In this document: positions 1 through 64,000 of the stretch, piece after piece
How positions within the stretch are numbered: position 1 is the stretch's first letter
Layout of the letters: every line of letters starts with the position of its first letter
NCBI GenBank assembly: GCA_001787005.1
Contig: MFUV01000010.1
Location: 73,955 to 137,954 of the forward strand
DNA length: 64,000 nucleotides
Reading direction: 5' to 3'
Source of the DNA: Candidatus Nomurabacteria bacterium RIFCSPLOWO2_01_FULL_39_18
GTDB lineage: Bacteria; Patescibacteriota; Minisyncoccia; Phycocordibacterales; UBA9973
Translations under genes and position numbers: made by a program
The notes under the pieces: generated by a model
Databases searched by the model: none
Told to the model about the DNA's origin: nothing
Seen by the model: the letters and a program-made list of their open reading frames with translations, nothing else

Positions 1-189
1 GTGTTCCTTGTGTATTTTTTGAAACTCTTCCGAAACTCCATTTCCATTTCTTGCATATTTTTTCCACATTTTATATTTATAAAAAAAGTGTGTGGCAATC
101 GGCGTCAAAAAAAGGCCTAAAAAGAAGGCAAAAGCGGTCGGAACAAAGATTTTAACCAAGTCTAAATACATCATTACAATATATCATTT

Positions 190-254
190 TTTGCCTTAAA
201 GTTCACCTCACCCCTTCGCCCCTCTCCTTGTCAAGGAGAGGGGTTGGGGAGAGG
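190..254. repeat. GC-rich imperfect hairpin (core cccctctccttg-tca-aggagagggg) immediately 3' of the minus-strand Cys-rich gene; no U-tract
   Basis: An 11-bp perfect inverted repeat with longer imperfect outer pairing. It is GC-rich in an AT-rich intergenic context. No T-run follows on either strand, so it is not a canonical intrinsic terminator. Confidence 0.4.
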
Positions 255-2012
255 TCAATACACTTCCGCCTGGTAACACTTTTCACAATAAACGATTTCC
301 GGGCGGTCTGGAGAATATGAAGTTTCGAATTCTACTTCGCACTTGCTTCCTCCATGAAAATGATTTGTTTTGCTTCGCCCGTCGTAGCTTTGCGAAGTCG
401 GGTCGCACATACAAGTACGGTGCCAAAGCTTAAAAGGATTTCTGCGTTTTAATCTAGCCTCGTGACGACAATAAAAACATCGTCTTGGAATCGGAATACT
501 CATTTTTCTGTAGAATATTAATTCATTGGGAATGATCTTGTAATTTCTTTTACAATTTATGCAAACTAAAATTTCTTCGAGAATGCTGTCTGTCACTTCG
601 GTGATTGAATCAGGAATATCTTCTGGCAATAGTGTTTCCTTCCCCACCGTCCGTTGTAAATTATTTTGCCAGTTAAATCCTTTTTTGAAAGCTTCTTCCC
701 TAGAAAGTGGAAAGTGTTCTTGTGCTTCTGTTTCATTGTAGCCAAATGGAGATAGTTCTGCAGGATAAAATTCGCCAAATTTGTAACCGTTTTCCTTCTT
801 GTCTTTGTAGGGTATCTTGTTCATCTGCTCTATAATTTTCGGCACAAGTTTTTCGTATTCCTCTTTTGTATATTGTTTATTGAAAATACAATATTTGGCA
901 TTACGAAGACCTATACAACCAAAACAGTATTGGCAATTATGACAATGCTGGGTATATTCAATGTCCTGGCTTTTCCAGGAATAAATCCCGAACAAATTCC
1001 TGTTTGATTGATCGCAAGTAACACTTTCATAACATTCACTAAGTTCTCCTCCTCCCGCCATGTCATATGAATCTTTCATATTAGTACCAAAATCACAATA
1101 TTTACAATTCTCTGAATTTTTGGCAAAAAAAGAATTTTTTACATTCTTACAGCCCGAAATAACATCACCACTAACATTGACATTATGAATTCCATCCACA
1201 AAACGCCTCGGGTATTTTAAAATAAATTCATCGTACTCTTTCTGTGCTCTTTCTACTCCAGAAAATGTATCGAGCTTATAACTTGCTAAAATCTTCTCAT
1301 ATTCTTCTTTACTATATTGCTCGTTTTTAAAACAATACTTTTTACCAACCAATTCAGCACACATAAAGCAATTAGAGCAGTCTTTGCACCGATATAAAAA
1401 TTGTGAGTCAATGCAAGCTATATTTAACCGAGAATATTTAAGTTGATATGAGTTTCGAGCATTAAAACATTCATAAAGCCATTCACTTTTTGATCTGATA
1501 TTGATGCAATCCATCATATCTCGCCCTTCTAGAATAAAATAACTATACATCACATTTTCAATTCTCCACGCAATAAAAACCATGTAGCAATTTTTACCAA
1601 ATGCAAAGTCTTGTGTATATTCACAATTGACACTCCCAATTCCATCATCATTTACCAGCGCCATGTGCGGTACTTTTAATACAAGTTCTTTAAATTGTTC
1701 AAAGAATGACCGCGAGAAATCATAATCTTGCCCATAATCTTTTGGATCCCACTTATCGCTCCACCAGCATTTATTACAATAAATAACGGCACTGGACTCT
1801 TTAGAATAAATAGTTACCACAGATTTTTTACATAAATCACAAGTTCTGTTATATAGAGATGTGTTGTTTTTCCAAGCCCATCTCCTTTGCCTTCTGCAAT
1901 CCGGACAAAATGTCGGCGGAGGAACTTTGATCTTTTCATAAAACCCAAAGTCATCAGGCTCGATGGTGAAGTTTTGTTTACAATTTTGACAATTTTTTGT
2001 TTCGCTTTTCAT
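255..2012 (-). CDS. Cysteine-rich paralog A (585 aa), unknown family
   Basis: The N-terminus (CQNCKQNFTIEPDDFGFYEKIKVPPPTFCPDCRRQRR) and C-terminus (IVYCEKCYQAEVY) are shared with ORFs 2057..3751 and 43057..44766. Internal repeated modules are present: CxxCxxCxxC and KYC(I/F)xN(E/K)QYSKEEYEK. N- and C-terminal Zn-ribbon-like FY-K-I-VP-P-xCPxCRxxRR units occur. Confidence 0.75.
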   Translation of the reverse strand: MKSETKNCQNCKQNFTIEPDDFGFYEKIKVPPPTFCPDCRRQRRWAWKNNTSLYNRTCDLCKKSVVTIYSKESSAVIYCNKCWWSDKWDPKDYGQDYDFSRSFFEQFKELVLKVPHMALVNDDGIGSVNCEYTQDFAFGKNCYMVFIAWRIENVMYSYFILEGRDMMDCINIRSKSEWLYECFNARNSYQLKYSRLNIACIDSQFLYRCKDCSNCFMCAELVGKKYCFKNEQYSKEEYEKILASYKLDTFSGVERAQKEYDEFILKYPRRFVDGIHNVNVSGDVISGCKNVKNSFFAKNSENCKYCDFGTNMKDSYDMAGGGELSECYESVTCDQSNRNLFGIYSWKSQDIEYTQHCHNCQYCFGCIGLRNAKYCIFNKQYTKEEYEKLVPKIIEQMNKIPYKDKKENGYKFGEFYPAELSPFGYNETEAQEHFPLSREEAFKKGFNWQNNLQRTVGKETLLPEDIPDSITEVTDSILEEILVCINCKRNYKIIPNELIFYRKMSIPIPRRCFYCRHEARLKRRNPFKLWHRTCMCDPTSQSYDGRSKTNHFHGGSKCEVEFETSYSPDRPEIVYCEKCYQAEVY

Positions 2013-2056
2013 AATTTTAACATTCTCACATTCTTAAGAATGTCGGAATGTTATCT

Positions 2057-3751
2057 TCAATACACCTCCGCTTGGTAACATTTTTCGCAATACACTATCT
2101 CAGGTTTGTCTGCAGACCAAGAAGTTTTTATGTCTTTGCCACACTTGGCGCATTTGCGATCGTGGATTTCAATAGGATTTAGAAGTTTCGTGCGCGCACG
2201 ATCACGACAAAGTGGACAGTTGTGCGGAATGGGAAGATTGAAACGTCGATAGAAATCAATTTCCATTTTAATTAGCCGATAATTTTTACCGCACTTCTCG
2301 CATTTTAAGATTTCATTGACTATATCATCTTTCACATCTCTTATGTGTTTAGGTATTCTAATCGTTGCATCTTGATAATCTTTGGGTTCAACATCACGCC
2401 AGGCAAAACCTTCTTTTATCGCTTTTCCTTTCCCTAAAGGAAACCATTCCATACTTGTTGATTCATTGTAAGCCCAAGGGGAGATTTCTGAGGGCATCAT
2501 TTCGCCGTATTTATGAATTCTCCCAATTTTATCAATATAAGGAATCTCCATCATTTGTTTACGCAATTTTTCTGTGATCTTTAAATATTCTTCCTTTGAA
2601 TATCTTTTATTTAAAATACAGTACTCCCCTTTTTTAATGCCCACACAGCCAAACATATTATTGGACGAGTGACATCCAAAACAAAATTCGAGATTGCTAG
2701 CGTTGTAGTTCCAAACACTAAATTTTATATTAGACACTTGCAATCCAACCCAGCATGACTCATATATTAATTCTCCTCGCTCACCGAACTCGGTGTAATC
2801 ATAGCAATCAGCAATCGGTCCAGCTTTTAAAAACTGACAGTACCGACAGTCTTTCGCTTTGCGCACCATGTATGAATCGTGGACATTTTTAGAATTGTAA
2901 ACGTACTCCCCCGTTGTATTAACACTGTTTCTATCGTTGAATTGTTTGCGTGGTTGTGTGAGAAGAAATTCCATCGTAGATTTGCGAAATTTCTCCAGAC
3001 TTTCAACAGACCCAAAATCGTATTTTTTAAAAATTTTTTGAAATTCTTCTTTAGAATATGGTTCGTTGAAAATATGGTATTTCTTTTTTGTAAGATTGGC
3101 ACAGCCAACACAATCAGAACATCCTACACAACTACGGCAAAACCACATATTCATAGAACCGACGACATCTTCACAGAAAAAAGTTTGATAGCTGGAGTGG
3201 GTAATAACATTGCCATAGCCCATTTGATCATGGCGTGTCCAAGAACAGTCAATGGAGTCTTTAATGTCAGCAACTTCATTTAAATAAGCACAGTTTTCTG
3301 CATAATCAATTCTAAAACATAAATAACAATCTTTGCATTCTGCGGCAGCATTGCAATAATCACTCCGAACCATTGACGCATGTTCAGTATAGAGAGCAGG
3401 CAACGGTACGTCGCGCATAAGTTCACCAAACTGTTCTAGAAAAGATCGTGACCAATCAATTTCTCTGCCATGTTCCTTAGGATCCCACTTATCACTCCAC
3501 CAAATATCCTGACGATAGACTTTATAGGGTGAATCTTTGTGATGCGTCGTGATAACCTCCTCGCCAGTAAAATCGCATTTTCTTTTATATAAAATTTGAT
3601 AGCCCTGCCAAGAAAGCCTGCGCTTAAGTCGACATTCTGGACACCAAGTCGGTGGTGGCACTTTGATTTTCTCATAAAATCCAAAATCCGAAGCGTCTAT
3701 TGTAAAAGAATTTTTACAATTTTGACAAACCCTAGTTTCTTCCATATGCAT
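2057..3751 (-). CDS. Cysteine-rich paralog B (564 aa), tandem with paralog A
   Basis: Same architecture as paralog A: N-terminal CQNCKNSFTIDASDFGFYEKIKVPPPTWCPECRLKRR, internal CRSCVGCSDCVGC and YSKEEY modules, C-terminal IVYCEKCYQAEVY. Confidence 0.75.
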   Translation of the reverse strand: MHMEETRVCQNCKNSFTIDASDFGFYEKIKVPPPTWCPECRLKRRLSWQGYQILYKRKCDFTGEEVITTHHKDSPYKVYRQDIWWSDKWDPKEHGREIDWSRSFLEQFGELMRDVPLPALYTEHASMVRSDYCNAAAECKDCYLCFRIDYAENCAYLNEVADIKDSIDCSWTRHDQMGYGNVITHSSYQTFFCEDVVGSMNMWFCRSCVGCSDCVGCANLTKKKYHIFNEPYSKEEFQKIFKKYDFGSVESLEKFRKSTMEFLLTQPRKQFNDRNSVNTTGEYVYNSKNVHDSYMVRKAKDCRYCQFLKAGPIADCYDYTEFGERGELIYESCWVGLQVSNIKFSVWNYNASNLEFCFGCHSSNNMFGCVGIKKGEYCILNKRYSKEEYLKITEKLRKQMMEIPYIDKIGRIHKYGEMMPSEISPWAYNESTSMEWFPLGKGKAIKEGFAWRDVEPKDYQDATIRIPKHIRDVKDDIVNEILKCEKCGKNYRLIKMEIDFYRRFNLPIPHNCPLCRDRARTKLLNPIEIHDRKCAKCGKDIKTSWSADKPEIVYCEKCYQAEVY

Positions 3752-3797
3752 TTATATTATCACTAATCAGAGCGGAGTCCAGCACCAAGCTCCGGCT

Positions 3798-4691
3798 TTG
3801 GTGCTGCGGATCTGGCTCATTTTTTTGATTAAAATACATTGGTGTGCTATTGTTTTCAGGATGAATCCCCCAGAAATTACAATGAATAAAGACAATTCTT
3901 TACAATCCATTCCTCGCATAATTTTCTTTCTTTTGATGATTACATTGGTTGTTTATTCCTCGTCTTTAAGCATAAGATACAGACGAGAAGAACAAATCAA
4001 AAAAATTGAATCTGAAAAAAAAATCTATTTGACTGGAAAATTTGAGCCGAGCGAGCGAGAAGATTTTGTTTTGATTTCACCGGAAAATGCTTTCGGTGCG
4101 AACGATATGTATTTAAGGAAAGAAGCTTACGGAACATTTATTTTGATGCGCGAAGCCGCCAAAGAAGATGGAATTGATTTAAAGATAGCTTCAGCTACTA
4201 GGAATTTTGATTATCAAAAAAATATCTGGGATGAAAAATGGGCTGAGCTTGAAGTTGTTGATGGAAAAAATATAGATCAAGAAATTCCCGACGGATTAAG
4301 GCGATTTAAAAAAATATTAGAATTCAGTTCGGCTCCTGGCACATCCAGACACCATTGGGGCAGTGATATTGATATAAATAGAGTCAATCCTCTTTATGCT
4401 GGCAGCGCTAGAGATGAAATAGAAAGAGAAAAAATATATGCCTGGCTTGTTAAAAATGCCGCTCAATTTGGATTTTGCCAAACCTACACTCTCAAAAATG
4501 AAGCTAGAAAAACTGGGTACAAAGAAGAAAGGTGGCATTGGTCTTACCTGCCGCTCTCCAAAGCGCTGACGCAAGAATACAAAATTTTAGTAAAAAATGA
4601 AGATATCAAAGGATTTTCGGGCGACGAATTCGTTTCCACTTATGATCTCGTCAACAACTATGTGCTAGCCATCAACCCCGATTGTATCTAG
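3798..4691 (+). CDS. Peptidase M15 (VanY/D-Ala-D-Ala carboxypeptidase-like) with N-terminal TM segment
   Basis: SRHHWGSDIDIN matches the M15 S-x-H-x-x-G-x-A/D-x-D zinc-ligand motif, and the C-terminal EERWHWSY resembles the EPWHxRY motif. The true start is probably the Met at about 3882 (MNKDNSLQ...). Confidence 0.6.
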   Translation: MVLRIWLIFLIKIHWCAIVFRMNPPEITMNKDNSLQSIPRIIFFLLMITLVVYSSSLSIRYRREEQIKKIESEKKIYLTGKFEPSEREDFVLISPENAFGANDMYLRKEAYGTFILMREAAKEDGIDLKIASATRNFDYQKNIWDEKWAELEVVDGKNIDQEIPDGLRRFKKILEFSSAPGTSRHHWGSDIDINRVNPLYAGSARDEIEREKIYAWLVKNAAQFGFCQTYTLKNEARKTGYKEERWHWSYLPLSKALTQEYKILVKNEDIKGFSGDEFVSTYDLVNNYVLAINPDCI

Positions 4692-5213
4692 ATTCTCTGC
4701 TGCAATGTTCATAGAGTTATTGACTTCCCCATAATCTGGCAATTCTTCTACTGATTTTATGCCCATGAAAGATAGTGCTTCAAAACTTGGTTTGTAAATA
4801 TATCGTCTGCTGTCTTTTGCATCCGTAGATTTCTCTATAAGCCCGCGTACCGACAAAGCCCGCAAGGTGAAACTTGAATTTACTCCCCTGATATAATCAA
4901 TCTCTGCCCTACTCACCCCATTTTTATAAAGTATGATAGATAGTGTCTCTAGACTTGCTTTCGAAAGATCCTTGTTTAGTTCTTCCTTCTGTAAATCTTC
5001 AATAAGTTTGGAAAGTTCTGGCGCAGTTCCCAGAGAAATGTCATTTTCCTTTTCGAGCAGGACTATCCCCCGCCCCGCCAGATTTTCTTTCAGTTTTTCT
5101 ATACCTTCATTTATTTCACTTATTCCAACTCTCAAAACATCTCCGAGTTTTTTTCGCGATATTGGTTCTCCTTTCCAAAAAAGCACTGCCTCGATTTTTT
5201 TTTCCAAATCCAT
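4665..5213 (-). CDS. scpB: Segregation and condensation protein B
   Basis: N-terminal IEAVLFWKGEPISRKKL matches the ScpB winged-helix signature (IEALLF..GEP.S). Size is 182 aa. It lies directly downstream of scpA. Confidence 0.7.
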   Translation of the reverse strand: MDLEKKIEAVLFWKGEPISRKKLGDVLRVGISEINEGIEKLKENLAGRGIVLLEKENDISLGTAPELSKLIEDLQKEELNKDLSKASLETLSIILYKNGVSRAEIDYIRGVNSSFTLRALSVRGLIEKSTDAKDSRRYIYKPSFEALSFMGIKSVEELPDYGEVNNSMNIAAENLDTIGVDG

Positions 5214-5221
5214 AATTTTAA

Positions 5222-5974
5222 TTACTGTTTTGTTATGACAATATCTTCGAAGTGATTATTTTGCACCGCGTCCAGAATTCCATTTCTTACTAATTCCAGC
5301 ATTGCTAAAAATCCCACTATCACCGTCACCTTCTCTTCCCGCGTAGATACCTTGCCCGCAAATTCGGAAAAGTTCATCTTGAGAGCAGTTTGTATCCTTT
5401 GCGAAAGTCTATTAATCATTTCTTCTATGCTTATAACCTTTCTCACTTCCGCTTCCGGCAAAATTATTTTTTGGGGCATTCCTCCCAGAACCTCGCGCGC
5501 GAAAGTCATCATTGATTCTCTGGTAATCTGATTATCCGGCAAAAATACAAGAACTTGATTTTTCTGTTCCTGTGGCGCAAAAATTATTTTTTTTCCAAAA
5601 TTACTTTTTATATGTAGAGAAAGTTTCGTAAAAAGTTCATATAAACGCAATTGTTCCTCTAGGCTACGTATATCGCCTTCTTCTTCCGAAGTAAGATTTA
5701 AATTAGGAAGCAATGATTTTGATTTGATCAGAATAAGAGTTGATGCAACCAAAATAAAATTTGAAATTTCCTGTGGGGACAAACCTGCCTGCGCCCCGCC
5801 TGCGCGGGCAGGAGACAGGCCACCTAGTTTGTTCATGTACTCTAGGTAATCTTCCGTTACGGTAGCTAATGAAACATCATTAATAAAAAGTTTCCTTTTT
5901 TCTATGAGATCCAAAAGTAGCCCAAAGGGGCCCTCAAAGCCTGCAGTCTTTATTGTATAGGTATCTCTTTCCAC
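5222..5974 (-). CDS. scpA: Segregation and condensation protein A (kleisin) carrying a 12-aa GC-rich insertion
   Basis: FEGPFGLLLDLIEKRKLFINDVSLATVTEDYL is the canonical ScpA N-terminus. An insertion, LSPARAGGAQAG, is encoded by the 36-nt element at 5784..5819. Confidence 0.8.
   Translation of the reverse strand: MERDTYTIKTAGFEGPFGLLLDLIEKRKLFINDVSLATVTEDYLEYMNKLGGLSPARAGGAQAGLSPQEISNFILVASTLILIKSKSLLPNLNLTSEEEGDIRSLEEQLRLYELFTKLSLHIKSNFGKKIIFAPQEQKNQVLVFLPDNQITRESMMTFAREVLGGMPQKIILPEAEVRKVISIEEMINRLSQRIQTALKMNFSEFAGKVSTREEKVTVIVGFLAMLELVRNGILDAVQNNHFEDIVITKQ
5784..5819. repeat. 36-nt GC-rich palindromic element (cctgcctgcgccccgcctgcgcgggcaggagacagg), copy 1, in-frame in scpA
   Basis: Identical 36-mer also at 21456..21491 inside lepA. 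Both encode LSPARAGGAQAG in the host-gene frame. Contains the hairpin cctgc-gcgg-gcagg. Confidence 0.85.
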
Positions 5975-6019
5975 CTTTATATATTAGCATTTTTTGTAAA
6001 AAAAGATATACTGAAACCC

Positions 6020-8506
6020 ATGAAACCACAAAGCGTCCGCCTGTCGAAAAATGTCATTCCAGAGAGATACAATATAGAGCTTAAGCCTGATTTAAAGAAC
6101 TTTTCTTTCGAGGGTATTGAGACGGTAACTGTTTTAGTAAAAAAGCCGACCAAAATTCTCACCCTGCATTCCAAAGAAATAGAAATTGTCACAGCTGAAG
6201 TCTCCGGAACTTTTGCCAAAATTTCCTACAGCCAAAAATCTGAAACGGCAACTTTTGTTTTTCCTAAAAATATTTCTGCTAGCAAGACAAAGCTCACTAT
6301 CGTTTTCAAGGGAATCCTCAACGACAAAATGCGAGGATTTTACAAAAGCAGCTACCAAGTGGATGGCAAGGAGCGCCACATCGCCACCACCCAGTTCGAA
6401 GCCACCGATGCGCGCCGAGCTTTCCCTTGCTTCGATGAACCCGCCCACAAGGCTGTTTTCCATGTTCGGCTCATTGTACCCAAGGACATGAAGGCAATTT
6501 CAAATACTCTGCCTGTTTCGGTGACCGAACATGAAGCTGGTTTTGAAATTATAAAATTCGCCCCTACGCCAAAAATGTCTACTTACCTCCTCGCATTTAT
6601 AGTAGGTGATTTCGAGTACATAGAAAAAAAGTCCTCTCGTGGCGTCATCGTCCGCGTACACACTACTCCCGGGAAAAAACACCAGGCAAAGTTCGCTCTC
6701 GACGTAACAGTAAAAGTTTTAGAATTTTATGAAAAATATTTTGATATTCCATACCCCCTCAATACACTAGACATGATTGCTATTCCTGATTTTTCATCTC
6801 TCGCCATGGAAAACTGGGGAGCGATAACTTTCCGTGAGGTCGGACTTTTGGTGGATGAAAATCACACCTCGACTGCGTCAAAGGAATTAGTAGCGGAAGT
6901 AATTGCCCACGAACTTGCCCATCAATGGTTTGGCAATTTAGTAACGATGAAATGGTGGACACACTTGTGGTTGAACGAAGGCTTTGCTTCATATATTCCC
7001 TACTTGGTCATAGAAAAATTATTTCCAAAATGGAATATCTGGGAAAGGTTTACCACGCAAACACTAGGGATAGCATTAAAACTTGACGCGCTCCAAAATA
7101 CGCATCCTATTGAAATCGAAGTCCACCACCCGAATGAAATTGGAGAAATTTTCGACGCAGTTTCGTATTCTAAAGGAGCCTCCATCATCCGCATGCTGGC
7201 AGATTATTTGGGTGAAAAAGATTTTAGAGACGGTTTGCGATATTATTTAAAAAAGCACAGCTATAAAAACACCGAAACGATTCATCTCTGGCAAGCTTTT
7301 GAAAAGGTATCTAAAAAACCCGTCGCTAAAATGATGCATAACTGGACTTCTAAACCAGGCTATCCTGTGGTTCAGGCAAAGATGGTTAAAGGAAAAATTA
7401 ATTTCTCTCAAAGTAGATTTTTTGCCAACCCAATATCAGCGAAAAAAAAGAAAGATAAAACAAAATGGGAAATTCCAATAACTTTTAAAAAAAATAAAGT
7501 TAATTTTGGAGAAACCGGATTTTTTCGAACAGCTTACTCAAAAGAATTATTGGAAAAGCTTCGTAAACCTATACAAAATATGGCACTAGGCGCTAGTGAT
7601 AGACTTGGCGTCATACGAGATCTTTTTGCTCTTTCAGAGGCGGGAATAATCCCAACCACAGATGCACTGGAATTTTTATCAAGCTACAAGAGAGAAAATA
7701 ATTACACAGTATGGCTCGAGATTGCCGCAGGACTTGCCCAACTTGAGCAGATTTTAGCTAAAACTAAAAGTAGAGAAAATGTGAAAAGAATTGTCCTTAA
7801 TTTATTCTCCCCCTTAGCTAAAAGCCTAGGCTGGAATAAGAAAAAGAAGGAATCACACACCGATACTCTTCTTCGTTCTCTGGCAATTTCTCGCGCCGGA
7901 CGATCTGGTAACAAAGAAATAATAACTGAGGCTAGAAAAAAATTTATTGCAAAAAAAAGGGGTAAACATATATCCCCCGACATCCGTAGCGCAATATATG
8001 CCATCGTTGCCACTCATGGCAGTATGAAAGAATACCGAGTCCTTGTGGCGAGGTATAAAGAAGAAACACTCCATGAAGAAAAAAACAGGATAGGCAATGC
8101 GCTAGGAGACTTCGCTAGTCCGAAAATATTAAAAATGGCATGTGAATTTGCAATTTCTAAAAATGTCCGCCCCCAGGACACCGTTGGAATAATTTCCGGA
8201 GTTGGGATGAACCCTCTCGGTCGAGATATCTGGTGGAATTTTGTGAAGAAAAATTGGAAAATGTTGGTCTCCCGCTATGGCGACGGCGGACACACGCTCT
8301 CCAGACTTATCAAGGCTATCAACAGTAGTGCCGAAGATCGTCATCTAAACATGTTCAAGAAATTCTTCAAAACGCACGACGCCCCCGGAGCCAAACGCTC
8401 CGTAGAGCAAGTCATCGAGCGCCTCGAAGGCAACATCGCTTGGCTGAAAAGAGATGGGAAAAAGATAGAAAATTTTCTAAAACTCGCAGAGTCTGAAGTT
8501 CGATAA
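6020..8506 (+). CDS. pepN: Aminopeptidase N (M1 family)
   Basis: GAMEN-type motif SLAMENWG. HEXXH-(18)-E zinc site HELAHQWFGNLVTMKWWTHLWLNEGFASY. Size is 828 aa. Confidence 0.9.
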   Translation: MKPQSVRLSKNVIPERYNIELKPDLKNFSFEGIETVTVLVKKPTKILTLHSKEIEIVTAEVSGTFAKISYSQKSETATFVFPKNISASKTKLTIVFKGILNDKMRGFYKSSYQVDGKERHIATTQFEATDARRAFPCFDEPAHKAVFHVRLIVPKDMKAISNTLPVSVTEHEAGFEIIKFAPTPKMSTYLLAFIVGDFEYIEKKSSRGVIVRVHTTPGKKHQAKFALDVTVKVLEFYEKYFDIPYPLNTLDMIAIPDFSSLAMENWGAITFREVGLLVDENHTSTASKELVAEVIAHELAHQWFGNLVTMKWWTHLWLNEGFASYIPYLVIEKLFPKWNIWERFTTQTLGIALKLDALQNTHPIEIEVHHPNEIGEIFDAVSYSKGASIIRMLADYLGEKDFRDGLRYYLKKHSYKNTETIHLWQAFEKVSKKPVAKMMHNWTSKPGYPVVQAKMVKGKINFSQSRFFANPISAKKKKDKTKWEIPITFKKNKVNFGETGFFRTAYSKELLEKLRKPIQNMALGASDRLGVIRDLFALSEAGIIPTTDALEFLSSYKRENNYTVWLEIAAGLAQLEQILAKTKSRENVKRIVLNLFSPLAKSLGWNKKKKESHTDTLLRSLAISRAGRSGNKEIITEARKKFIAKKRGKHISPDIRSAIYAIVATHGSMKEYRVLVARYKEETLHEEKNRIGNALGDFASPKILKMACEFAISKNVRPQDTVGIISGVGMNPLGRDIWWNFVKKNWKMLVSRYGDGGHTLSRLIKAINSSAEDRHLNMFKKFFKTHDAPGAKRSVEQVIERLEGNIAWLKRDGKKIENFLKLAESEVR

Positions 8507-8627
8507 TTATCAAATTAAATAGGTAAAATAACTTATCCACAGTGTCACCCTTGAAGGGTAACTAAAGGAGATATTTCTCACTTAAGTAAAAATTCAAAGT
8601 CAAGAAAATATGATAAAATCTTAAGAA

Positions 8628-9215
8628 ATGAAAAAGATGGAGGAATTGCAAAATCTAAACAAGAAATGGATGGAGGAATGCCAGTGCGAGCTCAAAAAAA
8701 CGGCAACGCAGGCTGTGCCTGGAGACGGTAGCGCGGATGCGGAGATTGTTTTCATCGGTGAAGCGCCGGGAAAGTCTGAAGACGCGCAAGGAAAACCTTT
8801 CGTCGGAGCGGCGGGGAAATTCTTGGCAGAAATGCTCTTCATAATAAATTTTAAAAGAGAAGATATCTATATCACCAACATCGTTAAATACCGCCCGCCG
8901 AATAATCGCGACCCTCTCCCCGAAGAAAAGTCTGCCTGCAGAGAATGGCTTCTTGAAGAATTGAAAATAATTGAGCCGAAACTCATTGTGTTCCTCGGTC
9001 GCCACGCTATGAACAATTTCTTCCCCGCCCTTCAAATTTCGCAAGCACATGGAAAGCTACTGATCAAACCCTTCAAGGGCATGTCCACCAAATATTTCTT
9101 CCCTCTTTACCATCCGGCGGCAGCGCTGTATGACGGCTCGATGCGAGAAGTTCTGATAGAAGATTTTAAAAAAATCCCAAAAGTTTTAAAAGAAATTGCC
9201 AAAAGAGAAATTTAA
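8628..9215 (+). CDS. Uracil-DNA glycosylase, family 4
   Basis: The GEAPGKSED...GKPFVGAAGKFL motif (GEAPG..E / PFVG.AG) is typical of family-4 UDG. Size is 195 aa. Confidence 0.85.
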   Translation: MKKMEELQNLNKKWMEECQCELKKTATQAVPGDGSADAEIVFIGEAPGKSEDAQGKPFVGAAGKFLAEMLFIINFKREDIYITNIVKYRPPNNRDPLPEEKSACREWLLEELKIIEPKLIVFLGRHAMNNFFPALQISQAHGKLLIKPFKGMSTKYFFPLYHPAAALYDGSMREVLIEDFKKIPKVLKEIAKREI

Positions 9216-9233
9216 TTCTATTATATAGTCCTT

Positions 9234-9989
9234 ATGAAAGGAAAAATACAAGTTGTCATATTGGCGGCCGGTCATGGTAAAAGAATGCAATCAGAACTAC
9301 CGAAGGTTTTAATCCCGCTTCATGGTAAGCCGCTTGTCGCGCATGTGCTTGATGCGGTAAGGGAGTCTGGCATCTGTAACAGGCCTGTAGTCATCGTGGG
9401 TCAACAGCGAGAGCTAGTCATGCAAACACTTGGGAGTGATTATGAATACATAGTTCAAGAAGAACAGCTTGGCACTGGACATGCTGTCCGATCTACAAAG
9501 AAAATTCTGGAAGAAAAAGCAGACCATGTGATGGTACTTTATGGCGATCACCCCTTCATCAGCCCAGAAACCATAAAGAAACTGGCAGAGAAACATTTAC
9601 AATCCGACGCAAAGATAACCATGGCAATAGTGAAGCTCATAGATTTCTTAGAATGGAAATCAATTTTTTACACTAATTTTGGACGGGTAGTTAGAAATAG
9701 TAATGGAGAAATTTCAAAAATAATCGAGTTCAAAGACACAAGCAACGACGACGAGAGAAAGATAAAAGAAGTTAATCCTTCTTATTTTTGCTTCGAATCG
9801 AAGTGGCTTTGGAAAAATCTAGAAAAACTCAAAACCGACAACGTTCAGAAGGAATATTATTTAACTGACCTGGTAAAAATAGCCATGCAAGATAAAGAGA
9901 AAATAGAATCCGTAGATATTGATCCGCAAGAAGCATTGGGGGTAAATTCAAGAGCGGAGCTTGAGATATTGGAGAAGCTTGGTGCATAG
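9234..9989 (+). CDS. GlmU-like N-terminal nucleotidyltransferase domain (UDP-GlcNAc pyrophosphorylase-like), no LbH acetyltransferase domain
   Basis: [36 protein letters not shown] is near-identical in pattern to E. coli GlmU [47 protein letters not shown] and YGDHPFIS are conserved. Only 251 aa. Confidence 0.8.
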   Translation: [251 protein letters not shown]

Positions 9990-10045
9990 TCCGGTAGTAA
10001 ATTTTGCCAAAATTTTACTACGGGATATAATGTACAATCAAACGT

Positions 10046-11269
10046 ATGCAAAACCCATTTCAAAACGCAATGGCACAGCTCGACAAAGTCGCCAAAATCA
10101 AAGATTTTGGCGATGAGTTTATCGCGTGCCTCCGACAGCCCGACCGAGATATTAGAATTACAATACCGGTCAAAATGGATGACGGTTCTATGAAAGTTTT
10201 TGAAGGATACCGAGTGGAATATAACAATACTCTGGGTCCCTATAAGGGCGGAATTAGATACCATCCAAACACGGAAATAAACGAGGTGAAAGCATTAGGT
10301 TTCTGGATGATGCTCAAATGCGCCGTAGCTGGAATCCCCATGGGCGGAGGCAAGGGCGGTGTAACTGTCGAGCCAAAAGATTTGTCCAAAAAAGAATCAG
10401 AAAGACTTTCTCGCGGATGGATACAAAAACTTTCTGATGTCTTGGGACCATACAAAGATGTCCCTGCGCCGGATGTAAATACCACGCCCGAGATAATGGA
10501 ATGGATGGCGGACGAATACGGAAAAATAACTGGCGATAAAACCGGAGCAGTAATAACGGGCAAGCCATTGGATAAAGGTGGCTCCGAAGGGCGAAATATA
10601 TCCACAGCACAGGGCGGATTTTATGTCTTTGAGACACTTCGTAGAGAGCTTGGATTGCCAGAGAAATGCAAAGTAGTAATTCAGGGATTTGGAAATGTGG
10701 GAAATAACGCCGCAGATATTTGGAGCAAGGCAGGACATGTAGTAATAGCGGTTTCAGATTCCAAAGGAGGAATTTATAAAGCAGACGGGATTGATATAAA
10801 AAAGCTCGCTGAGCATAAAAAAAATACTGGTTCACTTTCTGGCTTTGAAGGAAGCTCAAATATTACCAATCAAGAATTACTGGAGATAGAGTGTGATTTA
10901 TTAATTCCTGCTGCTTTTGAAAATGTCGTCACCGAAGCCAATGCAGGAAAAATTAAGGCAAAGATCGTCCTAGAGCTCGCCAATGGACCCACAACTCCAG
11001 AAGCGGATGAAATTTTGTTTAAAAAAAACATTCCCGTAATTCCAGATATCTTGGCAAATTCTGGAGGCGTTGTAGTTTCCTATTTTGAATGGGATCAAAA
11101 TTTGAAACAGGAGCACTGGAGTGAAAAAGAAGTCTTCGAAAAATTACGTCCGATGCTTGAAGATGCTTCAAAAAAAATATTAGAAAAGGCAAGAGAGGCA
11201 AACACCTCTCTCCGCATGGGCGCCTTCATCTTGGCACTTGAGAGAATAAAAGAAAAAATGCGCGGTTAG
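10046..11269 (+). CDS. gdhA: Glutamate dehydrogenase
   Basis: Catalytic lysine motif GIPMGGGKGGVTVEP. Rossmann motif GFGNVGNNAA. Size is 407 aa. Confidence 0.9.
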   Translation: MQNPFQNAMAQLDKVAKIKDFGDEFIACLRQPDRDIRITIPVKMDDGSMKVFEGYRVEYNNTLGPYKGGIRYHPNTEINEVKALGFWMMLKCAVAGIPMGGGKGGVTVEPKDLSKKESERLSRGWIQKLSDVLGPYKDVPAPDVNTTPEIMEWMADEYGKITGDKTGAVITGKPLDKGGSEGRNISTAQGGFYVFETLRRELGLPEKCKVVIQGFGNVGNNAADIWSKAGHVVIAVSDSKGGIYKADGIDIKKLAEHKKNTGSLSGFEGSSNITNQELLEIECDLLIPAAFENVVTEANAGKIKAKIVLELANGPTTPEADEILFKKNIPVIPDILANSGGVVVSYFEWDQNLKQEHWSEKEVFEKLRPMLEDASKKILEKAREANTSLRMGAFILALERIKEKMRG

Positions 11270-11331
11270 CTCAGTGGTAGAGCGACCCCTTGACGTGGGG
11301 TAGGCCGGGGGTTCAATCCCCTCACCGCGCA
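11260..11331 (+). tRNA. tRNA-Val (anticodon GAC)
   Basis: Cloverleaf: acceptor gcgcggt/accgcgc; D-arm gctc-agtggta-gagc; anticodon stem acccc/ggggt with loop ttGACgt; T-arm ggggg-ttcaatc-ccctc. Its first 10 nt overlap the gdhA stop region. Confidence 0.85.
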
Positions 11332-11332
11332 C

Positions 11333-12631
11333 ATGAGAATCTTGAGCATCGAGACATCTTGCGATGATACGGCAATAAGCATTATGGAGGCAAAGGGGGG
11401 TGTTACGAACGCCTCCTTCGGCGTATTGGCAAACACTTCAAATTCACAAATAAAAGTCCATATCCCGTACGGTGGAGTTTATCCAGTGCTGGCAAAACGG
11501 GAACATACTAAAAATCTGCCAATCCTTCTAGAACAAGCATTAAAGGAAGCAAAACTAGAGAAAGAAAATAGTCCTGTGGATGTTATTGCTGTCACTTACG
11601 GTCCGGGGCTGGAGATGTGTTTGTGGGAGGGAATAATTTTCGCACAAAAATTAGCGAAAAAGTGGGAAGTGCCGTTAATCCCCGTAAACCATATGGAGGG
11701 GCATGTGTTGTCAGTATTCGGGAAAGATAAAGGGAAGTTTAAAATCCCTAAAATAAAATTTCCCATGCTTTCCTTGCTCGTTTCCGGCAGACATACGCAG
11801 TTAGTACTGTCTAAAAAACCCGCCCGACCGGACGCTAGCCCGACAAGGTCATTCTGGCGGGGTCGTTCGGGCGGGTGGTTGCAATACGAAATTATCGGTA
11901 CAACCTTAGATGACGCAGTTGGTGAAGCTTTCGACAAAGTTGCCAGAATGCTCGATCTTCCCTACCCGGGCGGACCGGAGATTTCTAAACTGGCAGAAGA
12001 AGCCAGAATCTTGCGCAAGGGAAGCATTGCGCAAGCTGGCGACAGGAAAAGAGGGGCTTTGCTCTTACAGAGACTTGGGAGCGCGTCGTCTGCTTTCCAG
12101 CAGACCCCCGCACGAGGAATTTTTCAGCAGAAAAATATCCGTGCTCTGGAAGAGCAAAGCCCCTCTTTAAAGCTTCCTCGCCCAATGCTTCACAGTAAAA
12201 ATTTTGATTTCTCTTTCGCAGGATTGAAAACCGCTGTGCTTTACCTCATACATGATCTGAAAAAAGAACATTCCAACATTTTGCAAAATAACCAAATGAA
12301 AATGCAGATTGCTTTAGAGTTTGAGAATGCGGCGATAGAGTGCCTTACACACAAAACAAAAAAGGCTATAGAAAAATATAAAATCAAAACACTCATCGTG
12401 GCTGGCGGGGTGGCCGCGAATAAACATTTAAGAAATGAGATGCAAAAAATCACCACCCCAGACCCCTCCTCAAAAAGGAGGGGAGGAATTAAACTCCTCT
12501 TCCCCACCAGAGAACTCTCGGGGGACAATTCTCTGATGATCGGCATCGCCGGATACCTAAATTATCTAAAAAATAAGAAGAAAGTTCCCAAACTAGAGAG
12601 CATCAAAGCGACTGGTAATTTAAGGCTCTAA
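11333..12631 (+). CDS. tsaD: tRNA N6-threonylcarbamoyladenosine synthase TsaD (Kae1/Gcp family) with two GC-rich insertions
   Basis: MRILSIETSCDDTAISI, HMEGHVL, GRHTQLVL...YEIIGTTLDDAVGEAFDKVARML, FSFAGLKTAV. Insertions lie at about 11816..11881 and 12010..12170 relative to the TsaD consensus. Confidence 0.85.
   Translation: MRILSIETSCDDTAISIMEAKGGVTNASFGVLANTSNSQIKVHIPYGGVYPVLAKREHTKNLPILLEQALKEAKLEKENSPVDVIAVTYGPGLEMCLWEGIIFAQKLAKKWEVPLIPVNHMEGHVLSVFGKDKGKFKIPKIKFPMLSLLVSGRHTQLVLSKKPARPDASPTRSFWRGRSGGWLQYEIIGTTLDDAVGEAFDKVARMLDLPYPGGPEISKLAEEARILRKGSIAQAGDRKRGALLLQRLGSASSAFQQTPARGIFQQKNIRALEEQSPSLKLPRPMLHSKNFDFSFAGLKTAVLYLIHDLKKEHSNILQNNQMKMQIALEFENAAIECLTHKTKKAIEKYKIKTLIVAGGVAANKHLRNEMQKITTPDPSSKRRGGIKLLFPTRELSGDNSLMIGIAGYLNYLKNKKKVPKLESIKATGNLRL
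11816..11881. repeat. GC-rich hairpin element in-frame in tsaD (cccgcccgac ... gtcgttcgggcggg)
   Basis: An imperfect inverted repeat encodes SKKPARPDASPTRSFWRGRSGGW between the conserved HTQLVL and YEIIGTT segments. It shares a cccgac-aaggtc core with the valS 3' hairpins. Confidence 0.7.
12010..12170. repeat. Composite palindromic element in-frame in tsaD: 25-bp arms aaagaggggctttgctcttacagag / ctctggaagagcaaagcccctcttt (1 mismatch) plus cttgcgcaag palindromes
   Basis: The arms at 12048..12072 and 12144..12168 are reverse complements. The interior has nested hairpins (ctgct-ttcc-agcag). Encodes about 55 extra residues before the FSFAGLKT motif. Confidence 0.7.
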
Positions 12632-12642
12632 TATGATATTAT

Positions 12643-14829
12643 TTGTCTATGGATAGTAGATTACTCAAACCCTATAACCCGAAAGAAACAGAAGAAAGAA
12701 TCTACAAGCTATGGGAAGATAGCGGTTTTTTTAACCCAGACAAGAATACTAATCCAGACGCCGAGCCTTTCACCCTAATAATGCCTCCCGTCAATGCAAA
12801 TGGTTCTCTACACGCGGGACATGGCCTGATACTGACCATCGAAGATGTAATGGTGCGCTACAAAAGGATGCGCGGATTCAAAACGCTCTGGCTTCCAGGA
12901 CTAGACCATGCCGGCTTTGAAACACAAGTCGTTTATGAAAAGAAGTTAGAAAAAGAAGGACGAAGCAGATTCGAGATAGAACCAAAACAACTTTATAAGG
13001 AAATTCTGGACTTTACTCTAGCCAACTCGACTAATATAAAATCTCAGATAAGAAAAATGGGAGCTTCGTGCGATTGGGGACGAGAAAAATTTACACTAGA
13101 CCCAGATGTGGTGAAAACTGTCCATCAAACATTCGAGAGAATGTATGACGATGATTTGATTTATCGAGGAAAACGAATCATCAGCTGGTGTTCCAAGCAT
13201 CAAACATCATTTTCCGATTTAGAAATAAAAGACGAAGAACGCACAGACGATTTTTATTATCTCAAATATGGACCTTTCACTATCGGCACAGCTAGGCCAG
13301 AAACTAAATTTGGTGATAAATATGTAGTTATGCACCCGGATGACGAACGTTATAAAGAATACAAAGAAGGCCAAAAAATAAATTTAGAATGGATAAATGG
13401 TCCCATAGAAGCCACTGTTGTAAAAGATGACTCCATAGATAAGGAATTCGGAACCGGAGTCATGACGATAACTCCCTGGCACGACACTCTAGACTTTGAG
13501 ATCGCAGAGCGACACAAGCTAGACAAAGAACAAGTCATCGACGAAAACGGAAAATTGCTACCCATCGCGGGAGAATTTGCCGGACAACATATCAAAAAAG
13601 CACGACCACTCATAATCGAAAAATTGCAAAAGAAGGGTTTGGTGGAAAAAATAGATACAAGCTACAAGCATGTCGTTCGTACTTGCTATAAATGCGGGAC
13701 AATTATTGAACCTCAAATCAAAAGTCAGTGGTTTGTGAAAATGAAACCTTTGGCCGAGAAAGCCTTGGAGAAAATTGAGAATGGAGAAATAGTTTATATT
13801 CCCGAACATTATAAAAAAATTACGGTTCATTGGTTAGGGAACATAATGGACTGGAATATCTCCCGGCAGATAGTCTGGGGGATCCCCATTCCCGCAAAGA
13901 TATGTAAAGAATGCAGTCACGGAATGGTAGATATAGGGGAGAAAATTACAAAGTGTAAAAAGTGTGATGGCGAAGTTGAAAAAGACAATGACACCTTTGA
14001 TACTTGGTTCTCGTCTGGACAGTGGCCGTTTGTAACACTTGGTTATCCAGATTCTCCTGATTTTAAAAAATTTTATCCCACGGACGTTATGGAAACTGGG
14101 GGCGACATTATATTCTTTTGGATTTCTCGTATGATTATGCTGGGCCTCTATGTGACCGGAAAAATTCCCTTCAAGACGGTATATTTAAATGGCATGGTTC
14201 TCGACGCTAAAAGCCAAAAAATGAGTAAAAGTAAAGGAAATGTTATCGATCCGCTTGTCCTGACAGAAAAATACGGCACCGATGCCTTCAGAATGGGAAT
14301 GGTTGTGGGCAACACGCCAGGGACCTCGCTCGCACTTGCCGAGGAGCGGATTAGAGGATATAAAAATTTCGCAAATAAAATCTGGAATGCTGCACGCTTC
14401 GTGCTCGACAATACGAAAGATTTTAAAATACCGACAACGCCGCCCTATGACGAAGAAGATAAGAAATCAGACGAAGAACTGAAAAATTTAATAACCGAAA
14501 TCACGACAGAAATAGATGAATACAAGTTCTACATTGTCGCAGAAAAACTTTACCACTACTTTTGGCACACTTTTGCTGATATTATTATTGAGAGGTCAAA
14601 AAAGAAAATTGCCGAGAACAAAAATGCAGATGGAGCAAAGGCGCTTTTGTATACACACCTCGAAACATTGCTTGGGGCTTTGCACCCCTTCATGCCATTT
14701 ATTACTGAAGAAATTTGGCAAATTATAAAATCCCGACGCAAGGTCGGGACCCCGACTGAAACGTCGGGGTTACTTATGGTAGAACAATGGCCCTTTGACT
14801 CTGCTCAGGGCAAGCCAAAATCGATATGA
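12643..14829 (+). CDS. valS: Valyl-tRNA synthetase (short form, lacks C-terminal coiled-coil)
   Basis: HIGH region PPVNANGSLHAGHGL. KMSKS motif KMSKSKGN. Anticodon-binding region LHPFMPFITEEIWQ. Size is 728 aa. The last 25 aa are encoded by tandem GC hairpins. Confidence 0.9.
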   Translation: MSMDSRLLKPYNPKETEERIYKLWEDSGFFNPDKNTNPDAEPFTLIMPPVNANGSLHAGHGLILTIEDVMVRYKRMRGFKTLWLPGLDHAGFETQVVYEKKLEKEGRSRFEIEPKQLYKEILDFTLANSTNIKSQIRKMGASCDWGREKFTLDPDVVKTVHQTFERMYDDDLIYRGKRIISWCSKHQTSFSDLEIKDEERTDDFYYLKYGPFTIGTARPETKFGDKYVVMHPDDERYKEYKEGQKINLEWINGPIEATVVKDDSIDKEFGTGVMTITPWHDTLDFEIAERHKLDKEQVIDENGKLLPIAGEFAGQHIKKARPLIIEKLQKKGLVEKIDTSYKHVVRTCYKCGTIIEPQIKSQWFVKMKPLAEKALEKIENGEIVYIPEHYKKITVHWLGNIMDWNISRQIVWGIPIPAKICKECSHGMVDIGEKITKCKKCDGEVEKDNDTFDTWFSSGQWPFVTLGYPDSPDFKKFYPTDVMETGGDIIFFWISRMIMLGLYVTGKIPFKTVYLNGMVLDAKSQKMSKSKGNVIDPLVLTEKYGTDAFRMGMVVGNTPGTSLALAEERIRGYKNFANKIWNAARFVLDNTKDFKIPTTPPYDEEDKKSDEELKNLITEITTEIDEYKFYIVAEKLYHYFWHTFADIIIERSKKKIAENKNADGAKALLYTHLETLLGALHPFMPFITEEIWQIIKSRRKVGTPTETSGLLMVEQWPFDSAQGKPKSI
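14735..14790. repeat. Tandem GC-rich hairpins (cccgac-gcaag-gtcggg; accccgac-tgaaac-gtcggggt) forming the valS 3' coding end
   Basis: Perfect short inverted repeats. They encode the SRRKVGTPTETSGLL tail in place of the usual ValS coiled-coil. Confidence 0.6.
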
Positions 14830-15515
14830 TGACCAGTGATCCAAAAATTTTGTTTCTAGCATTTGTTGGCGGAATCATCCCTGCCCTATTGTGGCTGTGG
14901 TTTTGGCTGAAAGAAGACAAGCAGAAGCCCGAACCGAAGGGGCTACTTTCTGTGATTTTCATAATGGGCGTGATAGCTGTTATTTTCGTTCTGCCAATTC
15001 AAAAGTTTATCCAGGCTCATGTGGTCTCGCATGGATGGGAGCTAGTTTTATGGGCGACAGCAGAAGAAATAATGAAATATCTGGCTGTGATGATTGTACT
15101 TTATAAAACAAATTTTGCTGATGAGCCCGTAGACTGGCCAATATATATGATTACGGGGGCTTTGGGTTTCGCGGCGCTCGAGAATGCTCTATTTTTGATT
15201 AAACCGCTCTCTTTAGGCGCAACTGCGGTGGGTCTCTTAACGGGTCAATTAAGATTCCTCGGATCGACTCTTCTTCATACAGTTTCAAGCGCCATAGTGG
15301 GTATTGCGGTGGGAATCTCGCTCCACATGGGTGGATTTGCTAGAAAATGGCACTTTTTGGTAGGGCTTTTTCTGGCCAGCGCCTTGCATAGTATCTTTAA
15401 TTTCTTTATAATAAAGAACAATGGCAGTGACTTTCTAAAAGTGTTTGCTTTCTTGTGGGTCGTCACCATTATTGTCATGTTACTTTTCGAAAAAATAAGA
15501 AGAATGAATTACTAG
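14826..15515 (+). CDS. PrsW-like intramembrane protease family membrane protein
   Basis: Multi-TM 229-aa protein with EExxK (ATAEEIMKYLAV) and conserved His segments, as in PrsW (PF13367). Tentative. Confidence 0.45.
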   Translation: MMTSDPKILFLAFVGGIIPALLWLWFWLKEDKQKPEPKGLLSVIFIMGVIAVIFVLPIQKFIQAHVVSHGWELVLWATAEEIMKYLAVMIVLYKTNFADEPVDWPIYMITGALGFAALENALFLIKPLSLGATAVGLLTGQLRFLGSTLLHTVSSAIVGIAVGISLHMGGFARKWHFLVGLFLASALHSIFNFFIIKNNGSDFLKVFAFLWVVTIIVMLLFEKIRRMNY

Positions 15516-15532
15516 ATTAATTAACAAAAAAT

Positions 15533-16012
15533 ATGGAACCAAAAAAGAGGGGTTTTTTTGAAAGATTGGCTGGAAGCGTTAGAATGGAAGAAGAACCGGA
15601 AGAGGGAAAGAAAAAATTTACGGGAATGGGTAATGGAGAAAAAGGCAGTAGAAAAAATAATTGGATTGAGGAAGAAAGCGAAGATGCAGAACTGGCCGTC
15701 GATGTTTACCAGACCGAAGGAGACATCATTATACAAACAATGGTTGCTGGGGTGAAGCCGGAAGATTTAGAGCTATCGATTGCCAGAGACATCGTAACTA
15801 TTTCGGGCAAGCGCGAAGAATCTAGAAACGTAGATGAAGAAAATTATTTTGTCAAAGAGCTTTATTGGGGCAAATTTTCTCGCACCATCTCGCTTCCCCA
15901 AGAAATTGAACCGGAAGAAGTTGACGCAACAGAGCGCCACGGACTTGTTACCATCAAACTTCAGAAAGTGGATAAAGAAAAGAAAAACACCATAAAAGTC
16001 AGATCAATCTAG
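15533..16012 (+). CDS. Small heat-shock protein (Hsp20/alpha-crystallin)
   Basis: Alpha-crystallin domain LAVDVYQTEGDIIIQTMVAGVKPEDLELSI...GKFSRTISLP...VDATERHGLVTIKL. Confidence 0.8.
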   Translation: MEPKKRGFFERLAGSVRMEEEPEEGKKKFTGMGNGEKGSRKNNWIEEESEDAELAVDVYQTEGDIIIQTMVAGVKPEDLELSIARDIVTISGKREESRNVDEENYFVKELYWGKFSRTISLPQEIEPEEVDATERHGLVTIKLQKVDKEKKNTIKVRSI

Positions 16013-17259
16013 GAGATCAAATCTGCTTTTTCTTTTATTTCAACTTTTCTCACAAAATAAAAGCCGATGGCCACAAATACTGCCATGGTTATCATGGCAA
16101 TACGGTATCGTACTACTCCAAAATTAATAAAAATATAAGTTATCATCCCCCAAAATAGTGGTCCTATCAGAGTTGATGTTCGCTCTGCTAATGTGTAAAA
16201 ACTAAAACCGAAATTTAGCTTCTCTTTCGGAGTAAGCGCTGTCATAGCAGTTCGACTCACAGTCCATATAGCTCCAAAAAGAAAACCGACCAAAATACAC
16301 AAAACAGTGAATAACTTGAAGTTTGTGTTTAAACCAAGTACGGGTATGAATACGACCCAAACACCAATCACAATCAAGAGAGATTTCTTGAGCCCAATTT
16401 TATCTATAATAAAACCGGAAGAAACAGCTCCGATGATGGAAGTAAGCAAAGCTCCGCCCAGAAGAATTGTTTTTAATTTGTCAGAGACGCCAAAGACATT
16501 CTGGAGGTAAATGGGAAAATTATTAGAAACGGTAAGAATAGCGTCATTGAAAAAGAAATAGGCTAAAAGAAACATTTTCATGTTTCTATCAGAAACTAGG
16601 CTTTTGAATTGCTGCCATAGGCTTCTGTATTCTTCTTTAAAATTAATTTTGTAATCTGGATTTTGTTGCATTTGTAATTTGAAAAACAAAAGCATCGGCA
16701 ACGCAAGAATAAAAAATAAAATAGTTGCGGGCAAGAAAGTCTGTGCGCGACCAGTTTCGCCTATGAGATAAATAGCCCCGCCAGCAAGGGGTAAGGTAAT
16801 TAATAGCCCAGCGATTTGCCCCAGGTAGTTGGCTCCGATACCGATACCGGACACTCTCCCCCATTTTTCTCTAGGGGCAATATGATGCAAGAATGCATTA
16901 TAAAAAACAAAGGAAAATTGGTAAAAATAATTCGCAAGAAGAAAGAATAATGCCGCTAAAAATATTTGATGAGAAAAAAACAAGGCTACCAGAGAAACAC
17001 CAAGAAAGAAGAGGAGTGAAAGCATAGTGATCTTATTGAAATAACTTTGTTGTCTTCCTGTCTTGTCGGCAATGCTTCCTAAAATAGGAGCTGTAAAAAG
17101 AAGCATGGCTGATCCAATTGTAAAAATCATGTTAAACCAAAAATCTGCTATCCCCTTGTCAATTACCAGCCATTGAGAAAAATATAAAAAGAAAACAATG
17201 AAGACCATCGAGTTCGCAAAATCATAGAGAGTCCAGAAAAAAATATTTTTCTTGTTCAT
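16009..17259 (-). CDS. MFS transporter
   Basis: About 12 predicted TM helices and a GxLaDrxGrkx-like loop (GSIADKTGRQQ). The ORF-track start at 17283 overlaps tRNA-Phe, so the start was moved to the Met at 17259 (MNKKNIFF). Confidence 0.7.
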   Translation of the reverse strand: MNKKNIFFWTLYDFANSMVFIVFFLYFSQWLVIDKGIADFWFNMIFTIGSAMLLFTAPILGSIADKTGRQQSYFNKITMLSLLFFLGVSLVALFFSHQIFLAALFFLLANYFYQFSFVFYNAFLHHIAPREKWGRVSGIGIGANYLGQIAGLLITLPLAGGAIYLIGETGRAQTFLPATILFFILALPMLLFFKLQMQQNPDYKINFKEEYRSLWQQFKSLVSDRNMKMFLLAYFFFNDAILTVSNNFPIYLQNVFGVSDKLKTILLGGALLTSIIGAVSSGFIIDKIGLKKSLLIVIGVWVVFIPVLGLNTNFKLFTVLCILVGFLFGAIWTVSRTAMTALTPKEKLNFGFSFYTLAERTSTLIGPLFWGMITYIFINFGVVRYRIAMITMAVFVAIGFYFVRKVEIKEKADLIS

Positions 17260-17262
17260 TTG

Positions 17263-17334
17263 TGCCTGGGGGGTGAATCGCACACCCGGCCACTTCCTCT
17301 TCAGGGAAATGCTCTACTACTGAGCTACCCAGGC
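17263..17334 (-). tRNA. tRNA-Phe (anticodon GAA)
   Basis: Minus-strand cloverleaf: gcctggg-ta-gctc-agtagta-gagc-a-tttcc-ctGAAga-ggaag-tggcc-gggtg-tgcgatt-caccc-cccaggc-a. Confidence 0.85.
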
Positions 17335-17354
17335 ATAATTGTTTTCAATAAAAA

Positions 17355-17600
17355 TTACTGACCGAACTGTTTTATATTATTTAACACATCACCTGCTCCG
17401 CTATATACGCCTATTAATTGCTCTATATACGGCTGGATAAAATAATAAGCGCCAAGAGCAGAGCCTATAATAAGGACCCAATACAATATGGTCATCATCC
17501 TCTGAAAGCGCATTGAGCGCCTCATGGAGTGCAGTATACTATTATTCTCCTTTGCCAGCGCTAGAGTCTCCTCTAAAAGCTTTTTGGATTCGGGATCCAT
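17355..17600 (-). CDS. Small membrane protein, unknown
   Basis: 81-aa ORF with one hydrophobic helix. No recognisable motif. Confidence 0.35.
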   Translation of the reverse strand: MDPESKKLLEETLALAKENNSILHSMRRSMRFQRMMTILYWVLIIGSALGAYYFIQPYIEQLIGVYSGAGDVLNNIKQFGQ

Positions 17601-17730
17601 CCCGTACGAAATTTCATTAAATTAATAAAATGACCAATCCCATATACGAAACTTTATTAGCAAGATTTCGTACGGGATCCATAGCTACAATTTAGCATAA
17701 TAATTAAAGAAATAAAAGGTTACAGGAAAC

Positions 17731-18567
17731 TTATTGAGTAAGAATTGAAGGATTGTTATATCTTGATATTCTGGCTCGTTTTACTTCTTCTTTTTTGTCT
17801 TTTAATTGATTCGTATCAGATGCCCTAACCAATTCACCCGCTAGCTGTTCTGCTTTAATTTTACTAGATTTATTTCTTCCTAGAATTGCGTAGCCCATAG
17901 CTATTGTAATTTTAAAAGAAAAAGGTTCGCCCGAAAAACTCTCGTCCTCATTTATCTTTACGCCTTTAACAATCAAATTGGTATTTACTTTATCTTGAAT
18001 TCTTGTAAAAATTTTTTTCAACTTTACATCATCTAAATTACCTCTAATCGACAATACCATCCGGAATTCATCGCCATGGGGATGAAATACTAGATCCCCT
18101 CCAAGTTCTTTTACTGCTTCCTGCAACCTTTGGGCGACAGCTTTGATTGCTTGATCGCCCACAGGATGACCATGCCTATCATTTATTACCTTAAAATCAT
18201 CTATGTCCGCAGCAATTGCCATGATGGAGTCTGGAGTAGACTCGCTCTTGGGATTCTGATTTAATTGCTTAATCAATGCAGGCAGTTTTCTTTCTAAACC
18301 AAGACGGTTGTAGCAACCAGTAAAGGTATCAATGCCTTGGTTCGTTTCTAGAGAAGAAATTATTCCTTCTTGCTTTCTCGCAAGCACAGTAATTAATTCA
18401 ATATATTGATCTTTTGTTATTGCTTCTCTCGCGAGAGCGCCACTTATCATATTCACCGTGCAAACACCTCTTGCCAACAAATCCTTTAAATCTTTAAGGG
18501 TCTTCGGGTTCTCCATTATTGCTGTTTTTTCTGGAGTATATGGTGGCTTTCTTGGTATCCATTCCAT
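17731..18567 (-). CDS. GGDEF-domain protein (signature reads HGDEF)
   Basis: GCYNRLGLERKL, IAADIDDFKVINDRHGHPVGDQAI and HPHGDEFRMVL are GGDEF-domain landmarks. The first Gly of GG(D/E)EF is replaced by His. Confidence 0.7.
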   Translation of the reverse strand: MEWIPRKPPYTPEKTAIMENPKTLKDLKDLLARGVCTVNMISGALAREAITKDQYIELITVLARKQEGIISSLETNQGIDTFTGCYNRLGLERKLPALIKQLNQNPKSESTPDSIMAIAADIDDFKVINDRHGHPVGDQAIKAVAQRLQEAVKELGGDLVFHPHGDEFRMVLSIRGNLDDVKLKKIFTRIQDKVNTNLIVKGVKINEDESFSGEPFSFKITIAMGYAILGRNKSSKIKAEQLAGELVRASDTNQLKDKKEEVKRARISRYNNPSILTQ

Positions 18568-18616
18568 CTAAAAATCATAACACAAGCCACCATGAAATCC
18601 AATTTTGTAAAATTTG

Positions 18617-18691
18617 TGGTGCCCCCGGCAGGAATTGAACCTACATCTATCCCTTAGGACGGGACTGTTCTATCCGTTGAACTACGAGGAC
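18617..18691 (-). tRNA. tRNA-Arg (anticodon CCT) with encoded CCA
   Basis: Minus strand: gtcctcg-ta-gttc-aacggata-gaac-a-gtccc-gtCCTaa-gggat-agat-gtagg-ttcaatt-cctgc-cgggggc-a-cca. The acceptor stem has two G-U pairs. The anticodon assignment is moderately confident. Confidence 0.65.
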
Positions 18692-18817
18692 ATATATATT
18701 GTTTGTTCCAATCAAATTTAGCATATTTATAATAAACTTGAAATGCTATGTTGATTTTCTTTTTCAAATTTATTAAAGTTTTTTGCGAAAGAGGTGCGCA
18801 ACGTTTCCCTTTTTTAT

Positions 18818-19063
18818 TTAAACTCCAAGCAGTTTAGAAATTAAAGGCTTGCTGAAGCCCACTACGAGATCATTCCCAATGATTATTACCGGCACGCCCA
18901 TTTGCTTGCTTTTTTCTATCATTTCCTTTCTTTTTTCGGCATCGCTCGCTACATCATATTCCGTATAAGGTACGTTTTTTTCCTTGAAAAACTCTTTAGC
19001 CATATGGCAGAAATGGCAGGACGGGGTAGTATAAATTGTTACCTCTGGTGTTATATTTGGCAT
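18818..19063 (-). CDS. Glutaredoxin-like protein (CxxC = CHFC)
   Basis: 81 aa. TIYTTPSCHFCHMAKEFF followed by GVPVIIIGNDLVVGF is a thioredoxin-fold glutaredoxin/NrdH pattern. Confidence 0.7.
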   Translation of the reverse strand: MPNITPEVTIYTTPSCHFCHMAKEFFKEKNVPYTEYDVASDAEKRKEMIEKSKQMGVPVIIIGNDLVVGFSKPLISKLLGV

Positions 19064-19126
19064 TTGATTTTCTGAAATTATCTTCTAATCCTTCTATTGT
19101 ATCATACTTGTCAAGTAAATAAAAAA

Positions 19127-19182
19127 TGTTCAGTGTTAAACACTGTTAAACACTCAGTGTTGAACATTTCGATGTTGAACAT
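19127..19182. repeat. REP-like hairpin repeats, family A (units gtgttgaacac / tgttgaacatttcg), 5' flank of RAYT-1
   Basis: Tandem imperfect palindromes: cagtgttaaacactgttaaacactcagtgttgaacatttcgatgttgaacat. Confidence 0.7.
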
Positions 19183-19573
19183 TTTTATGGCAGTTTTTCA
19201 ATCATTTGTTGGATCGAACATTCACCAGGAAAATCAAAGTTAGGGACATCCCCATACCCAGTAGTGCCACCAATAAGAGCATGCCATAATCGATACTTTT
19301 GTCTTTCTAGGGGGTTGGGATAAGATTGATTGATAATATCTAGGCACCGCTCTTTCCATTTTTGAAACTCGGTAACTCCTATTTTTTCTTGAAAAACAAG
19401 CATCTTTTGCTTAAGTCTAATAATTAACTCTCTCTCTCTGCCGAAGTCTGTAATAATTTTGTACTTTTTTCATCCCTGGATTGTACACCCTCAGCTCCTT
19501 GGGAAAATTTATCTGGTTTTGACATAATATTTGATTTTATCACACCAACAACCCTTTTCCCAATACCCACACT

Positions 19574-19612
19574 AATGTTGAACAATGTTAAACACCGAGT
19601 GTTGAACATTTT
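19574..19612. repeat. REP-like family A copy immediately upstream of RAYT-1 start
   Basis: atgttgaacaatgttaaacaccgagtgttgaacattttt. Confidence 0.7.
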
Positions 19613-19635
19613 TCATAAAGGTATATAATACGGTT

Positions 19636-20301
19636 ATGAGAAATATAAAAATAGCACCCGGAGAATATTATCATATTCTTAATCGTGGAATGAGTAAGCA
19701 ACTAATTTTTCATGACAATAGAGATAGAACAAGATTCCTCTTTCTAATTTTATACTTTCAATCCCCTGTTACAATTCAAAATATACATCGTCCAGTAAAG
19801 TCATTTGTTGAACACTCGGTGTTTAACATTGATAAAGAGATTGAGCAAGAAATTGTTACAAGGAAGTTCGTAGAACTCGTCTCCTTTTGCTTAATGCCAA
19901 ATCATTTTCACTTAATCGTCAAAGAAATCGAGGAAAATGGTATGGCTAGATACATGCAAAGAGTCTTGAATGGTTATACCAAATACTGTAATACAAAATA
20001 CAATAAATCGGGACATCTTTTTCAGGGACCATATAAAGCAGTACATATAAGGAGTAACGAGCAACTTTTATATTTATCTTCATATGTCCACAGGAATCCG
20101 AGAGAACTGAAAGAGTGGTTAAATAAAGAAAGTAGTTATCCATGGTCAAGTTACCAAGATTTTATAAAGAAGAATAGGTTTAAAGAATTACTTGTTCTTG
20201 ATATAATCAGTGGACAATTCAAAAATAAAGACAAGTATAATAAATTTATAAAGGAGAGTACGGCAAAATTATTAAAGGAAGAACTGGATTGGATAGACTA
20301 G
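19636..20301 (+). CDS. REP-associated tyrosine transposase-like (IS200/IS605 Y1 HuH transposase family), RAYT-1
   Basis: GEYYHILNRG near the N-terminus, the HuH motif CLMPNHFHLIV, and the downstream QGPYK with Tyr. Size is 221 aa. A REP-A copy (tgttgaacactcggtgtttaacat, 19806..19829) lies inside the ORF, in-frame. Confidence 0.75.
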   Translation: MRNIKIAPGEYYHILNRGMSKQLIFHDNRDRTRFLFLILYFQSPVTIQNIHRPVKSFVEHSVFNIDKEIEQEIVTRKFVELVSFCLMPNHFHLIVKEIEENGMARYMQRVLNGYTKYCNTKYNKSGHLFQGPYKAVHIRSNEQLLYLSSYVHRNPRELKEWLNKESSYPWSSYQDFIKKNRFKELLVLDIISGQFKNKDKYNKFIKESTAKLLKEELDWID

Positions 20302-20304
20302 TAA

Positions 20305-20351
20305 GTGTTCAGTGTTCAACACCGAGTGTTGAACACTCGGTGTTGAACAAT
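20305..20351. repeat. REP-like family A, 3' flank of RAYT-1 (perfect hairpin gtgttcaacac-cga-gtgttgaacac, then a second overlapping hairpin)
   Basis: The 11-bp stems are exact reverse complements. It sits in inverted orientation relative to the upstream copies, a REPIN-like arrangement. Confidence 0.8.
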
Positions 20352-20428
20352 ATGCGGGATTAGTTTAGTGGCAGAATGAGTCCTTCCCAAGGATTAGACG
20401 GGGTTTCGATTACCCCATCCCGCACCAG

Positions 20429-20803
20429 CTACTTAAATAAATTCCTAAAAAAATTAAAGAACCCACCAGAAGATTCATCCTCTACTTCCACCTTCTCTTT
20501 ATCTTCCACCACTACGATCAGACCCTCTCCTTCCTTCGCCAAACCAAATTTATCCCGAATATTCTCCTCAATCCCGCTCTCTGTCTCTAGTCTGGCTATA
20601 TCGGATGAGAGTTTTGCTTTTTCCCCCTCTAGCTCTGCCACTTTATTCCCTATTATTTTTCTATTTTCCCTTGTTGTTCTCATCTTAACCGTCAGGTCAA
20701 TGACCCCCCAGGCAAAAATCAATACCAAAATCCCCAGAAATAACAAAACTGGCCACGATTCCATGATATTTCTCCATCCTCTCTTTTGTTGAAAACTTCT
20801 CAT
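20429..20803 (-). CDS. FtsB/DivIC-like septum formation initiator
   Basis: N-terminal TM, then a coiled coil (KVAELEGEKAKLSSDIARLE), then IRDKFGLAKEGEGLIVV. This matches the FtsB ARE.LG...GE.V motif. The overlapping plus-strand ORF 20376..20792 is low-complexity. Confidence 0.6.
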   Translation of the reverse strand: MRSFQQKRGWRNIMESWPVLLFLGILVLIFAWGVIDLTVKMRTTRENRKIIGNKVAELEGEKAKLSSDIARLETESGIEENIRDKFGLAKEGEGLIVVVEDKEKVEVEDESSGGFFNFFRNLFK

Positions 20804-20971
20804 GATATGTTATATTACCATATATGCTTTTCAATAAAAAACATCAAAAAAAGATACAGGTGATTTGGGCGGTCGTGAGTATTCTGATTATCGTTAGCAT
20901 GATTTTGCTGTATTCGCCGATTTTTAGACTGGGATAAAACTCGTCGCAGGCGTACTTCCAAGAAAGAGTTT

Positions 20972-22858
20972 TTATTCCACGCTTTTCATCATTTTCAAAA
21001 ATACATCTTGGGGGATGTTCACTCGCCCCCTTTCCTTCATTTTCTTTTTGCCCTTCTTTTGCTTCTCACGAAGTTTCATTTTGCGAGTGATGTCTCCGCC
21101 ATACATGTGCTGAGTAACATCCTTCTTCATGCCAGAGAGAGTGCGTGATGAGATGATGCGCCCTAGCGCACGACCTTGAATTTTCAAAGTGAACATTTGC
21201 CGTGGAAGCAGGCTCTCTAATTTAAGAACAGTTTTTTCAGCTTCAATTTCCACTCTTTTCCTGGAAACCACCTTAGAAAAAGCAGGAACTACTTCATCGG
21301 CAACCAGCACATCAAGTCTAGTAACATTCGCCATCCTCATATCATCTATCTGGTAAGAGATGGAACCATAGCCAGATGATGCGCTTTTCAATTCATCGAA
21401 AAAGTTGCGCATCAGCTCGCGAAGCGGCATTTTCACGGACAAAATAAAACGATTGCCTGCCTGCGCCCCGCCTGCGCGGGCAGGAGACAGGTCGCCGAAG
21501 TTTTCTGTCTCTCCAATCTCGGCTTCGTGGTCAAATAAAATTTGCATAATAGAACCCAGATATTTTGCAGGAGTTATGATCTTAGCTACCACCCACGGTT
21601 CAAAAACAGTTTCAATATTACTATCGTCTGGGAAAAAATATGGAGAATACACTTTTTCCTTTTTACTATTCTTCATTAACACTTCATAGGTGATAGACGG
21701 AGTGGTAATGATTAATTCTAAATTAAATTCCCGCCTTAACCTCTCGGTAATAATCTCCAAATGTAACATTCCCAAAAATCCGCACCGGAAACCGCGACCA
21801 AGAGAGCCGGAAGACTCTTCTTCATAAGAAAAAGCCGAATCTGAGAGTTTAAGCTTTCCAAGGGCTAATTTAAGTTCGGCAAAATCGTCTGCGTCTTCGG
21901 GAAAAACTGAAGCCCAGACCACGGGCATCGGCTGCATATAGCCAGGCAGAGCCGGCAAGGGATTTCTAAGCATCGTAATGGTATCTCCGACAGATGCAAT
22001 TCCGGGTTTCTTAATACCGGTAACAATGTATCCTGTATCACCGGCAGAAAGATGCTCCCGCGGAGTTTCTTCGGGCGAGAAAGTGCCCACCTCGAGAGAG
22101 TTGAATTTCTCGCCCGATATTGCAAAAACTAAATTTTCGCCTTTCTTGATTTTGCCGTCAAGCACTCGTATAAAAACAATTACCCCCCTATGATTGGAAT
22201 ATTTGAAATCAAAGACAAGAGCGCGCAAGCTGTCATCCCCTTTATACGTTTCTTTGGGCTCTGGAACGCGTTTGATTATCTCCTGTAAGAGATTCTCCAC
22301 TCCCTCGCCCGTACGGCCAGAAACCAATAGTATTTCTTCGGGATCACAATTTAAAAGCTTTATAACTTCTTCTCTAACTTCGGATACCCTAGCAAGTGGT
22401 GAATCAATCTTCGAAAGCACAGGAATGATTTGCCTGCCTCCTTCTTTGCCCCCCTCGCGCGCCATATTGAGCGTAGTCAGCGTTTGAGCCTGCACACCCT
22501 GAGTGGAGTCGACTAGTAAAATAGAGCCTTCTACGGCCTTTAGAGCGCGAGAAACTTCATAAGAAAAATCTATGTGCCCAGGGGTATCAATCAGGTTCAG
22601 TACATACTTAGTGGTCGAAGCACCACTTGGTGCTTCGACCACTAAGTCATATTCCATCCTGACTGGCTGCATTTTGATGGTGATCCCCCGCTCGCGCTCA
22701 AGCTCCATGACGTCGAGCACTTGCTCTCTCATTTTGCGAGTCTCGATGGTATGAGTAATCTCGAGCATTCTGTCCGCCAAGGTGCTCTTGCCATGATCAA
22801 TGTGCGCGATGATTGAAAAGTTTCGTATGTGTTTTAAATCCATTTTTTTGTGTGTCAA
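20972..22858 (-). CDS. lepA: Elongation factor 4 (LepA) carrying the 36-nt element insertion
   Basis: G1 motif NFSIIAHIDHGKSTLADR. DTPGHIDF. The LepA-specific C-terminal domain is present. It carries the LSPARAGGAQAG insertion encoded by 21456..21491. Confidence 0.9.
   Translation of the reverse strand: MTHKKMDLKHIRNFSIIAHIDHGKSTLADRMLEITHTIETRKMREQVLDVMELERERGITIKMQPVRMEYDLVVEAPSGASTTKYVLNLIDTPGHIDFSYEVSRALKAVEGSILLVDSTQGVQAQTLTTLNMAREGGKEGGRQIIPVLSKIDSPLARVSEVREEVIKLLNCDPEEILLVSGRTGEGVENLLQEIIKRVPEPKETYKGDDSLRALVFDFKYSNHRGVIVFIRVLDGKIKKGENLVFAISGEKFNSLEVGTFSPEETPREHLSAGDTGYIVTGIKKPGIASVGDTITMLRNPLPALPGYMQPMPVVWASVFPEDADDFAELKLALGKLKLSDSAFSYEEESSGSLGRGFRCGFLGMLHLEIITERLRREFNLELIITTPSITYEVLMKNSKKEKVYSPYFFPDDSNIETVFEPWVVAKIITPAKYLGSIMQILFDHEAEIGETENFGDLSPARAGGAQAGNRFILSVKMPLRELMRNFFDELKSASSGYGSISYQIDDMRMANVTRLDVLVADEVVPAFSKVVSRKRVEIEAEKTVLKLESLLPRQMFTLKIQGRALGRIISSRTLSGMKKDVTQHMYGGDITRKMKLREKQKKGKKKMKERGRVNIPQDVFLKMMKSVE
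21456..21491. repeat. 36-nt GC-rich palindromic element, copy 2, in-frame in lepA
   Basis: Identical to 5784..5819. Same orientation relative to its minus-strand host gene. Confidence 0.85.
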
Positions 22859-22873
22859 AGAGACACTTTGACA

Positions 22874-24637
22874 TTATTCCAAAAATCCTCCAGTTTGGTG
22901 GCTCCAAAGTTCCGCATACACACCATTTTTCCCCAATAATTCTTTATGTGTTCCCCCCTCCACAATTTTCCCCTTGTCTAATACAATAATTCTATCCATT
23001 TTTTGAATAGTGGAAAGTCGGTGAGCAATGACTATCGTGGTTTTCCCTTTCATTAATTCACCGAAGGCTTCTTGAATAAAAGATTCGCTGACGCTATCAA
23101 GTGAACTTGTGGCTTCATCAAGCATCAGTATTGGAGAGTTTTTCAGCATCGCCCGAGCTATCGCCACCCTTTGTCGTTCCCCACCTGAGAGCTTAACTCC
23201 CCGTTCACCAACAAGCGTATCATAACCATGGGGCAGTTTAGAAACGAAGTCATTAGCATGAGCCTTTTTTGCAACGACGATAATTTCTTCATCGCTTGCA
23301 TTCGGCTTGCCGTATGAAATATTCTCTCTAATTGGTCGATGAAAAAGTATCGGCTCCTGCGGAACATACGATATGACACTGCGCAAGTCATCTTGAGTAA
23401 TGTTCCTAATGTCTTGACCATCGATGGTAATCTGTCCAGAAGTCACGTCGTTAAACCGTAAAAGAAGTTTGGTGATAGTAGATTTGCCTGCGCCCGAATG
23501 CCCGACAATACCCACTCGCTCTCCGGATCTAATGTCGAGATTAAAATCTGATAAAACTTCTTGACTCATGTCGTACTTGAAAGAAACATTTTGAAAAACA
23601 ATATTACCTTCTTTTATTTTGAGAATTTCAGGATTTTTGGGATCCAATATATCCGGTGTTATCTCGAAGATATCAACCATTTCTTTCATATCAGAAGCCG
23701 ATTTCATAAATCTAGTCAAAGAATTGCCAAATTCCCATAAATCATTAGAAACCATCACCATGTATGTTTCAATAAGCACGATTGTTCCAGTAGAAATCTT
23801 ACCCTGGAGCCATAGCATTATCATAAGATAAAGGGTGACGCTTTGAACGATTATGATCAGAATGTGCTGGATGAGATCTATTTTGCCTCCCATAAACCAA
23901 GCCTTTTTACTCCTCTTCGCTCCCTCATCAGCATATTTACCAAAAGAAACTATTTCCTGGTTGCGAGCAGAGAAAAATTTTACCGCTAGGATATTAGAAA
24001 AAACATCCGCCAGCCGCCCGCTTATCCTTGAATCTTGCTCGGCTTCAGAGAGATCATAGGCGACTTTTCTTTTGACAAAAAATGATACTATCGTAACATG
24101 TACGACTATCCAGATGCCAAAAACTAAGCTGATGACGGGAGACTGGTAAATAAGCACCGCGAATACGCCTGCCAGAATTACAAAAAATTTTAAAAAGCTG
24201 TAGAGAAATATGTCGAATGTAATTTCGAAGCCTCCAATAAAACGCCTAGCTTTTGTCACTAAGCTTCCGGCAAAAGTATTAGCGAAAAAAGTTTGCGAAT
24301 TCTGCTCAATTTTCTGAAAAGTGTAATTACGAAGGTCACGGATAACATTAACACTAAATTGCAATATGGTAAATTTTACAGTTCTGGCTACAAATAAAAC
24401 AAAAATATGTATTCCAATAATAATAAAAAATAATTGAAAAATGTCTTGCGTTGTCGTCGCCAGATCTCCAATTCCCGTCGTAAAAATATCGATAATTTTC
24501 TTAAAATAGAGTGGAACTACGATTCTGTCTAGAAATGTCCTCAAGCTGAAGCCTACCAGAATAAAGAAAAAAACCCACTTCCGTTTGCGCATTTGGGGCC
24601 ACACATATTTCAATATTCTGGAAAAAAACGAAAACAT
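22874..24637 (-). CDS. ABC transporter, fused permease/ATPase (exporter type)
   Basis: N-terminal 6-TM domain. Walker A GHSGAGKST. ABC signature LSGGERQRVAIARAML. Walker B ILMLDEATS. Confidence 0.85.
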   Translation of the reverse strand: MFSFFSRILKYVWPQMRKRKWVFFFILVGFSLRTFLDRIVVPLYFKKIIDIFTTGIGDLATTTQDIFQLFFIIIGIHIFVLFVARTVKFTILQFSVNVIRDLRNYTFQKIEQNSQTFFANTFAGSLVTKARRFIGGFEITFDIFLYSFLKFFVILAGVFAVLIYQSPVISLVFGIWIVVHVTIVSFFVKRKVAYDLSEAEQDSRISGRLADVFSNILAVKFFSARNQEIVSFGKYADEGAKRSKKAWFMGGKIDLIQHILIIIVQSVTLYLMIMLWLQGKISTGTIVLIETYMVMVSNDLWEFGNSLTRFMKSASDMKEMVDIFEITPDILDPKNPEILKIKEGNIVFQNVSFKYDMSQEVLSDFNLDIRSGERVGIVGHSGAGKSTITKLLLRFNDVTSGQITIDGQDIRNITQDDLRSVISYVPQEPILFHRPIRENISYGKPNASDEEIIVVAKKAHANDFVSKLPHGYDTLVGERGVKLSGGERQRVAIARAMLKNSPILMLDEATSSLDSVSESFIQEAFGELMKGKTTIVIAHRLSTIQKMDRIIVLDKGKIVEGGTHKELLGKNGVYAELWSHQTGGFLE

Positions 24638-24787
24638 CTCGCCATTTTACCAGAAAAAACCTATATTTCAAAGTCTTTTGGGATTTTTGATTTTGGCACA
24701 AAAAAATTGTACTAAACCACGCTATAGCGTATTTTTGTACAATAACCTAAATAACCCATTGATTTGATAGCTGATAAATTAATAAAA

Positions 24788-26467
24788 TCAAAGCCCTTCT
24801 TGAGGAGGTGCGACGACTTTTGCCCTCCAGAATTTGGTTTTGAAAGTTTTTATTATTTCTTTCAATTCTTCATTTCCCAGAAGATGCAAGACCAAAATTG
24901 CCGCCCAAATACCCAGGATGCCAGAGATAAAGCCCTGCAGAAAAACTCCCCAGAATGTGGTGGTGCCAAAAATTGGTGAAAATATATTCAAAGATAGATA
25001 CGCCACAAGTCCCAGAAAAAATGCGGCGCCCAAACTTTGGAAAAAAGTCTTGGTAATGAAGGAATCCCCTTTCATAAAGTCACGCCTCACGAAAAACCAA
25101 AGAATAATTGAATTCAAAATGGTGCCGGAAGAATACGCAAGCGGAAGCATTAATACTTCTGTGCCGGGAATATCCGTGACCTTCAGCATCGACTCAATAA
25201 AATAATGAAAGATTGGAATATTTTTAAATATATATATAAATAAATAAGATAAAATTATAATAAAAATGGAACAGAAGAAATTAGTCGAAAGCGGCCTTCT
25301 GGTATTGCCCTTGGCATAGTAAGCTCGAGACAAAAGAGCAATCATTCCTTGAGCAACAACTGAAATAGAAAAGATGGCGAGCGATGCTGCTACTAGACGG
25401 GTATTTTCCCAAGAAAAAGATCCAGAACCAAGGATTACTCGAACGATCTGCGCTCGAACCACAATAAACAGAAATACTACGGGGAGCGACCAAAACACGA
25501 TGGCACGCGCGGCTTCTTTAAGATGACTTTTAAATTCATCCATTTTTCCAAGAGAGATAGACTTCGCCAGGGTGGGAAAGGCAGCCACTGCATAGGATAT
25601 ACCGATGATGTTAAGAGGCACCGATTGAAGATTGAAGGAAAGGTTGAATATTGAAATGGAACCACTCTCTAGATATGAAGCAAGGGCGATGATAGAAATC
25701 AAAGCCACGTTGTTAAAAGCCAGGCCTAGGGTACGAGGTAGTGAAGTCATCGCTACTTGTTTGACATCTTTAAAATTAATAGGAAAAGAAAATTTAAACG
25801 TAAACCCGAGAGTTTTGGATGCGAATGTTTGAACCAAAAAATGCATCAAGGCACCCAGGACTACCCCCATGGCCAACCCATAAATACCAAAGCGGGGATA
25901 GAAAAATATAACACCAGAAATAATCCCCAAATTATAAAAAACCGGACTTAAGGAATAAATAAAAAACTTCCGAAAAAGCTGGGTAAGGCTCCCAAAAAGA
26001 TTCGAAAGTCCCATTAAAATAGGTGAGAGCAACATTATGCGCGAAAGCATAACTACTTTTGTTTGCATTATCGCAGTAAAACCCGGCGCAATGAAAGACA
26101 CTAAATATGGCATTAGTAAATAGGCTATTAGGGAAACGAGTATCATTACAAGAAAAAAAACAGTAAAAACATTACTTAAGAATTTGCGCGCTTCTTCGCT
26201 TATTTTTTCGCCTGGTATTTTTGACGCTATAAATGGTATTAGCACTGTGACAGAAACCAGAGAAGCAATAGATATGAAGATGAGATCAGGAATTCTAAAC
26301 GCCGCATAATAGGCATCTAGCGTCGCCCCCGGCCCGATGAAGTGCGCAAAAGCGCGGTCACGAAATAACGCCAAAATTTGCGAAAGAAAAGCAAAAGACC
26401 CCAGAAGAAGCGCCGCTTGATTTATGTTCACATATTCCTTGCTGAAAATTTTAAAAATCCTATCCAT
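24788..26467 (-). CDS. murJ: Lipid II flippase MurJ (MviN) family
   Basis: FRDRAFAHFIGPGATLDAYYAAFRIPDLIF matches the MurJ N-terminal signature. About 14 TM helices. Size is 559 aa. Confidence 0.8.
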   Translation of the reverse strand: MDRIFKIFSKEYVNINQAALLLGSFAFLSQILALFRDRAFAHFIGPGATLDAYYAAFRIPDLIFISIASLVSVTVLIPFIASKIPGEKISEEARKFLSNVFTVFFLVMILVSLIAYLLMPYLVSFIAPGFTAIMQTKVVMLSRIMLLSPILMGLSNLFGSLTQLFRKFFIYSLSPVFYNLGIISGVIFFYPRFGIYGLAMGVVLGALMHFLVQTFASKTLGFTFKFSFPINFKDVKQVAMTSLPRTLGLAFNNVALISIIALASYLESGSISIFNLSFNLQSVPLNIIGISYAVAAFPTLAKSISLGKMDEFKSHLKEAARAIVFWSLPVVFLFIVVRAQIVRVILGSGSFSWENTRLVAASLAIFSISVVAQGMIALLSRAYYAKGNTRRPLSTNFFCSIFIIILSYLFIYIFKNIPIFHYFIESMLKVTDIPGTEVLMLPLAYSSGTILNSIILWFFVRRDFMKGDSFITKTFFQSLGAAFFLGLVAYLSLNIFSPIFGTTTFWGVFLQGFISGILGIWAAILVLHLLGNEELKEIIKTFKTKFWRAKVVAPPQEGL

Positions 26468-26471
26468 CCCG

Positions 26472-29390
26472 TTACATTACTATGTTGATCAATCTATTTT
26501 TTATATAAATAAATTTTTTAATTTCTTTGCCCGCTGTATGCCTTGCGATAACCTCGTTGGCAAGAGATTTTTTTTTTACACTTTCTTCATTTTCGTCTGC
26601 CTGTACCATAATCTCCGCCCTGACTTTGCCATTTATCTGCACAACAATTTTGACCTCATCATCTTTAATTTTTTCCTTATCATATTCCGGCCATGAAGAG
26701 AGATGAACGGATTTCTTTTCTCCAAGCATACTCCAAAGCTCTTCAGTGATATGCGGCGCAAAAGGAGAAAGAATCTGTAGAAACTTCTTGAGGTCTTCTA
26801 GGCTGACGCCGCTCTTTTCCATTTCATTTAGAAGTATCATAAGTGAGGACACTGCAGTATTAAAGCGCATACTATCAATGTCTTCACTGACTTTCTTGAT
26901 GGTTTTATGAAGAAGTTTTGCAAGCGAAGCCGGAGAAGATTTCTGAGTCGCGTAAGTCCCACCCGGTACTCCGGGAAGGGTAAAGCGCGAAGAAATCTTC
27001 TCCGGCGAAGCTATTTTATGTCCAATCTTCCAAACTCTTTCTATAAACCTCCTCGGCCCCATTAGGCTGTCTGTGCTCCATGACACTGATTGATCAAATG
27101 GCCCCATAAACATTTCATATAAGCGGAGTGTATCCGCGCCGTATGTAGAAACTATACTATCTGGATTTATAATATTTCCAAACCTTTTCGACATTTTCCT
27201 GCCATCGGAAGCAATAATCAGCCCTACGTGTTGAAGTTTCTTAAAAGGCTCTTTGTTCACCACCACGCCTATGTCGTAAAGGAATTTGTGCCAGAACCTC
27301 GCATATATCAAGTGTCTGGTCGCATGTTCTGCTCCGCCAACATATAAATCCACCTCATTCCAATATTTTTCTATATTTTTATCCACCAGAGCTTTGTTAT
27401 TGTCTGGGTCCATGTAGCGAAGATAGTACCAAGAAGAACCGGCCCATTGGGGCATAGTATTGCTCTCTCTTCTTAAAACTTTTTGGCCAACTTTCACATT
27501 TATCCAGTTTGGCACGTTCGCTAAAGGCGATTCTGCGGTTCCAGTCGGCTTATAAGACTTAACTTTTGGCAATTTCACTGGCAAATCTTTTTCTTTAACT
27601 GGGATAACTTTAGTGCCGTCGCGCAAAACCGGTATCGGTTCGCCCCAATAACGTTGGCGAGAAAATACCCAGTCGTGAAGTTTGTAAGTTACTTTTCTAT
27701 AACCAAATCCTTTTTTCACAATGTAATCAATGATATCTTCGCGTACTTCCCCCCATTCCCTGCCCTTGAATTCTACTGGTTCGGTAAGAATGCCATTTTT
27801 GATGATTGGTTGATTAATTCCGAGATACCTCTTCCAAATCACTTTCATATCTTCTCTGCTTACAAAATCCAAAACTTCTTTTTCGGAAACCCAATGCATA
27901 TCGTAAAAATCTTTTTGTTTCTGTTCTATCTCTCCTTGTTCATTGTTTTGGAGTTTAAAGTAAAGAGGAGTAAAATGCGCAAAACGGTTTTGCTTTTTTA
28001 TATCCTGCCAAAATTTGGAATGAACTACCCCACCTAATTGTTTTACAAATTTTATATTTTTATATCCCGTTTCTTCAGTTATCTCTCGGATTCCGGTTTC
28101 AACTGGATCTTCCCCATCTTCCACCCCTCCTACTACAAAACCCCGCCAATCTGTATTTTTTACGCTATGACAAAGAAATTTATTCTCTGACCAGTGCTTG
28201 ATAATGCAAACAACTGCATTTCTTTCGATAAAAGGTTCGCTCTCTCTCGCCTTATCTAAGCCTTCACTTCTCACCACCAAGGGCTCGACAACTTCTCGAA
28301 GAGGAATGTTATATTTTTTCGCGAAGGCAAAATCTCGCTCGTCATGCACACTTGAATTAACAATACCCGTCCCATAGTCCGCAATAACAAAAGTTGCAAT
28401 CCAAACAGGCAAATCGCCTGTGCCGAAAGGATTGTCCACATATCGCCCAGTAAAAATTCCTTCAATTTCTTTTTCTGTTTCAAACCCTTTTTTTATTTTT
28501 CTTTGTTTGAATTTCTCAACAAAATCTAAAACGGGTTCCTCATATTTTGTTCTCTTTATTAACTTTTTTACCAACGGATGCTCCGGCGCAATAACACAAA
28601 AGGTCTGTGCCATGAAAGTTTGCGGAATAGAATCATAGGCTTCAATTTTAATTCCTAAGTCCTTTACCTTCTGTTTGTACATGATGCCCTCGCTTCGTCC
28701 GATCCAATTTCTTTGACTTTCCTTTATGGATTCCGGCCAGTCTAGGGCGTCTAAATCCGCCAAGAGTCTGTCAGCATAGTCAGTAATCTTCAAAACCCAT
28801 TGGCGAATAGGCTTTTTTTCAACGACGGCTCCGCACCTTTCGCACTTTCCGTCTTCCACATCTTCATTGGCCAGGATAGTCATATCCCTAGGACACCAAT
28901 TCACCGGTTCGTTAGACTCATAAGCAAATCCACGTTCTAGCAATTTTAAAAATATCCACTGAGTCCATTTGTAAAATTTCGGATCTGAAGTATTCACCTC
29001 TCGAGACCAATCATAATCAAATCCGATAATTTCTAATTGTTTTTTAAATCGAGCAATATTTTTTGCCACCGACACGACGGGATTGGTTTTTGTTTTAATG
29101 GCATAATTTTCAGTAGGCAATCCGAAAGAATCAAACCCCATGGGGTGCAGAACATTAAACCCCTGCATTCTTTTTTTCCTAGAGACTACGTCTGTGGCAA
29201 TGTAGCCCTTCGGATGGCCAACATGGATGCCTTCCCCCGAGACATAGGGAAACATATCTAAAATATAGAATTTCCCTTGCCCCGCCGTAGCTTTATGCGA
29301 AGGTGGGTTTTTTGTTTGGTAGATTTTTTTCTTAGCCCATTCTTTCTGCCATTTTTTCTCAATCTTCTTGTGGTCGTATTCCTTCTTCAT
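26472..29390 (-). CDS. leuS: Leucyl-tRNA synthetase with an inserted NUDIX hydrolase domain and a palindromic insertion
   Basis: HIGH region FPYVSGEGIHVGHPKGY. KMSKS motif KMSKRFGN. Editing-domain landmarks GTGIVNSSVHDERDFAFAKKYNIP. The 972-aa length exceeds typical bacterial LeuS because of a Nudix insert of about 155 aa. Confidence 0.9.
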   Translation of the reverse strand: MKKEYDHKKIEKKWQKEWAKKKIYQTKNPPSHKATAGQGKFYILDMFPYVSGEGIHVGHPKGYIATDVVSRKKRMQGFNVLHPMGFDSFGLPTENYAIKTKTNPVVSVAKNIARFKKQLEIIGFDYDWSREVNTSDPKFYKWTQWIFLKLLERGFAYESNEPVNWCPRDMTILANEDVEDGKCERCGAVVEKKPIRQWVLKITDYADRLLADLDALDWPESIKESQRNWIGRSEGIMYKQKVKDLGIKIEAYDSIPQTFMAQTFCVIAPEHPLVKKLIKRTKYEEPVLDFVEKFKQRKIKKGFETEKEIEGIFTGRYVDNPFGTGDLPVWIATFVIADYGTGIVNSSVHDERDFAFAKKYNIPLREVVEPLVVRSEGLDKARESEPFIERNAVVCIIKHWSENKFLCHSVKNTDWRGFVVGGVEDGEDPVETGIREITEETGYKNIKFVKQLGGVVHSKFWQDIKKQNRFAHFTPLYFKLQNNEQGEIEQKQKDFYDMHWVSEKEVLDFVSREDMKVIWKRYLGINQPIIKNGILTEPVEFKGREWGEVREDIIDYIVKKGFGYRKVTYKLHDWVFSRQRYWGEPIPVLRDGTKVIPVKEKDLPVKLPKVKSYKPTGTAESPLANVPNWINVKVGQKVLRRESNTMPQWAGSSWYYLRYMDPDNNKALVDKNIEKYWNEVDLYVGGAEHATRHLIYARFWHKFLYDIGVVVNKEPFKKLQHVGLIIASDGRKMSKRFGNIINPDSIVSTYGADTLRLYEMFMGPFDQSVSWSTDSLMGPRRFIERVWKIGHKIASPEKISSRFTLPGVPGGTYATQKSSPASLAKLLHKTIKKVSEDIDSMRFNTAVSSLMILLNEMEKSGVSLEDLKKFLQILSPFAPHITEELWSMLGEKKSVHLSSWPEYDKEKIKDDEVKIVVQINGKVRAEIMVQADENEESVKKKSLANEVIARHTAGKEIKKFIYIKNRLINIVM
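26930..27005. repeat. Palindromic element in-frame in leuS: perfect 15-bp arms ccggagaagatttct / agaaatcttctccgg with inner hairpin cccgg-tact-ccggg
   Basis: Arms at 26930..26944 and 26991..27005 are exact reverse complements. Encodes the ...LPGVPGGTYATQKSSPASLAK... segment. Confidence 0.75.
27810..28286 (-). other. NUDIX hydrolase domain embedded in LeuS (about aa 369-527)
   Basis: Complete Nudix box GGVEDGEDPVETGIREITEETGY (Gx5Ex7REUxEExGU). It is inserted between the end of the CP1 editing domain (KKYNIPLREVV) and the conserved linker that precedes KLHDWVFSRQRYWGEPIP. Confidence 0.85.
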
Positions 29391-29470
29391 CCCGTTTAGA
29401 AGCAGGTCGCGGTCAAACCGTAACTACTTAATTTAGTCTTATAATTTTTGCGACCGCGGCTTCTAACGGG
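29391..29470 (-). promoter_or_regulatory. Long imperfect inverted repeat abutting the leuS start codon (5' leader hairpin)
   Basis: cccgtttagaagcaggtcgcggtc (29391..29414) pairs with gaccgcggcttctaacggg (29452..29470). On the minus strand the 3' arm ends directly at the ATG. Confidence 0.4.
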
Positions 29471-29517
29471 ACTCATACTCCCATAATACCTAAAAGGTGG
29501 CTTATTTGCAAAAGGAT

Positions 29518-30591
29518 TTAGTACATCGGTACTGGCTTTGGATAGATATTGGGATTATAAGGATTTGGATTTACGGTTTGCTTAAAACAATATTCATCGG
29601 CTGGATGTGTCCACGAGAAACTGTTATAGGAATACAAGCCTCTGTAAGGATCGGAAGTATTTTTGTCGTCTGAAGCTTTATTGAATTCTGCGCAAAGATT
29701 ATATTCAGTGTTACTTATCTTTTCATACTCGTATGGCTTTTCCGTTTGAGGATCCACTTGAGCAATATAATAATTTCCTTTTGCCATTTCCTCAAGAGTA
29801 TTCGGCAAGATTCCTTTATTTGTGTAATAATTTATGATTTGATTGTTTATGTTTGAAAGATCATTTACTTTCTGCTCATCATATTTATAAAGCCTCTGCG
29901 TACGAGGAGAACCCAAAACAGAGAAACCCCAAATAATTGAAGCTAGAATTAAAAGTCCTGAAATTATTCTCCAAATTTTTCTAGATTTTGATGTTAACTT
30001 GTTTCTGAGGTCAGAAATAAAGTAAATAAATATACCAGAAGCAACAACAAGCAAGACCAGAACCTTCAAAAGGAATCCCGTAGTCAATTCTTGTCCATCA
30101 ATAAAGAAGTAGATCACCGTTATTAAATCCCCGGCGATAGCAAGACCAGCAACAAACAAAGTAATGTAAGTGAATCCTCTGTGAGTAAAACTACTCTGTC
30201 TTTCCGGCTCAACCCGATATTCCCTTTCTAAAAACCACATCAGTAAAACGAAGATTGGGAAAAGTACAACCAGAATAGCGACAGGCCAACTTATAGACTG
30301 ACTGCCCCCCGAATAATTGTATCCATTTGTAATTTGCGGATAAGCTGTGTTGATAACATTAAATAATAAACTTAAAAGACTGCCCACTAATGTATATAAT
30401 GCAGTGAAGGCCCCCAAATTTAAGAAAAAATCTTTGGCGCTAGCTTTTGGTTTTATTTGATTTGGATCCATGTTGTTTATACTACGATTACGATTAATAA
30501 AAAATACGACGATGCCAACCACTATAATAATAAATATGACCGGAGAAACAAGTGAATATAAAATATATGGAAAATAATCAAAATTAAACAT
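29518..30591 (-). CDS. Membrane protein, unknown function
   Basis: 357 aa. N-terminal TM helices and a C-terminal soluble Tyr/Asn-rich region. No motif recognised. Confidence 0.5.
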   Translation of the reverse strand: MFNFDYFPYILYSLVSPVIFIIIVVGIVVFFINRNRSINNMDPNQIKPKASAKDFFLNLGAFTALYTLVGSLLSLLFNVINTAYPQITNGYNYSGGSQSISWPVAILVVLFPIFVLLMWFLEREYRVEPERQSSFTHRGFTYITLFVAGLAIAGDLITVIYFFIDGQELTTGFLLKVLVLLVVASGIFIYFISDLRNKLTSKSRKIWRIISGLLILASIIWGFSVLGSPRTQRLYKYDEQKVNDLSNINNQIINYYTNKGILPNTLEEMAKGNYYIAQVDPQTEKPYEYEKISNTEYNLCAEFNKASDDKNTSDPYRGLYSYNSFSWTHPADEYCFKQTVNPNPYNPNIYPKPVPMY

Positions 30592-30629
30592 ACTGATAAA
30601 TTATGTTTATGAATAAAATTACACCGTAA

Positions 30630-31520
30630 TTATATACCCCACACAGCAGTATTGGCAAGTGAAACAAGGCGATTATTCGACTTTTCCAAGACACAGAGCT
30701 CCCCGGCTTCTGTTTGACCCTTAAAATCTTTCATTATTTCAGCAAGCGCATAACTAAGTGAAAGCGCAGAAGAATCGGTAGCATAAGAAGTCAAAATCAC
30801 AAAAAGGGGCTTGTCGGTTAGAACCCTCCCGACCAAAGAAAGCAGTTTCGGCAACATTTCTTCTATCTTCCATACTTCCCCCCTGGGACCACGGCCGTAC
30901 TTGGGCGGATCCATAATCACAGCGTCATACTTATTGCCTCGTTTTATTTCTCGCTCTAGAAATTTTGTGGCGTCATCTTCTATCACCCGCATTGGCATTT
31001 TATCAAGGCTAGATAATTTTTGATTTTCTTTCGTCCAATTTAATACTTGCTTCGAGGCATCCACATGCGTCACATCTCCACCAGCCCTGAGAGCAAATAG
31101 GCTCGCCACACCGGTGTAGCCGAATAAATTAAGAAATTTTATTTTCTTGCCGGAGTTTTTTATTTTATTCTCTATGTAATCCCAGTGATTTGCCTGCTCC
31201 GGGAAAAATCCCAAATGTCTAAATGGTGTGGGAGAAACAAAAAATTTAATTCCCCTGTATTCCATCTCCCACTTCGTGTCAAGGTTCAACCTTGACATTT
31301 GCCACCCGGCTTTGGCACCAACTTTCGAGCTCCAGAATTTTCCATCAACATTTGTCCACTGTTGTTGAACACTCGGTGTTGAACATTTCGGCCAGACAGC
31401 ATCTTCATAAGGACGAATAAAAGTGTATTTCCCGAATCGCTCCAGCTTCTCTCCACCACCCGTATCTAGAAGCTCGTAGTCCACCCAATCCTTTGAACAA
31501 AAAATTTTTATCTGGTTCAT
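30630..31520 (-). CDS. Class I SAM-dependent RNA methyltransferase, RlmI/RlmK-like
   Basis: LNLFGYTGVASLFALRAGGDVTHVDASKQVLNW is SAM-binding motif I with a post-I acidic residue. Motif IV is VIMDPPKYGRG. It parallels E. coli RlmI (VLNVFSYTGGF...VIVMDPPKF). It hosts a REP-A insertion. Confidence 0.65.
   Translation of the reverse strand: MNQIKIFCSKDWVDYELLDTGGGEKLERFGKYTFIRPYEDAVWPKCSTPSVQQQWTNVDGKFWSSKVGAKAGWQMSRLNLDTKWEMEYRGIKFFVSPTPFRHLGFFPEQANHWDYIENKIKNSGKKIKFLNLFGYTGVASLFALRAGGDVTHVDASKQVLNWTKENQKLSSLDKMPMRVIEDDATKFLEREIKRGNKYDAVIMDPPKYGRGPRGEVWKIEEMLPKLLSLVGRVLTDKPLFVILTSYATDSSALSLSYALAEIMKDFKGQTEAGELCVLEKSNNRLVSLANTAVWGI
31361..31392. repeat. REP-like family A copy inserted in-frame within the methyltransferase gene
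   Basis: tgttgttgaacactcggtgttgaacatttcgg encodes ...PKCSTPSVQQQW... on the minus strand. It is identical in core to the RAYT-1 flanking repeats. Confidence 0.75.
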
Positions 31521-31523
31521 TTT

Positions 31524-32351
31524 TTATATCAAAAATTCTATCACATCTCCGTCTTTTACAATGTATTCTTTGCCTTCGGTGCGAACCAAGCCTTTCGAGC
31601 GAGCAGCAACATGTGAACCACAATCTAATAAATCTTTCCAATTTACTACTTCCGCGCGGATAAATTTTTCTTTGAAATCATTGTGTATCGCTTTACCCGC
31701 TTCCGGCGTCGTAGAACCTCTGCGAGTTGTCCAGGCGCGAGTTTCATCTTCGCCAGTGGTTAAAAAGGTAATTAGGTTGAGCAAATCATAGCTTGCCTTG
31801 ATGAGACTATCGAGTCCAGTGCCAAAAACTGGATCAACTTCTATGTACGGACCAGGAATTTTATCTGCCACTTCCCGCATATTTTTCTCGCTAGCTTCCG
31901 ACATATTAAGAACATAAAGAATCGGTTTTCTAATTCCTGCTTGTTCTAGCTCAAAATTTATTACTTCAATATCAAAAAGCGGGTCAATTTTATTATGCAC
32001 ATGGATTGTATTTGCATCCTCGAAAATCCGCACCATTTCGATAATCGCATCCACTTCACGAATGTGGGAAAGGAATTTATTACCGAGCCCGGCGCCCTCG
32101 CTTGCCCCCTTGACCAATCCTGCAATGTCCACAAACTCAACTACCGCCGGAATAACTTTTTTAGATTTGCTCATCGCCGCAAGCTTCTCTAATCTCTCGT
32201 CTGGCACCGGAACAATACCCACCGACGGGTCAATGGTACAAAAAGGATAATTCTCCGCAGGTACGCCTTTCTTCGTCAGCGCATTAAAAAGCGTGGACTT
32301 ACCCACGTTCGGTAAACCGACAATCCCTATTTTCAGAGAAGAACTTGACAT
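31524..32351 (-). CDS. ychF: Ribosome-binding ATPase YchF (Obg-family), compact form
   Basis: IGIVGLPNVGKSTLFNALTK and NYPFCTIDPSVGIVPVPDERL match the YchF N-terminus. The TGS-like C-terminus is EYIVKDGDVIEFLI. At 275 aa it lacks the usual helical insert. Confidence 0.85.
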   Translation of the reverse strand: MSSSSLKIGIVGLPNVGKSTLFNALTKKGVPAENYPFCTIDPSVGIVPVPDERLEKLAAMSKSKKVIPAVVEFVDIAGLVKGASEGAGLGNKFLSHIREVDAIIEMVRIFEDANTIHVHNKIDPLFDIEVINFELEQAGIRKPILYVLNMSEASEKNMREVADKIPGPYIEVDPVFGTGLDSLIKASYDLLNLITFLTTGEDETRAWTTRRGSTTPEAGKAIHNDFKEKFIRAEVVNWKDLLDCGSHVAARSKGLVRTEGKEYIVKDGDVIEFLI

Positions 32352-33954
32352 ATATATCGCTTAGACTAAGTATACCCTCAACTTGTAATGATTTTTGACT
32401 AGCAATGGAAAACGAAAGACACTCGCTTATAACCTTCTGTCGAGCCTGAAAATCAAAGTTTTTGAGGCATTCGGCTGCAGCTGCGGTGAATTCTTTAATT
32501 TCATCCTTGCCGGGGAGTATTATGTCATTTTTAGATGTTTTTTCCAAATCAGCCTGGATTATTTGATCTTCCAACTTTCTTATCTCTTCCCTTATGGGTG
32601 CGACATACTCCTTGAACTTTTCAAGCGAAAAAGCTTCTTTAGAGAATGCGTTAGCAAGACGATCCTCTCTTACTTGCAGTTTTTCTATTTCCTTAAGAGT
32701 GCCTTCAGCACTGATAGCTGACTCTGATTTATAACCTTTATGATTTTCAATCCACCTTTCGGTGTATCTTTGCAGAAGTTCTGGTGAGCTCATTATTTCT
32801 TTCACTCTTCCCCATAATACTTTATCCGCTATTCTTGCGTTGATGCCACGCTCTCTGCAATCAGGTTCAAGTGGAAAACTATAAACGCGATCAGTGCAGC
32901 GATAATATAAATACTTTCCTCGTTGAGGACCCTCACCTGCTCTTCTTTTTCCGCAAGTACACCAAATTTTGCCAGCCAATAAATAATCATTCTTTTTATT
33001 TCGACCTAGAGTTGCAAAATTCTTTTTCAATCGCGCTCCGGCTTGTTTAAAAAGATTATTGTCAGTAATAATCACTGGAACTGTTATCTTATACCACTCA
33101 TCTTTCGGCTTCATCTTTCTGCTAGTTTTTTCTATTTTTTTATACTTTTCATTTTTAAGAGGCTTTTTGGGAACTACTGCAAATGAAGCACCCCAATGCG
33201 TTACTCCAATGTATACCTCGTGGCGCAAAAGAGTACTTAAGGTGCTTGTATTCCAAACTCCCCTTTTACTTTTTCTTGGATAGATTTTTTGTTCATGTAA
33301 TTTTCTAACAACTGCACGGAGAGTCAAACCATCATTAGCAACCCAGGAAAAAATATTTCTAACGATTTCGGCTTCACGATCGTTTATCTTATAATGTCCG
33401 GGATCGTAGTCGCCTGCGCTCTTTTTACCTTTATTGGGAATATAAGTATATCCATAAGGCGCTACGGTGGTAAGAACTTGATTGTTTTTTACACGATTTA
33501 CCTTGCCTATTCTAAAGCGTTCAGCAATTTTAGCCTTTTCATATGCAGCAAATAAACCTCTCACGCCAAATAGCAGCTTGTCTGTAGCGCTTTCTACCGG
33601 TAACATCGTCACAAATAAAATTTCTATACCTAGTTTTTTCAACTCGTTTATTACAATCTGCTGAAGAAAGAGTTCCCGGCCTAGACGGTCAGGATCATAA
33701 ATAACAACCGCATCCCAAATTTTATTTGTTGCATCGTGTCGTAATTGATCTAGTTGGGGCCTAGCAAGAATATCTCCGCTCCAGCCCTCATCTTTGTAGG
33801 TTTTAACGACAACTAACTCATTCTCTTTAATATACTTATCCACTTCAGACAACTGAGCGTCAATGGTTTTCTGATCTTCCTGATTTGAAGTGGAAACACG
33901 AGCATATACTGATACATGCTTTATTCCCATTTTTGCTATATTTTCATTTTTCAT
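32299..33954 (-). mobile_element. Large serine recombinase (resolvase/invertase catalytic domain + recombinase domain + zinc-ribbon)
   Basis: N-terminal VSVYARVSTSNQEDQ carries the catalytic Ser. YDPDRLGRE and the downstream recombinase domain follow. CTCGKRRAGEG...YYRCTDR is a Zn-ribbon. Size is 551 aa. Confidence 0.85.
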
Positions 33955-33961
33955 GTTTTCA

Positions 33962-34201
33962 TTATTTTAATTTATAATAATTATTTTTAATTGTTTCTTT
34001 AAAGAGAACATCGAAGATAGAGTCTAGTTTCCCATCAATATCTTCAGAATCCTCCATCCAGAAAGTGACCTGAACCCCGTCGACTACACAGGAATCAAAG
34101 GTCACCCTGGCACATACATCCAATGAATCAGAACACGACACGAAAAGAGTTTTCTCTAAGTCATTTTCCGATTCTTTAAGATAGTTGTTTGCTTTTTTCA
34201 T
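33962..34201 (-). CDS. Hypothetical small acidic protein
   Basis: 79-aa ORF. A further unlisted ORF of about 52 aa (MEKTKEGKIKIEVEID..., roughly 34208..34366, minus strand) lies adjacent. Confidence 0.3.
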   Translation of the reverse strand: MKKANNYLKESENDLEKTLFVSCSDSLDVCARVTFDSCVVDGVQVTFWMEDSEDIDGKLDSIFDVLFKETIKNNYYKLK

Positions 34202-34660
34202 AACTTTTTAATAATCTTCAGGCCGTAAAAGCCAGTTCATGAGTATCAGATGAAGCGCGCGTGAAATTGATATATTGTCTTGCTTAGCACCAAATTCTAA
34301 TTCACTATAAATTACTTCATCGATTTCAACTTCTATCTTTATTTTACCTTCTTTTGTTTTTTCCATGATATTTTAAATTAAAACTAGTAATAGTTTTAAA
34401 AAACAAACGAAAAACCTCGCTATTACGTAGTGGAGTATTCTTTAAGTACGACCACCACGCAAAAGCGAGGCTTTAAAGAATACTTTCAATCCAAAGAGAT
34501 TTATCGTTATTTTTAAAACGAGGTTGGCGCAGAAGACTAGATTGTCTTACTGAAACCACATAACATAACCTTACACATAGCCAGATACCTTATACGAAAA
34601 ATATAATATTGGATCAATTATACGCCAGTCCCATAATCTGTGAAGTGTGGATAACGAAAA

Positions 34661-34701
34661 AACGGTCCTGCCACGAAATGTAGCAGAACCGTTTTCTTTT
34701 A
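34661..34701. terminator. Bidirectional rho-independent terminator (aacggtcctgc...gcagaaccgtt hairpin flanked by A6 / TTCTTTT)
   Basis: 11-bp stem with 1 mismatch and a 9-nt loop. It has a T-run on the plus strand and an A-run on the minus strand. Lies just 3' of the 34699..35566 minus-strand operon. Confidence 0.6.
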
Positions 34702-35250
34702 CCGAACTGGCACCAAACTTGCAATCAAATCACTCGCATCCTGCCTAGAAAGTCCAGAATTGATTTGATTTAGGTATCGTTCTCGATCCTCTGGATCATC
34801 TAGTTCTAGAACCAGCCTATCTAGGTACTGGCGCTGCTTCTCGGTCATTTCTGGTTCTTCAAATCCTTCCATCTCTTCACTTCCATTAGCTCGAATTGAT
34901 TCCAAGATTTTTACCGCATTGTTTGTTGCAGATAAAAAACTTCCGTTGATACTGGAGGAAATGGTTCTGTCTAAGTATTTATTTAACTTCGAAAATACGG
35001 ATACGCTTCTTCCGAAAGCGATCAAGCTTCCATTTAATTTAAGAGTGCAAAGAACGCCAACCAGTCCAGGAATGTTGAGATTTTTTAACGTCTCTGTGTC
35101 TTCCTGGAAACTGACCTCAAGAGTAAATGGATTTCCACATAATCTTTTAACTTCTTCTCTAACAGGATGATTCTCACCCCTAACATCTATCACCGGCTTA
35201 ACCTTGGGTTGAAGCGGAGACAGTATTCTTTTGTTTAATGTATTATTCAT
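34699..35250 (-). CDS. Hypothetical protein (183 aa), co-transcribed with the ArdC-N-like gene
   Basis: Overlaps the upstream ORF by 8 nt. No motif recognised. Confidence 0.45.
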   Translation of the reverse strand: MNNTLNKRILSPLQPKVKPVIDVRGENHPVREEVKRLCGNPFTLEVSFQEDTETLKNLNIPGLVGVLCTLKLNGSLIAFGRSVSVFSKLNKYLDRTISSSINGSFLSATNNAVKILESIRANGSEEMEGFEEPEMTEKQRQYLDRLVLELDDPEDRERYLNQINSGLSRQDASDLIASLVPVR

Positions 35251-35566
35251 GTTTTTTATATTCTTGAACCTGTCTATAGTAGAACAGGTAGATACTTTTA
35301 ATGCGCTTGGTAATTTTCTTCGGATCTTTCTTGTCTTTAGTTTCTAAGACAACAAAGGAACGAATAGCTTTTTCACCCTTCTTTGGAACCATCCCAAGCT
35401 GAATCCAATTCCTAAAGGTAAGCGCGGACCTCAATGGATCATAGTTTTTTAATTCACTCTGGCCCCAGCGACGGACTATCTCTTCCTCTACAAGAGCACG
35501 AGTTTTATCTGAACCCATGTAATTAGAGACTTCCGGACCTTTTAATATTTCACCTATAGATTTCAT
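35243..35566 (-). CDS. ArdC-N-like (DUF1738) ssDNA-binding domain protein
   Basis: LTFRNWIQLGMVPKKGEKAIRSFVV matches the ArdC N-terminal signature (FxxxxQWxxLGxxVxKGEKgI). 107 aa, with no metalloprotease domain. Confidence 0.55.
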   Translation of the reverse strand: MKSIGEILKGPEVSNYMGSDKTRALVEEEIVRRWGQSELKNYDPLRSALTFRNWIQLGMVPKKGEKAIRSFVVLETKDKKDPKKITKRIKSIYLFYYRQVQEYKKHE

Positions 35567-36048
35567 AATAATTTACTTAACGAGTAATTTGTTCACAAGG
35601 GACTAGCTTGTGCTTAGAAGACCTACATCGACCTTGTCTTCTTAACAAAATAATTGTTGGTATTTTATGGAGTTGAGATAAAGAGGTGCCGGGGGGTTGT
35701 TGGTTTGACTCCCTATAAGTTCGAACGCTGTGGGGTAAACGTACCCATTTATGGTTTTGGAAAAAATCGTCAATTTAGAATTAAGGGCCTTAAAAAAATT
35801 TCTAAAAATTTTACAGAAAAATGGCCTTTGATTTCGGCCGCCGAATTTGATCGATTTGCGAGTGACTTAAAAGGGTTGTATGATAGAGGTATAACTAAAT
35901 AAGAAGTAACCTAAACCAGAAATGGCATGGTGAAAAATCGCAGTGAACAATAAAAAACCCGTTATCAGGGGCGTTCACTGCGTTATGTGGGGAAACCTAC
36001 ATAAGAGCTTCGGCTCTCCTTGGTATCGGGCTTTTTGTTTGGGAAATT

Positions 36049-36333
36049 ATGAAAAATTTTAATAAAAAAGAAATAGATACAGGAGAACCTGCCAAGTGGA
36101 CCGGCTACTGGTTTGGACTGTGTTTAGTTATAGGGGTTTTGTTAACATTAATGGTTGAGAATTATAACGAAAAATTTGTAGATACTGGCTATGTATATAT
36201 TATGATTTTAATAGCTGGTGGGCCGTATATTATTTCTTTATGTTGGCCATTGATTAAAGAAAAATTATTTAGTCGTGAAGGTAAAACAGAAGAAGAGGAA
36301 ACAGAAAGCGAAATAAATTTTTATGGAAAATAA
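36049..36333 (+). CDS. Small membrane protein
   Basis: 94 aa, two TM helices. Confidence 0.4.
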   Translation: MKNFNKKEIDTGEPAKWTGYWFGLCLVIGVLLTLMVENYNEKFVDTGYVYIMILIAGGPYIISLCWPLIKEKLFSREGKTEEEETESEINFYGK

Positions 36334-36904
36334 ACAAAAAGTAATAATAGCATTAATAGTGAGTGCCTTTTTAATTGTTATGGCTATTTCTTATGCCGGT
36401 AAAAAATCAGAGGAAAACATTACCTCACCCCCCATAGCTGTTAATTCCAATTTTAGTGAGATTAGCCAAGCAGATCAAGAAAAAATAAGAGAGATAATGC
36501 TAGGGGTGATGCAAGATACTATTCAAGTTACTCCAGCGGTAAAACAGGAATTTATCTCAATATTTAAAAAATATAATGCGACGAATGAAGAAATAGAAGA
36601 TTTTGGAATGTATGGACCTGCGTTAGCGGTAAATTATCAAAAGATGTTTTTTACTGATGCCTTACAATCTGTGCAGAGTAGTTCTTCTGTTAAAAGCCAA
36701 GAAAGAGCTGATTATGAAGTTGAATTACTTCAGAAAGGTTTGATTACTCAAGAAAGAATAGATCAAAATGATGCAGAGATGTATAAGATTGCAAACCATC
36801 AGCTTAGTAGTAATGGGCAGGTTCTGGTAATTGAAGATATTAAGCAAACTCTAAATGGTATTGATATTGTTGGTGGGCGTATTAAAAGTTTATTTAGCAG
36901 GTAA
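36323..36904 (+). CDS. Membrane-anchored/secreted hypothetical protein
   Basis: 193 aa, N-terminal TM/signal. Start overlaps the previous gene. Confidence 0.45.
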   Translation: MENKQKVIIALIVSAFLIVMAISYAGKKSEENITSPPIAVNSNFSEISQADQEKIREIMLGVMQDTIQVTPAVKQEFISIFKKYNATNEEIEDFGMYGPALAVNYQKMFFTDALQSVQSSSSVKSQERADYEVELLQKGLITQERIDQNDAEMYKIANHQLSSNGQVLVIEDIKQTLNGIDIVGGRIKSLFSR

Positions 36905-36914
36905 TTAAAAATAT

Positions 36915-37232
36915 ATGGAAAATCAAAACAAGTGGAATAAAGAGCTGTTATACTCCGTGATCTTTCTCGTAGCTGCTTTTTTATGGTTTACCTTTAACCC
37001 CTTTTCGCAAATAAGAGATCTAACGAATGGTATTTACAGCGTTTTGAGCGTAATGGCGGTAGGATTTTATGTCTTTACTTTACTTTCCCTCTATTGTGGT
37101 TTAAAAGCTGCTAGGAGAGCCACAAGAGAGCACAGAAGGGATTTATTGGTGTTTTCTTCTATTGTTGTTTTGGCTTCTGCTGCTCTGGCGATTTTCATTA
37201 CTTTGTTCTTAACTGGGGCGATTAAGTATTAG
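36915..37232 (+). CDS. Small membrane protein
   Basis: 105 aa, three hydrophobic helices. Confidence 0.4.
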   Translation: MENQNKWNKELLYSVIFLVAAFLWFTFNPFSQIRDLTNGIYSVLSVMAVGFYVFTLLSLYCGLKAARRATREHRRDLLVFSSIVVLASAALAIFITLFLTGAIKY

Positions 37233-37260
37233 TGGAGAGCTAATCAATAGCAGACATAAA

Positions 37261-37310
37261 TTACCGAATATTCGGTAAAATTGGCACCAAATATGCCGAA
37301 TATTCGGTAA
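37261..37310. promoter_or_regulatory. Tandem operator-like palindromes ttaccgaatattcggtaa (perfect 18-mer) and tgccgaatattcggtaaaa, centres about 31 bp apart
   Basis: Exact dyad symmetry, read directly. They sit at the start of a roughly 750-bp ORF-free region (37233..37988). Confidence 0.5.
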
Positions 37311-37988
37311 AACTAACTGGACGTGCATCCAGAGTTTTGGCGTTGGAGTTATCCACGTTGACAGGGATACGTGGGACTGTGAAATAATGAACTTATTATG
37401 ATATGGAAAAAAGTTATTTTTTCAAAGAACTGACTTCTCTAGTTTAAGTTACGGGAATCCTGAGGGGTTATGGGAGCATTTGCTTAATTGCGGAGTCAAC
37501 CCATCCCTTGGATGCTATTAAAATGACTCCCCCTGATGCGACTTCGACAGCATTCGAAGTTCGAAGGGACTAGTTTATTACTATGCAATGTAGTGAATTA
37601 ATCCCTTCGACAGGTAGCACCTTGAAGGAACTTAACGCAGTATCGTGGCCGACCCTTCTCGTAGAACAGATGCCCCTATCAAAAGACTTGAAAACTACAG
37701 TCTGGCGCCTGGGAAACACATAACATTGATACAGTATCTTCCCATAGAAGTAAAAAGGGATCAAAGATATGAGAAACTTCCGCAGGCAATACGCCATAGG
37801 ATATAAAGCGTAAAAAAATATAGCAATTCCCATTCTTGTCTCAGGGAGAAGTTTTAAATAAAATCTAAACAATATGCACGAATACAGAACACCGAAGTTA
37901 GAAGTTTATAAATTCTGAACTTCGAATATTTGATTAAAAGTGAAAATAATAAGTTTATTGATGGTGAGTTCAATTTTAATAAAAATAA

Positions 37989-38897
37989 CTATTCCTCTGA
38001 GAAATAATCAGAATCTACTTTTTTTATTTCATAAGTAGTGATTGTTGAAACACCAATATTATATTCCACCATCAATTTCGCTAGCTGGATTCCATCAATA
38101 AGAATAACTTTGCTGTCTAATCGCTGGGCATATTCAATTGCGTCTTTAGTAAAATTAGAAGTTGTGATAAAAATTCCTTTTTTCGCAAATTTGCCGTTCA
38201 GCGCACCTACAAAACTTTGTACTTCTGGACGACCCACGCTATTATCATTCCATCTTTTGGCCTGAACATATATTAGATCAAGTCCAAGTTTATCTTCCTT
38301 AATAACCCCATCTATTCCACCGTCCCCAGATCTTCCTATGGCTTGCCCTGCATCTTTCCTAGAACCACCATATCCCATACCCAACAATAGATCTATGACA
38401 GATTGCTCAAAAAAGGCAGGAGAGCTAGATTTAAGACTATTAAGCAGTTCTGCATATAATTCTTTTACGATACTTTGATATCCAGCTTCCATTGTTTCTT
38501 CCGGAGTATTTTCTTCTAAATCTTCTACTTCGTTAGATTTTTCTAGGGTATCAGCTCCGCCTTGAAACTCATTAAAAGACGAAAATTTTCTTAGAAAACT
38601 TGGATCAATTATTTCTGGTTTTTGTGCTAAAACTTTTTGTCCTTGCGGTGTAATTTTAAATAAAGCTTTTTTGGGCGCATCAACTAAACCTGCTTTTTTA
38701 AGATACGTTTTCGCCCACCCTACTCTATTGCTAAAAATAGTCATTCTTCCACTTGGAGTCATCTGACTAAGATCACTTTCTTTTAGATTAAATTTAATCG
38801 CCAAAGAACTTTCGGCTTCTTTCAAGGAGTGCTCTTGGCCATCCGCTAAATATTCCAATAAAGGTTTTATAACGTATTTAAATTGTGGTATTGGCAT
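37989..38897 (-). CDS. Mrr-like restriction endonuclease (type IV)
   Basis: Collinear with E. coli Mrr: N-terminal winged helix (FKYVIKPLLEYL..NRVGWAKTYLKKAGL) and catalytic core GDGGIDGVIKEDKLGLDLIYVQAKRW (D-(E/Q)xK). Confidence 0.85.
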   Translation of the reverse strand: MPIPQFKYVIKPLLEYLADGQEHSLKEAESSLAIKFNLKESDLSQMTPSGRMTIFSNRVGWAKTYLKKAGLVDAPKKALFKITPQGQKVLAQKPEIIDPSFLRKFSSFNEFQGGADTLEKSNEVEDLEENTPEETMEAGYQSIVKELYAELLNSLKSSSPAFFEQSVIDLLLGMGYGGSRKDAGQAIGRSGDGGIDGVIKEDKLGLDLIYVQAKRWNDNSVGRPEVQSFVGALNGKFAKKGIFITTSNFTKDAIEYAQRLDSKVILIDGIQLAKLMVEYNIGVSTITTYEIKKVDSDYFSEE

Positions 38898-38905
38898 TTA
38901 TAATT

Positions 38906-40795
38906 TTATTTTAGCTGATAGTAAAAATAGGTACCGTCAGGGAATTTAATGTTTGGTACCCAGAGAGGTCTTCCTTCCCATCCTTTATTAGTCTCTCCAT
39001 TGAGCCGGTAAAGGGTTAGGACCACTCTATCGTTAAAGTGATTACCGAGGTCTCGGTCTGTCGGAGATAACAGTGTGCCTGTCCCCTTACTTATACTTCT
39101 ACCTGTTCGAATAATCATACGACATTGATATTTTGCACCTTTTTTAAGCGTCCCAACACAGTCAGCAAAAGAATGCTGGTTCCATAAATCAGTTTTCTCC
39201 ACGCTTATTAAATGCAGTATTTTTTCAGTCTCCGCTAAAGATATGTCATCCTCACGATCTTTTGAACCGAGTATTCTATCTAAAGAAGAAAGACCTAAGT
39301 GTGTTGGATTAAGGGGAAAATAATTCACTCCTCCAGCAATAATCATAAGTTCTTCTTTTAAGACCACGCTTAGACGAGTTGGACGAGCTCCTTTTGGAGT
39401 CAAAAGACTAACTGCTTGTGGACCTTTCTTTTGAAGAGTATCAAAAAGCGCATTGTTAGCGTCATTCAATTCACGAAAAAGTTTTATGAGGGGTTGCGGA
39501 CTAAATATGCGACATAATTCACGATCTCTGTCATATCCAAATATACGGGCATGTTGCCACGAGGTATCTGCTTGGGGTGTTTTAGCGCTTCTGCAATAAT
39601 AAACTATTTGCAGACCTGGAAATGTCACCCCTCTTCCCAAAGTATTACCACCTATAACTATGTTGAGGCCTTCATCGTATGCTGTACCTTCTGGCGCCTT
39701 TGAGTTTAGAACTGTAATATTAACTCCGGGCATGTCTGCGCGAAGAAAATCCAAAATAGCTTTGAACGGCTTTATCCTGCTTTTAGTTTTTGATAGTTCT
39801 TCCCATGCATCACGAAGGTCCAGTTCAAGTAAAGTTGAAGAGTCTGCGACTAGATCAGTCTTCAAACCTTCAAGAAATTTTTCCACCTTTGTCCTTACGG
39901 TTGTATGTTCACTTATTTTTGACCCTGGGTGAATTAACATCGTACAAACAGATTTATGGTCACCTAAAAGTAAATCGGATGCTGCGATAAGAAAATGCAA
40001 GACAGCTTTACGAAGCCCTACGGGAATATGTTCCGCCTTTAGTAAATCATCCCGCTCATTGTCCTCTGTCTCTATTAGATTTTTTGAGTCCTCTCCATAA
40101 AAAAAATCCCCTCCCAGATAACCCTTACCGGGCGGAAGATAAAATGAGTATTGAGGTTTCCACCCTGACATTTCTATTTGTAGCACAAGAGACTGAGGAG
40201 TTGCTGTAACATGGAGGTATATTGAAGAAGGCGCCTGTTTATTTATCTTTTCAAGTAGCTTGTTAATTGTACTCTGATCATTCTGGTTAACCCTTGTATT
40301 TAAACTAGATGCATCTGCTTCATCATCCAGTAGAAAAAGTGGCTCTTCTTTGTAAATTGGATTGGAAGCTATGTTATTCGCCCATGTTTTTAGAACGTTA
40401 GGATCTTTCTTAAGAACAATCATAGTCGGCATCTGTAAACCTCTATTTAAAAAAGCTGCCTCATCCGTTTCTCCAAATACATTGAATCCAGCCATGAATC
40501 CTCCTAGAGAATTTTTTGCTCTTTCAAGTGTCTGCTTGTGCAAAATTACATTGCTTGTGGTAACTAGGATAAAAAATTTAAATCCTCTATCGGCAGCTGC
40601 AGCAGCGATAGCAAGCATTTGTCCTGTTTTTCCACTTTGCACATGGCCATATAATAAACCGGATACATGACTATTGTGGTCAAAATTATCTATATGTTTT
40701 TTAGCAAAATCTTCTGCTGTTTTTTCCAACATAGGAACAAGACCCGGGTTAGATGCTCCGGCACGTTTTAAATAATTGTCCAAAAATTTTCTCAT
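38906..40795 (-). CDS. P-loop NTPase (Walker A GHVQSGKTG, Walker B LLDDEAD), possibly Z1-domain family
   Basis: 629 aa. Walker A near the N-terminus is followed by an FFILVTTSN strand and DDEAD, with a long C-terminal region without recognised motifs. The Z1 assignment is from memory of the family pattern, not a search. Confidence 0.5.
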   Translation of the reverse strand: MRKFLDNYLKRAGASNPGLVPMLEKTAEDFAKKHIDNFDHNSHVSGLLYGHVQSGKTGQMLAIAAAAADRGFKFFILVTTSNVILHKQTLERAKNSLGGFMAGFNVFGETDEAAFLNRGLQMPTMIVLKKDPNVLKTWANNIASNPIYKEEPLFLLDDEADASSLNTRVNQNDQSTINKLLEKINKQAPSSIYLHVTATPQSLVLQIEMSGWKPQYSFYLPPGKGYLGGDFFYGEDSKNLIETEDNERDDLLKAEHIPVGLRKAVLHFLIAASDLLLGDHKSVCTMLIHPGSKISEHTTVRTKVEKFLEGLKTDLVADSSTLLELDLRDAWEELSKTKSRIKPFKAILDFLRADMPGVNITVLNSKAPEGTAYDEGLNIVIGGNTLGRGVTFPGLQIVYYCRSAKTPQADTSWQHARIFGYDRDRELCRIFSPQPLIKLFRELNDANNALFDTLQKKGPQAVSLLTPKGARPTRLSVVLKEELMIIAGGVNYFPLNPTHLGLSSLDRILGSKDREDDISLAETEKILHLISVEKTDLWNQHSFADCVGTLKKGAKYQCRMIIRTGRSISKGTGTLLSPTDRDLGNHFNDRVVLTLYRLNGETNKGWEGRPLWVPNIKFPDGTYFYYQLK

Positions 40796-40798
40796 AAT

Positions 40799-41851
40799 TT
40801 ATCTAGAAAAATCTAACAACCATACTTTAGGATCAGCTGTTTCTTTTAGTGATATGGTAGTGCGTCCATATTTTTGTAGAACCTCCGGCGTAACTGGCTG
40901 ACCCACCTTAAGACACCCTGCCCTTTCGAGCCTTCCCTTAATCCACCGACCTAGGGTCCTCAAATCACCCTCTGATCTAAAATTCTTACCATAATCTCCC
41001 TGTATTTTGCAATTAAACTGCCATCCATCATCGGTATAAACACGAATGATTGAATCCTGCTCCGGATAACCGTCTGCCTGGGTTATCTCTATTGGAACAA
41101 TAAGCTCTACTTCATACCAATGTCTAGGACGTATCGCCCCTGTTTTGGTAGCAAGTCTTCCTTTTCCAAAGTAAGCATTAAGATTGCTCTTTGCTTCTGT
41201 TTTAAGAGGAAGATCGAACACTCGGTCAGTTAAAGTACTTTCTATTTTACGATACTCCTCCTCATCTGCTTTGTCTACATCAATTCTATCCTTCAGTAGA
41301 TCGGGTGTTTCAATAAAAGATTCTGGTTTAGGCCAATTAAGAATATCTTTTGATGCTTTTTTAATTAATTCTTCGTGTAACGTATTAAGTTCTGATAAAA
41401 TATTTTCTTCTTTAAAAAGAGCGTCCACTTCCCACTGTCTACTATCAAGAATGTTCCCCAGATTAGATGACCCCATCATTCCAGACACGGGAATAGGTTT
41501 TTCCGCCTTACTGAATAGGTAAGTTTTTCCATGAAATTTAAATGCTGTAGAAACATGAACGCTTCCTATACCTTTATCTTTTAAGAAAGTTGCAAGATCT
41601 ATGGCTGCCTCATATTGCGCTTGTGTAAATCCTTCCCTCCCATGCATTCCAATTACAAGACTACATGTTTTAGTTTGATTTTCTTCACTATAAAAAAGTA
41701 GCACCGCTTTTAGTTCCAGCAGCGACTCTTCAGTAATGTAACCTGTAGCTATTTTTATATTGTCAGAATTTACAACACCATACTCAAAAGCCTCACTAAA
41801 GGAAGAATTGTCGTACTCGCAAGGTTTGATTTTTGAGTAAAGAAGTTCCAT
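40799..41851 (-). CDS. PLD-family nuclease-like protein (NgoFVII/BfiI-like restriction endonuclease candidate)
   Basis: FHGKTYLFS...GSSN approximates the HxK(x)4D(x)6GSxN motif, with Ser at the Asp position. 350 aa with a distinct C-terminal domain. Tentative. Confidence 0.45.
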   Translation of the reverse strand: MELLYSKIKPCEYDNSSFSEAFEYGVVNSDNIKIATGYITEESLLELKAVLLFYSEENQTKTCSLVIGMHGREGFTQAQYEAAIDLATFLKDKGIGSVHVSTAFKFHGKTYLFSKAEKPIPVSGMMGSSNLGNILDSRQWEVDALFKEENILSELNTLHEELIKKASKDILNWPKPESFIETPDLLKDRIDVDKADEEEYRKIESTLTDRVFDLPLKTEAKSNLNAYFGKGRLATKTGAIRPRHWYEVELIVPIEITQADGYPEQDSIIRVYTDDGWQFNCKIQGDYGKNFRSEGDLRTLGRWIKGRLERAGCLKVGQPVTPEVLQKYGRTTISLKETADPKVWLLDFSR

Positions 41852-41875
41852 GCAAGTTTGGCTTATAAATCATCA

Positions 41876-42931
41876 TTATAATTCATCTAAAAATTTCTTA
41901 ATTGCCCTAGCTATTGGCTTAATCCCAGCTGGAGGGACAGAATTACCTATTTGTCTTCTAACTTCAGCTATGGACCCCACAAACTCAAAATCATCAGGAT
42001 AGCCAAAGAGGCGGGCACGTTCCCGGTTGGTAAGAGGCCTATTTTCCTTATAGTGATACCCCCAAGTACCGCCGCCGCCACCTGCAATGATAGTAGTCGA
42101 TGGTTTGTCTGGATGCAAGCGACGATAGACGTGAGATATCATTCCTTTTACATAGTGGGGAGAGTTTTTTGGTATGTCGGTAAAATTTCCGCCAGGGGGT
42201 ATCAGTCGTAATTTTGCTACTGTACTTGGCGCAATATTTTGATTTTCATTATTAAAACTAATTTTCTCTACTCCTTTTAGGGCTTCCCTTGCGGTAATAT
42301 AATTTTCTGGTGTATGAGTTGGAGCTGGCAACTTGAATTCTTTATTTAGATCATTGCGAACACCGATTATTAGCACACGTTGACGAAGCTGAGGAGCACC
42401 GTAATCAGCAAAATTTATAGGATATACATCTACCCTATATCCCGCTTCTCCAAAATCGTTTACAATCTGAGTTACTGCTTTACCTTTATTAGCGCTAAGA
42501 AGACCTCTGACATTTTCAGCCACGAACATCTTGGGCTGTTTCGCAAGAACAACACGAACAAATTGTCGGTATAAATTTCCACGATCTGTTTTAAGACCCA
42601 TGCGCTTCCATATCATTGAAAAGTCCTGACATGGAAAACCACCCAGAATTATTTCACAATCTGGAACATCTTCATCCTTAACAGCTGTAATACTTCCCTC
42701 TACAATATGGTCACCAAAGTTTTTTTTAAATGTTTCGCAAGCCCAGTGGTTTACATCATTTGCCCAAATTATTTCGAACCCAGCATCTTTAAAACCCAAA
42801 TCCATCCCTCCAGATCCAGAGAAAAGTGATGCTATCCTGTAAACTCTTTTTTTTAGGTTCTTCATATCTGCTTTGTCTACTTTAGAATTTACTATATTTA
42901 TATTTGGTTTTCGCAAAGCAGCTATTGGCAT
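41876..42931 (-). CDS. DNA (cytosine-5)-methyltransferase
   Basis: Motif I LFSGSGGMDLGF. Motif IV GGFPCQDFS. Motif VI ENVRGL. Size is 351 aa. Confidence 0.9.
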   Translation of the reverse strand: MPIAALRKPNINIVNSKVDKADMKNLKKRVYRIASLFSGSGGMDLGFKDAGFEIIWANDVNHWACETFKKNFGDHIVEGSITAVKDEDVPDCEIILGGFPCQDFSMIWKRMGLKTDRGNLYRQFVRVVLAKQPKMFVAENVRGLLSANKGKAVTQIVNDFGEAGYRVDVYPINFADYGAPQLRQRVLIIGVRNDLNKEFKLPAPTHTPENYITAREALKGVEKISFNNENQNIAPSTVAKLRLIPPGGNFTDIPKNSPHYVKGMISHVYRRLHPDKPSTTIIAGGGGGTWGYHYKENRPLTNRERARLFGYPDDFEFVGSIAEVRRQIGNSVPPAGIKPIARAIKKFLDEL

Positions 42932-43056
42932 ACATTCATTATACCTTAATAAGTTCTAAAAAGCCGCTATTTGAGAACGCAGAAAAGCACCAATTCTCAA
43001 TCGCGGCTTATTTTAAGCGGCAATTTTGGAAAAAGTTTTCCACAGCTATTGCTTAT

Positions 43057-44766
43057 TTAATACACCTCCTGCTGATAGCATTTTTCACAATATATTATGG
43101 GTGCGTATTTTTCGGGATATACCGTCTCTACCTCTGTGCTGCATTTAGAGCAATTGCGGTTGATAATTTGCAAAGGTGGACGCTTATCCATCCGCCGTAT
43201 ATGCCTGATATCAAAACACACTCGCGGTAGTGGTAAATTCATTCTTCTGTAAAAAGATAATTCATTTTCAGTAATTCTATAGGCTCCTACAGAGTTGGGG
43301 TTGTCTTTTTCGGCACACTCAATAACCTCGTTTAAAATCGAATCACTTACCTCCTTGATGGTTTCAGGCAATTCCGAGGCCTTAAGGGTGACTTTGTAAT
43401 TTTTCTTACCTTTATCTATCCAGCGATAACCATTTTTAATTGCCTCTTCTTTAGTGAGGGGATAATAATAATTCGCAATTGTTTCATTGTAAGCAAAATC
43501 AGAAAAATTGGCCGGAAAGTTCTCTCCAAATCGATACTCCAGACCTCTATTATCTATATAAGGTACTTTTTTCATAGAATCAATGATTTCATTTTTAAGC
43601 TTTTCATACTCTTCCTTGGAATATTCTTTATTTAGAATGGAATATTTCCCTTTTTTCAAACCCACACAACCGAAGCAATCATGAGCGCCTGGACAATTAT
43701 TGCAGTAGTATAAGTCGTGCGCACCCATCCAGCACTGATTACAAAAATAAAGGCGAGCAATATCAATGCCACAATTCTGGGATTCGTAGATTTGCTCCGC
43801 CTTATTGCCCCATTCAAAATAATCCATACAATCCTCAGCGTTGAAAACCATAAATAGGTACTTACCGTCTCTTACGCTTTCGCAGTCGAAAGATTCCTTA
43901 ACGTTTTTACTATTCATAAACCAGTTACCTGAAACACTCTCAGACTTAATAGACATTATGGCCCTCTGTGGAAATTTCTTCCTAAATTCTTCAAATTCAA
44001 CCTTCATTTTTTCAATTCCAAGAAAAGTATCTAGTCTCATTTCTTCCAGCTTTTTGAAATATTCCTCTTTTGAATACTTTTTGTTCCAAATACAGTACTC
44101 CGCATTAACCAAATTCACGCAACCCACACAATTCGAAGAATTTCTGCATGCGTAAATAAAAGAACAATCACGGGAATCCTTACTCTCTTGGCCAAATTTC
44201 ACATTGTAGCAGTTCGCGCAATTAACACACTCATAACACAGCTCGCATTCGAAAAGCCATGAGCCATCACAACAATCAAGAATATGTTTTTTGCCGTTGT
44301 AAAGATATAAAGAATTTTCTGGATAAGAACTACGAAAAACCATATAAGAATTTTTAGGATCGGTGACGCGATGAGCATAGGGGCTGTTTATGGCAAACCC
44401 TTGCCGAACTATAGACATTCTAGGCACTTTATTTTGAAGTTCTAAAAATTGTTCGAAGAAAGATCGGCTTGGGTCATAGTCCATGCCGTAGGAATAGGGG
44501 TCCCAAACATCGGAGTACCAAATATCAGTTTCGTAAACAGGAAACTGGGTGTCCTCCGAATACATGCTAAAAATCTCTTTACCGGAAAAACTGCATTTTC
44601 TTTTATATAAAACAGTCTCGCTTGTATGTATAAAGCGCCGAAGCAGTCTACATCCTGGGCAAAAAGTCGGAGGAGGTACTTTTATTTTTTTATAAAATCC
44701 GAAATCATCAACTTCAATAGTAAAGTCCTTTTTGCAGTTTTGACAGACCTTGGTTTCAGCTTCCAT
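43057..44766 (-). CDS. Cysteine-rich paralog C (569 aa)
   Basis: Same N-terminal (CQNCKKDFTIEVDDFGFYKKIKVPPPTFCPGCRLLRR) and C-terminal (IIYCEKCYQQEVY) ends and internal YSKEEY/CxxC modules as ORFs 255..2012 and 2057..3751. Confidence 0.75.
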   Translation of the reverse strand: MEAETKVCQNCKKDFTIEVDDFGFYKKIKVPPPTFCPGCRLLRRFIHTSETVLYKRKCSFSGKEIFSMYSEDTQFPVYETDIWYSDVWDPYSYGMDYDPSRSFFEQFLELQNKVPRMSIVRQGFAINSPYAHRVTDPKNSYMVFRSSYPENSLYLYNGKKHILDCCDGSWLFECELCYECVNCANCYNVKFGQESKDSRDCSFIYACRNSSNCVGCVNLVNAEYCIWNKKYSKEEYFKKLEEMRLDTFLGIEKMKVEFEEFRKKFPQRAIMSIKSESVSGNWFMNSKNVKESFDCESVRDGKYLFMVFNAEDCMDYFEWGNKAEQIYESQNCGIDIARLYFCNQCWMGAHDLYYCNNCPGAHDCFGCVGLKKGKYSILNKEYSKEEYEKLKNEIIDSMKKVPYIDNRGLEYRFGENFPANFSDFAYNETIANYYYPLTKEEAIKNGYRWIDKGKKNYKVTLKASELPETIKEVSDSILNEVIECAEKDNPNSVGAYRITENELSFYRRMNLPLPRVCFDIRHIRRMDKRPPLQIINRNCSKCSTEVETVYPEKYAPIIYCEKCYQQEVY

Positions 44767-45024
44767 AAGAGCATTATACTCGTTTTAGTGGCTTAAAACC
44801 ATAATTTACACACCTTCAGGCTCCGGCGCTGCGGATTTTAAAATCCTCCCTTGTTTATCCCGACTTATAATATTCCGCTGATAACGAGGTGCTGGAAGCT
44901 TTATCGTAAATTCGAACGGGACTTGTTTTGTGGCAATATTAGTGTTAAAAAGTTGGGTTGCATTCGTGGTATTCCGACGGAAATACTCATAATTGGCAGA
45001 TTATATCATAAGATAGAGCAAAAT

Positions 45025-47460
45025 CTATTCAGTATTAGTTTGTTTATTATTTTTTCCAAGCGCCAAGATAGTTTTAATAACTGTATCGGGGTTAAGAGAT
45101 ATGCTTTCTATCCCCTCGGATAACAGAAAGTCCGCAAAGTCCGGATAATCCGAAGGCGCTTGACCGCAAATGCCAATGTATTTGTTTTTCTCTTTGCATT
45201 TGTGAATAATCTCGGTAATTAATTTTTTTACCGAAAGATTGTTTTCATTTGCAATATGGGTCACGATGCCGGAATCACGATCAAGCCCAAGGATAAGCTG
45301 GGTTAAATCATTAGAACCGATTGACATTCCATCGAAGATCTCAAGAAACTCATCGGCCAAAATTATATTCGATGGAATCTCGCACATTACATAAACTTTA
45401 AGCGATTTATCTTTTCCGCGGTCAAGCCCGTTTTCAGCCATCACTTCCATCACCTTTTTCCCCTCTTCTGGCGTCCGGCAAAATGGAATCATGCCAACGA
45501 CATTTGTAAGACCCATTTCTTCACGCACGCGCTTCAATGCCTTGCACTCTAGACCAAAAGCGGCTTTAAATTTCGGATCATAATAACGAGACGCCCCGCG
45601 CCATCCCAGCATCGGATTTTCTTCATGCGGTTCATAAAGTTCACCGCCGACAAGGGTGCGATATTCGTTTGTTTTAAAATCAGAAAAGCGAGTGATAACT
45701 TCATGGGGATAAAATGTTGCAGCAATTTTAGCAATGCCAAAAGCAAGTTCATCCACATAAAATTGCGTTTTGTCTTTATAAAGGGGAGCTAGTTTATCAA
45801 TTTCTTTAATTGTTTTTCGGATATACGCGCTTTTTGCGCTCGAAGCAGATAATTTCTTATAATCAATCAAGGCATTGGGATGCACGCGGATGTGCGAGGC
45901 GATAATAAATTCTAGACGCCCCAATCCGACCCCTTCTACTGGAAGATAATGATTCTTAAACGCCTCATTGGGAGAACCGATATTGACCATGATTTTTGTA
46001 CCTATTTTGGGAATTTTATCTAAGCGATGCTCTTTTACCTCAAATGGCAAAATACCTTTAAACACATTTCCTGTCTCGCCAGACGAACAATCCACCGTCA
46101 CCTCTTCTCCATTTTTCAAAATTTTCGTGGAATTACCCGTTCCAACGATACAAGGAATGCCGAGTTCGCGCGACACAATTGCCGCATGCGAAGTGCGCCC
46201 GCCCTTGTCCGTTACAATCGCTCCCGCAATTTTCATAATCGGCTCCCAGTCTGGATCAGTAATTTCCGTTACCAGCACTTCTCCCTTTTTAAAAGCAATA
46301 ATATTTTTCGCATTTTTAAAAATATGAACTTTGCCCATGCCTATTTTTGCGCCAACTGGAATGCCCGTTACCCGCACATCGCTTCGCCCCTTGAGCTGAT
46401 ATTCTTTCAGCACATTTTTGTCCTCGCTGGAGTGAACCGTCTCAGGGCGCGCCTGCACAATGAAAAGCTTTCCGGTCTTGCCGTCTTTTGCCCACTCAAT
46501 ATCCATTGGTTGATAGTGATTATGTTTTTGGGAAAAATATTTTTCTATTTCCAAACACCACTTAGCAAGTTTCGTAATTTCAGCATCAGTCAAACAAAAT
46601 TTCTGCTGGTCAAGATTCGAGACAGGTTTTTGCTTGGTGTTTTGCGTCGCATACACGAGTTTTATATTTTTTTTGCCAAGATTCTTGGTGATAATCGCAT
46701 TATGCCCATTTTCTAAAGTGGGTTTAAAAATTATAAATTCATCTGGAATAACTTTCCCTTGCACAATGAATTCGCCCAAGCCGTATATGCCATTTATAAC
46801 TATGACTTTGTCAAAACCAGTTTCTGTATCAAGAGTAAAAGCAACCCCAGAAGAAGCGAGGTCCGAGCGAACCATCACCTGCACCCCCACCGAGAGAGCC
46901 GCATCAAAATGGGAAAATCCTTTATCCTTGCGATAAGAAATAGCCCGATCGGTAAAAAGAGAGGCTATGCACTTCTTTGTCGCAATGAGCACATCGTCAA
47001 TACCACGCACATTAAGATAAGTCTCCTGCTGTCCGGCAAAAGAGGCGCCCGGCAAGTCTTCGGCGGTCGCTGAAGAACGCACTGCCACATCCACATTTTC
47101 ACCATATTTTTTCGCCAATTCTTTATATGCTTCCGAAATGGCATTTTGCAGAGATTCCGGTAAAATCGCTTTTAGAATCGCTTCGCGCACTTTTCTTGCC
47201 CTGCTTTGAAGATTGCGAATATCGCTAGTATTAAGATCGGCCAGAATAATTCGAATCTCAGAGCCCAGCCCGGTTTCCTTGAAAAAAAATCTATAAGCTT
47301 GGGCTGTGATAGCGAAACCGTCCGGAACATTCACACCAAGTGGCACTAAGTTAGAATACATTTCCCCGAGCGCGGCATTTTTCCCGCCCACGGACAGAAC
47401 ATCGGCAATGCCTACCTCGCTATACCATTTAATGAAATCTTGTTCTTTTTCTTCTGTCAT
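45025..47460 (-). CDS. ppsA: Phosphoenolpyruvate synthase (pyruvate, water dikinase)
   Basis: Phospho-His motif GGRTSHAAIVSRELGIPCIVG. N-terminal ATP-grasp. C-terminal PEP-utilising domain. Size is 811 aa. Confidence 0.9.
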   Translation of the reverse strand: MTEEKEQDFIKWYSEVGIADVLSVGGKNAALGEMYSNLVPLGVNVPDGFAITAQAYRFFFKETGLGSEIRIILADLNTSDIRNLQSRARKVREAILKAILPESLQNAISEAYKELAKKYGENVDVAVRSSATAEDLPGASFAGQQETYLNVRGIDDVLIATKKCIASLFTDRAISYRKDKGFSHFDAALSVGVQVMVRSDLASSGVAFTLDTETGFDKVIVINGIYGLGEFIVQGKVIPDEFIIFKPTLENGHNAIITKNLGKKNIKLVYATQNTKQKPVSNLDQQKFCLTDAEITKLAKWCLEIEKYFSQKHNHYQPMDIEWAKDGKTGKLFIVQARPETVHSSEDKNVLKEYQLKGRSDVRVTGIPVGAKIGMGKVHIFKNAKNIIAFKKGEVLVTEITDPDWEPIMKIAGAIVTDKGGRTSHAAIVSRELGIPCIVGTGNSTKILKNGEEVTVDCSSGETGNVFKGILPFEVKEHRLDKIPKIGTKIMVNIGSPNEAFKNHYLPVEGVGLGRLEFIIASHIRVHPNALIDYKKLSASSAKSAYIRKTIKEIDKLAPLYKDKTQFYVDELAFGIAKIAATFYPHEVITRFSDFKTNEYRTLVGGELYEPHEENPMLGWRGASRYYDPKFKAAFGLECKALKRVREEMGLTNVVGMIPFCRTPEEGKKVMEVMAENGLDRGKDKSLKVYVMCEIPSNIILADEFLEIFDGMSIGSNDLTQLILGLDRDSGIVTHIANENNLSVKKLITEIIHKCKEKNKYIGICGQAPSDYPDFADFLLSEGIESISLNPDTVIKTILALGKNNKQTNTE

Positions 47461-47475
47461 AATTTGAATTATTTT

Positions 47476-48723
47476 TTAGGCTGATAATTCCGCTATCTTT
47501 ATCAGTCTTTGATATTTTACCATTCTTTCAGGCCTAGTGGGAGCGCCAGCCTTAAAACCAAAACAGCCGAAGGCATAAGCAAGATCGGCGATAAAATCAT
47601 CCTCGGTTTCTTTGCCTCGATGGCTTACAATTATCTCAATATTGTTTTCCCTCGCTAATTGCATTGTTTCAAGAGTTTCAGTCAAGGTGCCGATTTGATT
47701 CGGCTTGATAATTATCGCGTTAATACTCCTCCGGTCTATCGCTTTTTGTAAAAGCATCTTGTTTGAAACAGTCAGGTCATCCCCCACTATCAAAAGACCT
47801 TCGTGATTTTCTTTTAATTCTCGAAAACTGTCGAAATCTTCCTGTTCGAAAGGGTCTTCAATGGAAAATAAATTAAATTCTTTGATTAAAGAATAATAAA
47901 TACCCATAAGCTCTGCTCTGGAAATATTTTTGTCATTAATTTTATATGAATTAGATTCAAAAAATGATGATGCCGCCACGTCTAAAGACAATCTTGCCTT
48001 ATCCTTTAAATTATTCTGCTTTATGGCTTGATTAAGATAAAAAAGCGGTTTTTTTACATCGCTTGTTTCTGGCATAAAACCTCCTTCATCGCCCAGAACA
48101 ACCGAGTTTGCGCTCAACTCTTTTTTTATTATTTCTTTTAAAGTATTGTCTATGCCTATGCCGATTTCGACTGCTTCTCTGATATTCTCCGTTTGGGGCA
48201 CAATATGATATTCTTGAAAAGCTAATTTATTTTTTGCATGCTTGCCGCCTTCAAGTAAATTCAAAAAAAGAAACGGCACTTTGCGCGATGATTTTATTTT
48301 TGCTTGCGCCTGACCTGAACCCAGTCGAAGGGTTCGCAAATATTGATAAGTTTCGACGCCAGACGCTTTGGCGGCTAATTTAGCGCAGGCAATACTTACG
48401 CCAACCATCGCGTTCCCGCCTAGATTATCCTTATTAGGTGTTCCATCCAATTTAATCATTGTTCTATCTATCTTGCCCTGATTAAAAATATTCTGACCAA
48501 CCAAAGCCTTCGCGATAACATTATTTATTTTTTTCACGACATTTCTGACGCCCTTTCCATCGCCATCCCGCAACTCATGCGCCTCGCGCAAACCGGTACT
48601 TGCTCCGGACGGCACGGCAAAACTGTCGAATATATCATTGCTCCATACTGTCACTTTTATGGTTGGATCCCCGCAAGAATCCTTTATTTCCTCGGCTAAA
48701 ATTTTATCAATTTTATTGTTCAT
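47476..48723 (-). CDS. eno: Enolase
   Basis: SGASTGLREAHELRDGD. IVSHRGKETEDDFIADLAYA (SHRSGETED motif). Size is 415 aa. Confidence 0.9.
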   Translation of the reverse strand: MNNKIDKILAEEIKDSCGDPTIKVTVWSNDIFDSFAVPSGASTGLREAHELRDGDGKGVRNVVKKINNVIAKALVGQNIFNQGKIDRTMIKLDGTPNKDNLGGNAMVGVSIACAKLAAKASGVETYQYLRTLRLGSGQAQAKIKSSRKVPFLFLNLLEGGKHAKNKLAFQEYHIVPQTENIREAVEIGIGIDNTLKEIIKKELSANSVVLGDEGGFMPETSDVKKPLFYLNQAIKQNNLKDKARLSLDVAASSFFESNSYKINDKNISRAELMGIYYSLIKEFNLFSIEDPFEQEDFDSFRELKENHEGLLIVGDDLTVSNKMLLQKAIDRRSINAIIIKPNQIGTLTETLETMQLARENNIEIIVSHRGKETEDDFIADLAYAFGCFGFKAGAPTRPERMVKYQRLIKIAELSA

Positions 48724-49993
48724 TTTTAGTCAATAAAATCATTAAATCAGAGACGTTCGCGCCGGTCGGACCAGTCATAATCATATCGCCCGTTTTTTCG
48801 AAAACTGAATACGAATCAAAACGATTTAAATAATCGCCAATATTCAGGCCTATTTTTTTTATCTTTTCTATTGTATTTTTATCCACTATCGCCCCAGCCC
48901 CATCGGTATTATCCAAACCATCGGAAGCAAAAGATATAAAAACAGAATTTTGATCAATTAAATTCATTCTAACCGCTTCTAGCCCCGCGTGCATATTTCT
49001 CCCGCCTTTTCCTTCTTTATTTTTTATATCTATTCCGGGCTCACCGGCGCCCAAGACCACTGTATTTTCCGCTCGGGCTGAAAAAATTTTCTTTAGCACT
49101 TCATCGATTTCATCATAAAATTCCGTGGAGATAATATCGGCTTTAAAACCAAGTTCTTCGGACTTTTTCTTCATTCCCTCCATGGCATTTTTGTTAGAAA
49201 CCAAGATAAAATTATGAACTTTTTCAAAATATTTATCTTCCTTGGGAGTTTCATTTAAAATAAAAGCGCCTAGGTTGTGCTCTTTTATTATCCTCTCTGC
49301 ATCATGAACGGTCGTCTCGTCTTTATAGGTTGGTCCAGACGCCACATCCTCGAAATTATTCCCCGGCACATCAGAAAAAATTAATCCAATAACGGTTGCC
49401 GGATATGCAATTTTAGCTAAACCGCCGCCCTTGAGCAAAGATAAATGTTTTCTGATTGTATTTAATTCAGTTATTTTTTCCCCGCATTGTATTGATAAAT
49501 CATAGAGCTTTATTCCCTGTTCGCATTCAGCATTGGTGGGACAAAGCAACGCTGAGCCCCCGCCAGAGACAATCGCAATAATTAAATCATCTTCTTTCGA
49601 CTGATTGGCAATATCATATATTTTTTTACCTGCCGCAATATTCATCGTTGAGGGTCTGGGGTGAGAACCAGCAAAAGTTTGGACTCTTTCGCAAACAGTT
49701 TTTTCTAATCCTATAACAACCCCTTCTTCAATTTTATTGCCTAGAATCCTCTCCAAAGCCATAGCGGCCTGGCACGAAGCCTTACCAAAACCAACAATCT
49801 TTATTCTCTTGAATTTCGATAAATCAAAGTTTTCTTCGTGGATACTGAGAATATTATCTTTCAACTTTATGGAATTAAAAACAACTTTTTCCGTATCAAT
49901 AAAGTCGAGTCCCGCCTCGACAATAGAAAGAATGGACTTGCGATTATCATTTATTGCAAGCTCGTTGAAATTTTTTATCCGCCCCTTTTTCAT
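48713..49993 (-). CDS. Glycerate kinase, MOFRL/GckA-type (glycerate 2-kinase)
   Basis: IVGFGKASCQAAMALERILG and the C-terminal GGRNMHAGLEA pattern are as in DUF4147/MOFRL glycerate kinases. Context with eno and a hydroxyacid dehydrogenase supports this. Confidence 0.65.
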   Translation of the reverse strand: MKKGRIKNFNELAINDNRKSILSIVEAGLDFIDTEKVVFNSIKLKDNILSIHEENFDLSKFKRIKIVGFGKASCQAAMALERILGNKIEEGVVIGLEKTVCERVQTFAGSHPRPSTMNIAAGKKIYDIANQSKEDDLIIAIVSGGGSALLCPTNAECEQGIKLYDLSIQCGEKITELNTIRKHLSLLKGGGLAKIAYPATVIGLIFSDVPGNNFEDVASGPTYKDETTVHDAERIIKEHNLGAFILNETPKEDKYFEKVHNFILVSNKNAMEGMKKKSEELGFKADIISTEFYDEIDEVLKKIFSARAENTVVLGAGEPGIDIKNKEGKGGRNMHAGLEAVRMNLIDQNSVFISFASDGLDNTDGAGAIVDKNTIEKIKKIGLNIGDYLNRFDSYSVFEKTGDMIMTGPTGANVSDLMILLTKNEQ

Positions 49994-51006
49994 TTTATAA
50001 TGTTAGTTAAATTGTTATTCAAAAAACCATTAATATTAGCAACAGTGGTTTTCATAATTTCTTTTTCTGCTTCTTTAGAATAAAAAGCAATGTGCGGAGT
50101 AACAATAACATTCGGCATATCTATCAGGGCTCGATCTTCGAGAAGTGTTTTGTAATCTCTAATCCTTTCAGACTTTGAAGGAGAGGAGAGAATTTCGATT
50201 TCTTCCTTCAGTTCGCGTTCTCCTTCCAGAACATCCAGTCCAGCCCCGGCGATAACCCCCTCTTTAAGCGCGCCGATAAGCGCGTCAGTGTCAACAAGTT
50301 CTCCGCGAGCAGTATTTATCAGGTAAATACCTCTTTTCATTTGAGAAATATTATCTTTATTGATTAAATGATGATTCTCTTTATTATAAGGGGTATGCAA
50401 AGTTAAAATATCGGATTGCGATAGAAGTTCCGGTAGATTTTTATATTCAAAATTATTTTCTTTGGCAAATGGAATATCTGGATGCAAGTCGCAGGCAATG
50501 ACATTCATTCTGAAACTTTTTGCAATTTTGATTACATTTCTCCCTATTTTCCCCGTACCGACAACTCCGAGAATTTTTTCTTTTAAATCAAAACCTTTAA
50601 GTTTTGAAATCGAAAAATCACCCCCTTCTTTTAATTGATGGCTGGCATCAAAAATTTTCCGTGAAAGATTCAAAATAAGAGCAAAAGTAAATTCAGCAAC
50701 TGTGTAAGAGCCGTAGGCTGGAACATTGGAAACATTTATTCCTTTGGAATTGCAGTAAGAAACATCAATATGGTCAAAACCGGTCGAACGGGTACAAATT
50801 AGCTTTAAGTTCGGCAAGGCATCAATAACATTTTTCTTCAGCTCGGAATTAATGAAAACGGAAACAATTTTAGCATCTTTGGCCAAATTAGCATTCTCTT
50901 CATTCAATTTTTCTTCAGAGAAAAAAACTTCCAAACCGCCAAACAACTTACGAAATATCTCTTGCTCATCTTTTGAAACCTCAAACAATGCGACTTTCAT
51001 AGCCAA
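49990..51006 (-). CDS. D-isomer-specific 2-hydroxyacid dehydrogenase (hydroxypyruvate/glycerate dehydrogenase candidate)
   Basis: NAD-binding site GVVGTGKIGRNV. Catalytic region INTARGELVD..DVLEGE..TPHIAFYS (Arg-Glu-His triad). Confidence 0.8.
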   Translation of the reverse strand: MAMKVALFEVSKDEQEIFRKLFGGLEVFFSEEKLNEENANLAKDAKIVSVFINSELKKNVIDALPNLKLICTRSTGFDHIDVSYCNSKGINVSNVPAYGSYTVAEFTFALILNLSRKIFDASHQLKEGGDFSISKLKGFDLKEKILGVVGTGKIGRNVIKIAKSFRMNVIACDLHPDIPFAKENNFEYKNLPELLSQSDILTLHTPYNKENHHLINKDNISQMKRGIYLINTARGELVDTDALIGALKEGVIAGAGLDVLEGERELKEEIEILSSPSKSERIRDYKTLLEDRALIDMPNVIVTPHIAFYSKEAEKEIMKTTVANINGFLNNNLTNIIK

Positions 51007-51020
51007 ATTATACCATGAAA

Positions 51021-52403
51021 CTAGTGGATGCGGTCTATGTAGTTATTAGGATTATCGTTGTTTTCAGATAACGGTTTTTCCATGTCTCCCACTTTTTCTC
51101 CGTTTTGGGGAATGTCGTCTGTTTGCGGAAACATTTTTTCTTCTTCGGCTACCTCTTCCTTCGCTAGCATTTGTCTCACCCGGCGAATAGAACGAATGAT
51201 GTGGTGCCCTACAAGATAGTGCAGAATCAGAATAATCAAGCCCAGCAGGATAATTCCAATCAATATATAAACCAAGTAATCCTGAATAAACTTCGTGATA
51301 GAGGAAGGCACTTTTACGTCAATGGATTCGTCGCGTGCATTACCGGCGCGGTCGAGAGCTCGCACGACAACTTCCAACCTCCCGCCGGCGGAAAGCGGAA
51401 CTTGAAATGGACTTTCAGCTTGGACGAACGCCGGAGACTCTGTCGGAGGCTGATCTTTGTCTATGATGCCGACTTCATAATGATCAATGCCAGAGAGATT
51501 GTCAGTGGTAAAAAAGGAAACCAGCACCCTCTCGGTTTCAACAACGGCCGCAACTAGATAATTTACTTCCGGTTTGAATTCTGCCGGTGGCGCCGTGTCT
51601 ATTCGTAAGAGAAAATTGCCAGTGGTGCTCCACACATTATTTCTACTTCCCTTGATGTGAAAATACCAAAGCCCGTCAGTAAGATTTTCGAAGCTTTTTG
51701 TTGTTTCATCTCCATCGGCTATATTGTCCGGTATGGTATTGGGCTTGTTGTCTAGTTCGAAACTGAAACCGGCAACGCCGGGATCTCTTATCCAGGAGAG
51801 AGTTGGGCTATTGTTATTATACCAGTCTGATTGGATGGGATGAGTCTCTGAGAAAATCTGGACGCCTCCGGGCGCTTTGGTTAAAATAGTATAATTCGCC
51901 CTGCCCAAACCTACGATCGTCTCCGTTCCCAGCCCGTCGTTTAATAAAATTTTTGAATTGGAAGCGGTGCTGACAACTGCCTGGCCGGCAGATTTAGCTT
52001 TGAAAGTAATTGTACCCACAAGCCCGGCCTCAGTGATGATACCACCAGGAATCACGCCGACATAGCTCGCCGTACCGCGCGTATTGTCATATCGAGGCGG
52101 CTCAACCCAGACGCCGATGATAGAAGTGCCGCCAGTCTGATTGATGATTGAAAGCCTGTCTTTGTCGAAATTAATTCTTACCTCAATCCCATTAATACTT
52201 TTTCCTCTCGTATTAACAAGGATTGAAACCTGAAAAACAGAATCTTCCTCGAAACTTCCGAAGCGCGGGGAAAATGAAATATCAGTATGAGAAAGAAGTT
52301 TAGAAGCATCAACATTGACCGTCTCCGCATAGAGAAAAATGGGAGCAGAAAAAGATATGAATATAAACGGTAAAATCAGAAGTTTTTTAATTGAAAAATT
52401 CAT
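51021..52403 (-). CDS. Cohesin-like domain surface protein, C-terminal TM anchor (paralog 1)
   Basis: Signal peptide. An N-terminal domain shared with 52405..53760 (VSFFTTDNLSGIDHYEVGIIDK). A C-terminal TM (ILIGIILLGLIILILHYLV) plus an acidic cytoplasmic tail. Confidence 0.6.
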   Translation of the reverse strand: MNFSIKKLLILPFIFISFSAPIFLYAETVNVDASKLLSHTDISFSPRFGSFEEDSVFQVSILVNTRGKSINGIEVRINFDKDRLSIINQTGGTSIIGVWVEPPRYDNTRGTASYVGVIPGGIITEAGLVGTITFKAKSAGQAVVSTASNSKILLNDGLGTETIVGLGRANYTILTKAPGGVQIFSETHPIQSDWYNNNSPTLSWIRDPGVAGFSFELDNKPNTIPDNIADGDETTKSFENLTDGLWYFHIKGSRNNVWSTTGNFLLRIDTAPPAEFKPEVNYLVAAVVETERVLVSFFTTDNLSGIDHYEVGIIDKDQPPTESPAFVQAESPFQVPLSAGGRLEVVVRALDRAGNARDESIDVKVPSSITKFIQDYLVYILIGIILLGLIILILHYLVGHHIIRSIRRVRQMLAKEEVAEEEKMFPQTDDIPQNGEKVGDMEKPLSENNDNPNNYIDRIH

Positions 52404-52404
52404 T

Positions 52405-53760
52405 TTATGGTTGATTCTCTATTTGTTTTTCTATTTCCGCTTTGACATTTTCCAGACCTTTTTCTAAAGCTGCTATTTTTTCTCTTTCGAGAATATTTTC
52501 TTCATTCGTTTTTTCTTTTACTTGGAGATAATCTGCAATTTCATGTTCGATGATATCAAGAGTATTTTTGCGTCTGAAAGGATTAATTCTTCTATTCTTA
52601 ACCAAGAAATACCCTAAATAAACCGCTATAAGAACGATTATCGCAGTCAATGCGATGTTATTTTCGATTAATTCCCAAATTATAAAGGGGGGATCAGTGT
52701 TAATGAAACTCTCTTGTATATTACCGGCTTTATCAATAGCGCGTACTATCACTTTTAAAGTACTATTTTCTAAAAGGGGAACTTGAAAAGGGCTACTGTT
52801 TTCAATAAATACTGGCGCTTCTGAAATTGGTTGATTTTTATCTATGCTACCTATCTCATAATGATCCACGCCAGAAAGATTGTCCACGGTAAAAAAAGAG
52901 ACTAGGGTTCTTCCGGCCAAAAGAACGCTGGCAGGAAAATGATTAACCTTTAGTTGGAATGGAGCAGGTGGTATAGTATCAATTCGCAAGAGAAAATGAC
53001 CTGTTGCTCCCCACGCACCATTTTTGATAGCTTTTATATGAAAATACCACAAACCGTCAGTAAGATTTTCAAAAGATTTAGTGTTTTCGTTGGAATCTGT
53101 AATATTATCCGGTATTGTAAACGGCTTATTGTCTAAAATAAAACTAAAACCACTCGCGCCATTAACTTCTTGCCAGGACAATATCGGACTGTTGTTATTG
53201 TACCATTTTCCTTCTGATGGATGAGTTTCGGAAAAAACTGACACGCCTTCAGAAATCTTTTTTAAAATACTATATTCTGCCCTACCTAAATCAAGTACCG
53301 CGCTAGTTTCAAGTCCGTCGTTTAAAAGTATTTCTGAAGTAAAACTTACGCTGATTGTGGCTTGACCGTAACTAATGGCATTAAAGGTAATGGTTGCTAC
53401 CAATCCTGACTCCGTAACAATACCATCAGCAATCGTGCCGACATAGCTTACTGTGCCTAAGGTATTATCATAACTTGGTGATTCAGACCATAGTCCGACA
53501 ATCGATTTACCGCCAGAAGGTTGCACAATTGCGAGTTTGTCTTTATCAAAATTAATTTTTATTTTTATTGCTTCGACACTATTATTGTTAGTATTTATGA
53601 GAATAGGAACGTCAAAAGTAGTCCCCTCTACAAAACTTCCCGAACGGGGCGATAAAAAAACTTCCACGCGATTTTCATTATTTTGAGCTTGAGCAAATGG
53701 AGAAGTAAAAAAAACCAAAAATATAATTCCTAAAAAAATATTTTTAATTTGTGTTTTCAT
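52405..53760 (-). CDS. Cohesin-like domain surface protein, C-terminal TM anchor (paralog 2)
   Basis: Collinear with 51021..52403. FLSPRSGSFVEGTTFDVPILINT...IKIKINFDKDKLAIVQPSGG is cohesin-like. Confidence 0.6.
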   Translation of the reverse strand: MKTQIKNIFLGIIFLVFFTSPFAQAQNNENRVEVFLSPRSGSFVEGTTFDVPILINTNNNSVEAIKIKINFDKDKLAIVQPSGGKSIVGLWSESPSYDNTLGTVSYVGTIADGIVTESGLVATITFNAISYGQATISVSFTSEILLNDGLETSAVLDLGRAEYSILKKISEGVSVFSETHPSEGKWYNNNSPILSWQEVNGASGFSFILDNKPFTIPDNITDSNENTKSFENLTDGLWYFHIKAIKNGAWGATGHFLLRIDTIPPAPFQLKVNHFPASVLLAGRTLVSFFTVDNLSGVDHYEIGSIDKNQPISEAPVFIENSSPFQVPLLENSTLKVIVRAIDKAGNIQESFINTDPPFIIWELIENNIALTAIIVLIAVYLGYFLVKNRRINPFRRKNTLDIIEHEIADYLQVKEKTNEENILEREKIAALEKGLENVKAEIEKQIENQP

Positions 53761-54902
53761 TAAAATCCAATATTTTTAATTTTCTTATCGATTATCTTTT
53801 CTGCTTCAGAAATATCTTTTTTGATACCCGTCATCCTTTTGTGCTCAGCAAGGGGTAATTTCTGATTATCATAATCAATAATATCTTCGCGCAGAATATC
53901 AAAGGACTTATGCACAACATTCTCAGCATCGTGGATTTCATGTTTTATATTTTTATCTAAATCTTGACCCAGGTGGAAGTGAATGCGTAGCAGTAAGTAA
54001 AGTATTAAAAGTATCAGAAGCAAGATGAGCAGAGATATCTCCCAGCCGACATCGTCTAATATGTTGCCAATCTTTACAATAATCATATTTGATGTCTCGC
54101 TGTTCGTCTTGTCCGCCTTGACCAACACTGCCGTTACATTATAGGTGCCACGCCTGAGTGACGAGGGAACCAGAAGGGTAAACTCTCCCTCCAGGTCAGC
54201 CTCACCGAGAATGAAAATTTTTGTTCCGTCTGTTGCGACAAAGGTCAGAAGCGCTTGCGCCCCCGGATACTCTGACGTACCGACTATAGCCTGTGCGCCA
54301 TACTTAGCGCCAAGCGCAATTTCTGGCGCCCGGAGAGTAGGTTCTGGCTGTATTTCTTCCGGAATTACCTCGGGCTTGGGTTCTGGCGTTTTTGGTTTAA
54401 CTGTCGCCTGTTGAACAGAAAAAGTCGCGCCGATTAAATTGCCTGTGATGTCGGTGCCTTCTCCGTCATTGGCGAGAATTTGCCCTGATTGAAAAGAAAA
54501 ATTACCAGTCCCAGGATTAATTGCGCGTAAATTTATTGTAACGACAGCGCCAGAGGAACCGGGGAAACCACCCAATGCCACACCTTCAAACCTGATTGTG
54601 TTCGCAGTTTTTGAAACAGTCGGTTGAGTAACCCAAAAATCAAGAATGGAGCCTGCCTTTGACACAGATTCTACGGAAAAAACCGCGGATGGAAACGATA
54701 ATAATCCAGAAACGGCATTGAAAGGGGTATTAGAAGTGGCTATGACTTTAACCACCACGCGATTCCCTACTTCAAAATTCCCAGATGAGGGACTAATGGA
54801 TAACGCGGCGGCATTGGCCACAAGCGGTCCTAAAACGAATAGCAAAAAAGGTACTACCGTTTTAAAAACTTTGACAATATTTTCCCTAGAAAAAAGACGC
54901 AT
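53760..54902 (-). CDS. Cohesin-like domain surface protein with Pro-rich linker and C-terminal TM
   Basis: LSISPSSGNFEVGNRVVVKVIATSNTPFNAVSGLLSFPSAVF is cohesin-like. A PKTPEPKPEVIPEE linker and a TM helix near the C-terminus follow. Confidence 0.55.
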   Translation of the reverse strand: MRLFSRENIVKVFKTVVPFLLFVLGPLVANAAALSISPSSGNFEVGNRVVVKVIATSNTPFNAVSGLLSFPSAVFSVESVSKAGSILDFWVTQPTVSKTANTIRFEGVALGGFPGSSGAVVTINLRAINPGTGNFSFQSGQILANDGEGTDITGNLIGATFSVQQATVKPKTPEPKPEVIPEEIQPEPTLRAPEIALGAKYGAQAIVGTSEYPGAQALLTFVATDGTKIFILGEADLEGEFTLLVPSSLRRGTYNVTAVLVKADKTNSETSNMIIVKIGNILDDVGWEISLLILLLILLILYLLLRIHFHLGQDLDKNIKHEIHDAENVVHKSFDILREDIIDYDNQKLPLAEHKRMTGIKKDISEAEKIIDKKIKNIGF

Positions 54903-55726
54903 ATAACTAGAAGTATACCAAGAATTAAGTTGACTGGGAAGCGTAATAATGAATTTTGCGCTTTGATTTTTACTGTTCTTTCATTGCCAGACTTATCAAT
55001 TGCTCTGATATATAGATTTTTACTTAAAGATTGGTCTTTCAAGAGATATGGACTCTCGGCCACAACATATTCCCCCCAGAAACTCCAGAAGTTTCTTTCG
55101 CGTATTTCGTAGTGGTCAATCCCTCCCCCCTTATCCACTGTGCTAAAGGCGATAAAATACTTGCCGTCAAACAAAGAAGGATCGCTCCCCACAATAGGCT
55201 TGAAGTCTTCTGGAGGATCGATGTCCCTTATTGTTAAATCAAACTGTAAACCATCAGAACTTTGGGAAATATAGAGAGAGAGAGGAATTTCTTTGGTGGA
55301 AATTTTGGTACCCAAGCCATCGTTTTGTAAAACTTGAATATCACCAAAGCGGATTAGGCTACGCCCTGATCTCTTGGAATGAAAGACTAATTCAAACAAA
55401 AAAACTTTTTCCCCAGAAAGTCCTCCGGTAATTATTCCAGAAAAGGCAACTTGTCCATTCTCGACATCATGTGGTTTTTCTATCCAAAAATTGATAGACG
55501 AATTACCATCTCTAATTTCTTTTAATTCTAGAAGCTCGCTAGGGAATAAGACTGTTCCTCCAATAGCATTGACTGCCAGATCTTCGGTGTTCATCAATAC
55601 TCGCACTAAAAAATCTTCATTGGGAGCAAAGCTACCCTTGTCAACACCAAAAAATATTTCAGCCGCAAAAGAAACAGTCGGTGTGAAAATTAATAAAAGT
55701 AAAATTGGAATTAATATTTTTTTCAT
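54854..55726 (-). CDS. Cohesin-like domain surface protein with C-terminal TM
   Basis: GVDKGSFAPNEDFLVRVLMNTEDLAVNAIGGTVLFPSELLEL is cohesin-like. C-terminal TM LILGILLVICVFFLG. Confidence 0.55.
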   Translation of the reverse strand: MKKILIPILLLLIFTPTVSFAAEIFFGVDKGSFAPNEDFLVRVLMNTEDLAVNAIGGTVLFPSELLELKEIRDGNSSINFWIEKPHDVENGQVAFSGIITGGLSGEKVFLFELVFHSKRSGRSLIRFGDIQVLQNDGLGTKISTKEIPLSLYISQSSDGLQFDLTIRDIDPPEDFKPIVGSDPSLFDGKYFIAFSTVDKGGGIDHYEIRERNFWSFWGEYVVAESPYLLKDQSLSKNLYIRAIDKSGNERTVKIKAQNSLLRFPVNLILGILLVICVFFLGKILSKFLKR

Positions 55727-55784
55727 AATTTTTCCCCAGATAGAGCTTTAGACTCTATCTAGAGTCTAAAGCTCTATCTGGCTA

Positions 55785-56843
55785 CTACCCCGTCCAATAA
55801 AAGGCCATGATACTAAAATCAACCAAATCAACTTTGCCATCCCCGTTTAAATGCTTGATTTCTCTTGGTATAAATTCGGCGCTAAGCGGACGCTTGTACC
55901 AGAATGCGGCGATGGAAAAATCTACCAAGTTACAGCGACCATCTTCATTCAAATCGCATTTTGCGGATTTTGCCGTCGGATCTACGAGCACATTTTCTGT
56001 ACCAACAAGAAAACCGACGGTATTGCTGAAAGAGCTGATTTCGTTTCCTTTCTGCGCTTTGGATTTGGTAGAGTGAGATCCTAACTCAAGAAGTGAAGTG
56101 TCAAAATTGTGCAAATAGATGCCGTTCGTGTCAGATAGTGTATTTTCGAAAAATTCTTGCGCAGAATTAACGCTGATAATGACACTGGCAGTTTGAGCGC
56201 TTTGTCCAAAAATGGCTATATTGTCTCCGCGCTTGACCACGCTCTTGTCAACCGCAATGGTCGGAGCAATAAATATACCGCTTATATTCGTGATTATGTT
56301 GGCAGTTATAAAAATCTGGAAGGTGAACGGACTTGAGCGCAAACCGTTCTTGTCTTCGCCATAGACAGAAAATGTATAATTACCGGAAGCGAGATTGGTC
56401 AAAGACGCAGAGAAGTTGCTGTCCGGACCCGCTATGGTTGAGAGCACCAATTGTCCATCCTTGAGAATACTTACTTTAGACAATGGATATGCTCTTCCAG
56501 AAAAATTAACTCCAGTATTTGTGGATCCGCCACTTCCGCTACTTCCACCACCCCCGCCGCTACCGGGTGAAGATTCCTCTTCTACGAATGGAAAATAAAG
56601 AAATCCGAAACGGCCGAGAAAAGTGCTTGACGAAGAAGCGCCGATAACCGACTCATCTAGAGACTGGAACACTCGAAAACTCCCAGAGGTTCCATATCCC
56701 CCGCCAACACCTACCACTGGATCACGGATGATAAAGCTGGGACTGGTTAAATCAGAAGCAAGAGCAGTAGATACCCATAGTGTAAAAGTTAGAAGTAAAA
56801 AAAACAAACAGGAAAAAAGATTAAAGTATATTTTCTTTTTCAT
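55785..56843 (-). CDS. Secreted protein with C-terminal dockerin (two Ca-binding repeats)
   Basis: DLNEDGRCNLVDFSI and LNGDGKVDLVDFSIMA match the dockerin D-x-N/D-x-D-G-x-V-x-x-x-D duplicated repeat. Signal peptide and Gly/Ser linker present. Confidence 0.65.
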   Translation of the reverse strand: MKKKIYFNLFSCLFFLLLTFTLWVSTALASDLTSPSFIIRDPVVGVGGGYGTSGSFRVFQSLDESVIGASSSSTFLGRFGFLYFPFVEEESSPGSGGGGGSSGSGGSTNTGVNFSGRAYPLSKVSILKDGQLVLSTIAGPDSNFSASLTNLASGNYTFSVYGEDKNGLRSSPFTFQIFITANIITNISGIFIAPTIAVDKSVVKRGDNIAIFGQSAQTASVIISVNSAQEFFENTLSDTNGIYLHNFDTSLLELGSHSTKSKAQKGNEISSFSNTVGFLVGTENVLVDPTAKSAKCDLNEDGRCNLVDFSIAAFWYKRPLSAEFIPREIKHLNGDGKVDLVDFSIMAFYWTG

Positions 56844-56890
56844 ATACTATGCAATATATCGAACAGAGCACAAGTTACTATTTTTTACTT

Positions 56891-57280
56891 TTACGGAGTA
56901 GCTGGTGCGGAGGAAGTTTTCTGACTTTCTCCAATATTCAGAGGCGCTACTTCGATAATTTTGTTCATTGATACACTGTAAAGAAAAGCCTTCTTGGCAG
57001 TGGTATAAATAAGTACCTTATCTCCCTTTGCCGCCCCCGCAAAAAAGGCTTGGCTTTTTAACGCCTCGGGATCAGCTACAGTGGCCACTGTCGGCACCTC
57101 ACCTTCAGGCAGAATCACTAAACGACCCACTTTCGCCACTAGATCGGCTGTTTCTTTTTGAGTTACTGCTTGAGGATTTTGTTTAATTAAACTCCACTGA
57201 TAATAAAAGTATGCAGCGAAAATCACCGCAACGACTGCAATCAACAAAACTACCCTATCTATCATTTTTTGTCTATCCAT
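56891..57280 (-). CDS. Small N-terminally anchored protein (paralog family, member 1)
   Basis: 129 aa. N-terminal TM. Collinear with 57787..58188: (D/A)xxKxxxxLxxLxxLPxxVPTxATVxDP...QAFFA.A.G.KVL. Confidence 0.5.
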   Translation of the reverse strand: MDRQKMIDRVVLLIAVVAVIFAAYFYYQWSLIKQNPQAVTQKETADLVAKVGRLVILPEGEVPTVATVADPEALKSQAFFAGAAKGDKVLIYTTAKKAFLYSVSMNKIIEVAPLNIGESQKTSSAPATP

Positions 57281-57372
57281 AATAATTATGATATTAACTT
57301 ATAATAAAACTAATGCTAATGTTCAGTATATAACAAGGCAGTATGAAGCGCAATGTTTAAAAACTCCCAAAT

Positions 57373-57768
57373 CTACGGGGACTTATATTTCTTTATCGCC
57401 TCCACGACCTTGCCATTATCTTTCATATTTTCCCAAAATAAAATTTTATCTTTCTCGATGTACATAGCGTCGGTTGGCCCATGGAGCTCTGATCCTAGCT
57501 TGATTAGCTGAAGTTTTTGGTTGGGATCACTTGACGAAATTTTGCTTCCAGCTTGTTGAAGCAAGTCGGTAGCTTGTAAATAATAAACATCAGTTAATTT
57601 AATAAAGCGGCCGCTAGCAGAAATCTTGCCAAAATACACTTGGCCGTTATCAAGGAAAACTGCCTGGTATCCCTCGGCATTAATCTTGAACCAGATATTT
57701 TGCCCATAAAAATAGCAAACAACGGCTCCAACTAATAAAACTGAAAAAAATATTTTCCTTATATCCAT
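57373..57768 (-). CDS. Small N-terminally anchored protein (related architecture)
   Basis: 131 aa. N-terminal TM. Weak similarity to the neighbours. Confidence 0.45.
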   Translation of the reverse strand: MDIRKIFFSVLLVGAVVCYFYGQNIWFKINAEGYQAVFLDNGQVYFGKISASGRFIKLTDVYYLQATDLLQQAGSKISSSDPNQKLQLIKLGSELHGPTDAMYIEKDKILFWENMKDNGKVVEAIKKYKSP

Positions 57769-57786
57769 AAATGTTTTACAAATAAA

Positions 57787-58188
57787 TTATTCATTTATTT
57801 TCTCTATGTTGGGAGTTATTGCGCTGCCCCCTTCCTCTTCTGTCAGGTTAACGGGGCCGACTTCAATGACTTTATGTGTAAATGGGTCGTAGAGAATAGC
57901 TTTCTTGGCAATCGAAAAAACTAAAACTTTGTAGCCAACCTTTGCATTAGCAAAAAAAGCTTGATCAGAAAGTTTAGACGGATCTGTAACTGTCGCGATA
58001 GTTGGCACTTCATCCGGCAGTAAAATTAATTTGCTCAAGTCTCTAATCAGTTTTTTATTTTCATCTTCTGTCGCAATTCCCGGATTGTTTTTAAGAGTGT
58101 TCCACTGCCAGTAGAAATATCCCCCTGCAAGGAGACTGCCCACAAACAATATTATAAAAGACAATATAAGTATTTTTATTTTTCTCAT
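57787..58188 (-). CDS. Small N-terminally anchored protein (paralog family, member 2)
   Basis: 133 aa. Clear paralog of 56891..57280. Confidence 0.5.
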   Translation of the reverse strand: MRKIKILILSFIILFVGSLLAGGYFYWQWNTLKNNPGIATEDENKKLIRDLSKLILLPDEVPTIATVTDPSKLSDQAFFANAKVGYKVLVFSIAKKAILYDPFTHKVIEVGPVNLTEEEGGSAITPNIEKINE

Positions 58189-58230
58189 GGTTCCATAATT
58201 ATAACAAATTCTAATTTGGAAGCCAATCCT

Positions 58231-58292
58231 ACCAAGGATTTACCAAGGGGAACCCTTGGTAAATTTAGTTGCTACCAAGGGGAACCCTTGGT
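58231..58292. repeat. REP-like hairpin repeats, family B (taccaaggggaacccttggta), two copies 5' of RAYT-2
   Basis: Stem ccaaggg/cccttgg with loop gaa. The copies are 20 bp apart. Confidence 0.75.
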
Positions 58293-58303
58293 ATGATGAC
58301 TAG

Positions 58304-58960
58304 ATGCAACGAAAAACAAAATTTGTGATCGGAGAGTTTTATCATATTTACAATCGTGGAGTAGAAAAAAGAATTATTTTCCCAAATATATCTGATTATA
58401 AAAGATTTCTAGCTCTTTTATATCTTGCAAACAGTAATGAAATAATACAATTCCGAAATGATTTTTCTAGAACTTTCCTTGAGAAAATTTTCGAGAAAGA
58501 TCGAGGCGAGCCGTTAGTTGCCATTGGAGCATATTGCTTAATGCCAAACCATTTTCATTTATTACTCACTCCCCTGGTGGAGGGAGGGATATCAAAATTC
58601 ATGTTAAAGCTTCAGACTGGGTATTCTATGTATTTCAATAAAAAGAATGATCGGGTTGGGGGGCTTTTCCAGGGAGTTTTTAAATCACAACATATAGATA
58701 AAAATGAATATTTAATGTATATTTATGCGTATATTCATTTAAATCCAACGAAGTTAAAAAATTCAGAATGGAAAACACAACCAAAAAGTTTTTTAAATAA
58801 ACTAAAAAAATTTATTGCTGAATATCCATATTCTAGCTTGCAAGAATATTTATCTGGAAATTATAGAATACTAAACCCTAAGCCATTCCCGATGGAGAAA
58901 AAAGATCTTATTGACCACGATTCTATGATAGATGATTTTAGCGAGGTATTACCAAGGTGA
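58304..58960 (+). CDS. REP-associated tyrosine transposase-like (IS200/IS605 Y1 HuH family), RAYT-2
   Basis: GEFYHIYNRG. HuH motif AYCLMPNHFHLLLTP. Downstream catalytic Tyr region GGLFQGVFKSQHI. Collinear with RAYT-1 and about 30% identical by eye. Confidence 0.8.
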   Translation: MQRKTKFVIGEFYHIYNRGVEKRIIFPNISDYKRFLALLYLANSNEIIQFRNDFSRTFLEKIFEKDRGEPLVAIGAYCLMPNHFHLLLTPLVEGGISKFMLKLQTGYSMYFNKKNDRVGGLFQGVFKSQHIDKNEYLMYIYAYIHLNPTKLKNSEWKTQPKSFLNKLKKFIAEYPYSSLQEYLSGNYRILNPKPFPMEKKDLIDHDSMIDDFSEVLPR

Positions 58961-58986
58961 ACCCTTGGTAAATTAGTAAATTAGTG
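58950..58986. repeat. REP-like family B copy (taccaaggtgaacccttggta) overlapping the RAYT-2 stop, followed by a direct repeat aaattagtaaattagt
   Basis: Same stem as the upstream copies. Located between RAYT-2 and the end of the giant surface-protein gene. Confidence 0.7.
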
Positions 58987-61900
58987 AAGAAGCCAATTCC
59001 AAAGTCTCTGTAGCCAATCCGGGGCGGCATTGATAACTGAAGCTCCTCCGCCACCGCCACCGCCACCCTGAGAAGACAAGCTACCAGCATAGAAATCATC
59101 ACCTCTAGTGTCCGTGAGGTTGCCATATCCAACCAATCCCGGTCGCCCGCTTGAATATGTAGAATCAGACACATTCGTTACTGTTGTGCCATTTTGTTTG
59201 AGAGTCAAATTAGTTCCAGAAATTTCCAAACGCAACACATCGCCTGGAGAAAACGCAGTGCCAGTATAGTGCGTAGTCGGAGTACCCGCATTCCATTCAA
59301 TTATTTTTACCGCGGTATTGCTATCTGAATAAGCTCCGTACCCGCTTTGGTCAGACTGAAGTCTGACTCCCCCACCTATATAGCCACCAGAAGCCAAAGC
59401 TCCCAGGGTAATTTCTATATATTGATTATCATTGAAACTGCCAATATTCCATTTCGCCATTGTGTCTGTGGCACTGGCATTACTGTGAATGGCATTGGTG
59501 TTTATAGCAAAGGCGGAACTTCCGCCAAGCAATGCCCAATTGGAATCATATGTGGTCAAAGCTGTGGCATCGCTGCCCGTAAATGCTTGGGGCAATGTTC
59601 CCCCGCCACCGCCAGAGATTTCCCCGCCGCTTCCGCTACCACTGTTTCCGCCACCGCTCTGAGGAGTTCCTGCTCCTGAAACATTTTCCGCGCCGGGAGC
59701 AACAATACCCTGTAAAACAAATGCCCAACAACTGCCGTTGTTGCCGCCGTTTAGGATTGTTATGCTTTTGGGAACTGACTGCGTACTTGGAGCGCAGGCG
59801 GAATTTCGCACAACTATATAGCTCAAACTAATGGTGGCGCCCGCATCAATATAAACCGTCCATTGACTGGTCCCATCTATAGAATCCAAAACAATATTAC
59901 CACTTTCCGAAGAACCAGTCAGAGTTATATCATTGTAAAAGCCGAAGGTCGAGCCTTGATTGAAACTGATTTTTTTGTTAGGACTGGTGGATGTAAAATT
60001 ATGAAAATCCGTCGAACTGGTTCCTTGGAAGTTGATGTTTTCAACTTGTACACCATTTACTGAGGCGGGCGCAACCACCACCGTGCTAGTTCCTTTATTA
60101 AATGTGCCGTCGTTTGTAAAAGTGGCTCCGACATCAGAACCCGCGATAGTGATAGTGGAATTGTTGGCAGTCAAGGTTCCTTTGCTTGTAATTGTGATAG
60201 AGCCAACGGTGAGGGGGAAATTGCTCGCGGCGGAAGTATTTAAAATATCGGCATTGGTAGAACCAGTGTTACCGATAGTCAAGGCATTTGTAGTTGTAGT
60301 CGCCGCTCCTAGAGTAAAAGTAGAAGCCGCATTACTATCAGAAGTAGTGCCAACGCCAAGATTATAATAATCAGCTGGTGTCACGGTGATACTACCAGCT
60401 CCAGTGGGATAAGTATAATTAAACGTAGAAGTATTCGTAGGGCAAGTAGCAAATGAACAAATCGTGCTAGAAGCGTTGAAAACCAGCGGGGTGCCGTTGG
60501 CTGATAAGCTCCAGACAATATCTCCGGGATCTAATACGGTTGCGGCGCCATCACCTGCTTTACCAATGTTGAGTGTTCCAGAAATAGTAACATTGCCCGT
60601 ACCGCCTACTTGGGTGGTAATCGTTGGAGTAACGGCAGTTCTGCCGAAAGTCAGGTTAACAAAATTCCAATCATTAGAACCAGTAGGTCCGAAATTTTGA
60701 TTGGCGCCCACCAGCTGTTCAAAAGTCCCGGCAGTGGTTAAGTTAACAGTTCCAGTTCCTGTAACATCCCCCGCTCCGGTTATCGTACCGTTGGCAGTTC
60801 CAGACAGAGTACCCGTTACAACCAAGCTACCGGTCTGAGTCCAAGCCCCCGTTCCTGTGGTAGCTGTCGCGCCAGTTGAAATAGTAGTCATCCCACCAAC
60901 CACAATGGCAGAAGAAGGCATAGTATAAGTACCTGTTCCACCCAAGGTAAGATCATTAAATGTTGTGGCCGTAACATTCGCAGTGGTGCCAGAATATGTA
61001 ACCGTACTGCCAGTTACTGTAAATGTATTGGATCCAGACAAGGTAAGTGGTGAAGAAGTTCCTGTTAATTCTAAAGTATCGCCACTAATATTTAAATTCT
61101 GTGAATCGTCAACTGTTATGGAAGTGGCTTTAACATTCGATGAGGTTGAAAGGGTGGTCGCACCGACATTGGCGGAAACTTGCACAATTCCGATACTTTT
61201 TGATGTTACGTTATCATCCGTCCAAGTTTGAGTACCGCCACCCCCTTTGGCGAATACAACAATTCCAGCGCCGGTAGTAATTTCTGCCCCAGAAGTAATG
61301 ACCAAATTCCCTCGCAAGGTTGTATTCGTAGCTGGCATGGTATAAGTGCCGGTGCCGCCTAAAGTTAAATTATTATATGTGGTAGCGGTAACATTAGAAG
61401 TGGTGCCGGTATATTCCACTGTCGAGGTACTCGCGGTAAATGTGCCTCCTGCCGTGATATTGAGAGGAGTAGCACCGCTTCCGGCGGATAGGGTCAAAGT
61501 TCTAGTTGATAAATCTAAAATATCTTTGAAAGAACCATCGGAGGCATGACCAATGTTTATGCCTCCCGCAGCTGTAGCGTCCCCAGCCAGGGTATATGTG
61601 ACTGCCGTGCTGTCGGATGTCGAGCCGACACCCAGATTATTATAAGTAGCGACCGCAACATTGGTCGCAGTCGTGCCGATGTAATTCATCGTATGCGTGC
61701 CACTGCCTGTAAAAGTTCCGGAATTTACGAACGGCGTACCTGATGCGGAAAGAGTGATGCTGCCGGAGCTTGGAGCAATAGTGCAAGTCGCGCCATTAGT
61801 CAAAGTTCCCGCCACCGTGAAAGAAGTGTTGGCAGTAACAGAAGTAGATGAACAAGCAGTGGTCAAATTTTGAAATGTCAGAGTGCCGGAATTTGTAATC

Positions 61901-64000
61901 GCTCCGCCGCCGTTCACCGTGATCGTGCCGGCCCCCGGTGTGAAAGTTCCCGTAACATTGAAAGTCCCGCCCACTATCGCAGTCTGCGTGCCACTACTGA
62001 TTGTTCCGCTAATTGTTAAATTATTAAACGTAGTATTGGCAATGGTAGGACTCGAAGCGCTTGAATAATCCACCGTGCTTCCTGTTACCGTAAAGGTATT
62101 GCTTCCGGATAAAGTCAGGCCGGTCCCAGTCAATGTTAAAGTATCAGAACTGATGTCAAGATTCTGGCTGGTATCAACTGTGACAGATGAGGCTTTAACA
62201 TTCGAAGAAGTTGAAAGAGTCGTGGGCGTGCCATTTACTGAAACTTGAACCGTTCCAATATCTTGCACTCCAGCTGTACTATCCGTCCAAGTTTGCGTCC
62301 CACCTTTGGCAAAGATAATCGTCCCGGCTCCGGTGGTTACAGTTGTGTTTACGCCGATAGCAAGATTCCCGCGCAAAGTTAAATTAGACCCAGGAAGTGT
62401 GTATGTCGCGGAACTGCTAGGCGCAAATGTCAGATTGTCGTAGGTTGCGGCCGTAATGTTCGTGGCGCTCGTCCCAGTATAGGATATGGTATTGCCGGCT
62501 GTTGGAGTAAAGGTTCCAGTTTTAACAAAAGGCGTCCCCGAACCAGAGAGAGTAATGGTCCCCGTGCCAGTGGCAAGAGTCGCGCCACTGGCAATAGTCA
62601 AAACTCCAGCCACTCCGAAGCTCGGGTTGTTCGCAGTGCCTGTCGCTCCGGCATTGGTACTATCGCCAATGGTAAGATTCCCGGCAATATCGCTAAGAGT
62701 TCCCGGTAAAACTAAGGGCGTAACATCAGCTGGTTTTAAATTCAAGTGTCCATAAGTGGCGTTCGTAATTGTGAGACCATTGGTTTGAAAATAAGAGACC
62801 GTGCTAGTGGCCCCATAAGTATAAGTAGAGAAGCTTGCCGGATATGCCGAGGCTCCGGACATTTCAAAAAATGCGCCGTTGGAAACTGAAAAGGTGTCCG
62901 ACGCTCCATTGCCGGTAATAGAAAATCCTCCGTTTTTCAAAGTACCTAGAGAGACGGAAAGAGCTGTGGCGCTAGCTTTGTCTGTCTCAAGATTAGCTCC
63001 AAGCGTCCACTCTCCATTCGAACCATTAAAATTTAAAGCGCTAAAATCAGAAGTTCCGGATAAAGTTCCGCCCAAAGTATTGCCTGTGTCCGTCGCGGTA
63101 AAGGCGACCGTCCCGCCATTGTTGGCAAAAGTTCCAGAGTTTGAATAATTGCCGCTCAACGTGAGCGTACCGGAAGTCGAAGTAAATGTGCCGGAAGTAA
63201 TAGCGAGGTCTACCCCGCTTATTGCTCCGCTTCCGCCGTTAAATGTTCCAGTTTGAGTTATATTTCCGCTGGCTGTGATTATCCCAGTGGTTGTTTGGGT
63301 AAGTGTTCCAGTGATAACTGCATTGTCCGTAGTCAGAGTTTCATCCGAGTCAACGGTCAAAGTGTCTCCGGATTCGACTTGAATAGTTTCATCCGAGTAA
63401 GAATTGGAACAACCCTGGACATCGAGCGCTGTAACCGAACCAGCGTACATAATATCTTCATCAGCATTGCAATCATACAGATCTAGATCCGCCACTGTCA
63501 GACTTTTGTCGTCCACCGAACCGACCGATAGAACATTTGTATTGAGAACAATTCCAGTCATGTCTCCTGTGCCGTCATATTTTGCCACAGCGGTCGCTTC
63601 CGAAGAATCGGCAATGTCTCCGTCTCCATCGGTCAGGAAAACCGTGATGGCTTGGTCGGACTGCACGCTTACGCTTGAAATGGACCAAATGCCACCACTG
63701 GTCGTGCCGGTTTGAGCCGCTAGCGATCCATTGACTGCCACTCGCACCGTTAGAGAGTCAGCCGCATTGGTAGTGCCGGAAACCGTAGCGGCCGCTGGAA
63801 AGATCCAGCAAGTTCCATTATTGCCTCCATTAGTGGAAGTCGCATCGAGAGTCACATTCTCCGAAGTAGAGCAAGCTCCGTAAGCAATACTGGCATAGGT
63901 AACGGATGATGGCTGAGCCACGGCAAAATCCGCCAGCCACGGATTGGCCCCGTCGTCCGAGGTGATGGTAATTAAATTGCCCGATGTCCCGGTGATTGTA
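58981..64000 (-). CDS. Giant Thr/Gly/Ser-rich beta-repeat surface protein (adhesin-like), 5'-partial: continues beyond the window end
   Basis: At least 1670 aa. Repeated about 75-aa units (…TLSTSSNVKASS(V/I)TVDxSQNL(D/N)ISxDTL(T/E)LTG…SGSNTFTVTGSTV…). Gly-rich tail GGGGGGGGASVINAAPDWLQRLWNWLLH. The reading frame stays open upstream of the GTG at 63921 to position 64000. Confidence 0.7.
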   Translation of the reverse strand, partial: TITGTSGNLITITSDDGANPWLADFAVAQPSSVTYASIAYGACSTSENVTLDATSTNGGNNGTCWIFPAAATVSGTTNAADSLTVRVAVNGSLAAQTGTTSGGIWSISSVSVQSDQAITVFLTDGDGDIADSSEATAVAKYDGTGDMTGIVLNTNVLSVGSVDDKSLTVADLDLYDCNADEDIMYAGSVTALDVQGCSNSYSDETIQVESGDTLTVDSDETLTTDNAVITGTLTQTTTGIITASGNITQTGTFNGGSGAISGVDLAITSGTFTSTSGTLTLSGNYSNSGTFANNGGTVAFTATDTGNTLGGTLSGTSDFSALNFNGSNGEWTLGANLETDKASATALSVSLGTLKNGGFSITGNGASDTFSVSNGAFFEMSGASAYPASFSTYTYGATSTVSYFQTNGLTITNATYGHLNLKPADVTPLVLPGTLSDIAGNLTIGDSTNAGATGTANNPSFGVAGVLTIASGATLATGTGTITLSGSGTPFVKTGTFTPTAGNTISYTGTSATNITAATYDNLTFAPSSSATYTLPGSNLTLRGNLAIGVNTTVTTGAGTIIFAKGGTQTWTDSTAGVQDIGTVQVSVNGTPTTLSTSSNVKASSVTVDTSQNLDISSDTLTLTGTGLTLSGSNTFTVTGSTVDYSSASSPTIANTTFNNLTISGTISSGTQTAIVGGTFNVTGTFTPGAGTITVNGGGAITNSGTLTFQNLTTACSSTSVTANTSFTVAGTLTNGATCTIAPSSGSITLSASGTPFVNSGTFTGSGTHTMNYIGTTATNVAVATYNNLGVGSTSDSTAVTYTLAGDATAAGGINIGHASDGSFKDILDLSTRTLTLSAGSGATPLNITAGGTFTASTSTVEYTGTTSNVTATTYNNLTLGGTGTYTMPATNTTLRGNLVITSGAEITTGAGIVVFAKGGGGTQTWTDDNVTSKSIGIVQVSANVGATTLSTSSNVKATSITVDDSQNLNISGDTLELTGTSSPLTLSGSNTFTVTGSTVTYSGTTANVTATTFNDLTLGGTGTYTMPSSAIVVGGMTTISTGATATTGTGAWTQTGSLVVTGTLSGTANGTITGAGDVTGTGTVNLTTAGTFEQLVGANQNFGPTGSNDWNFVNLTFGRTAVTPTITTQVGGTGNVTISGTLNIGKAGDGAATVLDPGDIVWSLSANGTPLVFNASSTICSFATCPTNTSTFNYTYPTGAGSITVTPADYYNLGVGTTSDSNAASTFTLGAATTTTNALTIGNTGSTNADILNTSAASNFPLTVGSITITSKGTLTANNSTITIAGSDVGATFTNDGTFNKGTSTVVVAPASVNGVQVENINFQGTSSTDFHNFTSTSPNKKISFNQGSTFGFYNDITLTGSSESGNIVLDSIDGTSQWTVYIDAGATISLSYIVVRNSACAPSTQSVPKSITILNGGNNGSCWAFVLQGIVAPGAENVSGAGTPQSGGGNSGSGSGGEISGGGGGTLPQAFTGSDATALTTYDSNWALLGGSSAFAINTNAIHSNASATDTMAKWNIGSFNDNQYIEITLGALASGGYIGGGVRLQSDQSGYGAYSDSNTAVKIIEWNAGTPTTHYTGTAFSPGDVLRLEISGTNLTLKQNGTTVTNVSDSTYSSGRPGLVGYGNLTDTRGDDFYAGSLSSQGGGGGGGGASVINAAPDWLQRLWNWLLH

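What the first reader, a model, noticed from the sequence alone, without database searches (positions are those of the whole stretch)
32299..42931. Probable integrative element: serine recombinase + ArdC-N-like + small unknown genes + defence island
A large serine recombinase (32299..33954) sits next to core gene ychF. It is followed by a run of small ORFs without housekeeping homologues, including an ArdC-N-like ssDNA-binding protein (35243..35566) typical of conjugative or mobilisable elements. A 750-bp non-coding stretch follows, then Mrr/NTPase/PLD/methyltransferase genes. Core metabolism resumes at ppsA (45025). No capsid or terminase genes are present, so it is not a prophage. An integrative mobilisable element is more likely.
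Basis: partly seen in the sequence, partly recalled or inferred. Interest (0 to 1): 0.65.

Follow-up and report, generated by a model that had tools for sequence, protein, structure and literature searches.

The report
Integrated element splitting its own recombinase
A 12.6-kb mobile element carrying restriction-modification genes is inserted into the first codons of the housekeeping gene ychF of a Candidate Phyla Radiation bacterium by a serine recombinase whose attachment site lies inside its own gene, so insertion swaps the ends of both genes.

Summary
The element spans window 32328-44975 (12,648 bp), not 32299-42931. It is bounded by two hybrid attachment sites. attR (32302-32351) is where the recombinase ORF runs out of frame into ychF. 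attL (44950-44999) lies just after ppsA and keeps the ancestral ychF promoter, its ATG and five codons, fused to the detached last 54 codons of the recombinase. Joining the halves gives a 272-aa YchF like element-free relatives and a 598-aa recombinase like episomal relatives. In 67 of 80 metagenomic loci a homologue sits in the same overlap with ychF. Nine others have the long form, and two further contigs with the long form are circular. The reconstructed attP is 24+GG+24 bp with inverted outer arms. Cargo is a type II restriction-modification system, a type IV Mrr enzyme and a Cys-rich paralogue gene. The core has a weak ArdC-N-like protein, a possible annealing protein, a candidate directionality factor and a LOOT RNA. 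No relaxase, coupling protein or replicase was found, so "mobilisable" is unproven. No excised or empty form of this copy was found.

The parts
32302..32351 (-). attR, hybrid site P-GG-B'. P arm 32351-32328 is ATGTCAAGTTCTTCTCTGAAAATA and begins with the surrogate ychF start codon. The crossover GG is at 32327-32326. B' arm 32325-32302 encodes the YchF IVGLPNVG codons.
   Evidence: The GG is at this position in 68/68 attR sites. The ychF ATG lies 24 nt upstream of GG in 59/67 element-bearing loci, against 15 nt in 54/77 recombinase-free ychF genes.
32299..33954 (-). Large serine recombinase, integrated (chimeric) form of 551 aa. The last 7 codons (CRFTERG*) are ychF sequence read in another frame.
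   Evidence: Pfam Resolvase, Recombinase and Zn_ribbon. phrog_95 integrase 1.6e-81. YARVSTSNQ motif and four invariant Cys in alignment A1. More than 1000 homologues, all from Paceibacteria.
33962..34201 (-). 79-aa acidic protein with a C-terminal 'FDxLFKE' (AFDILFEE-type) motif. It lies immediately upstream of the recombinase and is a candidate recombination directionality factor or recombinase partner.
   Evidence: Homologues with the same motif sit directly upstream of the recombinase in 33 loci from four BLAST families. The function is inferred only.
34208..34366 (-). 52-aa ORF, first gene of the putative o52-o79-recombinase(-ychF) operon.
   Evidence: No family hit.
34367..34698 (-). Conserved non-coding region holding the best promoter-like site of the element (TTCACA-16-TATAAT, 34644-34617). 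It is the putative promoter of the recombinase operon and, by read-through, of ychF.
   Evidence: 11/12 matches; the overall count of such sites is not above chance. 78% nucleotide identity to the equivalent spacer in L087.
34699..35250 (-). 183-aa protein. The model shows a beta-beta-beta-long-helix core weakly like Rad52/Mgm101/ERF single-strand annealing proteins, with a DUF3072-like C-terminal helix motif.
   Evidence: AlphaFold model with pLDDT 76. Foldseek to RAD52 and Mgm101 at E 0.017-0.1. Named ERF/Rad52 proteins appear among weak BFVD hits. One homologue carries PF11272. This is a hint, not significant.
35243..35566 (-). 107-aa protein with a partial ArdC-N-like (ssDNA-binding) motif.
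   Evidence: Pfam ArdcN E=9e-4, below the cut-off. 7 of 10 homologues hit ArdcN independently, best 1.9e-4. A profile search of PDB did not find ArdC. The gene travels with the 183-aa gene in elements that have unrelated integrases.
35908..36017 (+). LOOT RNA (Rfam RF03000). It lies in the divergent intergenic region, 32 nt upstream of the 94-aa ORF and on the same strand.
   Evidence: 68.1 bits against a gathering score of 46.4. Found at the equivalent place in 14 of 17 related element loci.
36049..37232 (+). Operon of three small proteins (94, 193 and 105 aa) with hydrophobic, membrane-like segments. Function unknown.
   Evidence: sequences. No family hits. Operons of similar size and orientation occur in L086 and L095.
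37621..37774 (.). Conserved non-coding DNA of about 155 nt at the border between the conserved core and the cargo.
   Evidence: 81% identity to L086:4968-5117, with frame-breaking indels. No RNA-structure signal on either strand, z = +0.5 and +1.2. No Rfam hit.
37989..38897 (-). Mrr-type, methyl-directed type IV restriction endonuclease (cargo).
   Evidence: Mrr_N and Mrr_cat. PADLOC mREase_IV 2.7e-87.
38906..42931 (-). [not shown]
   Evidence: Pfam. PADLOC MTase_II 4e-118, REase_II 3e-96, Helicase_II 3e-183.
43057..44766 (-). 569-aa Cys-rich protein, a member of a very large multi-copy Paceibacteria family. It is the first gene downstream of the captured ychF promoter.
   Evidence: 5785 homologues at 63-85% identity. 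Chromosomal paralogue arrays sit beside TraG/VirD4-like ATPases. A 43%-identical paralogue lies inside the related L095 element. The model is poor and has no fold match.
44806..44973 (-). Detached 3' end of the recombinase gene: 54 codons plus stop, NTTNATQLF..VPFEFTIKLPAPRYQRNIISRDKQGRILKS... It has no start codon of its own.
   Evidence: Motif and HMM match to the C-termini of long-form recombinases, E=4e-23. Joining at GG gives an uninterrupted 598-aa ORF.
44950..45008 (-). attL, hybrid site B-GG-P', plus the ancestral ychF expression signals. These are an extended -10 TGATATAAT (45008-45000), the ancestral ychF ATG (44990-44988), B arm 44999-44976, GG 44975-44974 and P' arm 44973-44950.
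   Evidence: Joining to B' restores MSISVGIVGLPNVGKST (272 aa), the same length and N-terminus type as element-free L002 and L003.

Best explanation
The feature is a 12,648-bp integrative element (window 32328-44975) of a Candidatus Nomurabacteria (Paceibacteria, Candidate Phyla Radiation) genome. A large serine recombinase inserted it by conservative recombination at a GG dinucleotide. That GG is the first two bases of the first Gly codon of YchF's N-terminal 'IGIVGLPNVGKS'.

The element's attP (24 nt + GG + 24 nt, with inverted outer arms ATGTCnAGTT...AACnnGACAT) lies inside the 3' end of the recombinase gene itself. Integration therefore has three consequences.

1. It cuts off the last 54 codons of the recombinase and leaves them 12.6 kb away at attL. 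The recombinase ORF is closed with 7 codons of out-of-frame ychF sequence, turning a 598-aa protein into a 551-aa one.
2. It replaces the first five codons and the promoter of ychF with an element-borne ATG plus eight codons. These are encoded in the alternative frame of the recombinase tail, so YchF stays intact but is 3 residues longer. ychF is then probably transcribed with the recombinase operon.
3. It leaves the ancestral extended -10 promoter of ychF pointing into the element's co-oriented cargo: the Cys-rich paralogue, the type II restriction-modification system and Mrr.

Excision would rebuild the full-length recombinase gene on a circle and the 272-aa ychF on the chromosome.

Shown here: the two junctions, both reconstitutions, family-wide site specificity, and circular long-form relatives.

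Inferred: the exact crossover base pair (from symmetry), the promoter consequences, the role of the 79-aa protein as directionality factor, and whether this copy can still excise.
For: **Overlap at ychF**
- The recombinase stop lies 53 bp inside ychF, in another frame.
- The C-terminal tail of 30 homologues is the out-of-frame reading of the ychF P-loop region.

**Family-wide site specificity**
- Of 80 metagenomic loci with a homologue (46-69% identity), 67 have ychF within 150 nt of the recombinase stop, 9 have a 35-55 aa longer C-terminus with the motif IPFxFxIKLPPP, and 4 end at a contig edge.

**The distal junction in the window**
- That motif occurs once in the window, at 44887-44922(-), between ORF 43057-44766 and ppsA.
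- It is preceded by TGATATAAT, an ATG and 'SISVG'.
- Reconstitution gives a 598-aa recombinase and a 272-aa YchF starting MSISVGIVGLPNVGKST. Element-free relatives start MSLSIGIVG and are 272 aa long.

**The same anatomy in other loci**
- Six other integrated loci show the same attL/attR arrangement, with element sizes of about 7 to 11 kb.
- Reconstructed attP sites have 10-17/24 arm complementarity and up to 10/10 in the outer 10 nt, centred exactly on GG.

**Empty site at family level**
- A phosphoglucomutase gene flanks attL in L140, L152 and L163, and abuts ychF directly in element-free L012.

**Episomal forms**
- Contig L183 (9547 bp) has a 121-bp exact terminal overlap, the long-form recombinase and an intact attP.
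- Contig L184 (8445 bp) has an HTH_17 ORF that continues across its ends.

**Decayed copies**
- Relic tails without a recombinase (L008, L016 with three, L046 with two) and a recombinase C-terminal relic (L004) lie upstream of ychF.
Against: - No excised circle or empty site was found for this particular element. All 9-12 contigs carrying identical YchF or PpsA have the same arrangement.
- The reconstituted 598-aa and 272-aa proteins are absent from a collection of 15 billion sequences.
- The outer motif of the window's P' arm is less symmetric than in relatives, 6/10 against 7-10/10 (one other relative, L140, scores 4/10). This could mean decay.
- The crossover position is inferred from symmetry. 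An AT three bases further on would also restore both ORFs.
- ORF 43057-44766 belongs to a chromosomal multi-copy family, so part of the cargo may have entered after integration.
- The promoter calls are consensus matches and are not above chance.
Confidence: 0.85

Rival explanations
1. It is a fixed, immobilised remnant. The element integrated as described but can no longer excise. The recombinase ORF persists mainly because ychF now depends on its transcription and on the start codon embedded in it.
For: - Every contig of this population carries the element.
- All members of the 90% YchF cluster have the element-type N-terminus.
- No reconstituted forms are in the database.
- The outer motif of the P' arm is degenerate, 6/10, and the 'RH' codons conserved in other tails are lost.
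- Relics at this site in other genomes show that decay is common.
Against: - The recombinase ORF is full length with all invariant catalytic and Zn-ribbon residues.
- The detached tail is still an open frame with the conserved motifs, HMM E=4e-23. It has no start codon of its own, so it is expected to drift if it were useless.
- The candidate directionality-factor gene is intact.
Confidence: 0.35
2. It is a composite island. Only the core (32328 to about 37800) is the recombinase element. The restriction genes and ORF 43057-44766 were added to it later, or belong to an older decayed element whose attL survives.
For: - Homology with the sister elements L086 and L095 covers the core and stops at the conserved 155-nt block at 37621-37774.
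- Cargo differs completely between family members.
- ORF 43057-44766 is 85% identical to chromosomal paralogues.
- Multiple relic tails in L016 and L046 show repeated insertions at ychF.
Against: - The window has only one tail fragment and one recombinase.
- A second integration would leave an extra hybrid site.
- attL and attR fit together into one attP and one attB.
- L095 also carries a paralogue of ORF 43057-44766 inside the 10 kb upstream of its recombinase, and no attL was detected in that stretch.
- Variable cargo next to a conserved core is the normal anatomy of such elements. This rival mostly concerns history, not the present boundaries.
Confidence: 0.2
3. It is an integrative mobilisable element in the strict sense, transferred by a helper conjugation system.
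For: - An ArdC-N-like motif protein, typical of conjugative plasmids.
- A possible Rad52/ERF-like annealing protein, fitting ssDNA entry.
- Some family members carry a TrwB/FtsK-like ATPase with Replic_Relax and a primase.
- Chromosomal paralogues of ORF 43057-44766 sit beside TraG/VirD4-like ATPases.
Against: - No relaxase, oriT or coupling protein was detected in this element with Pfam, NCBIfam, PHROGs or PADLOC.
- The ArdC-N match is below threshold and lacks the ArdC protease domain.
- Most relatives carry Prim-Pol or DnaC-like replication modules, and some circular ones were found. That points to integrative plasmids.
Confidence: 0.15
4. It is a prophage or phage satellite.
For: - The recombinase matches phrog_95 'integrase'.
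- The size is in the satellite range.
- An element between dnaN and ychF is known in Streptococcus pneumoniae (PMC6375853).
Against: - No capsid, terminase, portal or packaging gene.
- The closest recombinases in IMG/VR are at most 32% identical.
Confidence: 0.05

Closest known systems
Large serine recombinase (serine integrase) elements such as phiC31, Bxb1, A118 and SPbeta prophages, and SCCmec/Tn4451-type elements
   Same: - Resolvase, Recombinase and Zn-ribbon architecture.
- attP of about 50 bp with imperfect inverted arms around a 2-bp crossover.
- No long direct repeats at the junctions.
- Insertion into a conserved gene that is kept or restored.
- A small partner gene next to the recombinase as a possible directionality factor.
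   Different: - attP lies inside the recombinase coding sequence, so integration exchanges the enzyme's C-terminus (598 to 551 aa).
- The element supplies a new start and N-terminus for the target gene, encoded in the overlapping frame.
- The host is a Candidate Phyla Radiation bacterium, and the relatives are plasmid-like rather than phage.
- I found no paper describing this for a serine integrase. That is an absence in one library, not proof.
Tyrosine integrases with attP inside int: SSV-type integration in Sulfolobus and Myxococcus phage Mx8 intP/intX (from my own knowledge, not checked here)
   Same: Integration splits or re-tails the integrase gene. Excision restores it. The integrated form encodes an altered C-terminus.
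   Different: - The enzyme class and chemistry are different (tyrosine against serine).
- Those elements target tRNA genes, not the 5' codons of a protein gene.
- In this element only the last 54 codons are removed.
Streptococcus pneumoniae phage-like island between dnaN and ychF (PMC6375853)
   Same: An element integrated immediately upstream of ychF. Integration or excision rearranges the ychF promoter and changes ychF expression.
   Different: - The site there is a 14-bp direct repeat in the promoter, not the coding sequence.
- The integrase class is not stated in the passages read. The 14-bp direct repeat suggests a tyrosine integrase (inferred).
- The host and the element are unrelated to this one.
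LOOT RNA motif (Rfam RF03000; Weinberg et al. 2017, PMC5737381)
   Same: The sequence at 35908-36017 passes the family's gathering score.
   Different: The main text of the source paper does not discuss the motif, and its supplement was not available. Here it is placed in a concrete context: the divergent control region of Patescibacteria integrative or episomal elements, whatever their integrase type.
NgoFVII-type three-component type II restriction-modification system plus Mrr
   Different: Nothing unusual was seen. Specificity and activity were not tested.

Membership tests
Large serine recombinase / serine integrase | N-terminal resolvase catalytic domain with the Ser nucleophile | tested here: met
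   PF00239 1.5e-28. Y17, R19, S21 and Q25 (YARVSTSNQ) are invariant in 30 homologues.
Large serine recombinase / serine integrase | Recombinase domain plus Zn-ribbon domain with an embedded coiled coil | tested here: met
   PF07508 1.7e-17. PF13408 1.3e-4 (22.7 bits, just under the 25.3 cut-off), but precomputed hits exist in many homologues. C332, C334, C353 and C366 are invariant. The coiled coil was not analysed.
Large serine recombinase / serine integrase | att sites of about 40-50 bp with imperfect dyad symmetry around a 2-bp crossover, and hybrid attL/attR without long direct repeats | tested here: met
   The reconstructed attP is 24+GG+24 in 7 integrated and at least 5 free loci, with 10-17/24 arm complementarity. 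No repeats longer than chance were found at the junctions.
Large serine recombinase / serine integrase | Catalyses attP x attB recombination, with excision needing a directionality factor | not testable with these tools
   Indirect evidence only: integrated, circular and empty states exist across the family.
Integrative mobilisable element (IME) | Integration/excision module | tested here: met
   Recombinase plus both att sites.
Integrative mobilisable element (IME) | oriT and/or relaxase, with or without a coupling protein, allowing mobilisation by a helper | tested here: not met
   None was detected in Pfam, NCBIfam, PHROGs or PADLOC for any ORF of the element. Divergent or unknown relaxases cannot be excluded.
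Prophage | Capsid, portal, terminase or other virion genes | tested here: not met
   No such hits. There are no close relatives in IMG/VR.
Integrative plasmid (self-replicating episome that integrates) | A replication initiator or primase, and a circular episomal form | tested here: inconclusive
   Relatives have Prim-Pol/AAA_25, a CHC2 zinc finger, or HTH_36 with a DnaC-like ATPase, and some are on circular contigs. No replicase was recognised in the window's element.
ArdC anti-restriction protein | N-terminal ssDNA-binding domain (PF08401) | tested here: inconclusive
   E=9e-4, 19.9 bits against a cut-off of 22.6, covering profile positions 66-101 of 123. 7 of 10 homologues hit weakly. A PDB profile search did not find ArdC.
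ArdC anti-restriction protein | C-terminal metalloprotease domain | tested here: not met
   The protein has only 107 aa and no such domain. True ArdcN + MPTase-PolyVal proteins occur in L185.
LOOT RNA (RF03000) | Covariance-model score at or above Rfam's gathering score | tested here: met
   68.1 bits against 46.4, over the full model length.
[not shown]
   (full-length matches).
'attP inside int' architecture (SSV / Mx8 type) | Integration separates or re-tails the integrase ORF, and excision restores it | tested here: met
   The 551-aa chimeric ORF and the 54-codon fragment join into a 598-aa ORF that matches long-form relatives. The enzyme class differs from the named examples.

The most novel reading that the evidence does not exclude
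The position of attP inside the recombinase gene may act as a built-in state switch for a whole family of Candidate Phyla Radiation episomes. The episome would make a 598-aa enzyme and the integrated copy a 551-aa chimera with a host-derived tail, and the two forms would differ in activity or directionality.

At the same time the element takes over the start codon and transcription of the conserved translation-associated ATPase YchF. It also donates the old ychF promoter to its cargo. The host would then be unable to silence or delete the recombinase operon without losing ychF expression.

The LOOT RNA, so far an orphan metagenomic motif, would be the regulatory RNA of these episomes.
Probability: 0.3. 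Interest if true: 0.8.

Novelty: new variant of a known kind. Interest (0 to 1): 0.62.

Why it matters
- Mobile elements of Candidate Phyla Radiation bacteria are poorly described. This gives a family with defined ends, a defined 50-bp attP and a defined attB in a near-universal gene, seen in integrated, circular, empty and decayed states.
- A serine integrase whose own gene is re-tailed by integration is a natural test case for how the C-terminal end affects directionality.
- The att sites and the enzyme are short enough to synthesise and test.
- The work gives a genomic home to the orphan LOOT RNA.
- It shows how restriction-modification cargo is delivered, and possibly expressed from a captured host promoter, in organisms with tiny genomes.

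Tried and rejected
- **Junction repeats.** A search for direct or inverted copies of the ychF junction elsewhere in 33955-45100 gave only chance-level matches inside genes.
- **Promoter-like motif.** Searching for a ychF-promoter-like motif gave chance-level hits. A look-alike at about 37826 turned out to be a generic extended -10.
- **Strain-level empty site.** Exact-protein look-ups of YchF and PpsA found only identical arrangements.
- **The 756-bp gap.** No Rfam family, no pseudogene remnants by blastx, and no RNA folding signal for its conserved block.
- **ORF 43057-44766.** No hit in Pfam, NCBIfam or PADLOC. The structure model is poor (pLDDT 65) and has no fold match.
- **Viral contigs.** No close recombinase.
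- **Reconstituted proteins.** Exact look-up found neither.
- **Literature.** Nothing on serine integrases with an internal attP, on such elements in Patescibacteria, or on LOOT function.
- **Inovirus-like reading.** Considered because of the small membrane proteins and rejected, because no Zot/pI-like ATPase is present.

Full report
**1. What is in the window**

The window comes from a Candidatus Nomurabacteria (Paceibacteria, Candidate Phyla Radiation) genome. The recombinase is 100% identical to a protein of 'Candidatus Nomurabacteria bacterium RIFCSPLOWO2_01_FULL_39_18'.

- ychF, 31524-32351(-)
- a large serine recombinase, 32299-33954(-), with Resolvase, Recombinase and Zn-ribbon domains
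- small ORFs with no family assignment
- a weak ArdC-N match for 35243-35566
- an ORF-poor stretch, 37233-37988
- an unassigned 569-aa ORF, 43057-44766
- ppsA, from 45025

PADLOC reads the cargo as a three-component type II restriction-modification system plus a type IV Mrr enzyme. There are no virion genes.

**2. The ychF-side junction**

The recombinase ORF ends 53 bp inside ychF, in another reading frame. In an alignment of 30 homologues (50-69% identity) the C-terminal tail '..EIYVKFFSExRNCRxAKxGE' is conserved. It is simply the ychF P-loop region (KIGIVGLPNVGKST) read out of frame.

In 80 metagenomic loci that hold a homologue:
- 67 have the ychF P-loop codons within 150 nt of the recombinase stop
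- 4 end at a contig edge
- 9 lack ychF

ychF genes without the element start ATGTC(T/A)TTAAGTATCGG (MSLSIG...). Element-bearing ones start ATGTCAAGTTCTTCTCTGAGTATAGG, three codons longer. The ATG lies 24 nt before a fixed GG in 59 of 67 element-bearing loci, and 15 nt before it in 54 of 77 recombinase-free genes. The element therefore brings its own start codon for ychF.

**3. The far junction**

The nine recombinases that are not next to ychF are 35-55 residues longer and end in a conserved motif, IPFxFxIKLPPP. That motif occurs once in the window, on the same strand at 44887-44922, in the spacer between ORF 43057-44766 and ppsA.

Just upstream lie a perfect extended -10 (TGATATAAT), an ATG, and codons for S-I-S-V-G, which is a typical YchF start.

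Joining the sequences at the GG dinucleotides (32327-32326 and 44975-44974) gives two products:
- An uninterrupted 598-aa recombinase whose tail aligns with the long forms (HMM E=4e-23).
- A 272-aa YchF beginning MSISVGIVGLPNVGKST. The closest element-free relatives, L002 and L003, also have 272-aa YchF ORFs.

The element is thus 32328-44975, 12,648 bp. Its GC content is 37.5% against 40% in the flanks.

**4. Support from other loci**

- Six further integrated loci show the same anatomy, with elements of about 7 to 11 kb.
- In three of them the gene outside attL is a phosphoglucomutase. In the element-free genome L012 this gene abuts ychF directly, which is an empty site at family level.
- The reconstructed attP sites are 24 nt + GG + 24 nt. 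Their outer arms are inverted repeats (ATGTCGAGTT...AACTCGACAT) with 10-17 of 24 positions complementary, and the GG sits exactly at the centre. This symmetry is why I place the crossover at GG. It is an inference: an AT three bases on would also restore both ORFs.
- Two contigs with the long-form recombinase and an intact attP are circular. L183 has a 121-bp exact terminal overlap. L184 has an HTH_17 ORF that continues across its ends.
- Decayed copies exist. A recombinase C-terminal relic lies before ychF in L004, and one to three orphan tail fragments lie upstream of ychF in L008, L016 and L046.

**5. How it most likely works**

Integration by the serine recombinase at the GG has three effects:
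1. It removes the last 54 codons of the recombinase and closes the ORF with seven out-of-frame ychF codons.
2. It gives ychF a new start and leaves it downstream of the o52-o79-recombinase operon. The best promoter-like site of that operon is at 34644-34617 (not above chance as a class).
3. It leaves the old ychF promoter reading into ORF 43057-44766 and the restriction genes, all of which are co-oriented with it.

Steps 2 and 3 are inferences from anatomy.

The 79-aa gene upstream of the recombinase carries a C-terminal AFDILFEE-type motif. The same motif is present in the corresponding gene of 33 loci from four otherwise unalignable families. It is my candidate for the directionality factor, which is inferred only.

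**6. The rest of the core**

- *107-aa protein.* It hits ArdcN below threshold, but 7 of 10 homologues do so independently. It lacks the ArdC protease domain.
- *183-aa protein.* Its model (pLDDT 76) weakly resembles Rad52, Mgm101 and ERF annealing proteins. None of the named matches is significant.
- *The gene pair.* This pair, together with a LOOT RNA, also occurs in elements with an unrelated serine recombinase next to a tRNA (L186) and with a tyrosine integrase plus Prim-Pol (L187).
- *LOOT RNA.* LOOT (RF03000) is at 35908-36017 with 68 bits. It was found in 14 of 17 related loci scanned, always in the control region upstream of an operon.
- *Replication and transfer genes in relatives.* Other family members carry Prim-Pol/AAA_25, a CHC2 zinc finger, DUF5659 and HTH_17 next to the recombinase. 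Others carry a TrwB-like ATPase with Replic_Relax and a primase.
- *This copy.* No replicase, relaxase or coupling protein was recognised in the window's copy, so 'mobilisable' remains unproven.

**7. Caveats**

- No excised or empty form of this very element was found.
- Its P' arm is less symmetric than most, so it may be fixed.
- ORF 43057-44766 belongs to a huge chromosomal multi-copy family, so some cargo may have been acquired after integration. Against this, only one tail fragment and one recombinase are present, and a paralogue lies in the same relative position in L095.

**8. Comparison and novelty**

The enzyme and the att-site design are those of known large serine recombinases. What I did not find described is:
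- an attP inside the serine recombinase gene, so that integration re-tails the enzyme
- the supply of a new N-terminus for the target gene from the overlapping frame
- this family in Patescibacteria
- the link with the LOOT RNA

Splitting of int by its own attP is known for tyrosine integrases (SSV type, Mx8; from my own knowledge). An unrelated island next to ychF that changes ychF expression is known in pneumococcus (PMC6375853).

I rate this a new variant of a known kind.

Noticed in passing
window 35908-36017 (+); also L085-L087, L091, L094, L095, L103, L124, L140, L146, L183, L184, L186, L187: LOOT RNA (RF03000) is a recurrent part of Patescibacteria integrative or episomal elements, whatever their integrase type. 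It sits just upstream of an operon in the control region. The source paper's main text does not discuss the motif.
   Followed up: partly
window 37621-37774: A non-coding block of about 155 nt is 81% identical to L086:4968-5117. That is more conserved than the neighbouring proteins. It has frame-breaking indels and no RNA-folding signal. It could be an origin, an oriT or a regulatory site at the core/cargo border.
   Followed up: partly
window 43057-44766 (-); L165-L170: A 569-aa Cys-rich protein with zinc-ribbon-like ends belongs to a family with thousands of highly conserved (63-85%) members in Paceibacteria. Members often form paralogue arrays beside TraG/VirD4-like ATPases and dnaK/grpE. 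It has no Pfam family and no fold match.
   Followed up: partly
window 26472-29390 (-): The leucyl-tRNA synthetase (972 aa) has a NUDIX domain hit at residues 405-508 (E=6e-11). In several relatives the LeuRS match splits into two segments around this position.
   Followed up: no
window 31524-32351 (-): YchF here is a short form of 275 aa, as in L002, L003 and L085. Many other Paceibacteria have forms of 330-375 aa, with extra sequence after about residue 135-142.
   Followed up: no
L016:3996-7400, L046:1589-5000, L008:5611-5769, L004:9734-10050: Orphan recombinase tail fragments (up to three in a row) and a recombinase C-terminal relic lie upstream of ychF in genomes with no intact recombinase. 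The site appears to have been used repeatedly, with the elements then decaying.
   Followed up: partly
L186:3766-5470: An unrelated serine recombinase (22% identity) overlaps the end of a tRNA gene. Its element carries the same 107-aa/183-aa gene pair, a LOOT RNA and a Dcm-HpaII-AIPR defence cluster.
   Followed up: no
L183:4124-7174: The circular 9.4-kb relative carries a 1016-aa protein that combines a caspase-like peptidase (Peptidase_C14) with a DEAD-box helicase. It is possibly defence cargo.
   Followed up: no
L083 (contig k141_3570762, end at the dcm gene): One assembly of the same population breaks inside the methylase gene of the element. This could be strain variation or only an assembly artefact.
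   Followed up: no
P0022, P0075, P0071, P0060 (recombinase homologues): Some integrated recombinases have a duplicated tail segment ('..NLN..NNNHVKLFSSYRNCW'). This suggests duplicated P-arm sequence at attR, perhaps from secondary recombination.
   Followed up: no

Follow-up and report, generated by a model that had tools for sequence, protein, structure and literature searches.

What do a dockerin protein and several cohesin proteins, encoded side by side, do in a bacterium of the candidate phyla radiation (CPR)? The question is raised by a 64 kb stretch of DNA (64,000 nucleotides, hereafter the window) from Candidatus Nomurabacteria bacterium RIFCSPLOWO2_01_FULL_39_18. A preliminary description of this DNA placed a cluster of four signal-sequence cohesin proteins and one dockerin protein at 51021-56843, and ORF calling recovered it at exactly these coordinates, an interval filled precisely by five co-directional minus-strand ORFs with intergenic distances from +58 to -49 nt (Table 1).

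Organization of the locus

All five proteins begin with a hydrophobic segment followed by an AxA-like site, as judged from hydropathy and inspection by eye. The first gene encodes the dockerin protein, D352. Each of the other four (C290, C380, C451 and C460, together the C proteins) has one strong C-terminal transmembrane (TM) segment, and the basic residues that trail this helix in every case were counted as topology support for the docking system proposed below.

Upstream of D352 lie the genes for three small proteins, Ga, Gb and Gc, which form two families (Ga/Gc and Gb). Relatives often keep these families in synteny on the upstream side of D, and no Pfam, NCBIfam or PDB relatives were found for them, family profiles included. 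The best sigma-70-like match, TTGGCT-17-TATAAT with an extended TG, is located just upstream of Ga; although a consensus match only, it is probably the operon start, and tight gene spacing combined with a single upstream promoter-like site suggests an operon structure. Further upstream, a giant gene encodes a 1646-aa protein in which no dockerin was found. Since 42 of 55 loci from relatives have co-oriented giant genes upstream, this protein is a possible partner, or a neighbour, of the operon.

Table 1. Features of the cohesin-dockerin locus, with positions in the window and the evidence for each call.
Feature	Position	Strand	Evidence
D352, secreted dockerin protein	55785-56843	-	ORF; Pfam Big_6 and Dockerin_1; AF2 model; profile-PDB dockerin matches
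Dockerin module of D352 (aa 295-352), extreme C-terminus	55788-55961	-	two Ca loops, helix after each
C290, membrane-anchored cohesin protein	54854-55726	-	ORF; hhalign; orthologue profile vs PDB; orthologue Pfam
C380, membrane-anchored cohesin protein	53760-54902	-	ORF; hhalign; orthologue Pfam
C451, membrane-anchored cohesin protein	52405-53760	-	Pfam Cohesin; AF2; Foldseek; profile-PDB
C460, membrane-anchored cohesin protein	51021-52403	-	ORF; Pfam; BLASTP
Ga, small N-terminally anchored protein	57787-58188	-	ORF
Gb, small N-terminally anchored protein	57373-57768	-	ORF
Gc, small N-terminally anchored protein	56891-57280	-	ORF
Candidate sigma-70-like promoter	58198-58226	-	consensus match only
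Giant protein, 1646 aa, Thr/Ser/Gly-rich, upstream	58981-63921	-	ORF

D352 ends in a duplicated dockerin

D352 consists of a signal sequence (aa 1-30), a conserved beta motif of the form S-x-S-F (aa 31-86), a Gly/Ser linker (aa 87-109), two Ig domains (Ig1, aa 110-182; Ig2, aa 183-284) and the terminal dockerin. Its AF2 model has pLDDT >90 for aa 110-350 and low confidence for the N-terminal motif, which appears disordered in the monomer. The last part of the protein follows the type I dockerin plan, a tandem duplication of ~22 residues with an EF-hand-like Ca loop and a helix in each copy. In this plan the loop has D/N at positions 1, 3, 5, 9 and 12. A Ca-loop pattern scanned across the six frames of the window picked out the two D352 loops only. 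These are DLNEDGRCNLVD (aa 297-308, ligands D297, N299, D301, N305 and D308) and HLNGDGKVDLVD (aa 331-342, ligands H331, N333, D335, D339 and D342), followed by NLVDFSIAAFWY and DLVDFSIMAFYW, respectively. Three helices are predicted in the model, at aa 306-314, 324-331 and 340-348. The two recognition helices, LVDFSIAAF and LVDFSIMAF, are near-identical and hardly vary across 126 unique D orthologues. In the same set the Ca-ligand positions are kept in at least 100 sequences, with D297, N299, D301, N305, D308, N333, D335 and D342 each kept in at least 113; the exception is the variable first position of loop 2, an Asp in only 23 of the 126.

Pfam Dockerin_1 (PF00404) scores 21.8 bits on D352 itself, 1.1 under the gathering cutoff of 22.9, and matches 52 of 59 D orthologues (E<0.01; best 1e-7). 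Against the PDB, the D family profile retrieves the solved dockerins 2y3n_B (E 1e-4) and 5nrm_B (E 4e-3); family profiles were needed here, as single-sequence PDB searches with C451 and D352 returned noise only. Sequence and model together identify the C-terminus of D352 as a duplicated dockerin, which bears out the earlier claim of a secreted protein ending in such a repeat.

Four membrane-anchored proteins with cohesin modules

The C proteins share one plan: signal sequence, N-terminal cohesin, Ig/FN3 spacers, a single C-terminal TM helix and a cytoplasmic tail. C290 carries its cohesin at ~aa 22-160, one Ig domain, the TM helix at aa 260-280 and a basic tail of 10 aa (+4); a sortase signal was considered for this TM helix and basic tail and rejected, as an LPXTG-like motif is absent before the helix. 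In C380 the cohesin (~aa 32-165) is followed by a Pro-rich linker, an Ig domain, the TM helix (aa 289-309) and a charged 71-aa tail with partly conserved motifs. C451 has a cohesin at ~aa 28-170, an FN3-like domain, an Ig domain, a TM helix at aa 367-387 and a charged tail of 64 aa predicted to be helical. C460 resembles it in architecture (TM aa 378-398, 62-aa tail), and the two are tandem paralogues, 53% identical over 375 aa; the single copy of other genomes is closer to C460 than to C451. The C-terminal anchors had been anticipated correctly, but not the "short acidic" tails ascribed to all four: that of C290 is basic, and those of C380, C451 and C460 are 62-71 aa long, of mixed charge with a slightly negative net value, and predicted to be helical.

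The N-terminal domains are paralogous to one another (BLASTP E 1e-9 to 1e-15, 25-30% identity), and in hhalign comparisons with the C451 family, that of C290 aligns at E 1e-41 and that of C380 at E 3e-29. Pfam Cohesin (PF00963) is passed by C451 (34.0 bits, gathering cutoff 24.1) and narrowly missed by C460 (22.0 bits); C290 and C380 themselves gave no Pfam Cohesin match. Orthologues of all three types do match at E<0.01, in 53 of 58 cases for the C451/C460 type, 10 of 64 for C290 and 5 of 33 for C380. Against the PDB, the C451 family profile finds 4uyp_A (E 0.0016) and the C290 orthologue profile finds the Ruminococcus flavefaciens ScaB cohesin 5aoz (E 0.004).

The cohesin fold was modelled in C451 and is assigned by homology in C290, C380 and C460. 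The C451 model (pLDDT 86.5 overall, >90 over aa 30-170) predicts a nine-stranded beta jelly-roll superposable on solved cohesins. Its best Foldseek match in the PDB is 2w1n, a cohesin with FN3 (E 7.8e-12), and more than 20 solved cohesins align at TM 0.62-0.79 with an rmsd of ~3 Å, many of them type I cohesins (TM 0.65-0.79), including some from solved cohesin-dockerin complexes. Identity in these structural alignments is weak, 13-23%. Three motifs, S-I-x-x-F-W, F-S-G-x-x-P-G-G and NDGxGT, are common to the three cohesin orthogroups and fall on strands 5, 6 and 8. In solved complexes, these strands are the dockerin-binding face of cohesins. Taken together, sequence and model indicate that all four C proteins carry cohesin modules. 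The HMM checks thus gave cohesins where unrelated Ig-like folds might have appeared, and dockerin matches for the D family; with both domain calls right, the surface docking scaffold put forward in the preliminary description is a reasonable reading.

The gene set is conserved across Parcubacteria

A relative of D is encoded in at least 562 species genomes, and all of the named ones belong to Patescibacteria. A D-profile search of the representative library returned 2127 proteins at E<=1e-30, a number that is not a clean family size and is dominated by FN3-repeat giants because many D orthologues carry an FN3 domain. Of the 70 loci for which at least 3 kb of downstream sequence was available, 69 have a C290-type gene and a long cohesin gene behind D; in nearly every relative the C290 orthogroup is the immediate downstream neighbour of D. 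The operon of relatives comprises one dockerin protein and two to four TM cohesin proteins, D being nearly always the sole dockerin inside 10 kb. D proteins from 74 species share 61-72% identity with D352. The dockerin (72%) is more conserved than the cohesins (38-54%). The Ig domains of D are as conserved as its dockerin, which the docking model leaves unexplained and which points to additional interactions. No published account of such an operon in Patescibacteria or Parcubacteria came up in our literature search.

One relative, sampled twice (L001 and L006), encodes three extra proteins of 752-877 aa directly upstream, each ending in a Dockerin_1 match (35 bits) and with no further Pfam domain found. 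This arrangement suggests a logic of anchor plus cargo.

Comparison with known cohesin-dockerin systems

A close parallel is found in the anchoring scaffoldins of cellulosomes (Clostridium thermocellum OlpA, OlpC and SdbA; A. cellulolyticus ScaC; R. flavefaciens ScaB and ScaE), which likewise hold a cohesin at the cell for the capture of a C-terminal two-repeat dockerin, as would be expected of the C proteins. The OlpC, OlpA, ScaC and ScaB cohesins superpose on the C451 model at TM 0.65-0.74, and ScaC (4uyp) and ScaB (5aoz) are profile matches of the C451 and C290 families, respectively. Anchoring differs, however: scaffoldins use SLH repeats or a sortase signal, whereas the C proteins end in a TM helix and a cytoplasmic tail. 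Moreover, each C protein carries one cohesin, enzymes, CBMs and a primary scaffoldin are absent, and the organism is a Patescibacterium without an evident cellulolytic role.

In Clostridium perfringens, non-cellulosomal toxin and glycosidase complexes (GH84C cohesin-FN3, 2w1n; 2vo8; 2jh2) also use these modules outside plant cell-wall degradation. GH84C, the best structural match to C451, has the same order of cohesin then FN3 as C451 and C460. There the modules are parts of secreted enzymes, which they join to one another, whereas here they belong to membrane-anchored, non-enzymatic proteins of a dedicated, conserved operon. Cohesin and dockerin modules are also scattered among non-cellulosomal Bacteria and Archaea (e.g. 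Archaeoglobus fulgidus); in contrast to these, the present set is a fixed operon conserved across hundreds of Parcubacteria species. By analogy only, it recalls the two-component S-layer of Sulfolobus, in which SlaB, a C-terminally TM-anchored beta-sandwich stalk, holds the secreted, Ig-rich SlaA. S-layer Ig domains appear as weak Foldseek matches, but the two systems are unrelated in sequence, nothing points to a lattice, and coupling here would go through predicted cohesin-dockerin binding.

A putative docking system of the cell envelope

We consider it fairly probable that the locus encodes a docking system of the Parcubacteria cell envelope that uses cohesins and a dockerin outside any cellulosome, with binding between D and the cohesins predicted from sequence and models. 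The three orthogroups (C290, C380 and C460, the last duplicated here as C451 and C460) would be type I membrane proteins exported by Sec, each with a single C-terminal TM anchor and presenting one cohesin at a differing height on zero to two Ig/FN3 spacers. The co-transcribed, secreted D352 would plug its internally symmetric, Ca-binding dockerin into one or two of these cohesins, a Ca-dependent tether that would hold D on the cytoplasmic membrane and fix its two Ig domains at the cell surface. Beyond these domains would extend the Gly/Ser linker, which is flexible, and the conserved beta motif of the N-terminus. With three or four cohesins per local dockerin, not every cohesin can be paired with D, and the rest must bind something else or nothing; some relatives encode additional proteins with a terminal dockerin beside the operon, and these would dock on the other cohesins. 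The below-cutoff Dockerin_1 score of D352, the missing Pfam Cohesin matches of C290 and C380 and the variable first ligand of Ca loop 2 speak against the model. Binding of the D dockerin to local cohesins, its stoichiometry and its biological role are all predictions.

Would the cohesin-like modules bind D at all? They might instead belong to unrelated membrane proteins and serve there as beta-sandwich spacers or as modules for binding, with the dockerin of D binding something else or serving as a Ca-stabilised fold only. The low identity to characterised cohesins, the lack of Pfam matches for C290 and C380 themselves, and a cohesin conservation below that of the dockerin are all compatible with this, yet the near-obligate gene linkage, the position of D as the only dockerin nearby and the shared motifs on the expected binding face make it quite unlikely in our view. 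A cellulosome-like complex for polysaccharide degradation has the presence of the two module types to recommend it and nothing more. We reject it as extremely improbable: neither D nor the C proteins nor their neighbours showed a glycoside hydrolase or CBM, no multi-cohesin scaffoldin exists at the locus, and D, the only dockerin protein of the window, has no catalytic domain. Recurring without enzymes in hundreds of related species, the gene set has the look of a core docking complex of the cell surface and not of a cellulosome.

The preliminary description went further and suggested attachment to a host cell as a plausible role. In such a reading, cohesin anchors would display D, and its distal N-terminal motif or the associated giants would bind the host surface. 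Candidatus Microsyncoccus archaeolyticus PMX.50, a Paceibacteria parasite observed attached to methanogens (PMC10936435), does carry the operon (locus L076), and the frequent giant surface-protein genes upstream also suit such a function. A saccharibacterial epibiont, Southlakia, is reported to have an essential dockerin-domain envelope protein as well, SEML1_0315 (2784-bp gene, about 927 aa; PMC10633639). It stands alone in a different gene context, and we rejected it as a D orthologue. On the other hand, domain searches of D and the C proteins revealed neither a lectin nor any other host-binding domain, and adhesins for host binding usually diverge quickly, whereas D keeps its high identity across very diverse lineages, presumably with different hosts. 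Conservation this broad fits a core component of the envelope better than an adhesin specialised for one host; we regard attachment as an unlikely role, albeit one with some points in its favour.

For the docking system, the role we favour would be that of a scaffold at the core of the envelope, which might anchor or organise large surface proteins. In a more elaborate form, which we offer as speculation and think rather unlikely as a whole, TM cohesin stalks of graded height, encoded by the operon of D, C290 and a long cohesin gene, would tether D units that may interlink through their S-x-S-F motifs (e.g. by donor-strand-type exchange), forming a regular surface layer or a platform for giant surface proteins. 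A regular surface layer has been seen on ultrasmall CPR cells and, to our knowledge, never assigned molecularly.

Implications

The symbiotic lifestyle of CPR bacteria centres on their envelope, whose molecules have hardly been characterised. A cohesin-dockerin set that lacks enzymes, is easy to recognise and occurs in hundreds of Parcubacteria species is a concrete, testable candidate for a core surface complex, and the dockerin-cohesin pairs, which are small and very conserved, could be expressed and tested without culturing the organisms. If the docking model is true, cohesin-dockerin biology would gain a form that is anchored by a transmembrane helix and has cytoplasmic tails, and a use that has nothing to do with polysaccharide degradation.

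Operon layout and anchoring

The preliminary description of four consecutive cohesin genes with a dockerin gene agrees with the sequence, since window positions 51021-56843 are filled exactly by five co-directional minus-strand ORFs. These encode D352, a secreted dockerin protein (D for its family), and the membrane-anchored cohesin proteins C290, C380, C451 and C460, numbers being lengths in aa, with an intergenic spacing of +58 to -49 nt. Directly upstream lie the genes of three small N-terminally anchored proteins, Ga, Gb and Gc. Just before Ga lies the strongest sigma-70-like promoter match in the region, and there is no convincing terminator between genes of the Ga-to-C460 stretch, which makes it likely that Ga-Gb-Gc-D-C290-C380-C451-C460 is a single transcription unit.

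Coordinates of the operon, its neighbourhood and related loci (window positions unless a relative's locus is named)
Feature	Position	Strand	Description
D352	55785-56843	-	ORF, 352 aa
Conserved N-terminal motif of D352	56586-56753	-	aa 31-86; three S-x-[SN]-F repeats ending GFLYFP
Dockerin module of D352	55788-55961	-	aa 295-352; alternative cysteine pairs covary around Ca loop 1 across orthologues
C290	54854-55726	-	ORF
C380	53760-54902	-	ORF
C451	52405-53760	-	ORF
C460	51021-52403	-	ORF
Ga	57787-58188	-	small gene
Gb	57373-57768	-	small gene
Gc	56891-57280	-	small gene
Promoter match	58226-58198	-	sigma-70-like
Transposase gene	58304-58960	+ (opposite strand)	IS200-like Y1; Pfam Y1_Tnp 32.6 bits; between giant gene and Ga
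Giant gene	58981-63921	-	1646 aa, Thr/Ser/Gly-rich; called start GTG
Leucyl-tRNA synthetase gene	26472-29390	-	NUDIX domain inserted
Three paralogous proteins	L001 2079-9470	+	752-877 aa; C-terminal Dockerin_1 (35 bits); directly upstream of operon
Secreted proteins	L062 3155-5199	+	~320-370 aa; just upstream of D
Secreted proteins	L073 7465-9677	+	as in L062
Secreted proteins	L034 2162-4368	+	as in L062

Judged by eye and hydropathy, all five proteins have a hydrophobic N-terminal segment and, after it, an AxA-type site, in keeping with the signal peptides described before. Each of the four C proteins also has the expected anchor, one strong C-terminal TM segment, and the basic residues after it imply a predicted type I topology. 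The short acidic tails once attributed to them were not borne out: the C290 tail has 10 residues and a net charge of +4, while those of C380, C451 and C460 are mixed in charge and 62-71 residues long, that of C451 being helical in its AlphaFold model.

Cohesin and dockerin modules

Pfam Cohesin passes its gathering score (24.1) in C451 (34.0 bits), falls slightly under it in C460 (22.0 bits) and does not match the C290 or C380 sequences by themselves. The N-terminal domains of the four C proteins are clearly paralogous (BLASTP E 1e-9 to 1e-15; C451 and C460 are 53% identical), and profile-profile comparison links the C451/C460 family to orthologues of C290 (E 1e-41) and C380 (E 3e-29). Pfam Cohesin is detected in 53/58 orthologues of C451/C460 type, 10/64 of C290 type and 5/33 of C380 type, and the family profiles match solved cohesins (4uyp_A, E 0.0016; 5aoz_A, E 0.004). 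The C451 model (mean pLDDT 86.5) has a beta jelly-roll at aa 30-170 and two more beta-sandwich domains, along with a TM helix and a long helix on the cytoplasmic side. Among solved structures it best matches 2w1n, the cohesin-FN3 pair of C. perfringens GH84C (E 7.8e-12), followed by more than 20 cellulosomal cohesins (TM 0.62-0.79). The domains thus match cohesins and not unrelated Ig-like folds. Invariant motifs common to the three cohesin orthogroups (S-I-x-x-F-W-x-x-x-P, F-S-G-x-x-P-G-G and L-x-N-D-G-x-G-T) map to predicted strands 5, 6 and 8, which in solved structures of type I complexes belong to the dockerin-binding face.

The duplicated dockerin is likewise supported. Dockerin_1 matches 52/59 D orthologues, D352 itself scoring 21.8 bits against a cutoff of 22.9, and the D family profile matches solved dockerins (2y3n_B, E 1e-4; 5nrm_B, E 4e-3). 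In the D352 model two confident Ig domains are followed by helices at aa 306-314, 324-331 and 340-348. Across all six frames of the window, no loops like those of the two Ca-loop/helix repeats occur anywhere else. Among 126 unique orthologues there is hardly any variation in the Ca ligands or in the two recognition helices (LVDFSIAAFWY and LVDFSIMAFYW), except at the first ligand position of loop 2. Around loop 1, two alternative cysteine pairs covary: C296+C304 (the window's pair) is found in 22-23/126 and C292+C302 in 52-53/126, the rest having neither. This pattern suggests that the disulfide staples are interchangeable and that the location is oxidising and extracellular. Taken together, we regard these as very probably true cohesin and dockerin modules.

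Across the fetched loci, the N-terminal S-x-[SN]-F motif of D352 is confined to D orthologues. The monomer model shows it as disordered (pLDDT <50), and a Gly/Ser linker joins it to the Ig domains; speculatively, it could serve strand exchange with another subunit or partner. An FN3 domain is present in 34/59 D orthologues and absent from D352.

Conservation in Parcubacteria

C451 is 100% identical to a protein of Candidatus Nomurabacteria bacterium RIFCSPLOWO2_01_FULL_39_18, the source organism, which is placed in Parcubacteria, within Patescibacteria. Scanning one genome per species, a D relative is encoded in at least 562 genomes, with named carriers among Nomura-, Taylor-, Wolfe-, Campbell-, Zambryski-, Vogel-, Colwell-, Magasanik-, Veblen- and Torokbacteria as well as Ca. 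Microsyncoccus archaeolyticus. A C290-type gene follows D in 78 of the 80 best loci, and 69/70 loci with at least 3 kb downstream of D have both this gene and a long cohesin gene. In one of its two forms the long partner is a pair of genes, one of C380 type and one of C460 type (24 loci); in the other, one protein of ~575-600 aa joins a C380-like cohesin to C460-like spacers. This reduces the conserved set to a minimum of D, one C290-type cohesin and one long cohesin. Close Nomurabacteria relatives share the window's C451/C460 tandem, a lineage-specific duplication. D is the most constrained component, with a mean identity to the window sequence across 74 species of 64% (Ig1), 61% (Ig2) and 72% (dockerin), compared to 38-54% for cohesins and ~21-36% for tails.

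D is almost always the sole dockerin within 10 kb of the cohesin genes. The exception is one close relative (L001 and L006, same genome; D 70% identical) with three further dockerin proteins, for which no Pfam domain besides Dockerin_1 was found. They are candidate cargo of the cohesin anchors, as an anchor-plus-cargo arrangement predicts.

Upstream neighbourhood

Ga/Gc- or Gb-family proteins are encoded upstream of D in 33/69 loci. Ga and Gc are paralogues and Gb forms a second family; both families often share synteny with the operon, their ectodomains contain strongly conserved motifs (in Gb, for example, YQAVFL-N-QVYFGK...LGxELHGP), and they have no relatives in Pfam, NCBIfam or PDB. A giant ORF (at least 750 aa) lies upstream of D on the same strand in 42/55 loci. 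That of the window has a GC of 0.48 vs about 0.39, no Pfam match and no obvious signal peptide at the called start, and in its repeats it resembles the giant protein of 5838 aa that L001 has at this position. Several relatives encode a membrane-anchored Beta-lactamase2-family protein (~330 aa) between giant and small genes. Another clade (L062, L073, L034) has genes for several secreted proteins just upstream of D, one type with a weak match to WxL-interacting-protein (peptidoglycan-binding domain; E 0.003). Elsewhere in the window, leucyl-tRNA synthetase is an unusual fusion in which an inserted NUDIX domain (aa 405-508, E 6e-11) separates the editing domain from the latter half of the catalytic core.

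Proposed docking and biological role

The genetics are consistent with a dedicated cohesin-dockerin pair or set. Along with the relative bearing extra dockerins, they lead us to propose that the C proteins would act as membrane anchors holding cohesins at graded distances from the membrane: C290 has one Ig as spacer, C380 a Pro-rich linker and an Ig, and C460 and C451 both an FN3 and an Ig. D would use its symmetric dockerin to attach to one or two of these anchors, and the docking would depend on Ca. Its near-identical helices would be compatible with dual binding as described for type I dockerins; alternatively, two cohesins could be bound at once, e.g. the universally conserved pair of C290 and long cohesin. 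We consider binding between the modules as proposed to be somewhat favoured.

Most similar among known systems are the cellulosomal anchoring scaffoldins and the cohesin-dockerin pairs that C. perfringens has outside any cellulosome, with which the modules and presumably the docking chemistry are shared. The Parcubacteria system differs in that its anchors are transmembrane with cytoplasmic tails, each protein carries a single cohesin, enzymes are absent, the operon is fixed and its distribution spans Parcubacteria. A literature search found no paper describing this operon; the only nearby statement found concerns a saccharibacterial epibiont, in which an envelope protein with a dockerin domain is reported to be essential (PMC10633639). 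That protein is neither a D orthologue nor encoded beside cohesin genes. Since relatives are publicly annotated at domain level ('cohesin domain-containing protein', 'dockerin type I repeat-containing protein'), the system is not a new category.

The earlier domain calls hold, and so does the idea of a surface scaffold as a reasonable reading. A cellulosome-like role is excluded because no enzyme, CBM or lectin domain was found at the locus. As for the suggested attachment to a host cell, the constraint on D is uniform across lineages that presumably have different partners, which somewhat disfavours a host-specific adhesin and argues instead for a core envelope function with several fixed protein-protein contacts. 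The complex may still contribute to host attachment indirectly, e.g. by arranging the variable giant proteins whose genes lie upstream.

Follow-up and report, generated by a model that had tools for sequence, protein, structure and literature searches.

A RAYT-like Y1 nuclease gene bracketed by its own triloop hairpin in a Patescibacteria genome

A hairpin-flanked gene and its three palindromes

The DNA analysed here, a 64-kb stretch referred to as the window, contains an open reading frame (58304..58960, + strand) whose 218-aa product, RAYT-2, is a Y1 HUH nuclease that includes both GEFYHIYNRG and AYCLMPNHFHLLLTP and has a PYSS motif in its tail. Hairpin B, the 21-nt perfect palindrome TACCAAGGGGAACCCTTGGTA (TACCAAGGG-GAA-CCCTTGGTA), forms a 9-bp stem closed by a GAA triloop and stands on both sides of the gene. 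The initial annotation had described two such hairpins upstream of the gene and one over its stop codon, and this arrangement is confirmed: exact copies of the 21-mer occupy 58241-58261 (copy 1) and 58273-58293 (copy 2), and a copy with one mismatch (TACCAAGGTGAACCCTTGGTA) occupies 58950-58970 (copy 3). All three have the same orientation, with the GAA loop on the + strand. Copy 1 is the core of a 12-bp stem that spans 58238-58264, and lies within a left 36-nt repeat unit (58230..58265, +) made up of an extra 5′ half-arm, TACCAAGGATT, and the hairpin. Copy 3 lies within the right 36-nt unit (58939..58974, +), composed of the half-arm TAGCGAGGTAT and the hairpin, and the two units form a direct repeat with 86% identity. 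Copy 3 overlaps the end of the gene, and its single G>T mismatch makes the TGA stop codon at 58958-58960; with G in place of T, the frame continues as ...LPRGTLGK, as it does in some homologues. Hairpin B is seven codons long, and a stop codon is absent from all six of its frames; among the peptides that it encodes are YQGEPLV and PRGTLG. We note that a convergent gene for a 2,858-aa surface protein, of which 1,646 aa fall inside the window, ends at 58981, 11 nt past copy 3.

No further copy of hairpin B, with up to three mismatches, is present in the rest of the 64-kb window. Dinucleotide shuffles of the window (n=100) gave 0 matches to hairpin B, against the 3 sites observed, and perfectly paired hairpins whose stem is 9 bp or longer and whose loop is 3 nt number 7 in the window, compared with 0-1 in shuffled sequence. 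Folded as single-stranded DNA, the three copies form stems of 9-12 bp with energies of -8.1 to -11.3 kcal/mol (z -3.8 to -5.2; copy 1, -11.3 kcal/mol and z -5.2), and the loop measures 3 nt in copies 1 and 2 and 5 nt in copy 3.

Copy 2 fills the spacer of a promoter-like site, TTGCTA-17 nt-TATGAT (58269..58297, +), that was found by a consensus scan and in which a TG precedes the -10 hexamer. Judged by its sequence, this site may function as the RAYT-2 promoter, and since the -10 hexamer ends 6 nt upstream of the ATG, a leaderless mRNA is suggested. No RNA family was found in 57500-59500 (Rfam, E≤1), no terminator was found at the hairpins by a terminator scan, and no T-run follows them; on these null scans, the reading of the hairpins as RNA elements or terminators was dropped.

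Protein family and fold of RAYT-2

RAYT-2 matches the Pfam family Y1_Tnp (PF01797) with an E value of 9.5e-8 and 32.6 bits (cut-off 23), and no other domain, including an HTH, was found in Pfam at E≤0.01. In an alignment of 39 sequences, the residues of the HUH motif, H83-F84-H85 (58550-58558, +), are invariant, as are the putative catalytic Tyr143 (58730-58732, +) and the residues H145 and N147 that follow it, with P148 nearly so. The segment Y143-I-H-L-N147-P148 conforms to Y-x-x-x-N-P, the class 2 signature. In the PYSS tail, S178 and Y174 are invariant, S177 is found in 90% or more of the sequences, and past residue 185 the tail is variable and partly encoded by the hairpin.

A search of the PDB with the single RAYT-2 sequence gave no match, and Y1 structures were reached only by profile and fold searches. 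In the profile search, TnpA-REP (4ER8) ranks first and is aligned over both RAYT-2 motifs (VLPEHMH and DYIYINP). The AF2 model (pLDDT 73.8) has as its top Foldseek matches IS608 TnpA, TnpA-REP, ISDra2 and IS200 (2A6M, 4ER8, 2XM3, 2F4F), all of them Y1 transposases. TnpA-REP has the highest TM-score; sequence identity to the solved structures is 12-16%, and the Foldseek E value is about 2e-3. These matches place RAYT-2 among the IS200-like Y1 HUH nucleases, in the class that contains the RAYTs. In a motif-level comparison, its NHFH, FQ (LFQG), YIHLNP and SS motifs are the signature of subclass 2.1 (PMC6006769, Table 1). Against the NCBIfam model NF047646 (REP_Tyr_transpos) it scores 40.6 bits, below the equivalog cut-off of 80. 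Because it falls below this cut-off, carries the motifs of subclass 2.1 and is accompanied by a hairpin that has no GTAG foot, RAYT-2 is RAYT-like and not a canonical RAYT.

The second such gene in the window, RAYT-1 (19636..20301, +), encodes a paralogue of 221 aa that is 38% identical to RAYT-2. Its hairpin, TGTTCAACAC-CGA-GTGTTGAACA, was found by the window scan at six sites: upstream of the gene at 19144 and 19586, flipped within the coding sequence at 19806, downstream at 20313 and 20327, and as a solitary copy at 31363. These six sites differ from hairpin B, in line with the earlier claim that the repeats of the two genes are unrelated in sequence, and the two hairpins have their architecture in common. 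The occurrence of two such genes within 64 kb, which the initial annotation had considered notable, is not borne out as such, as the family of RAYT-2 is very large in CPR and much duplicated, with 16,945 clusters at 50% identity (E≤1e-3).

Protein and hairpin diverge together

The identical 21-mer is present at nine distinct orthologue loci whose proteins are mutually 72-85% identical. At eight of the nine, hairpin B lies 30-31 nt upstream of the ATG, and at the remaining locus (L123) it lies at -47; it is also found downstream of the gene in all nine except L083. The layout of copy 2, with TTGC, the hairpin, TATAAT, 6 nt and the ATG in succession (TTGCTA-17-TATAAT), is repeated in most of these loci. 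The downstream hairpin is flipped in at least four of them and its distance ranges from +646 to +1367, and outside the hairpins there is no end sequence conserved across the loci. Hairpin B itself is identical across genomes of 29-54% GC, in unrelated contexts.

Among close paralogues, the stems carry compensatory changes (CCTAGGG/CCCTAGG; GTAGCAAGGG/CCCTTGCTAC). In homologues at 36-56% identity the hairpins have this same shape and a wholly different sequence; they lie near -40 to -60 and +616 to +690, often with a flipped one within the coding sequence. Hairpins of the same orientation at both ends also occur in several other clades. Two of the loci, L100 and L122, whose proteins are 49% identical to each other, have part of the stem in common. 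Short perfect triloop hairpins stand next to essentially every family member examined, and those of the dnaE-linked orthologues are decaying. The association between protein and hairpin is conserved, and the two diverge together across clades. RAYT-2 does have a hairpin of its own, unlike that of RAYT-1; it is kept identical in CPR orthologues, while more distant clades each have a different one at the same positions.

Solitary and intragenic copies of hairpin B

A fourth exact copy of hairpin B in the source genome (L001:19710-19730) lies 9 kb outside the window, within the hypervariable linker of the gene for an HSP20 fusion protein, whose homologues are at most 56% identical. The count for the source genome covers 74 kb, in which this is the one solitary copy; the fetched loci span 10-kb flanks. 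In a GTDB scan of 185,579 species genomes, all perfect-palindrome matches were to CPR genomes, and the species representative of the source genome gave no match. Exact copies number 1-4 per MAG, and the loci fetched from public CPR genomes and metagenomes contain 95 distinct hairpin B sites, 79 of which are solitary. The initial annotation had named confinement of its 'REP-B' to this locus as the outcome that would speak against it; with the copy 9 kb away and the 79 solitary sites elsewhere, the distribution is a wider one.

Many of the solitary copies are intragenic: at least 21 of the 79, or at least a quarter, lie in frame, deep within open reading frames. The hairpin-bearing frames confirmed by Pfam encode PolA, PheT, ArgS, TopA, PurH, an aminotransferase V, DHODH, KsgA and TrmD, and lepA is also among the genes with an in-frame hairpin B. 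The nearest LepA orthologues (92% and 89% identity) are without the hairpin, and the DNA alignment has a net gain of 15 nt in a variable loop, rather than a clean 21-nt insertion. The flank logos of 74 solitary sites reveal neither a guide or cleavage motif nor a target duplication; a T at -1 and an A at +1 are all that stands out. A 5′ GT[AG]G foot is absent from hairpin B; the gene-proximal copies have TTGC instead, and in the distant clade L149 the sequence GTAG...CTAC is located in the stem. Hairpin B rarely forms inverted doublets (TopA in L037/L064/L110, and the loci L107 and L112), and the copies in the window are direct, unlike inverted REPIN pairs.

Hairpin B is dispersed, and it occurs within genes. 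It does not look like the abundant extragenic repeat that the term 'REP family' implies, given its 1-4 exact copies per MAG, its single solitary copy in 74 kb and its intragenic share. With so low a copy number, 'REP family' is a generous name, and so few exact copies are poor evidence for active mobilisation of the repeat. The proposal that the window holds two RAYTs, each with a private REP family, therefore stands in that each gene has hairpins of its own and that nine orthologue loci keep hairpin B, but it overstates the repeat as a REP family and RAYT-2 as a RAYT of the canonical kind.

Genomic context of the gene

The exact RAYT-2 protein is encoded on 16 contigs with one synteny throughout, and the exact proteins P0001, P0003, P0004, P0006, P0014 and P0105 each have a single context. 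Contigs bearing the RAYT-2 gene include ENA ERZ4903072 k141_37172 (146 kb) and others of 0.2-1 Mb. Orthologues occupy the arrangement ruvB-yebC-[gene]-ruvC in four different genomes and dnaE-[gene]-x-pth in two (L144 and L151), and synteny is kept between different genomes by orthologues with 72-87% DNA identity. The closest relatives, P0003 (79%) and P0004 (78%), have contexts other than that of RAYT-2. An empty site, or a close orthologue with the RAYT-2 synteny, from which the boundaries of an element could be read, was looked for and none was found. The RAYT-2 gene looks single-copy and vertically inherited, and does not look like an active IS. An apparent strain variation upstream of the gene, in the neighbour lengths of L002 and L008, reflects differing gene calls, the DNA being identical. 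A phage vehicle was also considered; there is no evidence for it, the hairpin and the protein family both being absent from the viral contigs of IMG/VR.

Comparison with known hairpin-associated systems

Most of the work on RAYT/REP systems concerns Proteobacteria and a handful of other phyla. A literature search on RAYTs or REPs in CPR, Patescibacteria or Saccharibacteria found nothing relevant; one 2026 preprint has only a K07491 match in an archaeon.

Subclass 2.1 of TnpA-Y1 (Quentin et al. 2018, PMC6006769) is the same group as RAYT group 1 (Bertels et al. 2017, PMC5581495) and as the TIRYT/TIRtrons (Di Nocera et al. 2013, PMC3733652), and is the largest Y1 subclass, with its function left open. 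It is defined by the motifs NH[YF]H, FQ replacing W[EQ], Y[IV]HLNP and an 'SS' in the proximal C-terminal tail, and was reported to be without REP-like hairpins next to the gene (PMC6006769). The RAYT-2 family agrees with this group in the four motifs, in a length of ~220-240 aa and in a low copy number with divergent paralogues per genome, and some TIRYT genes are likewise flanked by self-complementary repeats of small genomic families. Unlike subclass 2.1 as reported, members of the RAYT-2 family carry flanking hairpins. The HTH/DnaA_C-like distal domain (Bac_DnaA_C / HTH_23 / HTH_28) of subclass 2.1/TIRYT proteins is not detected in RAYT-2, the GGGGWSAS TIR motif is absent, and its hosts are CPR/Patescibacteria, which go unmentioned in the surveys of these groups.

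With canonical RAYTs (E. coli YafM 4ER8, Pseudomonas RAYTs, subclasses 2.2 and 2.5), RAYT-2 shares the Y1 HUH fold and Y-x-x-x-N-P, a single-copy gene bracketed by its own palindromes (REPtron-like), one hairpin type per paralogue, and the co-divergence of protein and hairpin. It departs from them in the NF047646 score (40.6 versus 80 bits) and in the missing 5′ GT[AG]G foot. Hairpin B, with its perfect 9-bp stem and triloop, differs from canonical REPs, which have longer imperfect stems and occur in tens to hundreds of copies per genome as opposed to a few; inverted doublets of the REPIN kind are rare, and a large share of the copies is intragenic.

The likeness to IS200/IS605 elements (IS608, ISDra2, IS200; subclass 1.1) lies in the fold, the hairpin-flanked gene and the same-strand end hairpins of the window. 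Those elements, however, have Y-x-x-x-Q and D-H-[VI]-H where RAYT-2 has YIHLNP and NHFH, are multi-copy and near-identical where no such copies were seen for RAYT-2, and have defined ends with guide and cleavage sequences and no solitary dispersed hairpins.

Rickettsia palindromic elements (RPE) and intragenic REPs (Di Nocera et al. 2013) resemble hairpin B as in-frame palindromes in housekeeping genes, those of replication and repair above all, tolerated in loops and linkers. RPEs are longer than hairpin B; intragenic inserts are mostly dimers or groups that encode 20-30 amino acids, and the CGTC repeats, including RPE-4 and RPE-6, have no association with transposase genes (PMC3733652). Hairpin B differs in its 21 nt, free of stops in six frames, and in its link to one clade of Y1 nucleases.

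A probable cognate hairpin for a probably domesticated nuclease

We favour, with a probability of roughly 0.65, the reading that RAYT-2 is an intact, single-copy, domesticated Y1 nuclease (class 2, nearest to subclass 2.1), vertically inherited and bracketed by the cognate hairpin that it processes. If the protein acts like IS608 TnpA and TnpA-REP of E. coli, it would bind hairpin B while the DNA is single-stranded, and would cut and rejoin the strand beside the hairpin by means of Tyr143 and an HUH-bound metal, whereby hairpin units would be copied or moved. Such mobilisation by the enzyme would account both for the solitary copies elsewhere, including those in frame in the loops and linkers of housekeeping proteins, and for the clade-specific hairpin sequences. 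The position of the gene-proximal copy in the promoter-like spacer raises the possibility of autoregulation, in which binding or extrusion of the hairpin within the spacer would control the gene.

The same features might instead mark an autonomous minimal IS200-like IS, in which a unit of roughly 745 bp (58230-58974) transposes with the hairpins as its left and right subterminal ends. The window itself is what single-strand transposition expects, with hairpins of one strand and orientation and a 36-nt direct repeat at both ends; same-orientation end hairpins recur in several other clades, orthologues are found in several different genomic contexts, and the fold is that of the IS608, ISDra2 and IS200 TnpA proteins. 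Yet the motif is the class 2 Y-x-x-x-N-P, whereas IS200 transposases have Y-x-x-x-Q, and no second near-identical copy was seen, each exact protein having one context. Moreover, orthologues with 72-87% DNA identity are syntenic in different genomes, the downstream hairpin is flipped in at least four loci at variable distance (+646 to +1367), the ends are not conserved outside the hairpins, and the hairpin disperses alone. We consider this reading unlikely.

We are slightly more sceptical of the hairpins as host regulatory or structural elements (operator, mRNA-stability element, terminator or cruciform) that the nuclease does not process, the solitary copies having arisen otherwise. The proximal copy sits exactly in the promoter-like spacer, at a conserved position, the copy number is low, and for a downstream copy between convergent genes a terminator-like role would be sensible. 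But the T-run, the terminator and the Rfam match are all missing, an identical 21-mer is kept at 29-54% GC and in unrelated contexts, and the identity of the hairpin follows the protein clade. In addition, copies within the coding sequences of PolA, TopA and LepA cannot be promoters or terminators, and Y1 nucleases are known to recognise hairpins (structures 4ER8 and 2VJV). That the palindromes arose by chance or from the composition of an AT-rich intergenic region is favoured by nothing except how few of them the window has; shuffling, for matches to hairpin B (0 in 100 against 3 sites) as for perfect hairpins (0-1 against 7), and the identical sequence flanking orthologues across many genomes refute this reading, leaving it a negligible probability.

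Returning to RAYT-2 as a nuclease that processes its cognate hairpin, the pairing of protein and hairpin, with its compensatory stems, is a testable substrate prediction for subclass 2.1, and would also be a handy natural system in which to study how HUH enzymes tell DNA hairpins apart. Should the link be causal, hairpin B would give rise to variation in protein loops and to plasticity of the genome in organisms believed to be poor in mobile elements; if it is mere resemblance, the locus is just another gene annotated as an 'IS200-like transposase' and flanked by palindromes. A broader reading, to which we give somewhat less than even odds, is that CPR have diversified 2.1-like nucleases, each with its own stop-free triloop hairpin, which seed the genome, including seven-codon in-frame inserts in the loops of essential proteins (PolA, TopA, LepA, aminoacyl-tRNA synthetases, and rRNA/tRNA methyltransferases). 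Were this true, a REP/RPE-like element with a self-regulating nuclease gene, the hairpin being built into the promoter of that gene, would be remodelling proteins in the most reduced bacterial genomes. It is the hairpin-B family, and not the window locus itself, that is RPE-like in this sense, with copies that are in frame and missing in close LepA orthologues.

RAYT-2 and its three hairpins

The RAYT-2 gene (58304..58960, plus strand), found within region 57900–59300, encodes a 218-residue protein with the peptides quoted in the initial annotation. It is flanked by hairpin B, a 21-nucleotide palindrome with a 9-bp stem and a GAA triloop. As annotated, two copies lie upstream (58241–58261 and 58273–58293), both exact matches to TACCAAGGGGAACCCTTGGTA, and a third with one mismatch (58950–58970, GGG>GGT) lies at the stop codon. 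All three have the same orientation and fold as single strands into 9–12-bp stems with 3- or 5-nucleotide loops (−8.1 to −11.3 kcal/mol). At up to three mismatches the 64-kb window holds no further site, and 100 dinucleotide-preserving shuffles gave no match to hairpin B; when shuffles were folded in turn, none was as stable as the copies. The single mismatched base of copy 3 creates the TGA stop of RAYT-2; with G in its place the frame would run on as ...LPRGTLGK, as it does in homologue P0014 at its tail. A 36-nucleotide direct repeat (58230–58265 and 58939–58974, 86% identical) encloses copies 1 and 3 and adds a partial extra 5′ arm to the hairpin. The neighbours are three tandem genes for small paralogous membrane-anchored proteins (56891–58188; 129–133 residues, without Pfam match) and a giant repetitive surface protein of 2,858 residues (58981–63921, and on into L001, the continuation of the source genome); cohesin- and dockerin-like proteins are encoded further upstream.

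A predicted Y1 nuclease with subclass 2.1 motifs

RAYT-2 matches the Pfam family Y1_Tnp (IS200-like; E = 9.5e-8). In a 39-sequence alignment of its family, H83-F84-H85, FQG, and Y143, H145 and N147 of YIHLNP are invariant, P148 is nearly so, and the tail carries a PYSS motif. Subclass 2.1 of TnpA-Y1 is recognised by the combination of NH[YF]H, FQ and Y[IV]HLNP together with 'SS' in the tail (Quentin et al. 2018, PMC6006769); it corresponds to group 1 of Bertels and for the most part to the proteins that Di Nocera et al. 2013 called 'TIRYT' (PMC6006769). RAYT-2 shares this combination, whereas subclasses 2.2 and 2.5, the canonical ones associated with REPs, have another signature; neither automatic nor manual search had found REP-like sequences adjoining subclass 2.1 genes (PMC6006769). 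The best PDB sequence by the family-alignment profile is E. coli TnpA-REP (4ER8), a weak match (E = 0.81) that yet spans both catalytic motifs. With the AlphaFold model (pLDDT 73.8), the top Foldseek matches in the PDB are Y1 transposases only (IS608 TnpA, TnpA-REP, ISDra2 and IS200), the best TM-score being that of TnpA-REP (0.56 on target). The initial description as RAYT-like holds for the Y1_Tnp fold and the resemblance to TnpA-REP, but not for the canonical REP-associated motifs or for the NCBIfam RAYT equivalog model, which scores 40.6 bits, half of its cut-off of 80. The family matches more than 7,900 proteins in a 90%-clustered database, the named members being nearly all Nomurabacteria, Paceibacterota, Daviesbacteria or 'Patescibacteria group', and 16,945 clusters at E ≤ 1e-3 (314 at E ≤ 1e-30) in a 50%-identity library.

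Pairing of hairpin and protein

A scan of 185,579 species, each represented by one genome, with the pattern ACCAAGGNGAACCCTTGGT gave 38 loci. The perfect palindrome (N = G) occurs in Patescibacteria (CPR) genomes only, and matches with A, C or T at N fall in unrelated phyla, where their setting is coding sequence of high GC or is scattered. The exact 19-mer marks 93 loci in JGI metagenomes. By tblastn against all fetched loci, a RAYT-2 orthologue directly adjoins hairpin B in nine distinct loci (72–75% identical to RAYT-2, 72–85% to one another). The hairpin lies 30–31 nucleotides 5′ of the ATG, in plus orientation, in eight of the nine (at −47 in L123), and recurs 3′ of the gene in every orthologue locus except L083, at offsets of +646 to +1367 and with variable loop orientation.

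Derived hairpins with compensatory stem changes accompany two close paralogues from a single Nomurabacteria MAG and a homologue at 56% identity: CCTAGGG-GAA-CCCTAGG, GTAGCAAGGG-GAA-CCCTTGCTAC and, at a dnaE-linked locus, a decaying TAGCAAGGG...CCCTTGATA. Homologues at 36–52% identity, including the paralogue RAYT-1, each have a wholly different palindrome of the same design (9–13-bp stem, 3-nucleotide loop). It lies near −40 to −60 and near +616 to +690, and in many cases a further, flipped copy is found within the CDS, near +170 or +448; two homologues 49% identical to each other share the stem part ACTTGG-GG. A different hairpin in each protein clade and an identical one in orthologues is the pattern expected if protein and recognition hairpin co-diverge, and the co-evolution proposed as the central idea of the initial annotation is thus supported by sequence comparison.

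The own hairpin, flipped and in frame, lies within the CDS of RAYT-1 (19806–19828) and of family genes in L074, L082, L100, L109 and L122, and no such copy is found in the RAYT-2 clade. These insertions recall the REP insertions inside tnpA-REP genes described for subclass 2.4 (PMC6006769). Some solitary (as opposed to gene-adjacent) hairpin B copies lie within 0.2–2.5 kb of other-clade nuclease genes with their own different hairpins (L074/L082, L090/L105, L100/L109 and L122), which suggests that such genes and foreign hairpins cluster.

Dispersal of hairpin B

Confinement of the hairpin family (REP-B) to this locus was named in the initial annotation as what would refute it, and the family is not so confined. 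A fourth exact copy lies in the source genome 9.0 kb past the window end (L001:19710–19730), in frame within the linker of a 252-residue protein with an HSP20 domain, and the fetched loci hold 95 distinct sites, 16 of them gene-adjacent and the other 79 solitary. The family is dispersed but, unlike the abundant classical REPs, low-copy, with 1–4 exact copies per MAG; contigs of 174 and 325 kb have one each, and in a MAG labelled Saccharibacteria four solitary copies are spread over four contigs.

The 74 solitary sites in L010–L140 have A-rich 5′ and T-rich 3′ flanks, and no target duplication or guide motif was seen at them. The conserved core is often central to a longer site-specific palindrome, which in 12 of the 74 has at least 5, and up to 15, extra complementary positions. 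Loop orientation flips between orthologous sites. We note local duplications anchored 5′ of the hairpin (upstream region of L071/L032, upstream in L084, and 58230–58240 and 58939–58949 in the window), one of them a 57-nucleotide tandem repeat of hairpin, promoter and first 24 nucleotides of the CDS, others partial 5′-arm duplications beside hairpins (TTGCTACCAAG; TACCAAGGATT; TAGCGAGGTAT). All of these may have been left by cleavage and rejoining or by slippage.

Hairpin B within genes

None of the six frames of the 21-mer contains a stop codon; they encode YQGEPLV, TKGNPW or PRGTLG in the GAA orientation and YQGFPLV, TKGSPW or PRVPLG when flipped (TTC). At least 21 of the 79 solitary sites lie well within ORFs of 150 residues or more; Pfam-confirmed bearers are DNA polymerase I, PheT, ArgS, topoisomerase I, PurH, class-V aminotransferase, dihydroorotate dehydrogenase, KsgA and TrmD. 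LepA is a further one (L039:846–864): the hairpin is absent from its nearest orthologues (92% and 89% identical), and the gene that bears it has a net gain of 15 nucleotides in a beta-turn loop of the G domain. The same loop in other CPR LepAs (alignment of P0121–P0240) has other unusual inserts, such as SPLQGEGLG, NGPERSEGQ and HPALKGTPPQQGGEDSSPPKLGGVPEGGG, which suggests that the loop is a hot spot for repeated insertion, possibly by hairpins of other types. In topA of L037 (547–599), L064 and L110, an inverted pair of hairpins, 6 nucleotides apart and in frame, encodes NTKGSPWRNDQGEPLVN and resembles the doublet form of a REPIN. The ksgA/rsmA gene carries hairpin B in three genomes (L050:10365, L111:222 and L100:2429), in two at one shared C-terminal position but in opposite loop orientations (YQGEPLV vs YQGFPLV) and in the third at another site (IPRGTLG), where the KsgA of L050 possibly retains a decayed copy (LRTLG). 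Since REPs inside genes and the RPEs of Rickettsia have been described before (PMC3733652), intragenic hairpins in CPR are not new in kind; the literature searched gave no report of intragenic palindromes or RAYT/REP systems in CPR bacteria.

Insertion sequence or resident nuclease

The uniform orientation of the window hairpins and the 36-nucleotide terminal direct repeat are what an insertion sequence might leave, but the exact RAYT-2 protein occurs on 16 public contigs with identical neighbours on all, and orthologues keep synteny across genomes, which makes that reading improbable. Four orthologue loci of different CPR genomes (L036, L010, L076 and L032) share ruvB-yebC-[gene]-ruvC, a conserved position in a Holliday-junction resolution gene cluster, two of them with one extra gene; the order dnaE-[gene]-x-pth is common to L144 and L151, which come from different genomes. 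CDS identity among orthologues is only 72–87%, and no conservation is seen among their loci outside the hairpins, the TTGC 5′ flank and the promoter-like −10. Five other family proteins looked up likewise have constant neighbours, and viral contigs hold no copy of the gene family or hairpin. Judged from genomic context, this distribution matches the housekeeping-like one described for RAYTs (PMC5581495), unlike that of an active IS200.

We favour, with a probability of about 0.65, a subclass-2.1-like Y1 nuclease with a cognate hairpin, which by analogy with TnpA-REP and IS608 TnpA would act on single-stranded DNA and so keep up or spread a low-copy hairpin family, tolerated even inside genes. 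From homology and co-divergence we infer that RAYT-2 binds, cleaves and mobilises the hairpin. The nuclease reading leaves unexplained the lack of a guide motif, the longer palindromes, the partial 5′-arm duplications and the loop flips. The finding would gain in interest should a CPR-wide link of nuclease clades with protein-decorating hairpins hold.

Geometry of a promoter-like site

At 58269–58297, the proximal hairpin B fills the 17-nucleotide spacer of TTGCTA...TG-TATGAT, a promoter-like site that ends 6 nucleotides 5′ of the ATG. Most orthologues have TTGCTA-hairpin-TATAAT-6 nt-ATG, and RAYT-1 has TATAAT 6 nucleotides 5′ of its ATG with the hairpin 3′ arm (TTGAAC) at the −35 position. 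This geometry suggests a putative leaderless transcript and possible autoregulation of RAYT-2 through the hairpin.

Other palindromes in the window

The RAYT-1 hairpin resembles hairpin B in its dispersal, with five sites around the gene and one solitary site at 31363. The latter (31363–31385) lies in frame near the N-terminus of a SAM-dependent methyltransferase (Pfam Methyltrans_SAM; ORF 30630–31520, minus strand) and encodes ...PKCSTPSVQQQW...; a third hairpin type beside it (31277–31297, TGTCAAGGT-TGA-ACCTTGACA), also in frame, encodes ...QMSRLNLDTK... and has no matching nuclease gene in the window. The RAYT-1 downstream hairpin cluster (within 20303–20427) forms a 17-bp composite stem (−20 kcal/mol) and stops 2–5 nucleotides short of tRNA-Gly(CCC) (20354–20427). 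A perfect palindrome, TCGCCAAAATC-AAA-GATTTTGGCGA (10089–10113), lies inside a glutamate/leucine dehydrogenase gene (10046–11269). A further type of the same design, CCCCTCTCCTT-GTC-AAGGAGAGGGG (219–243; perfect 11-bp stem, 3-nucleotide loop, then a partial third arm), has no nuclease gene nearby and lies just 3′ of the stop of ORF 255–2012, which has no Pfam match. This ORF is one of three paralogous minus-strand genes (with 2057–3751 and 43057–44766) that encode about 565–585 residues and share DNA segments 66–84% identical.
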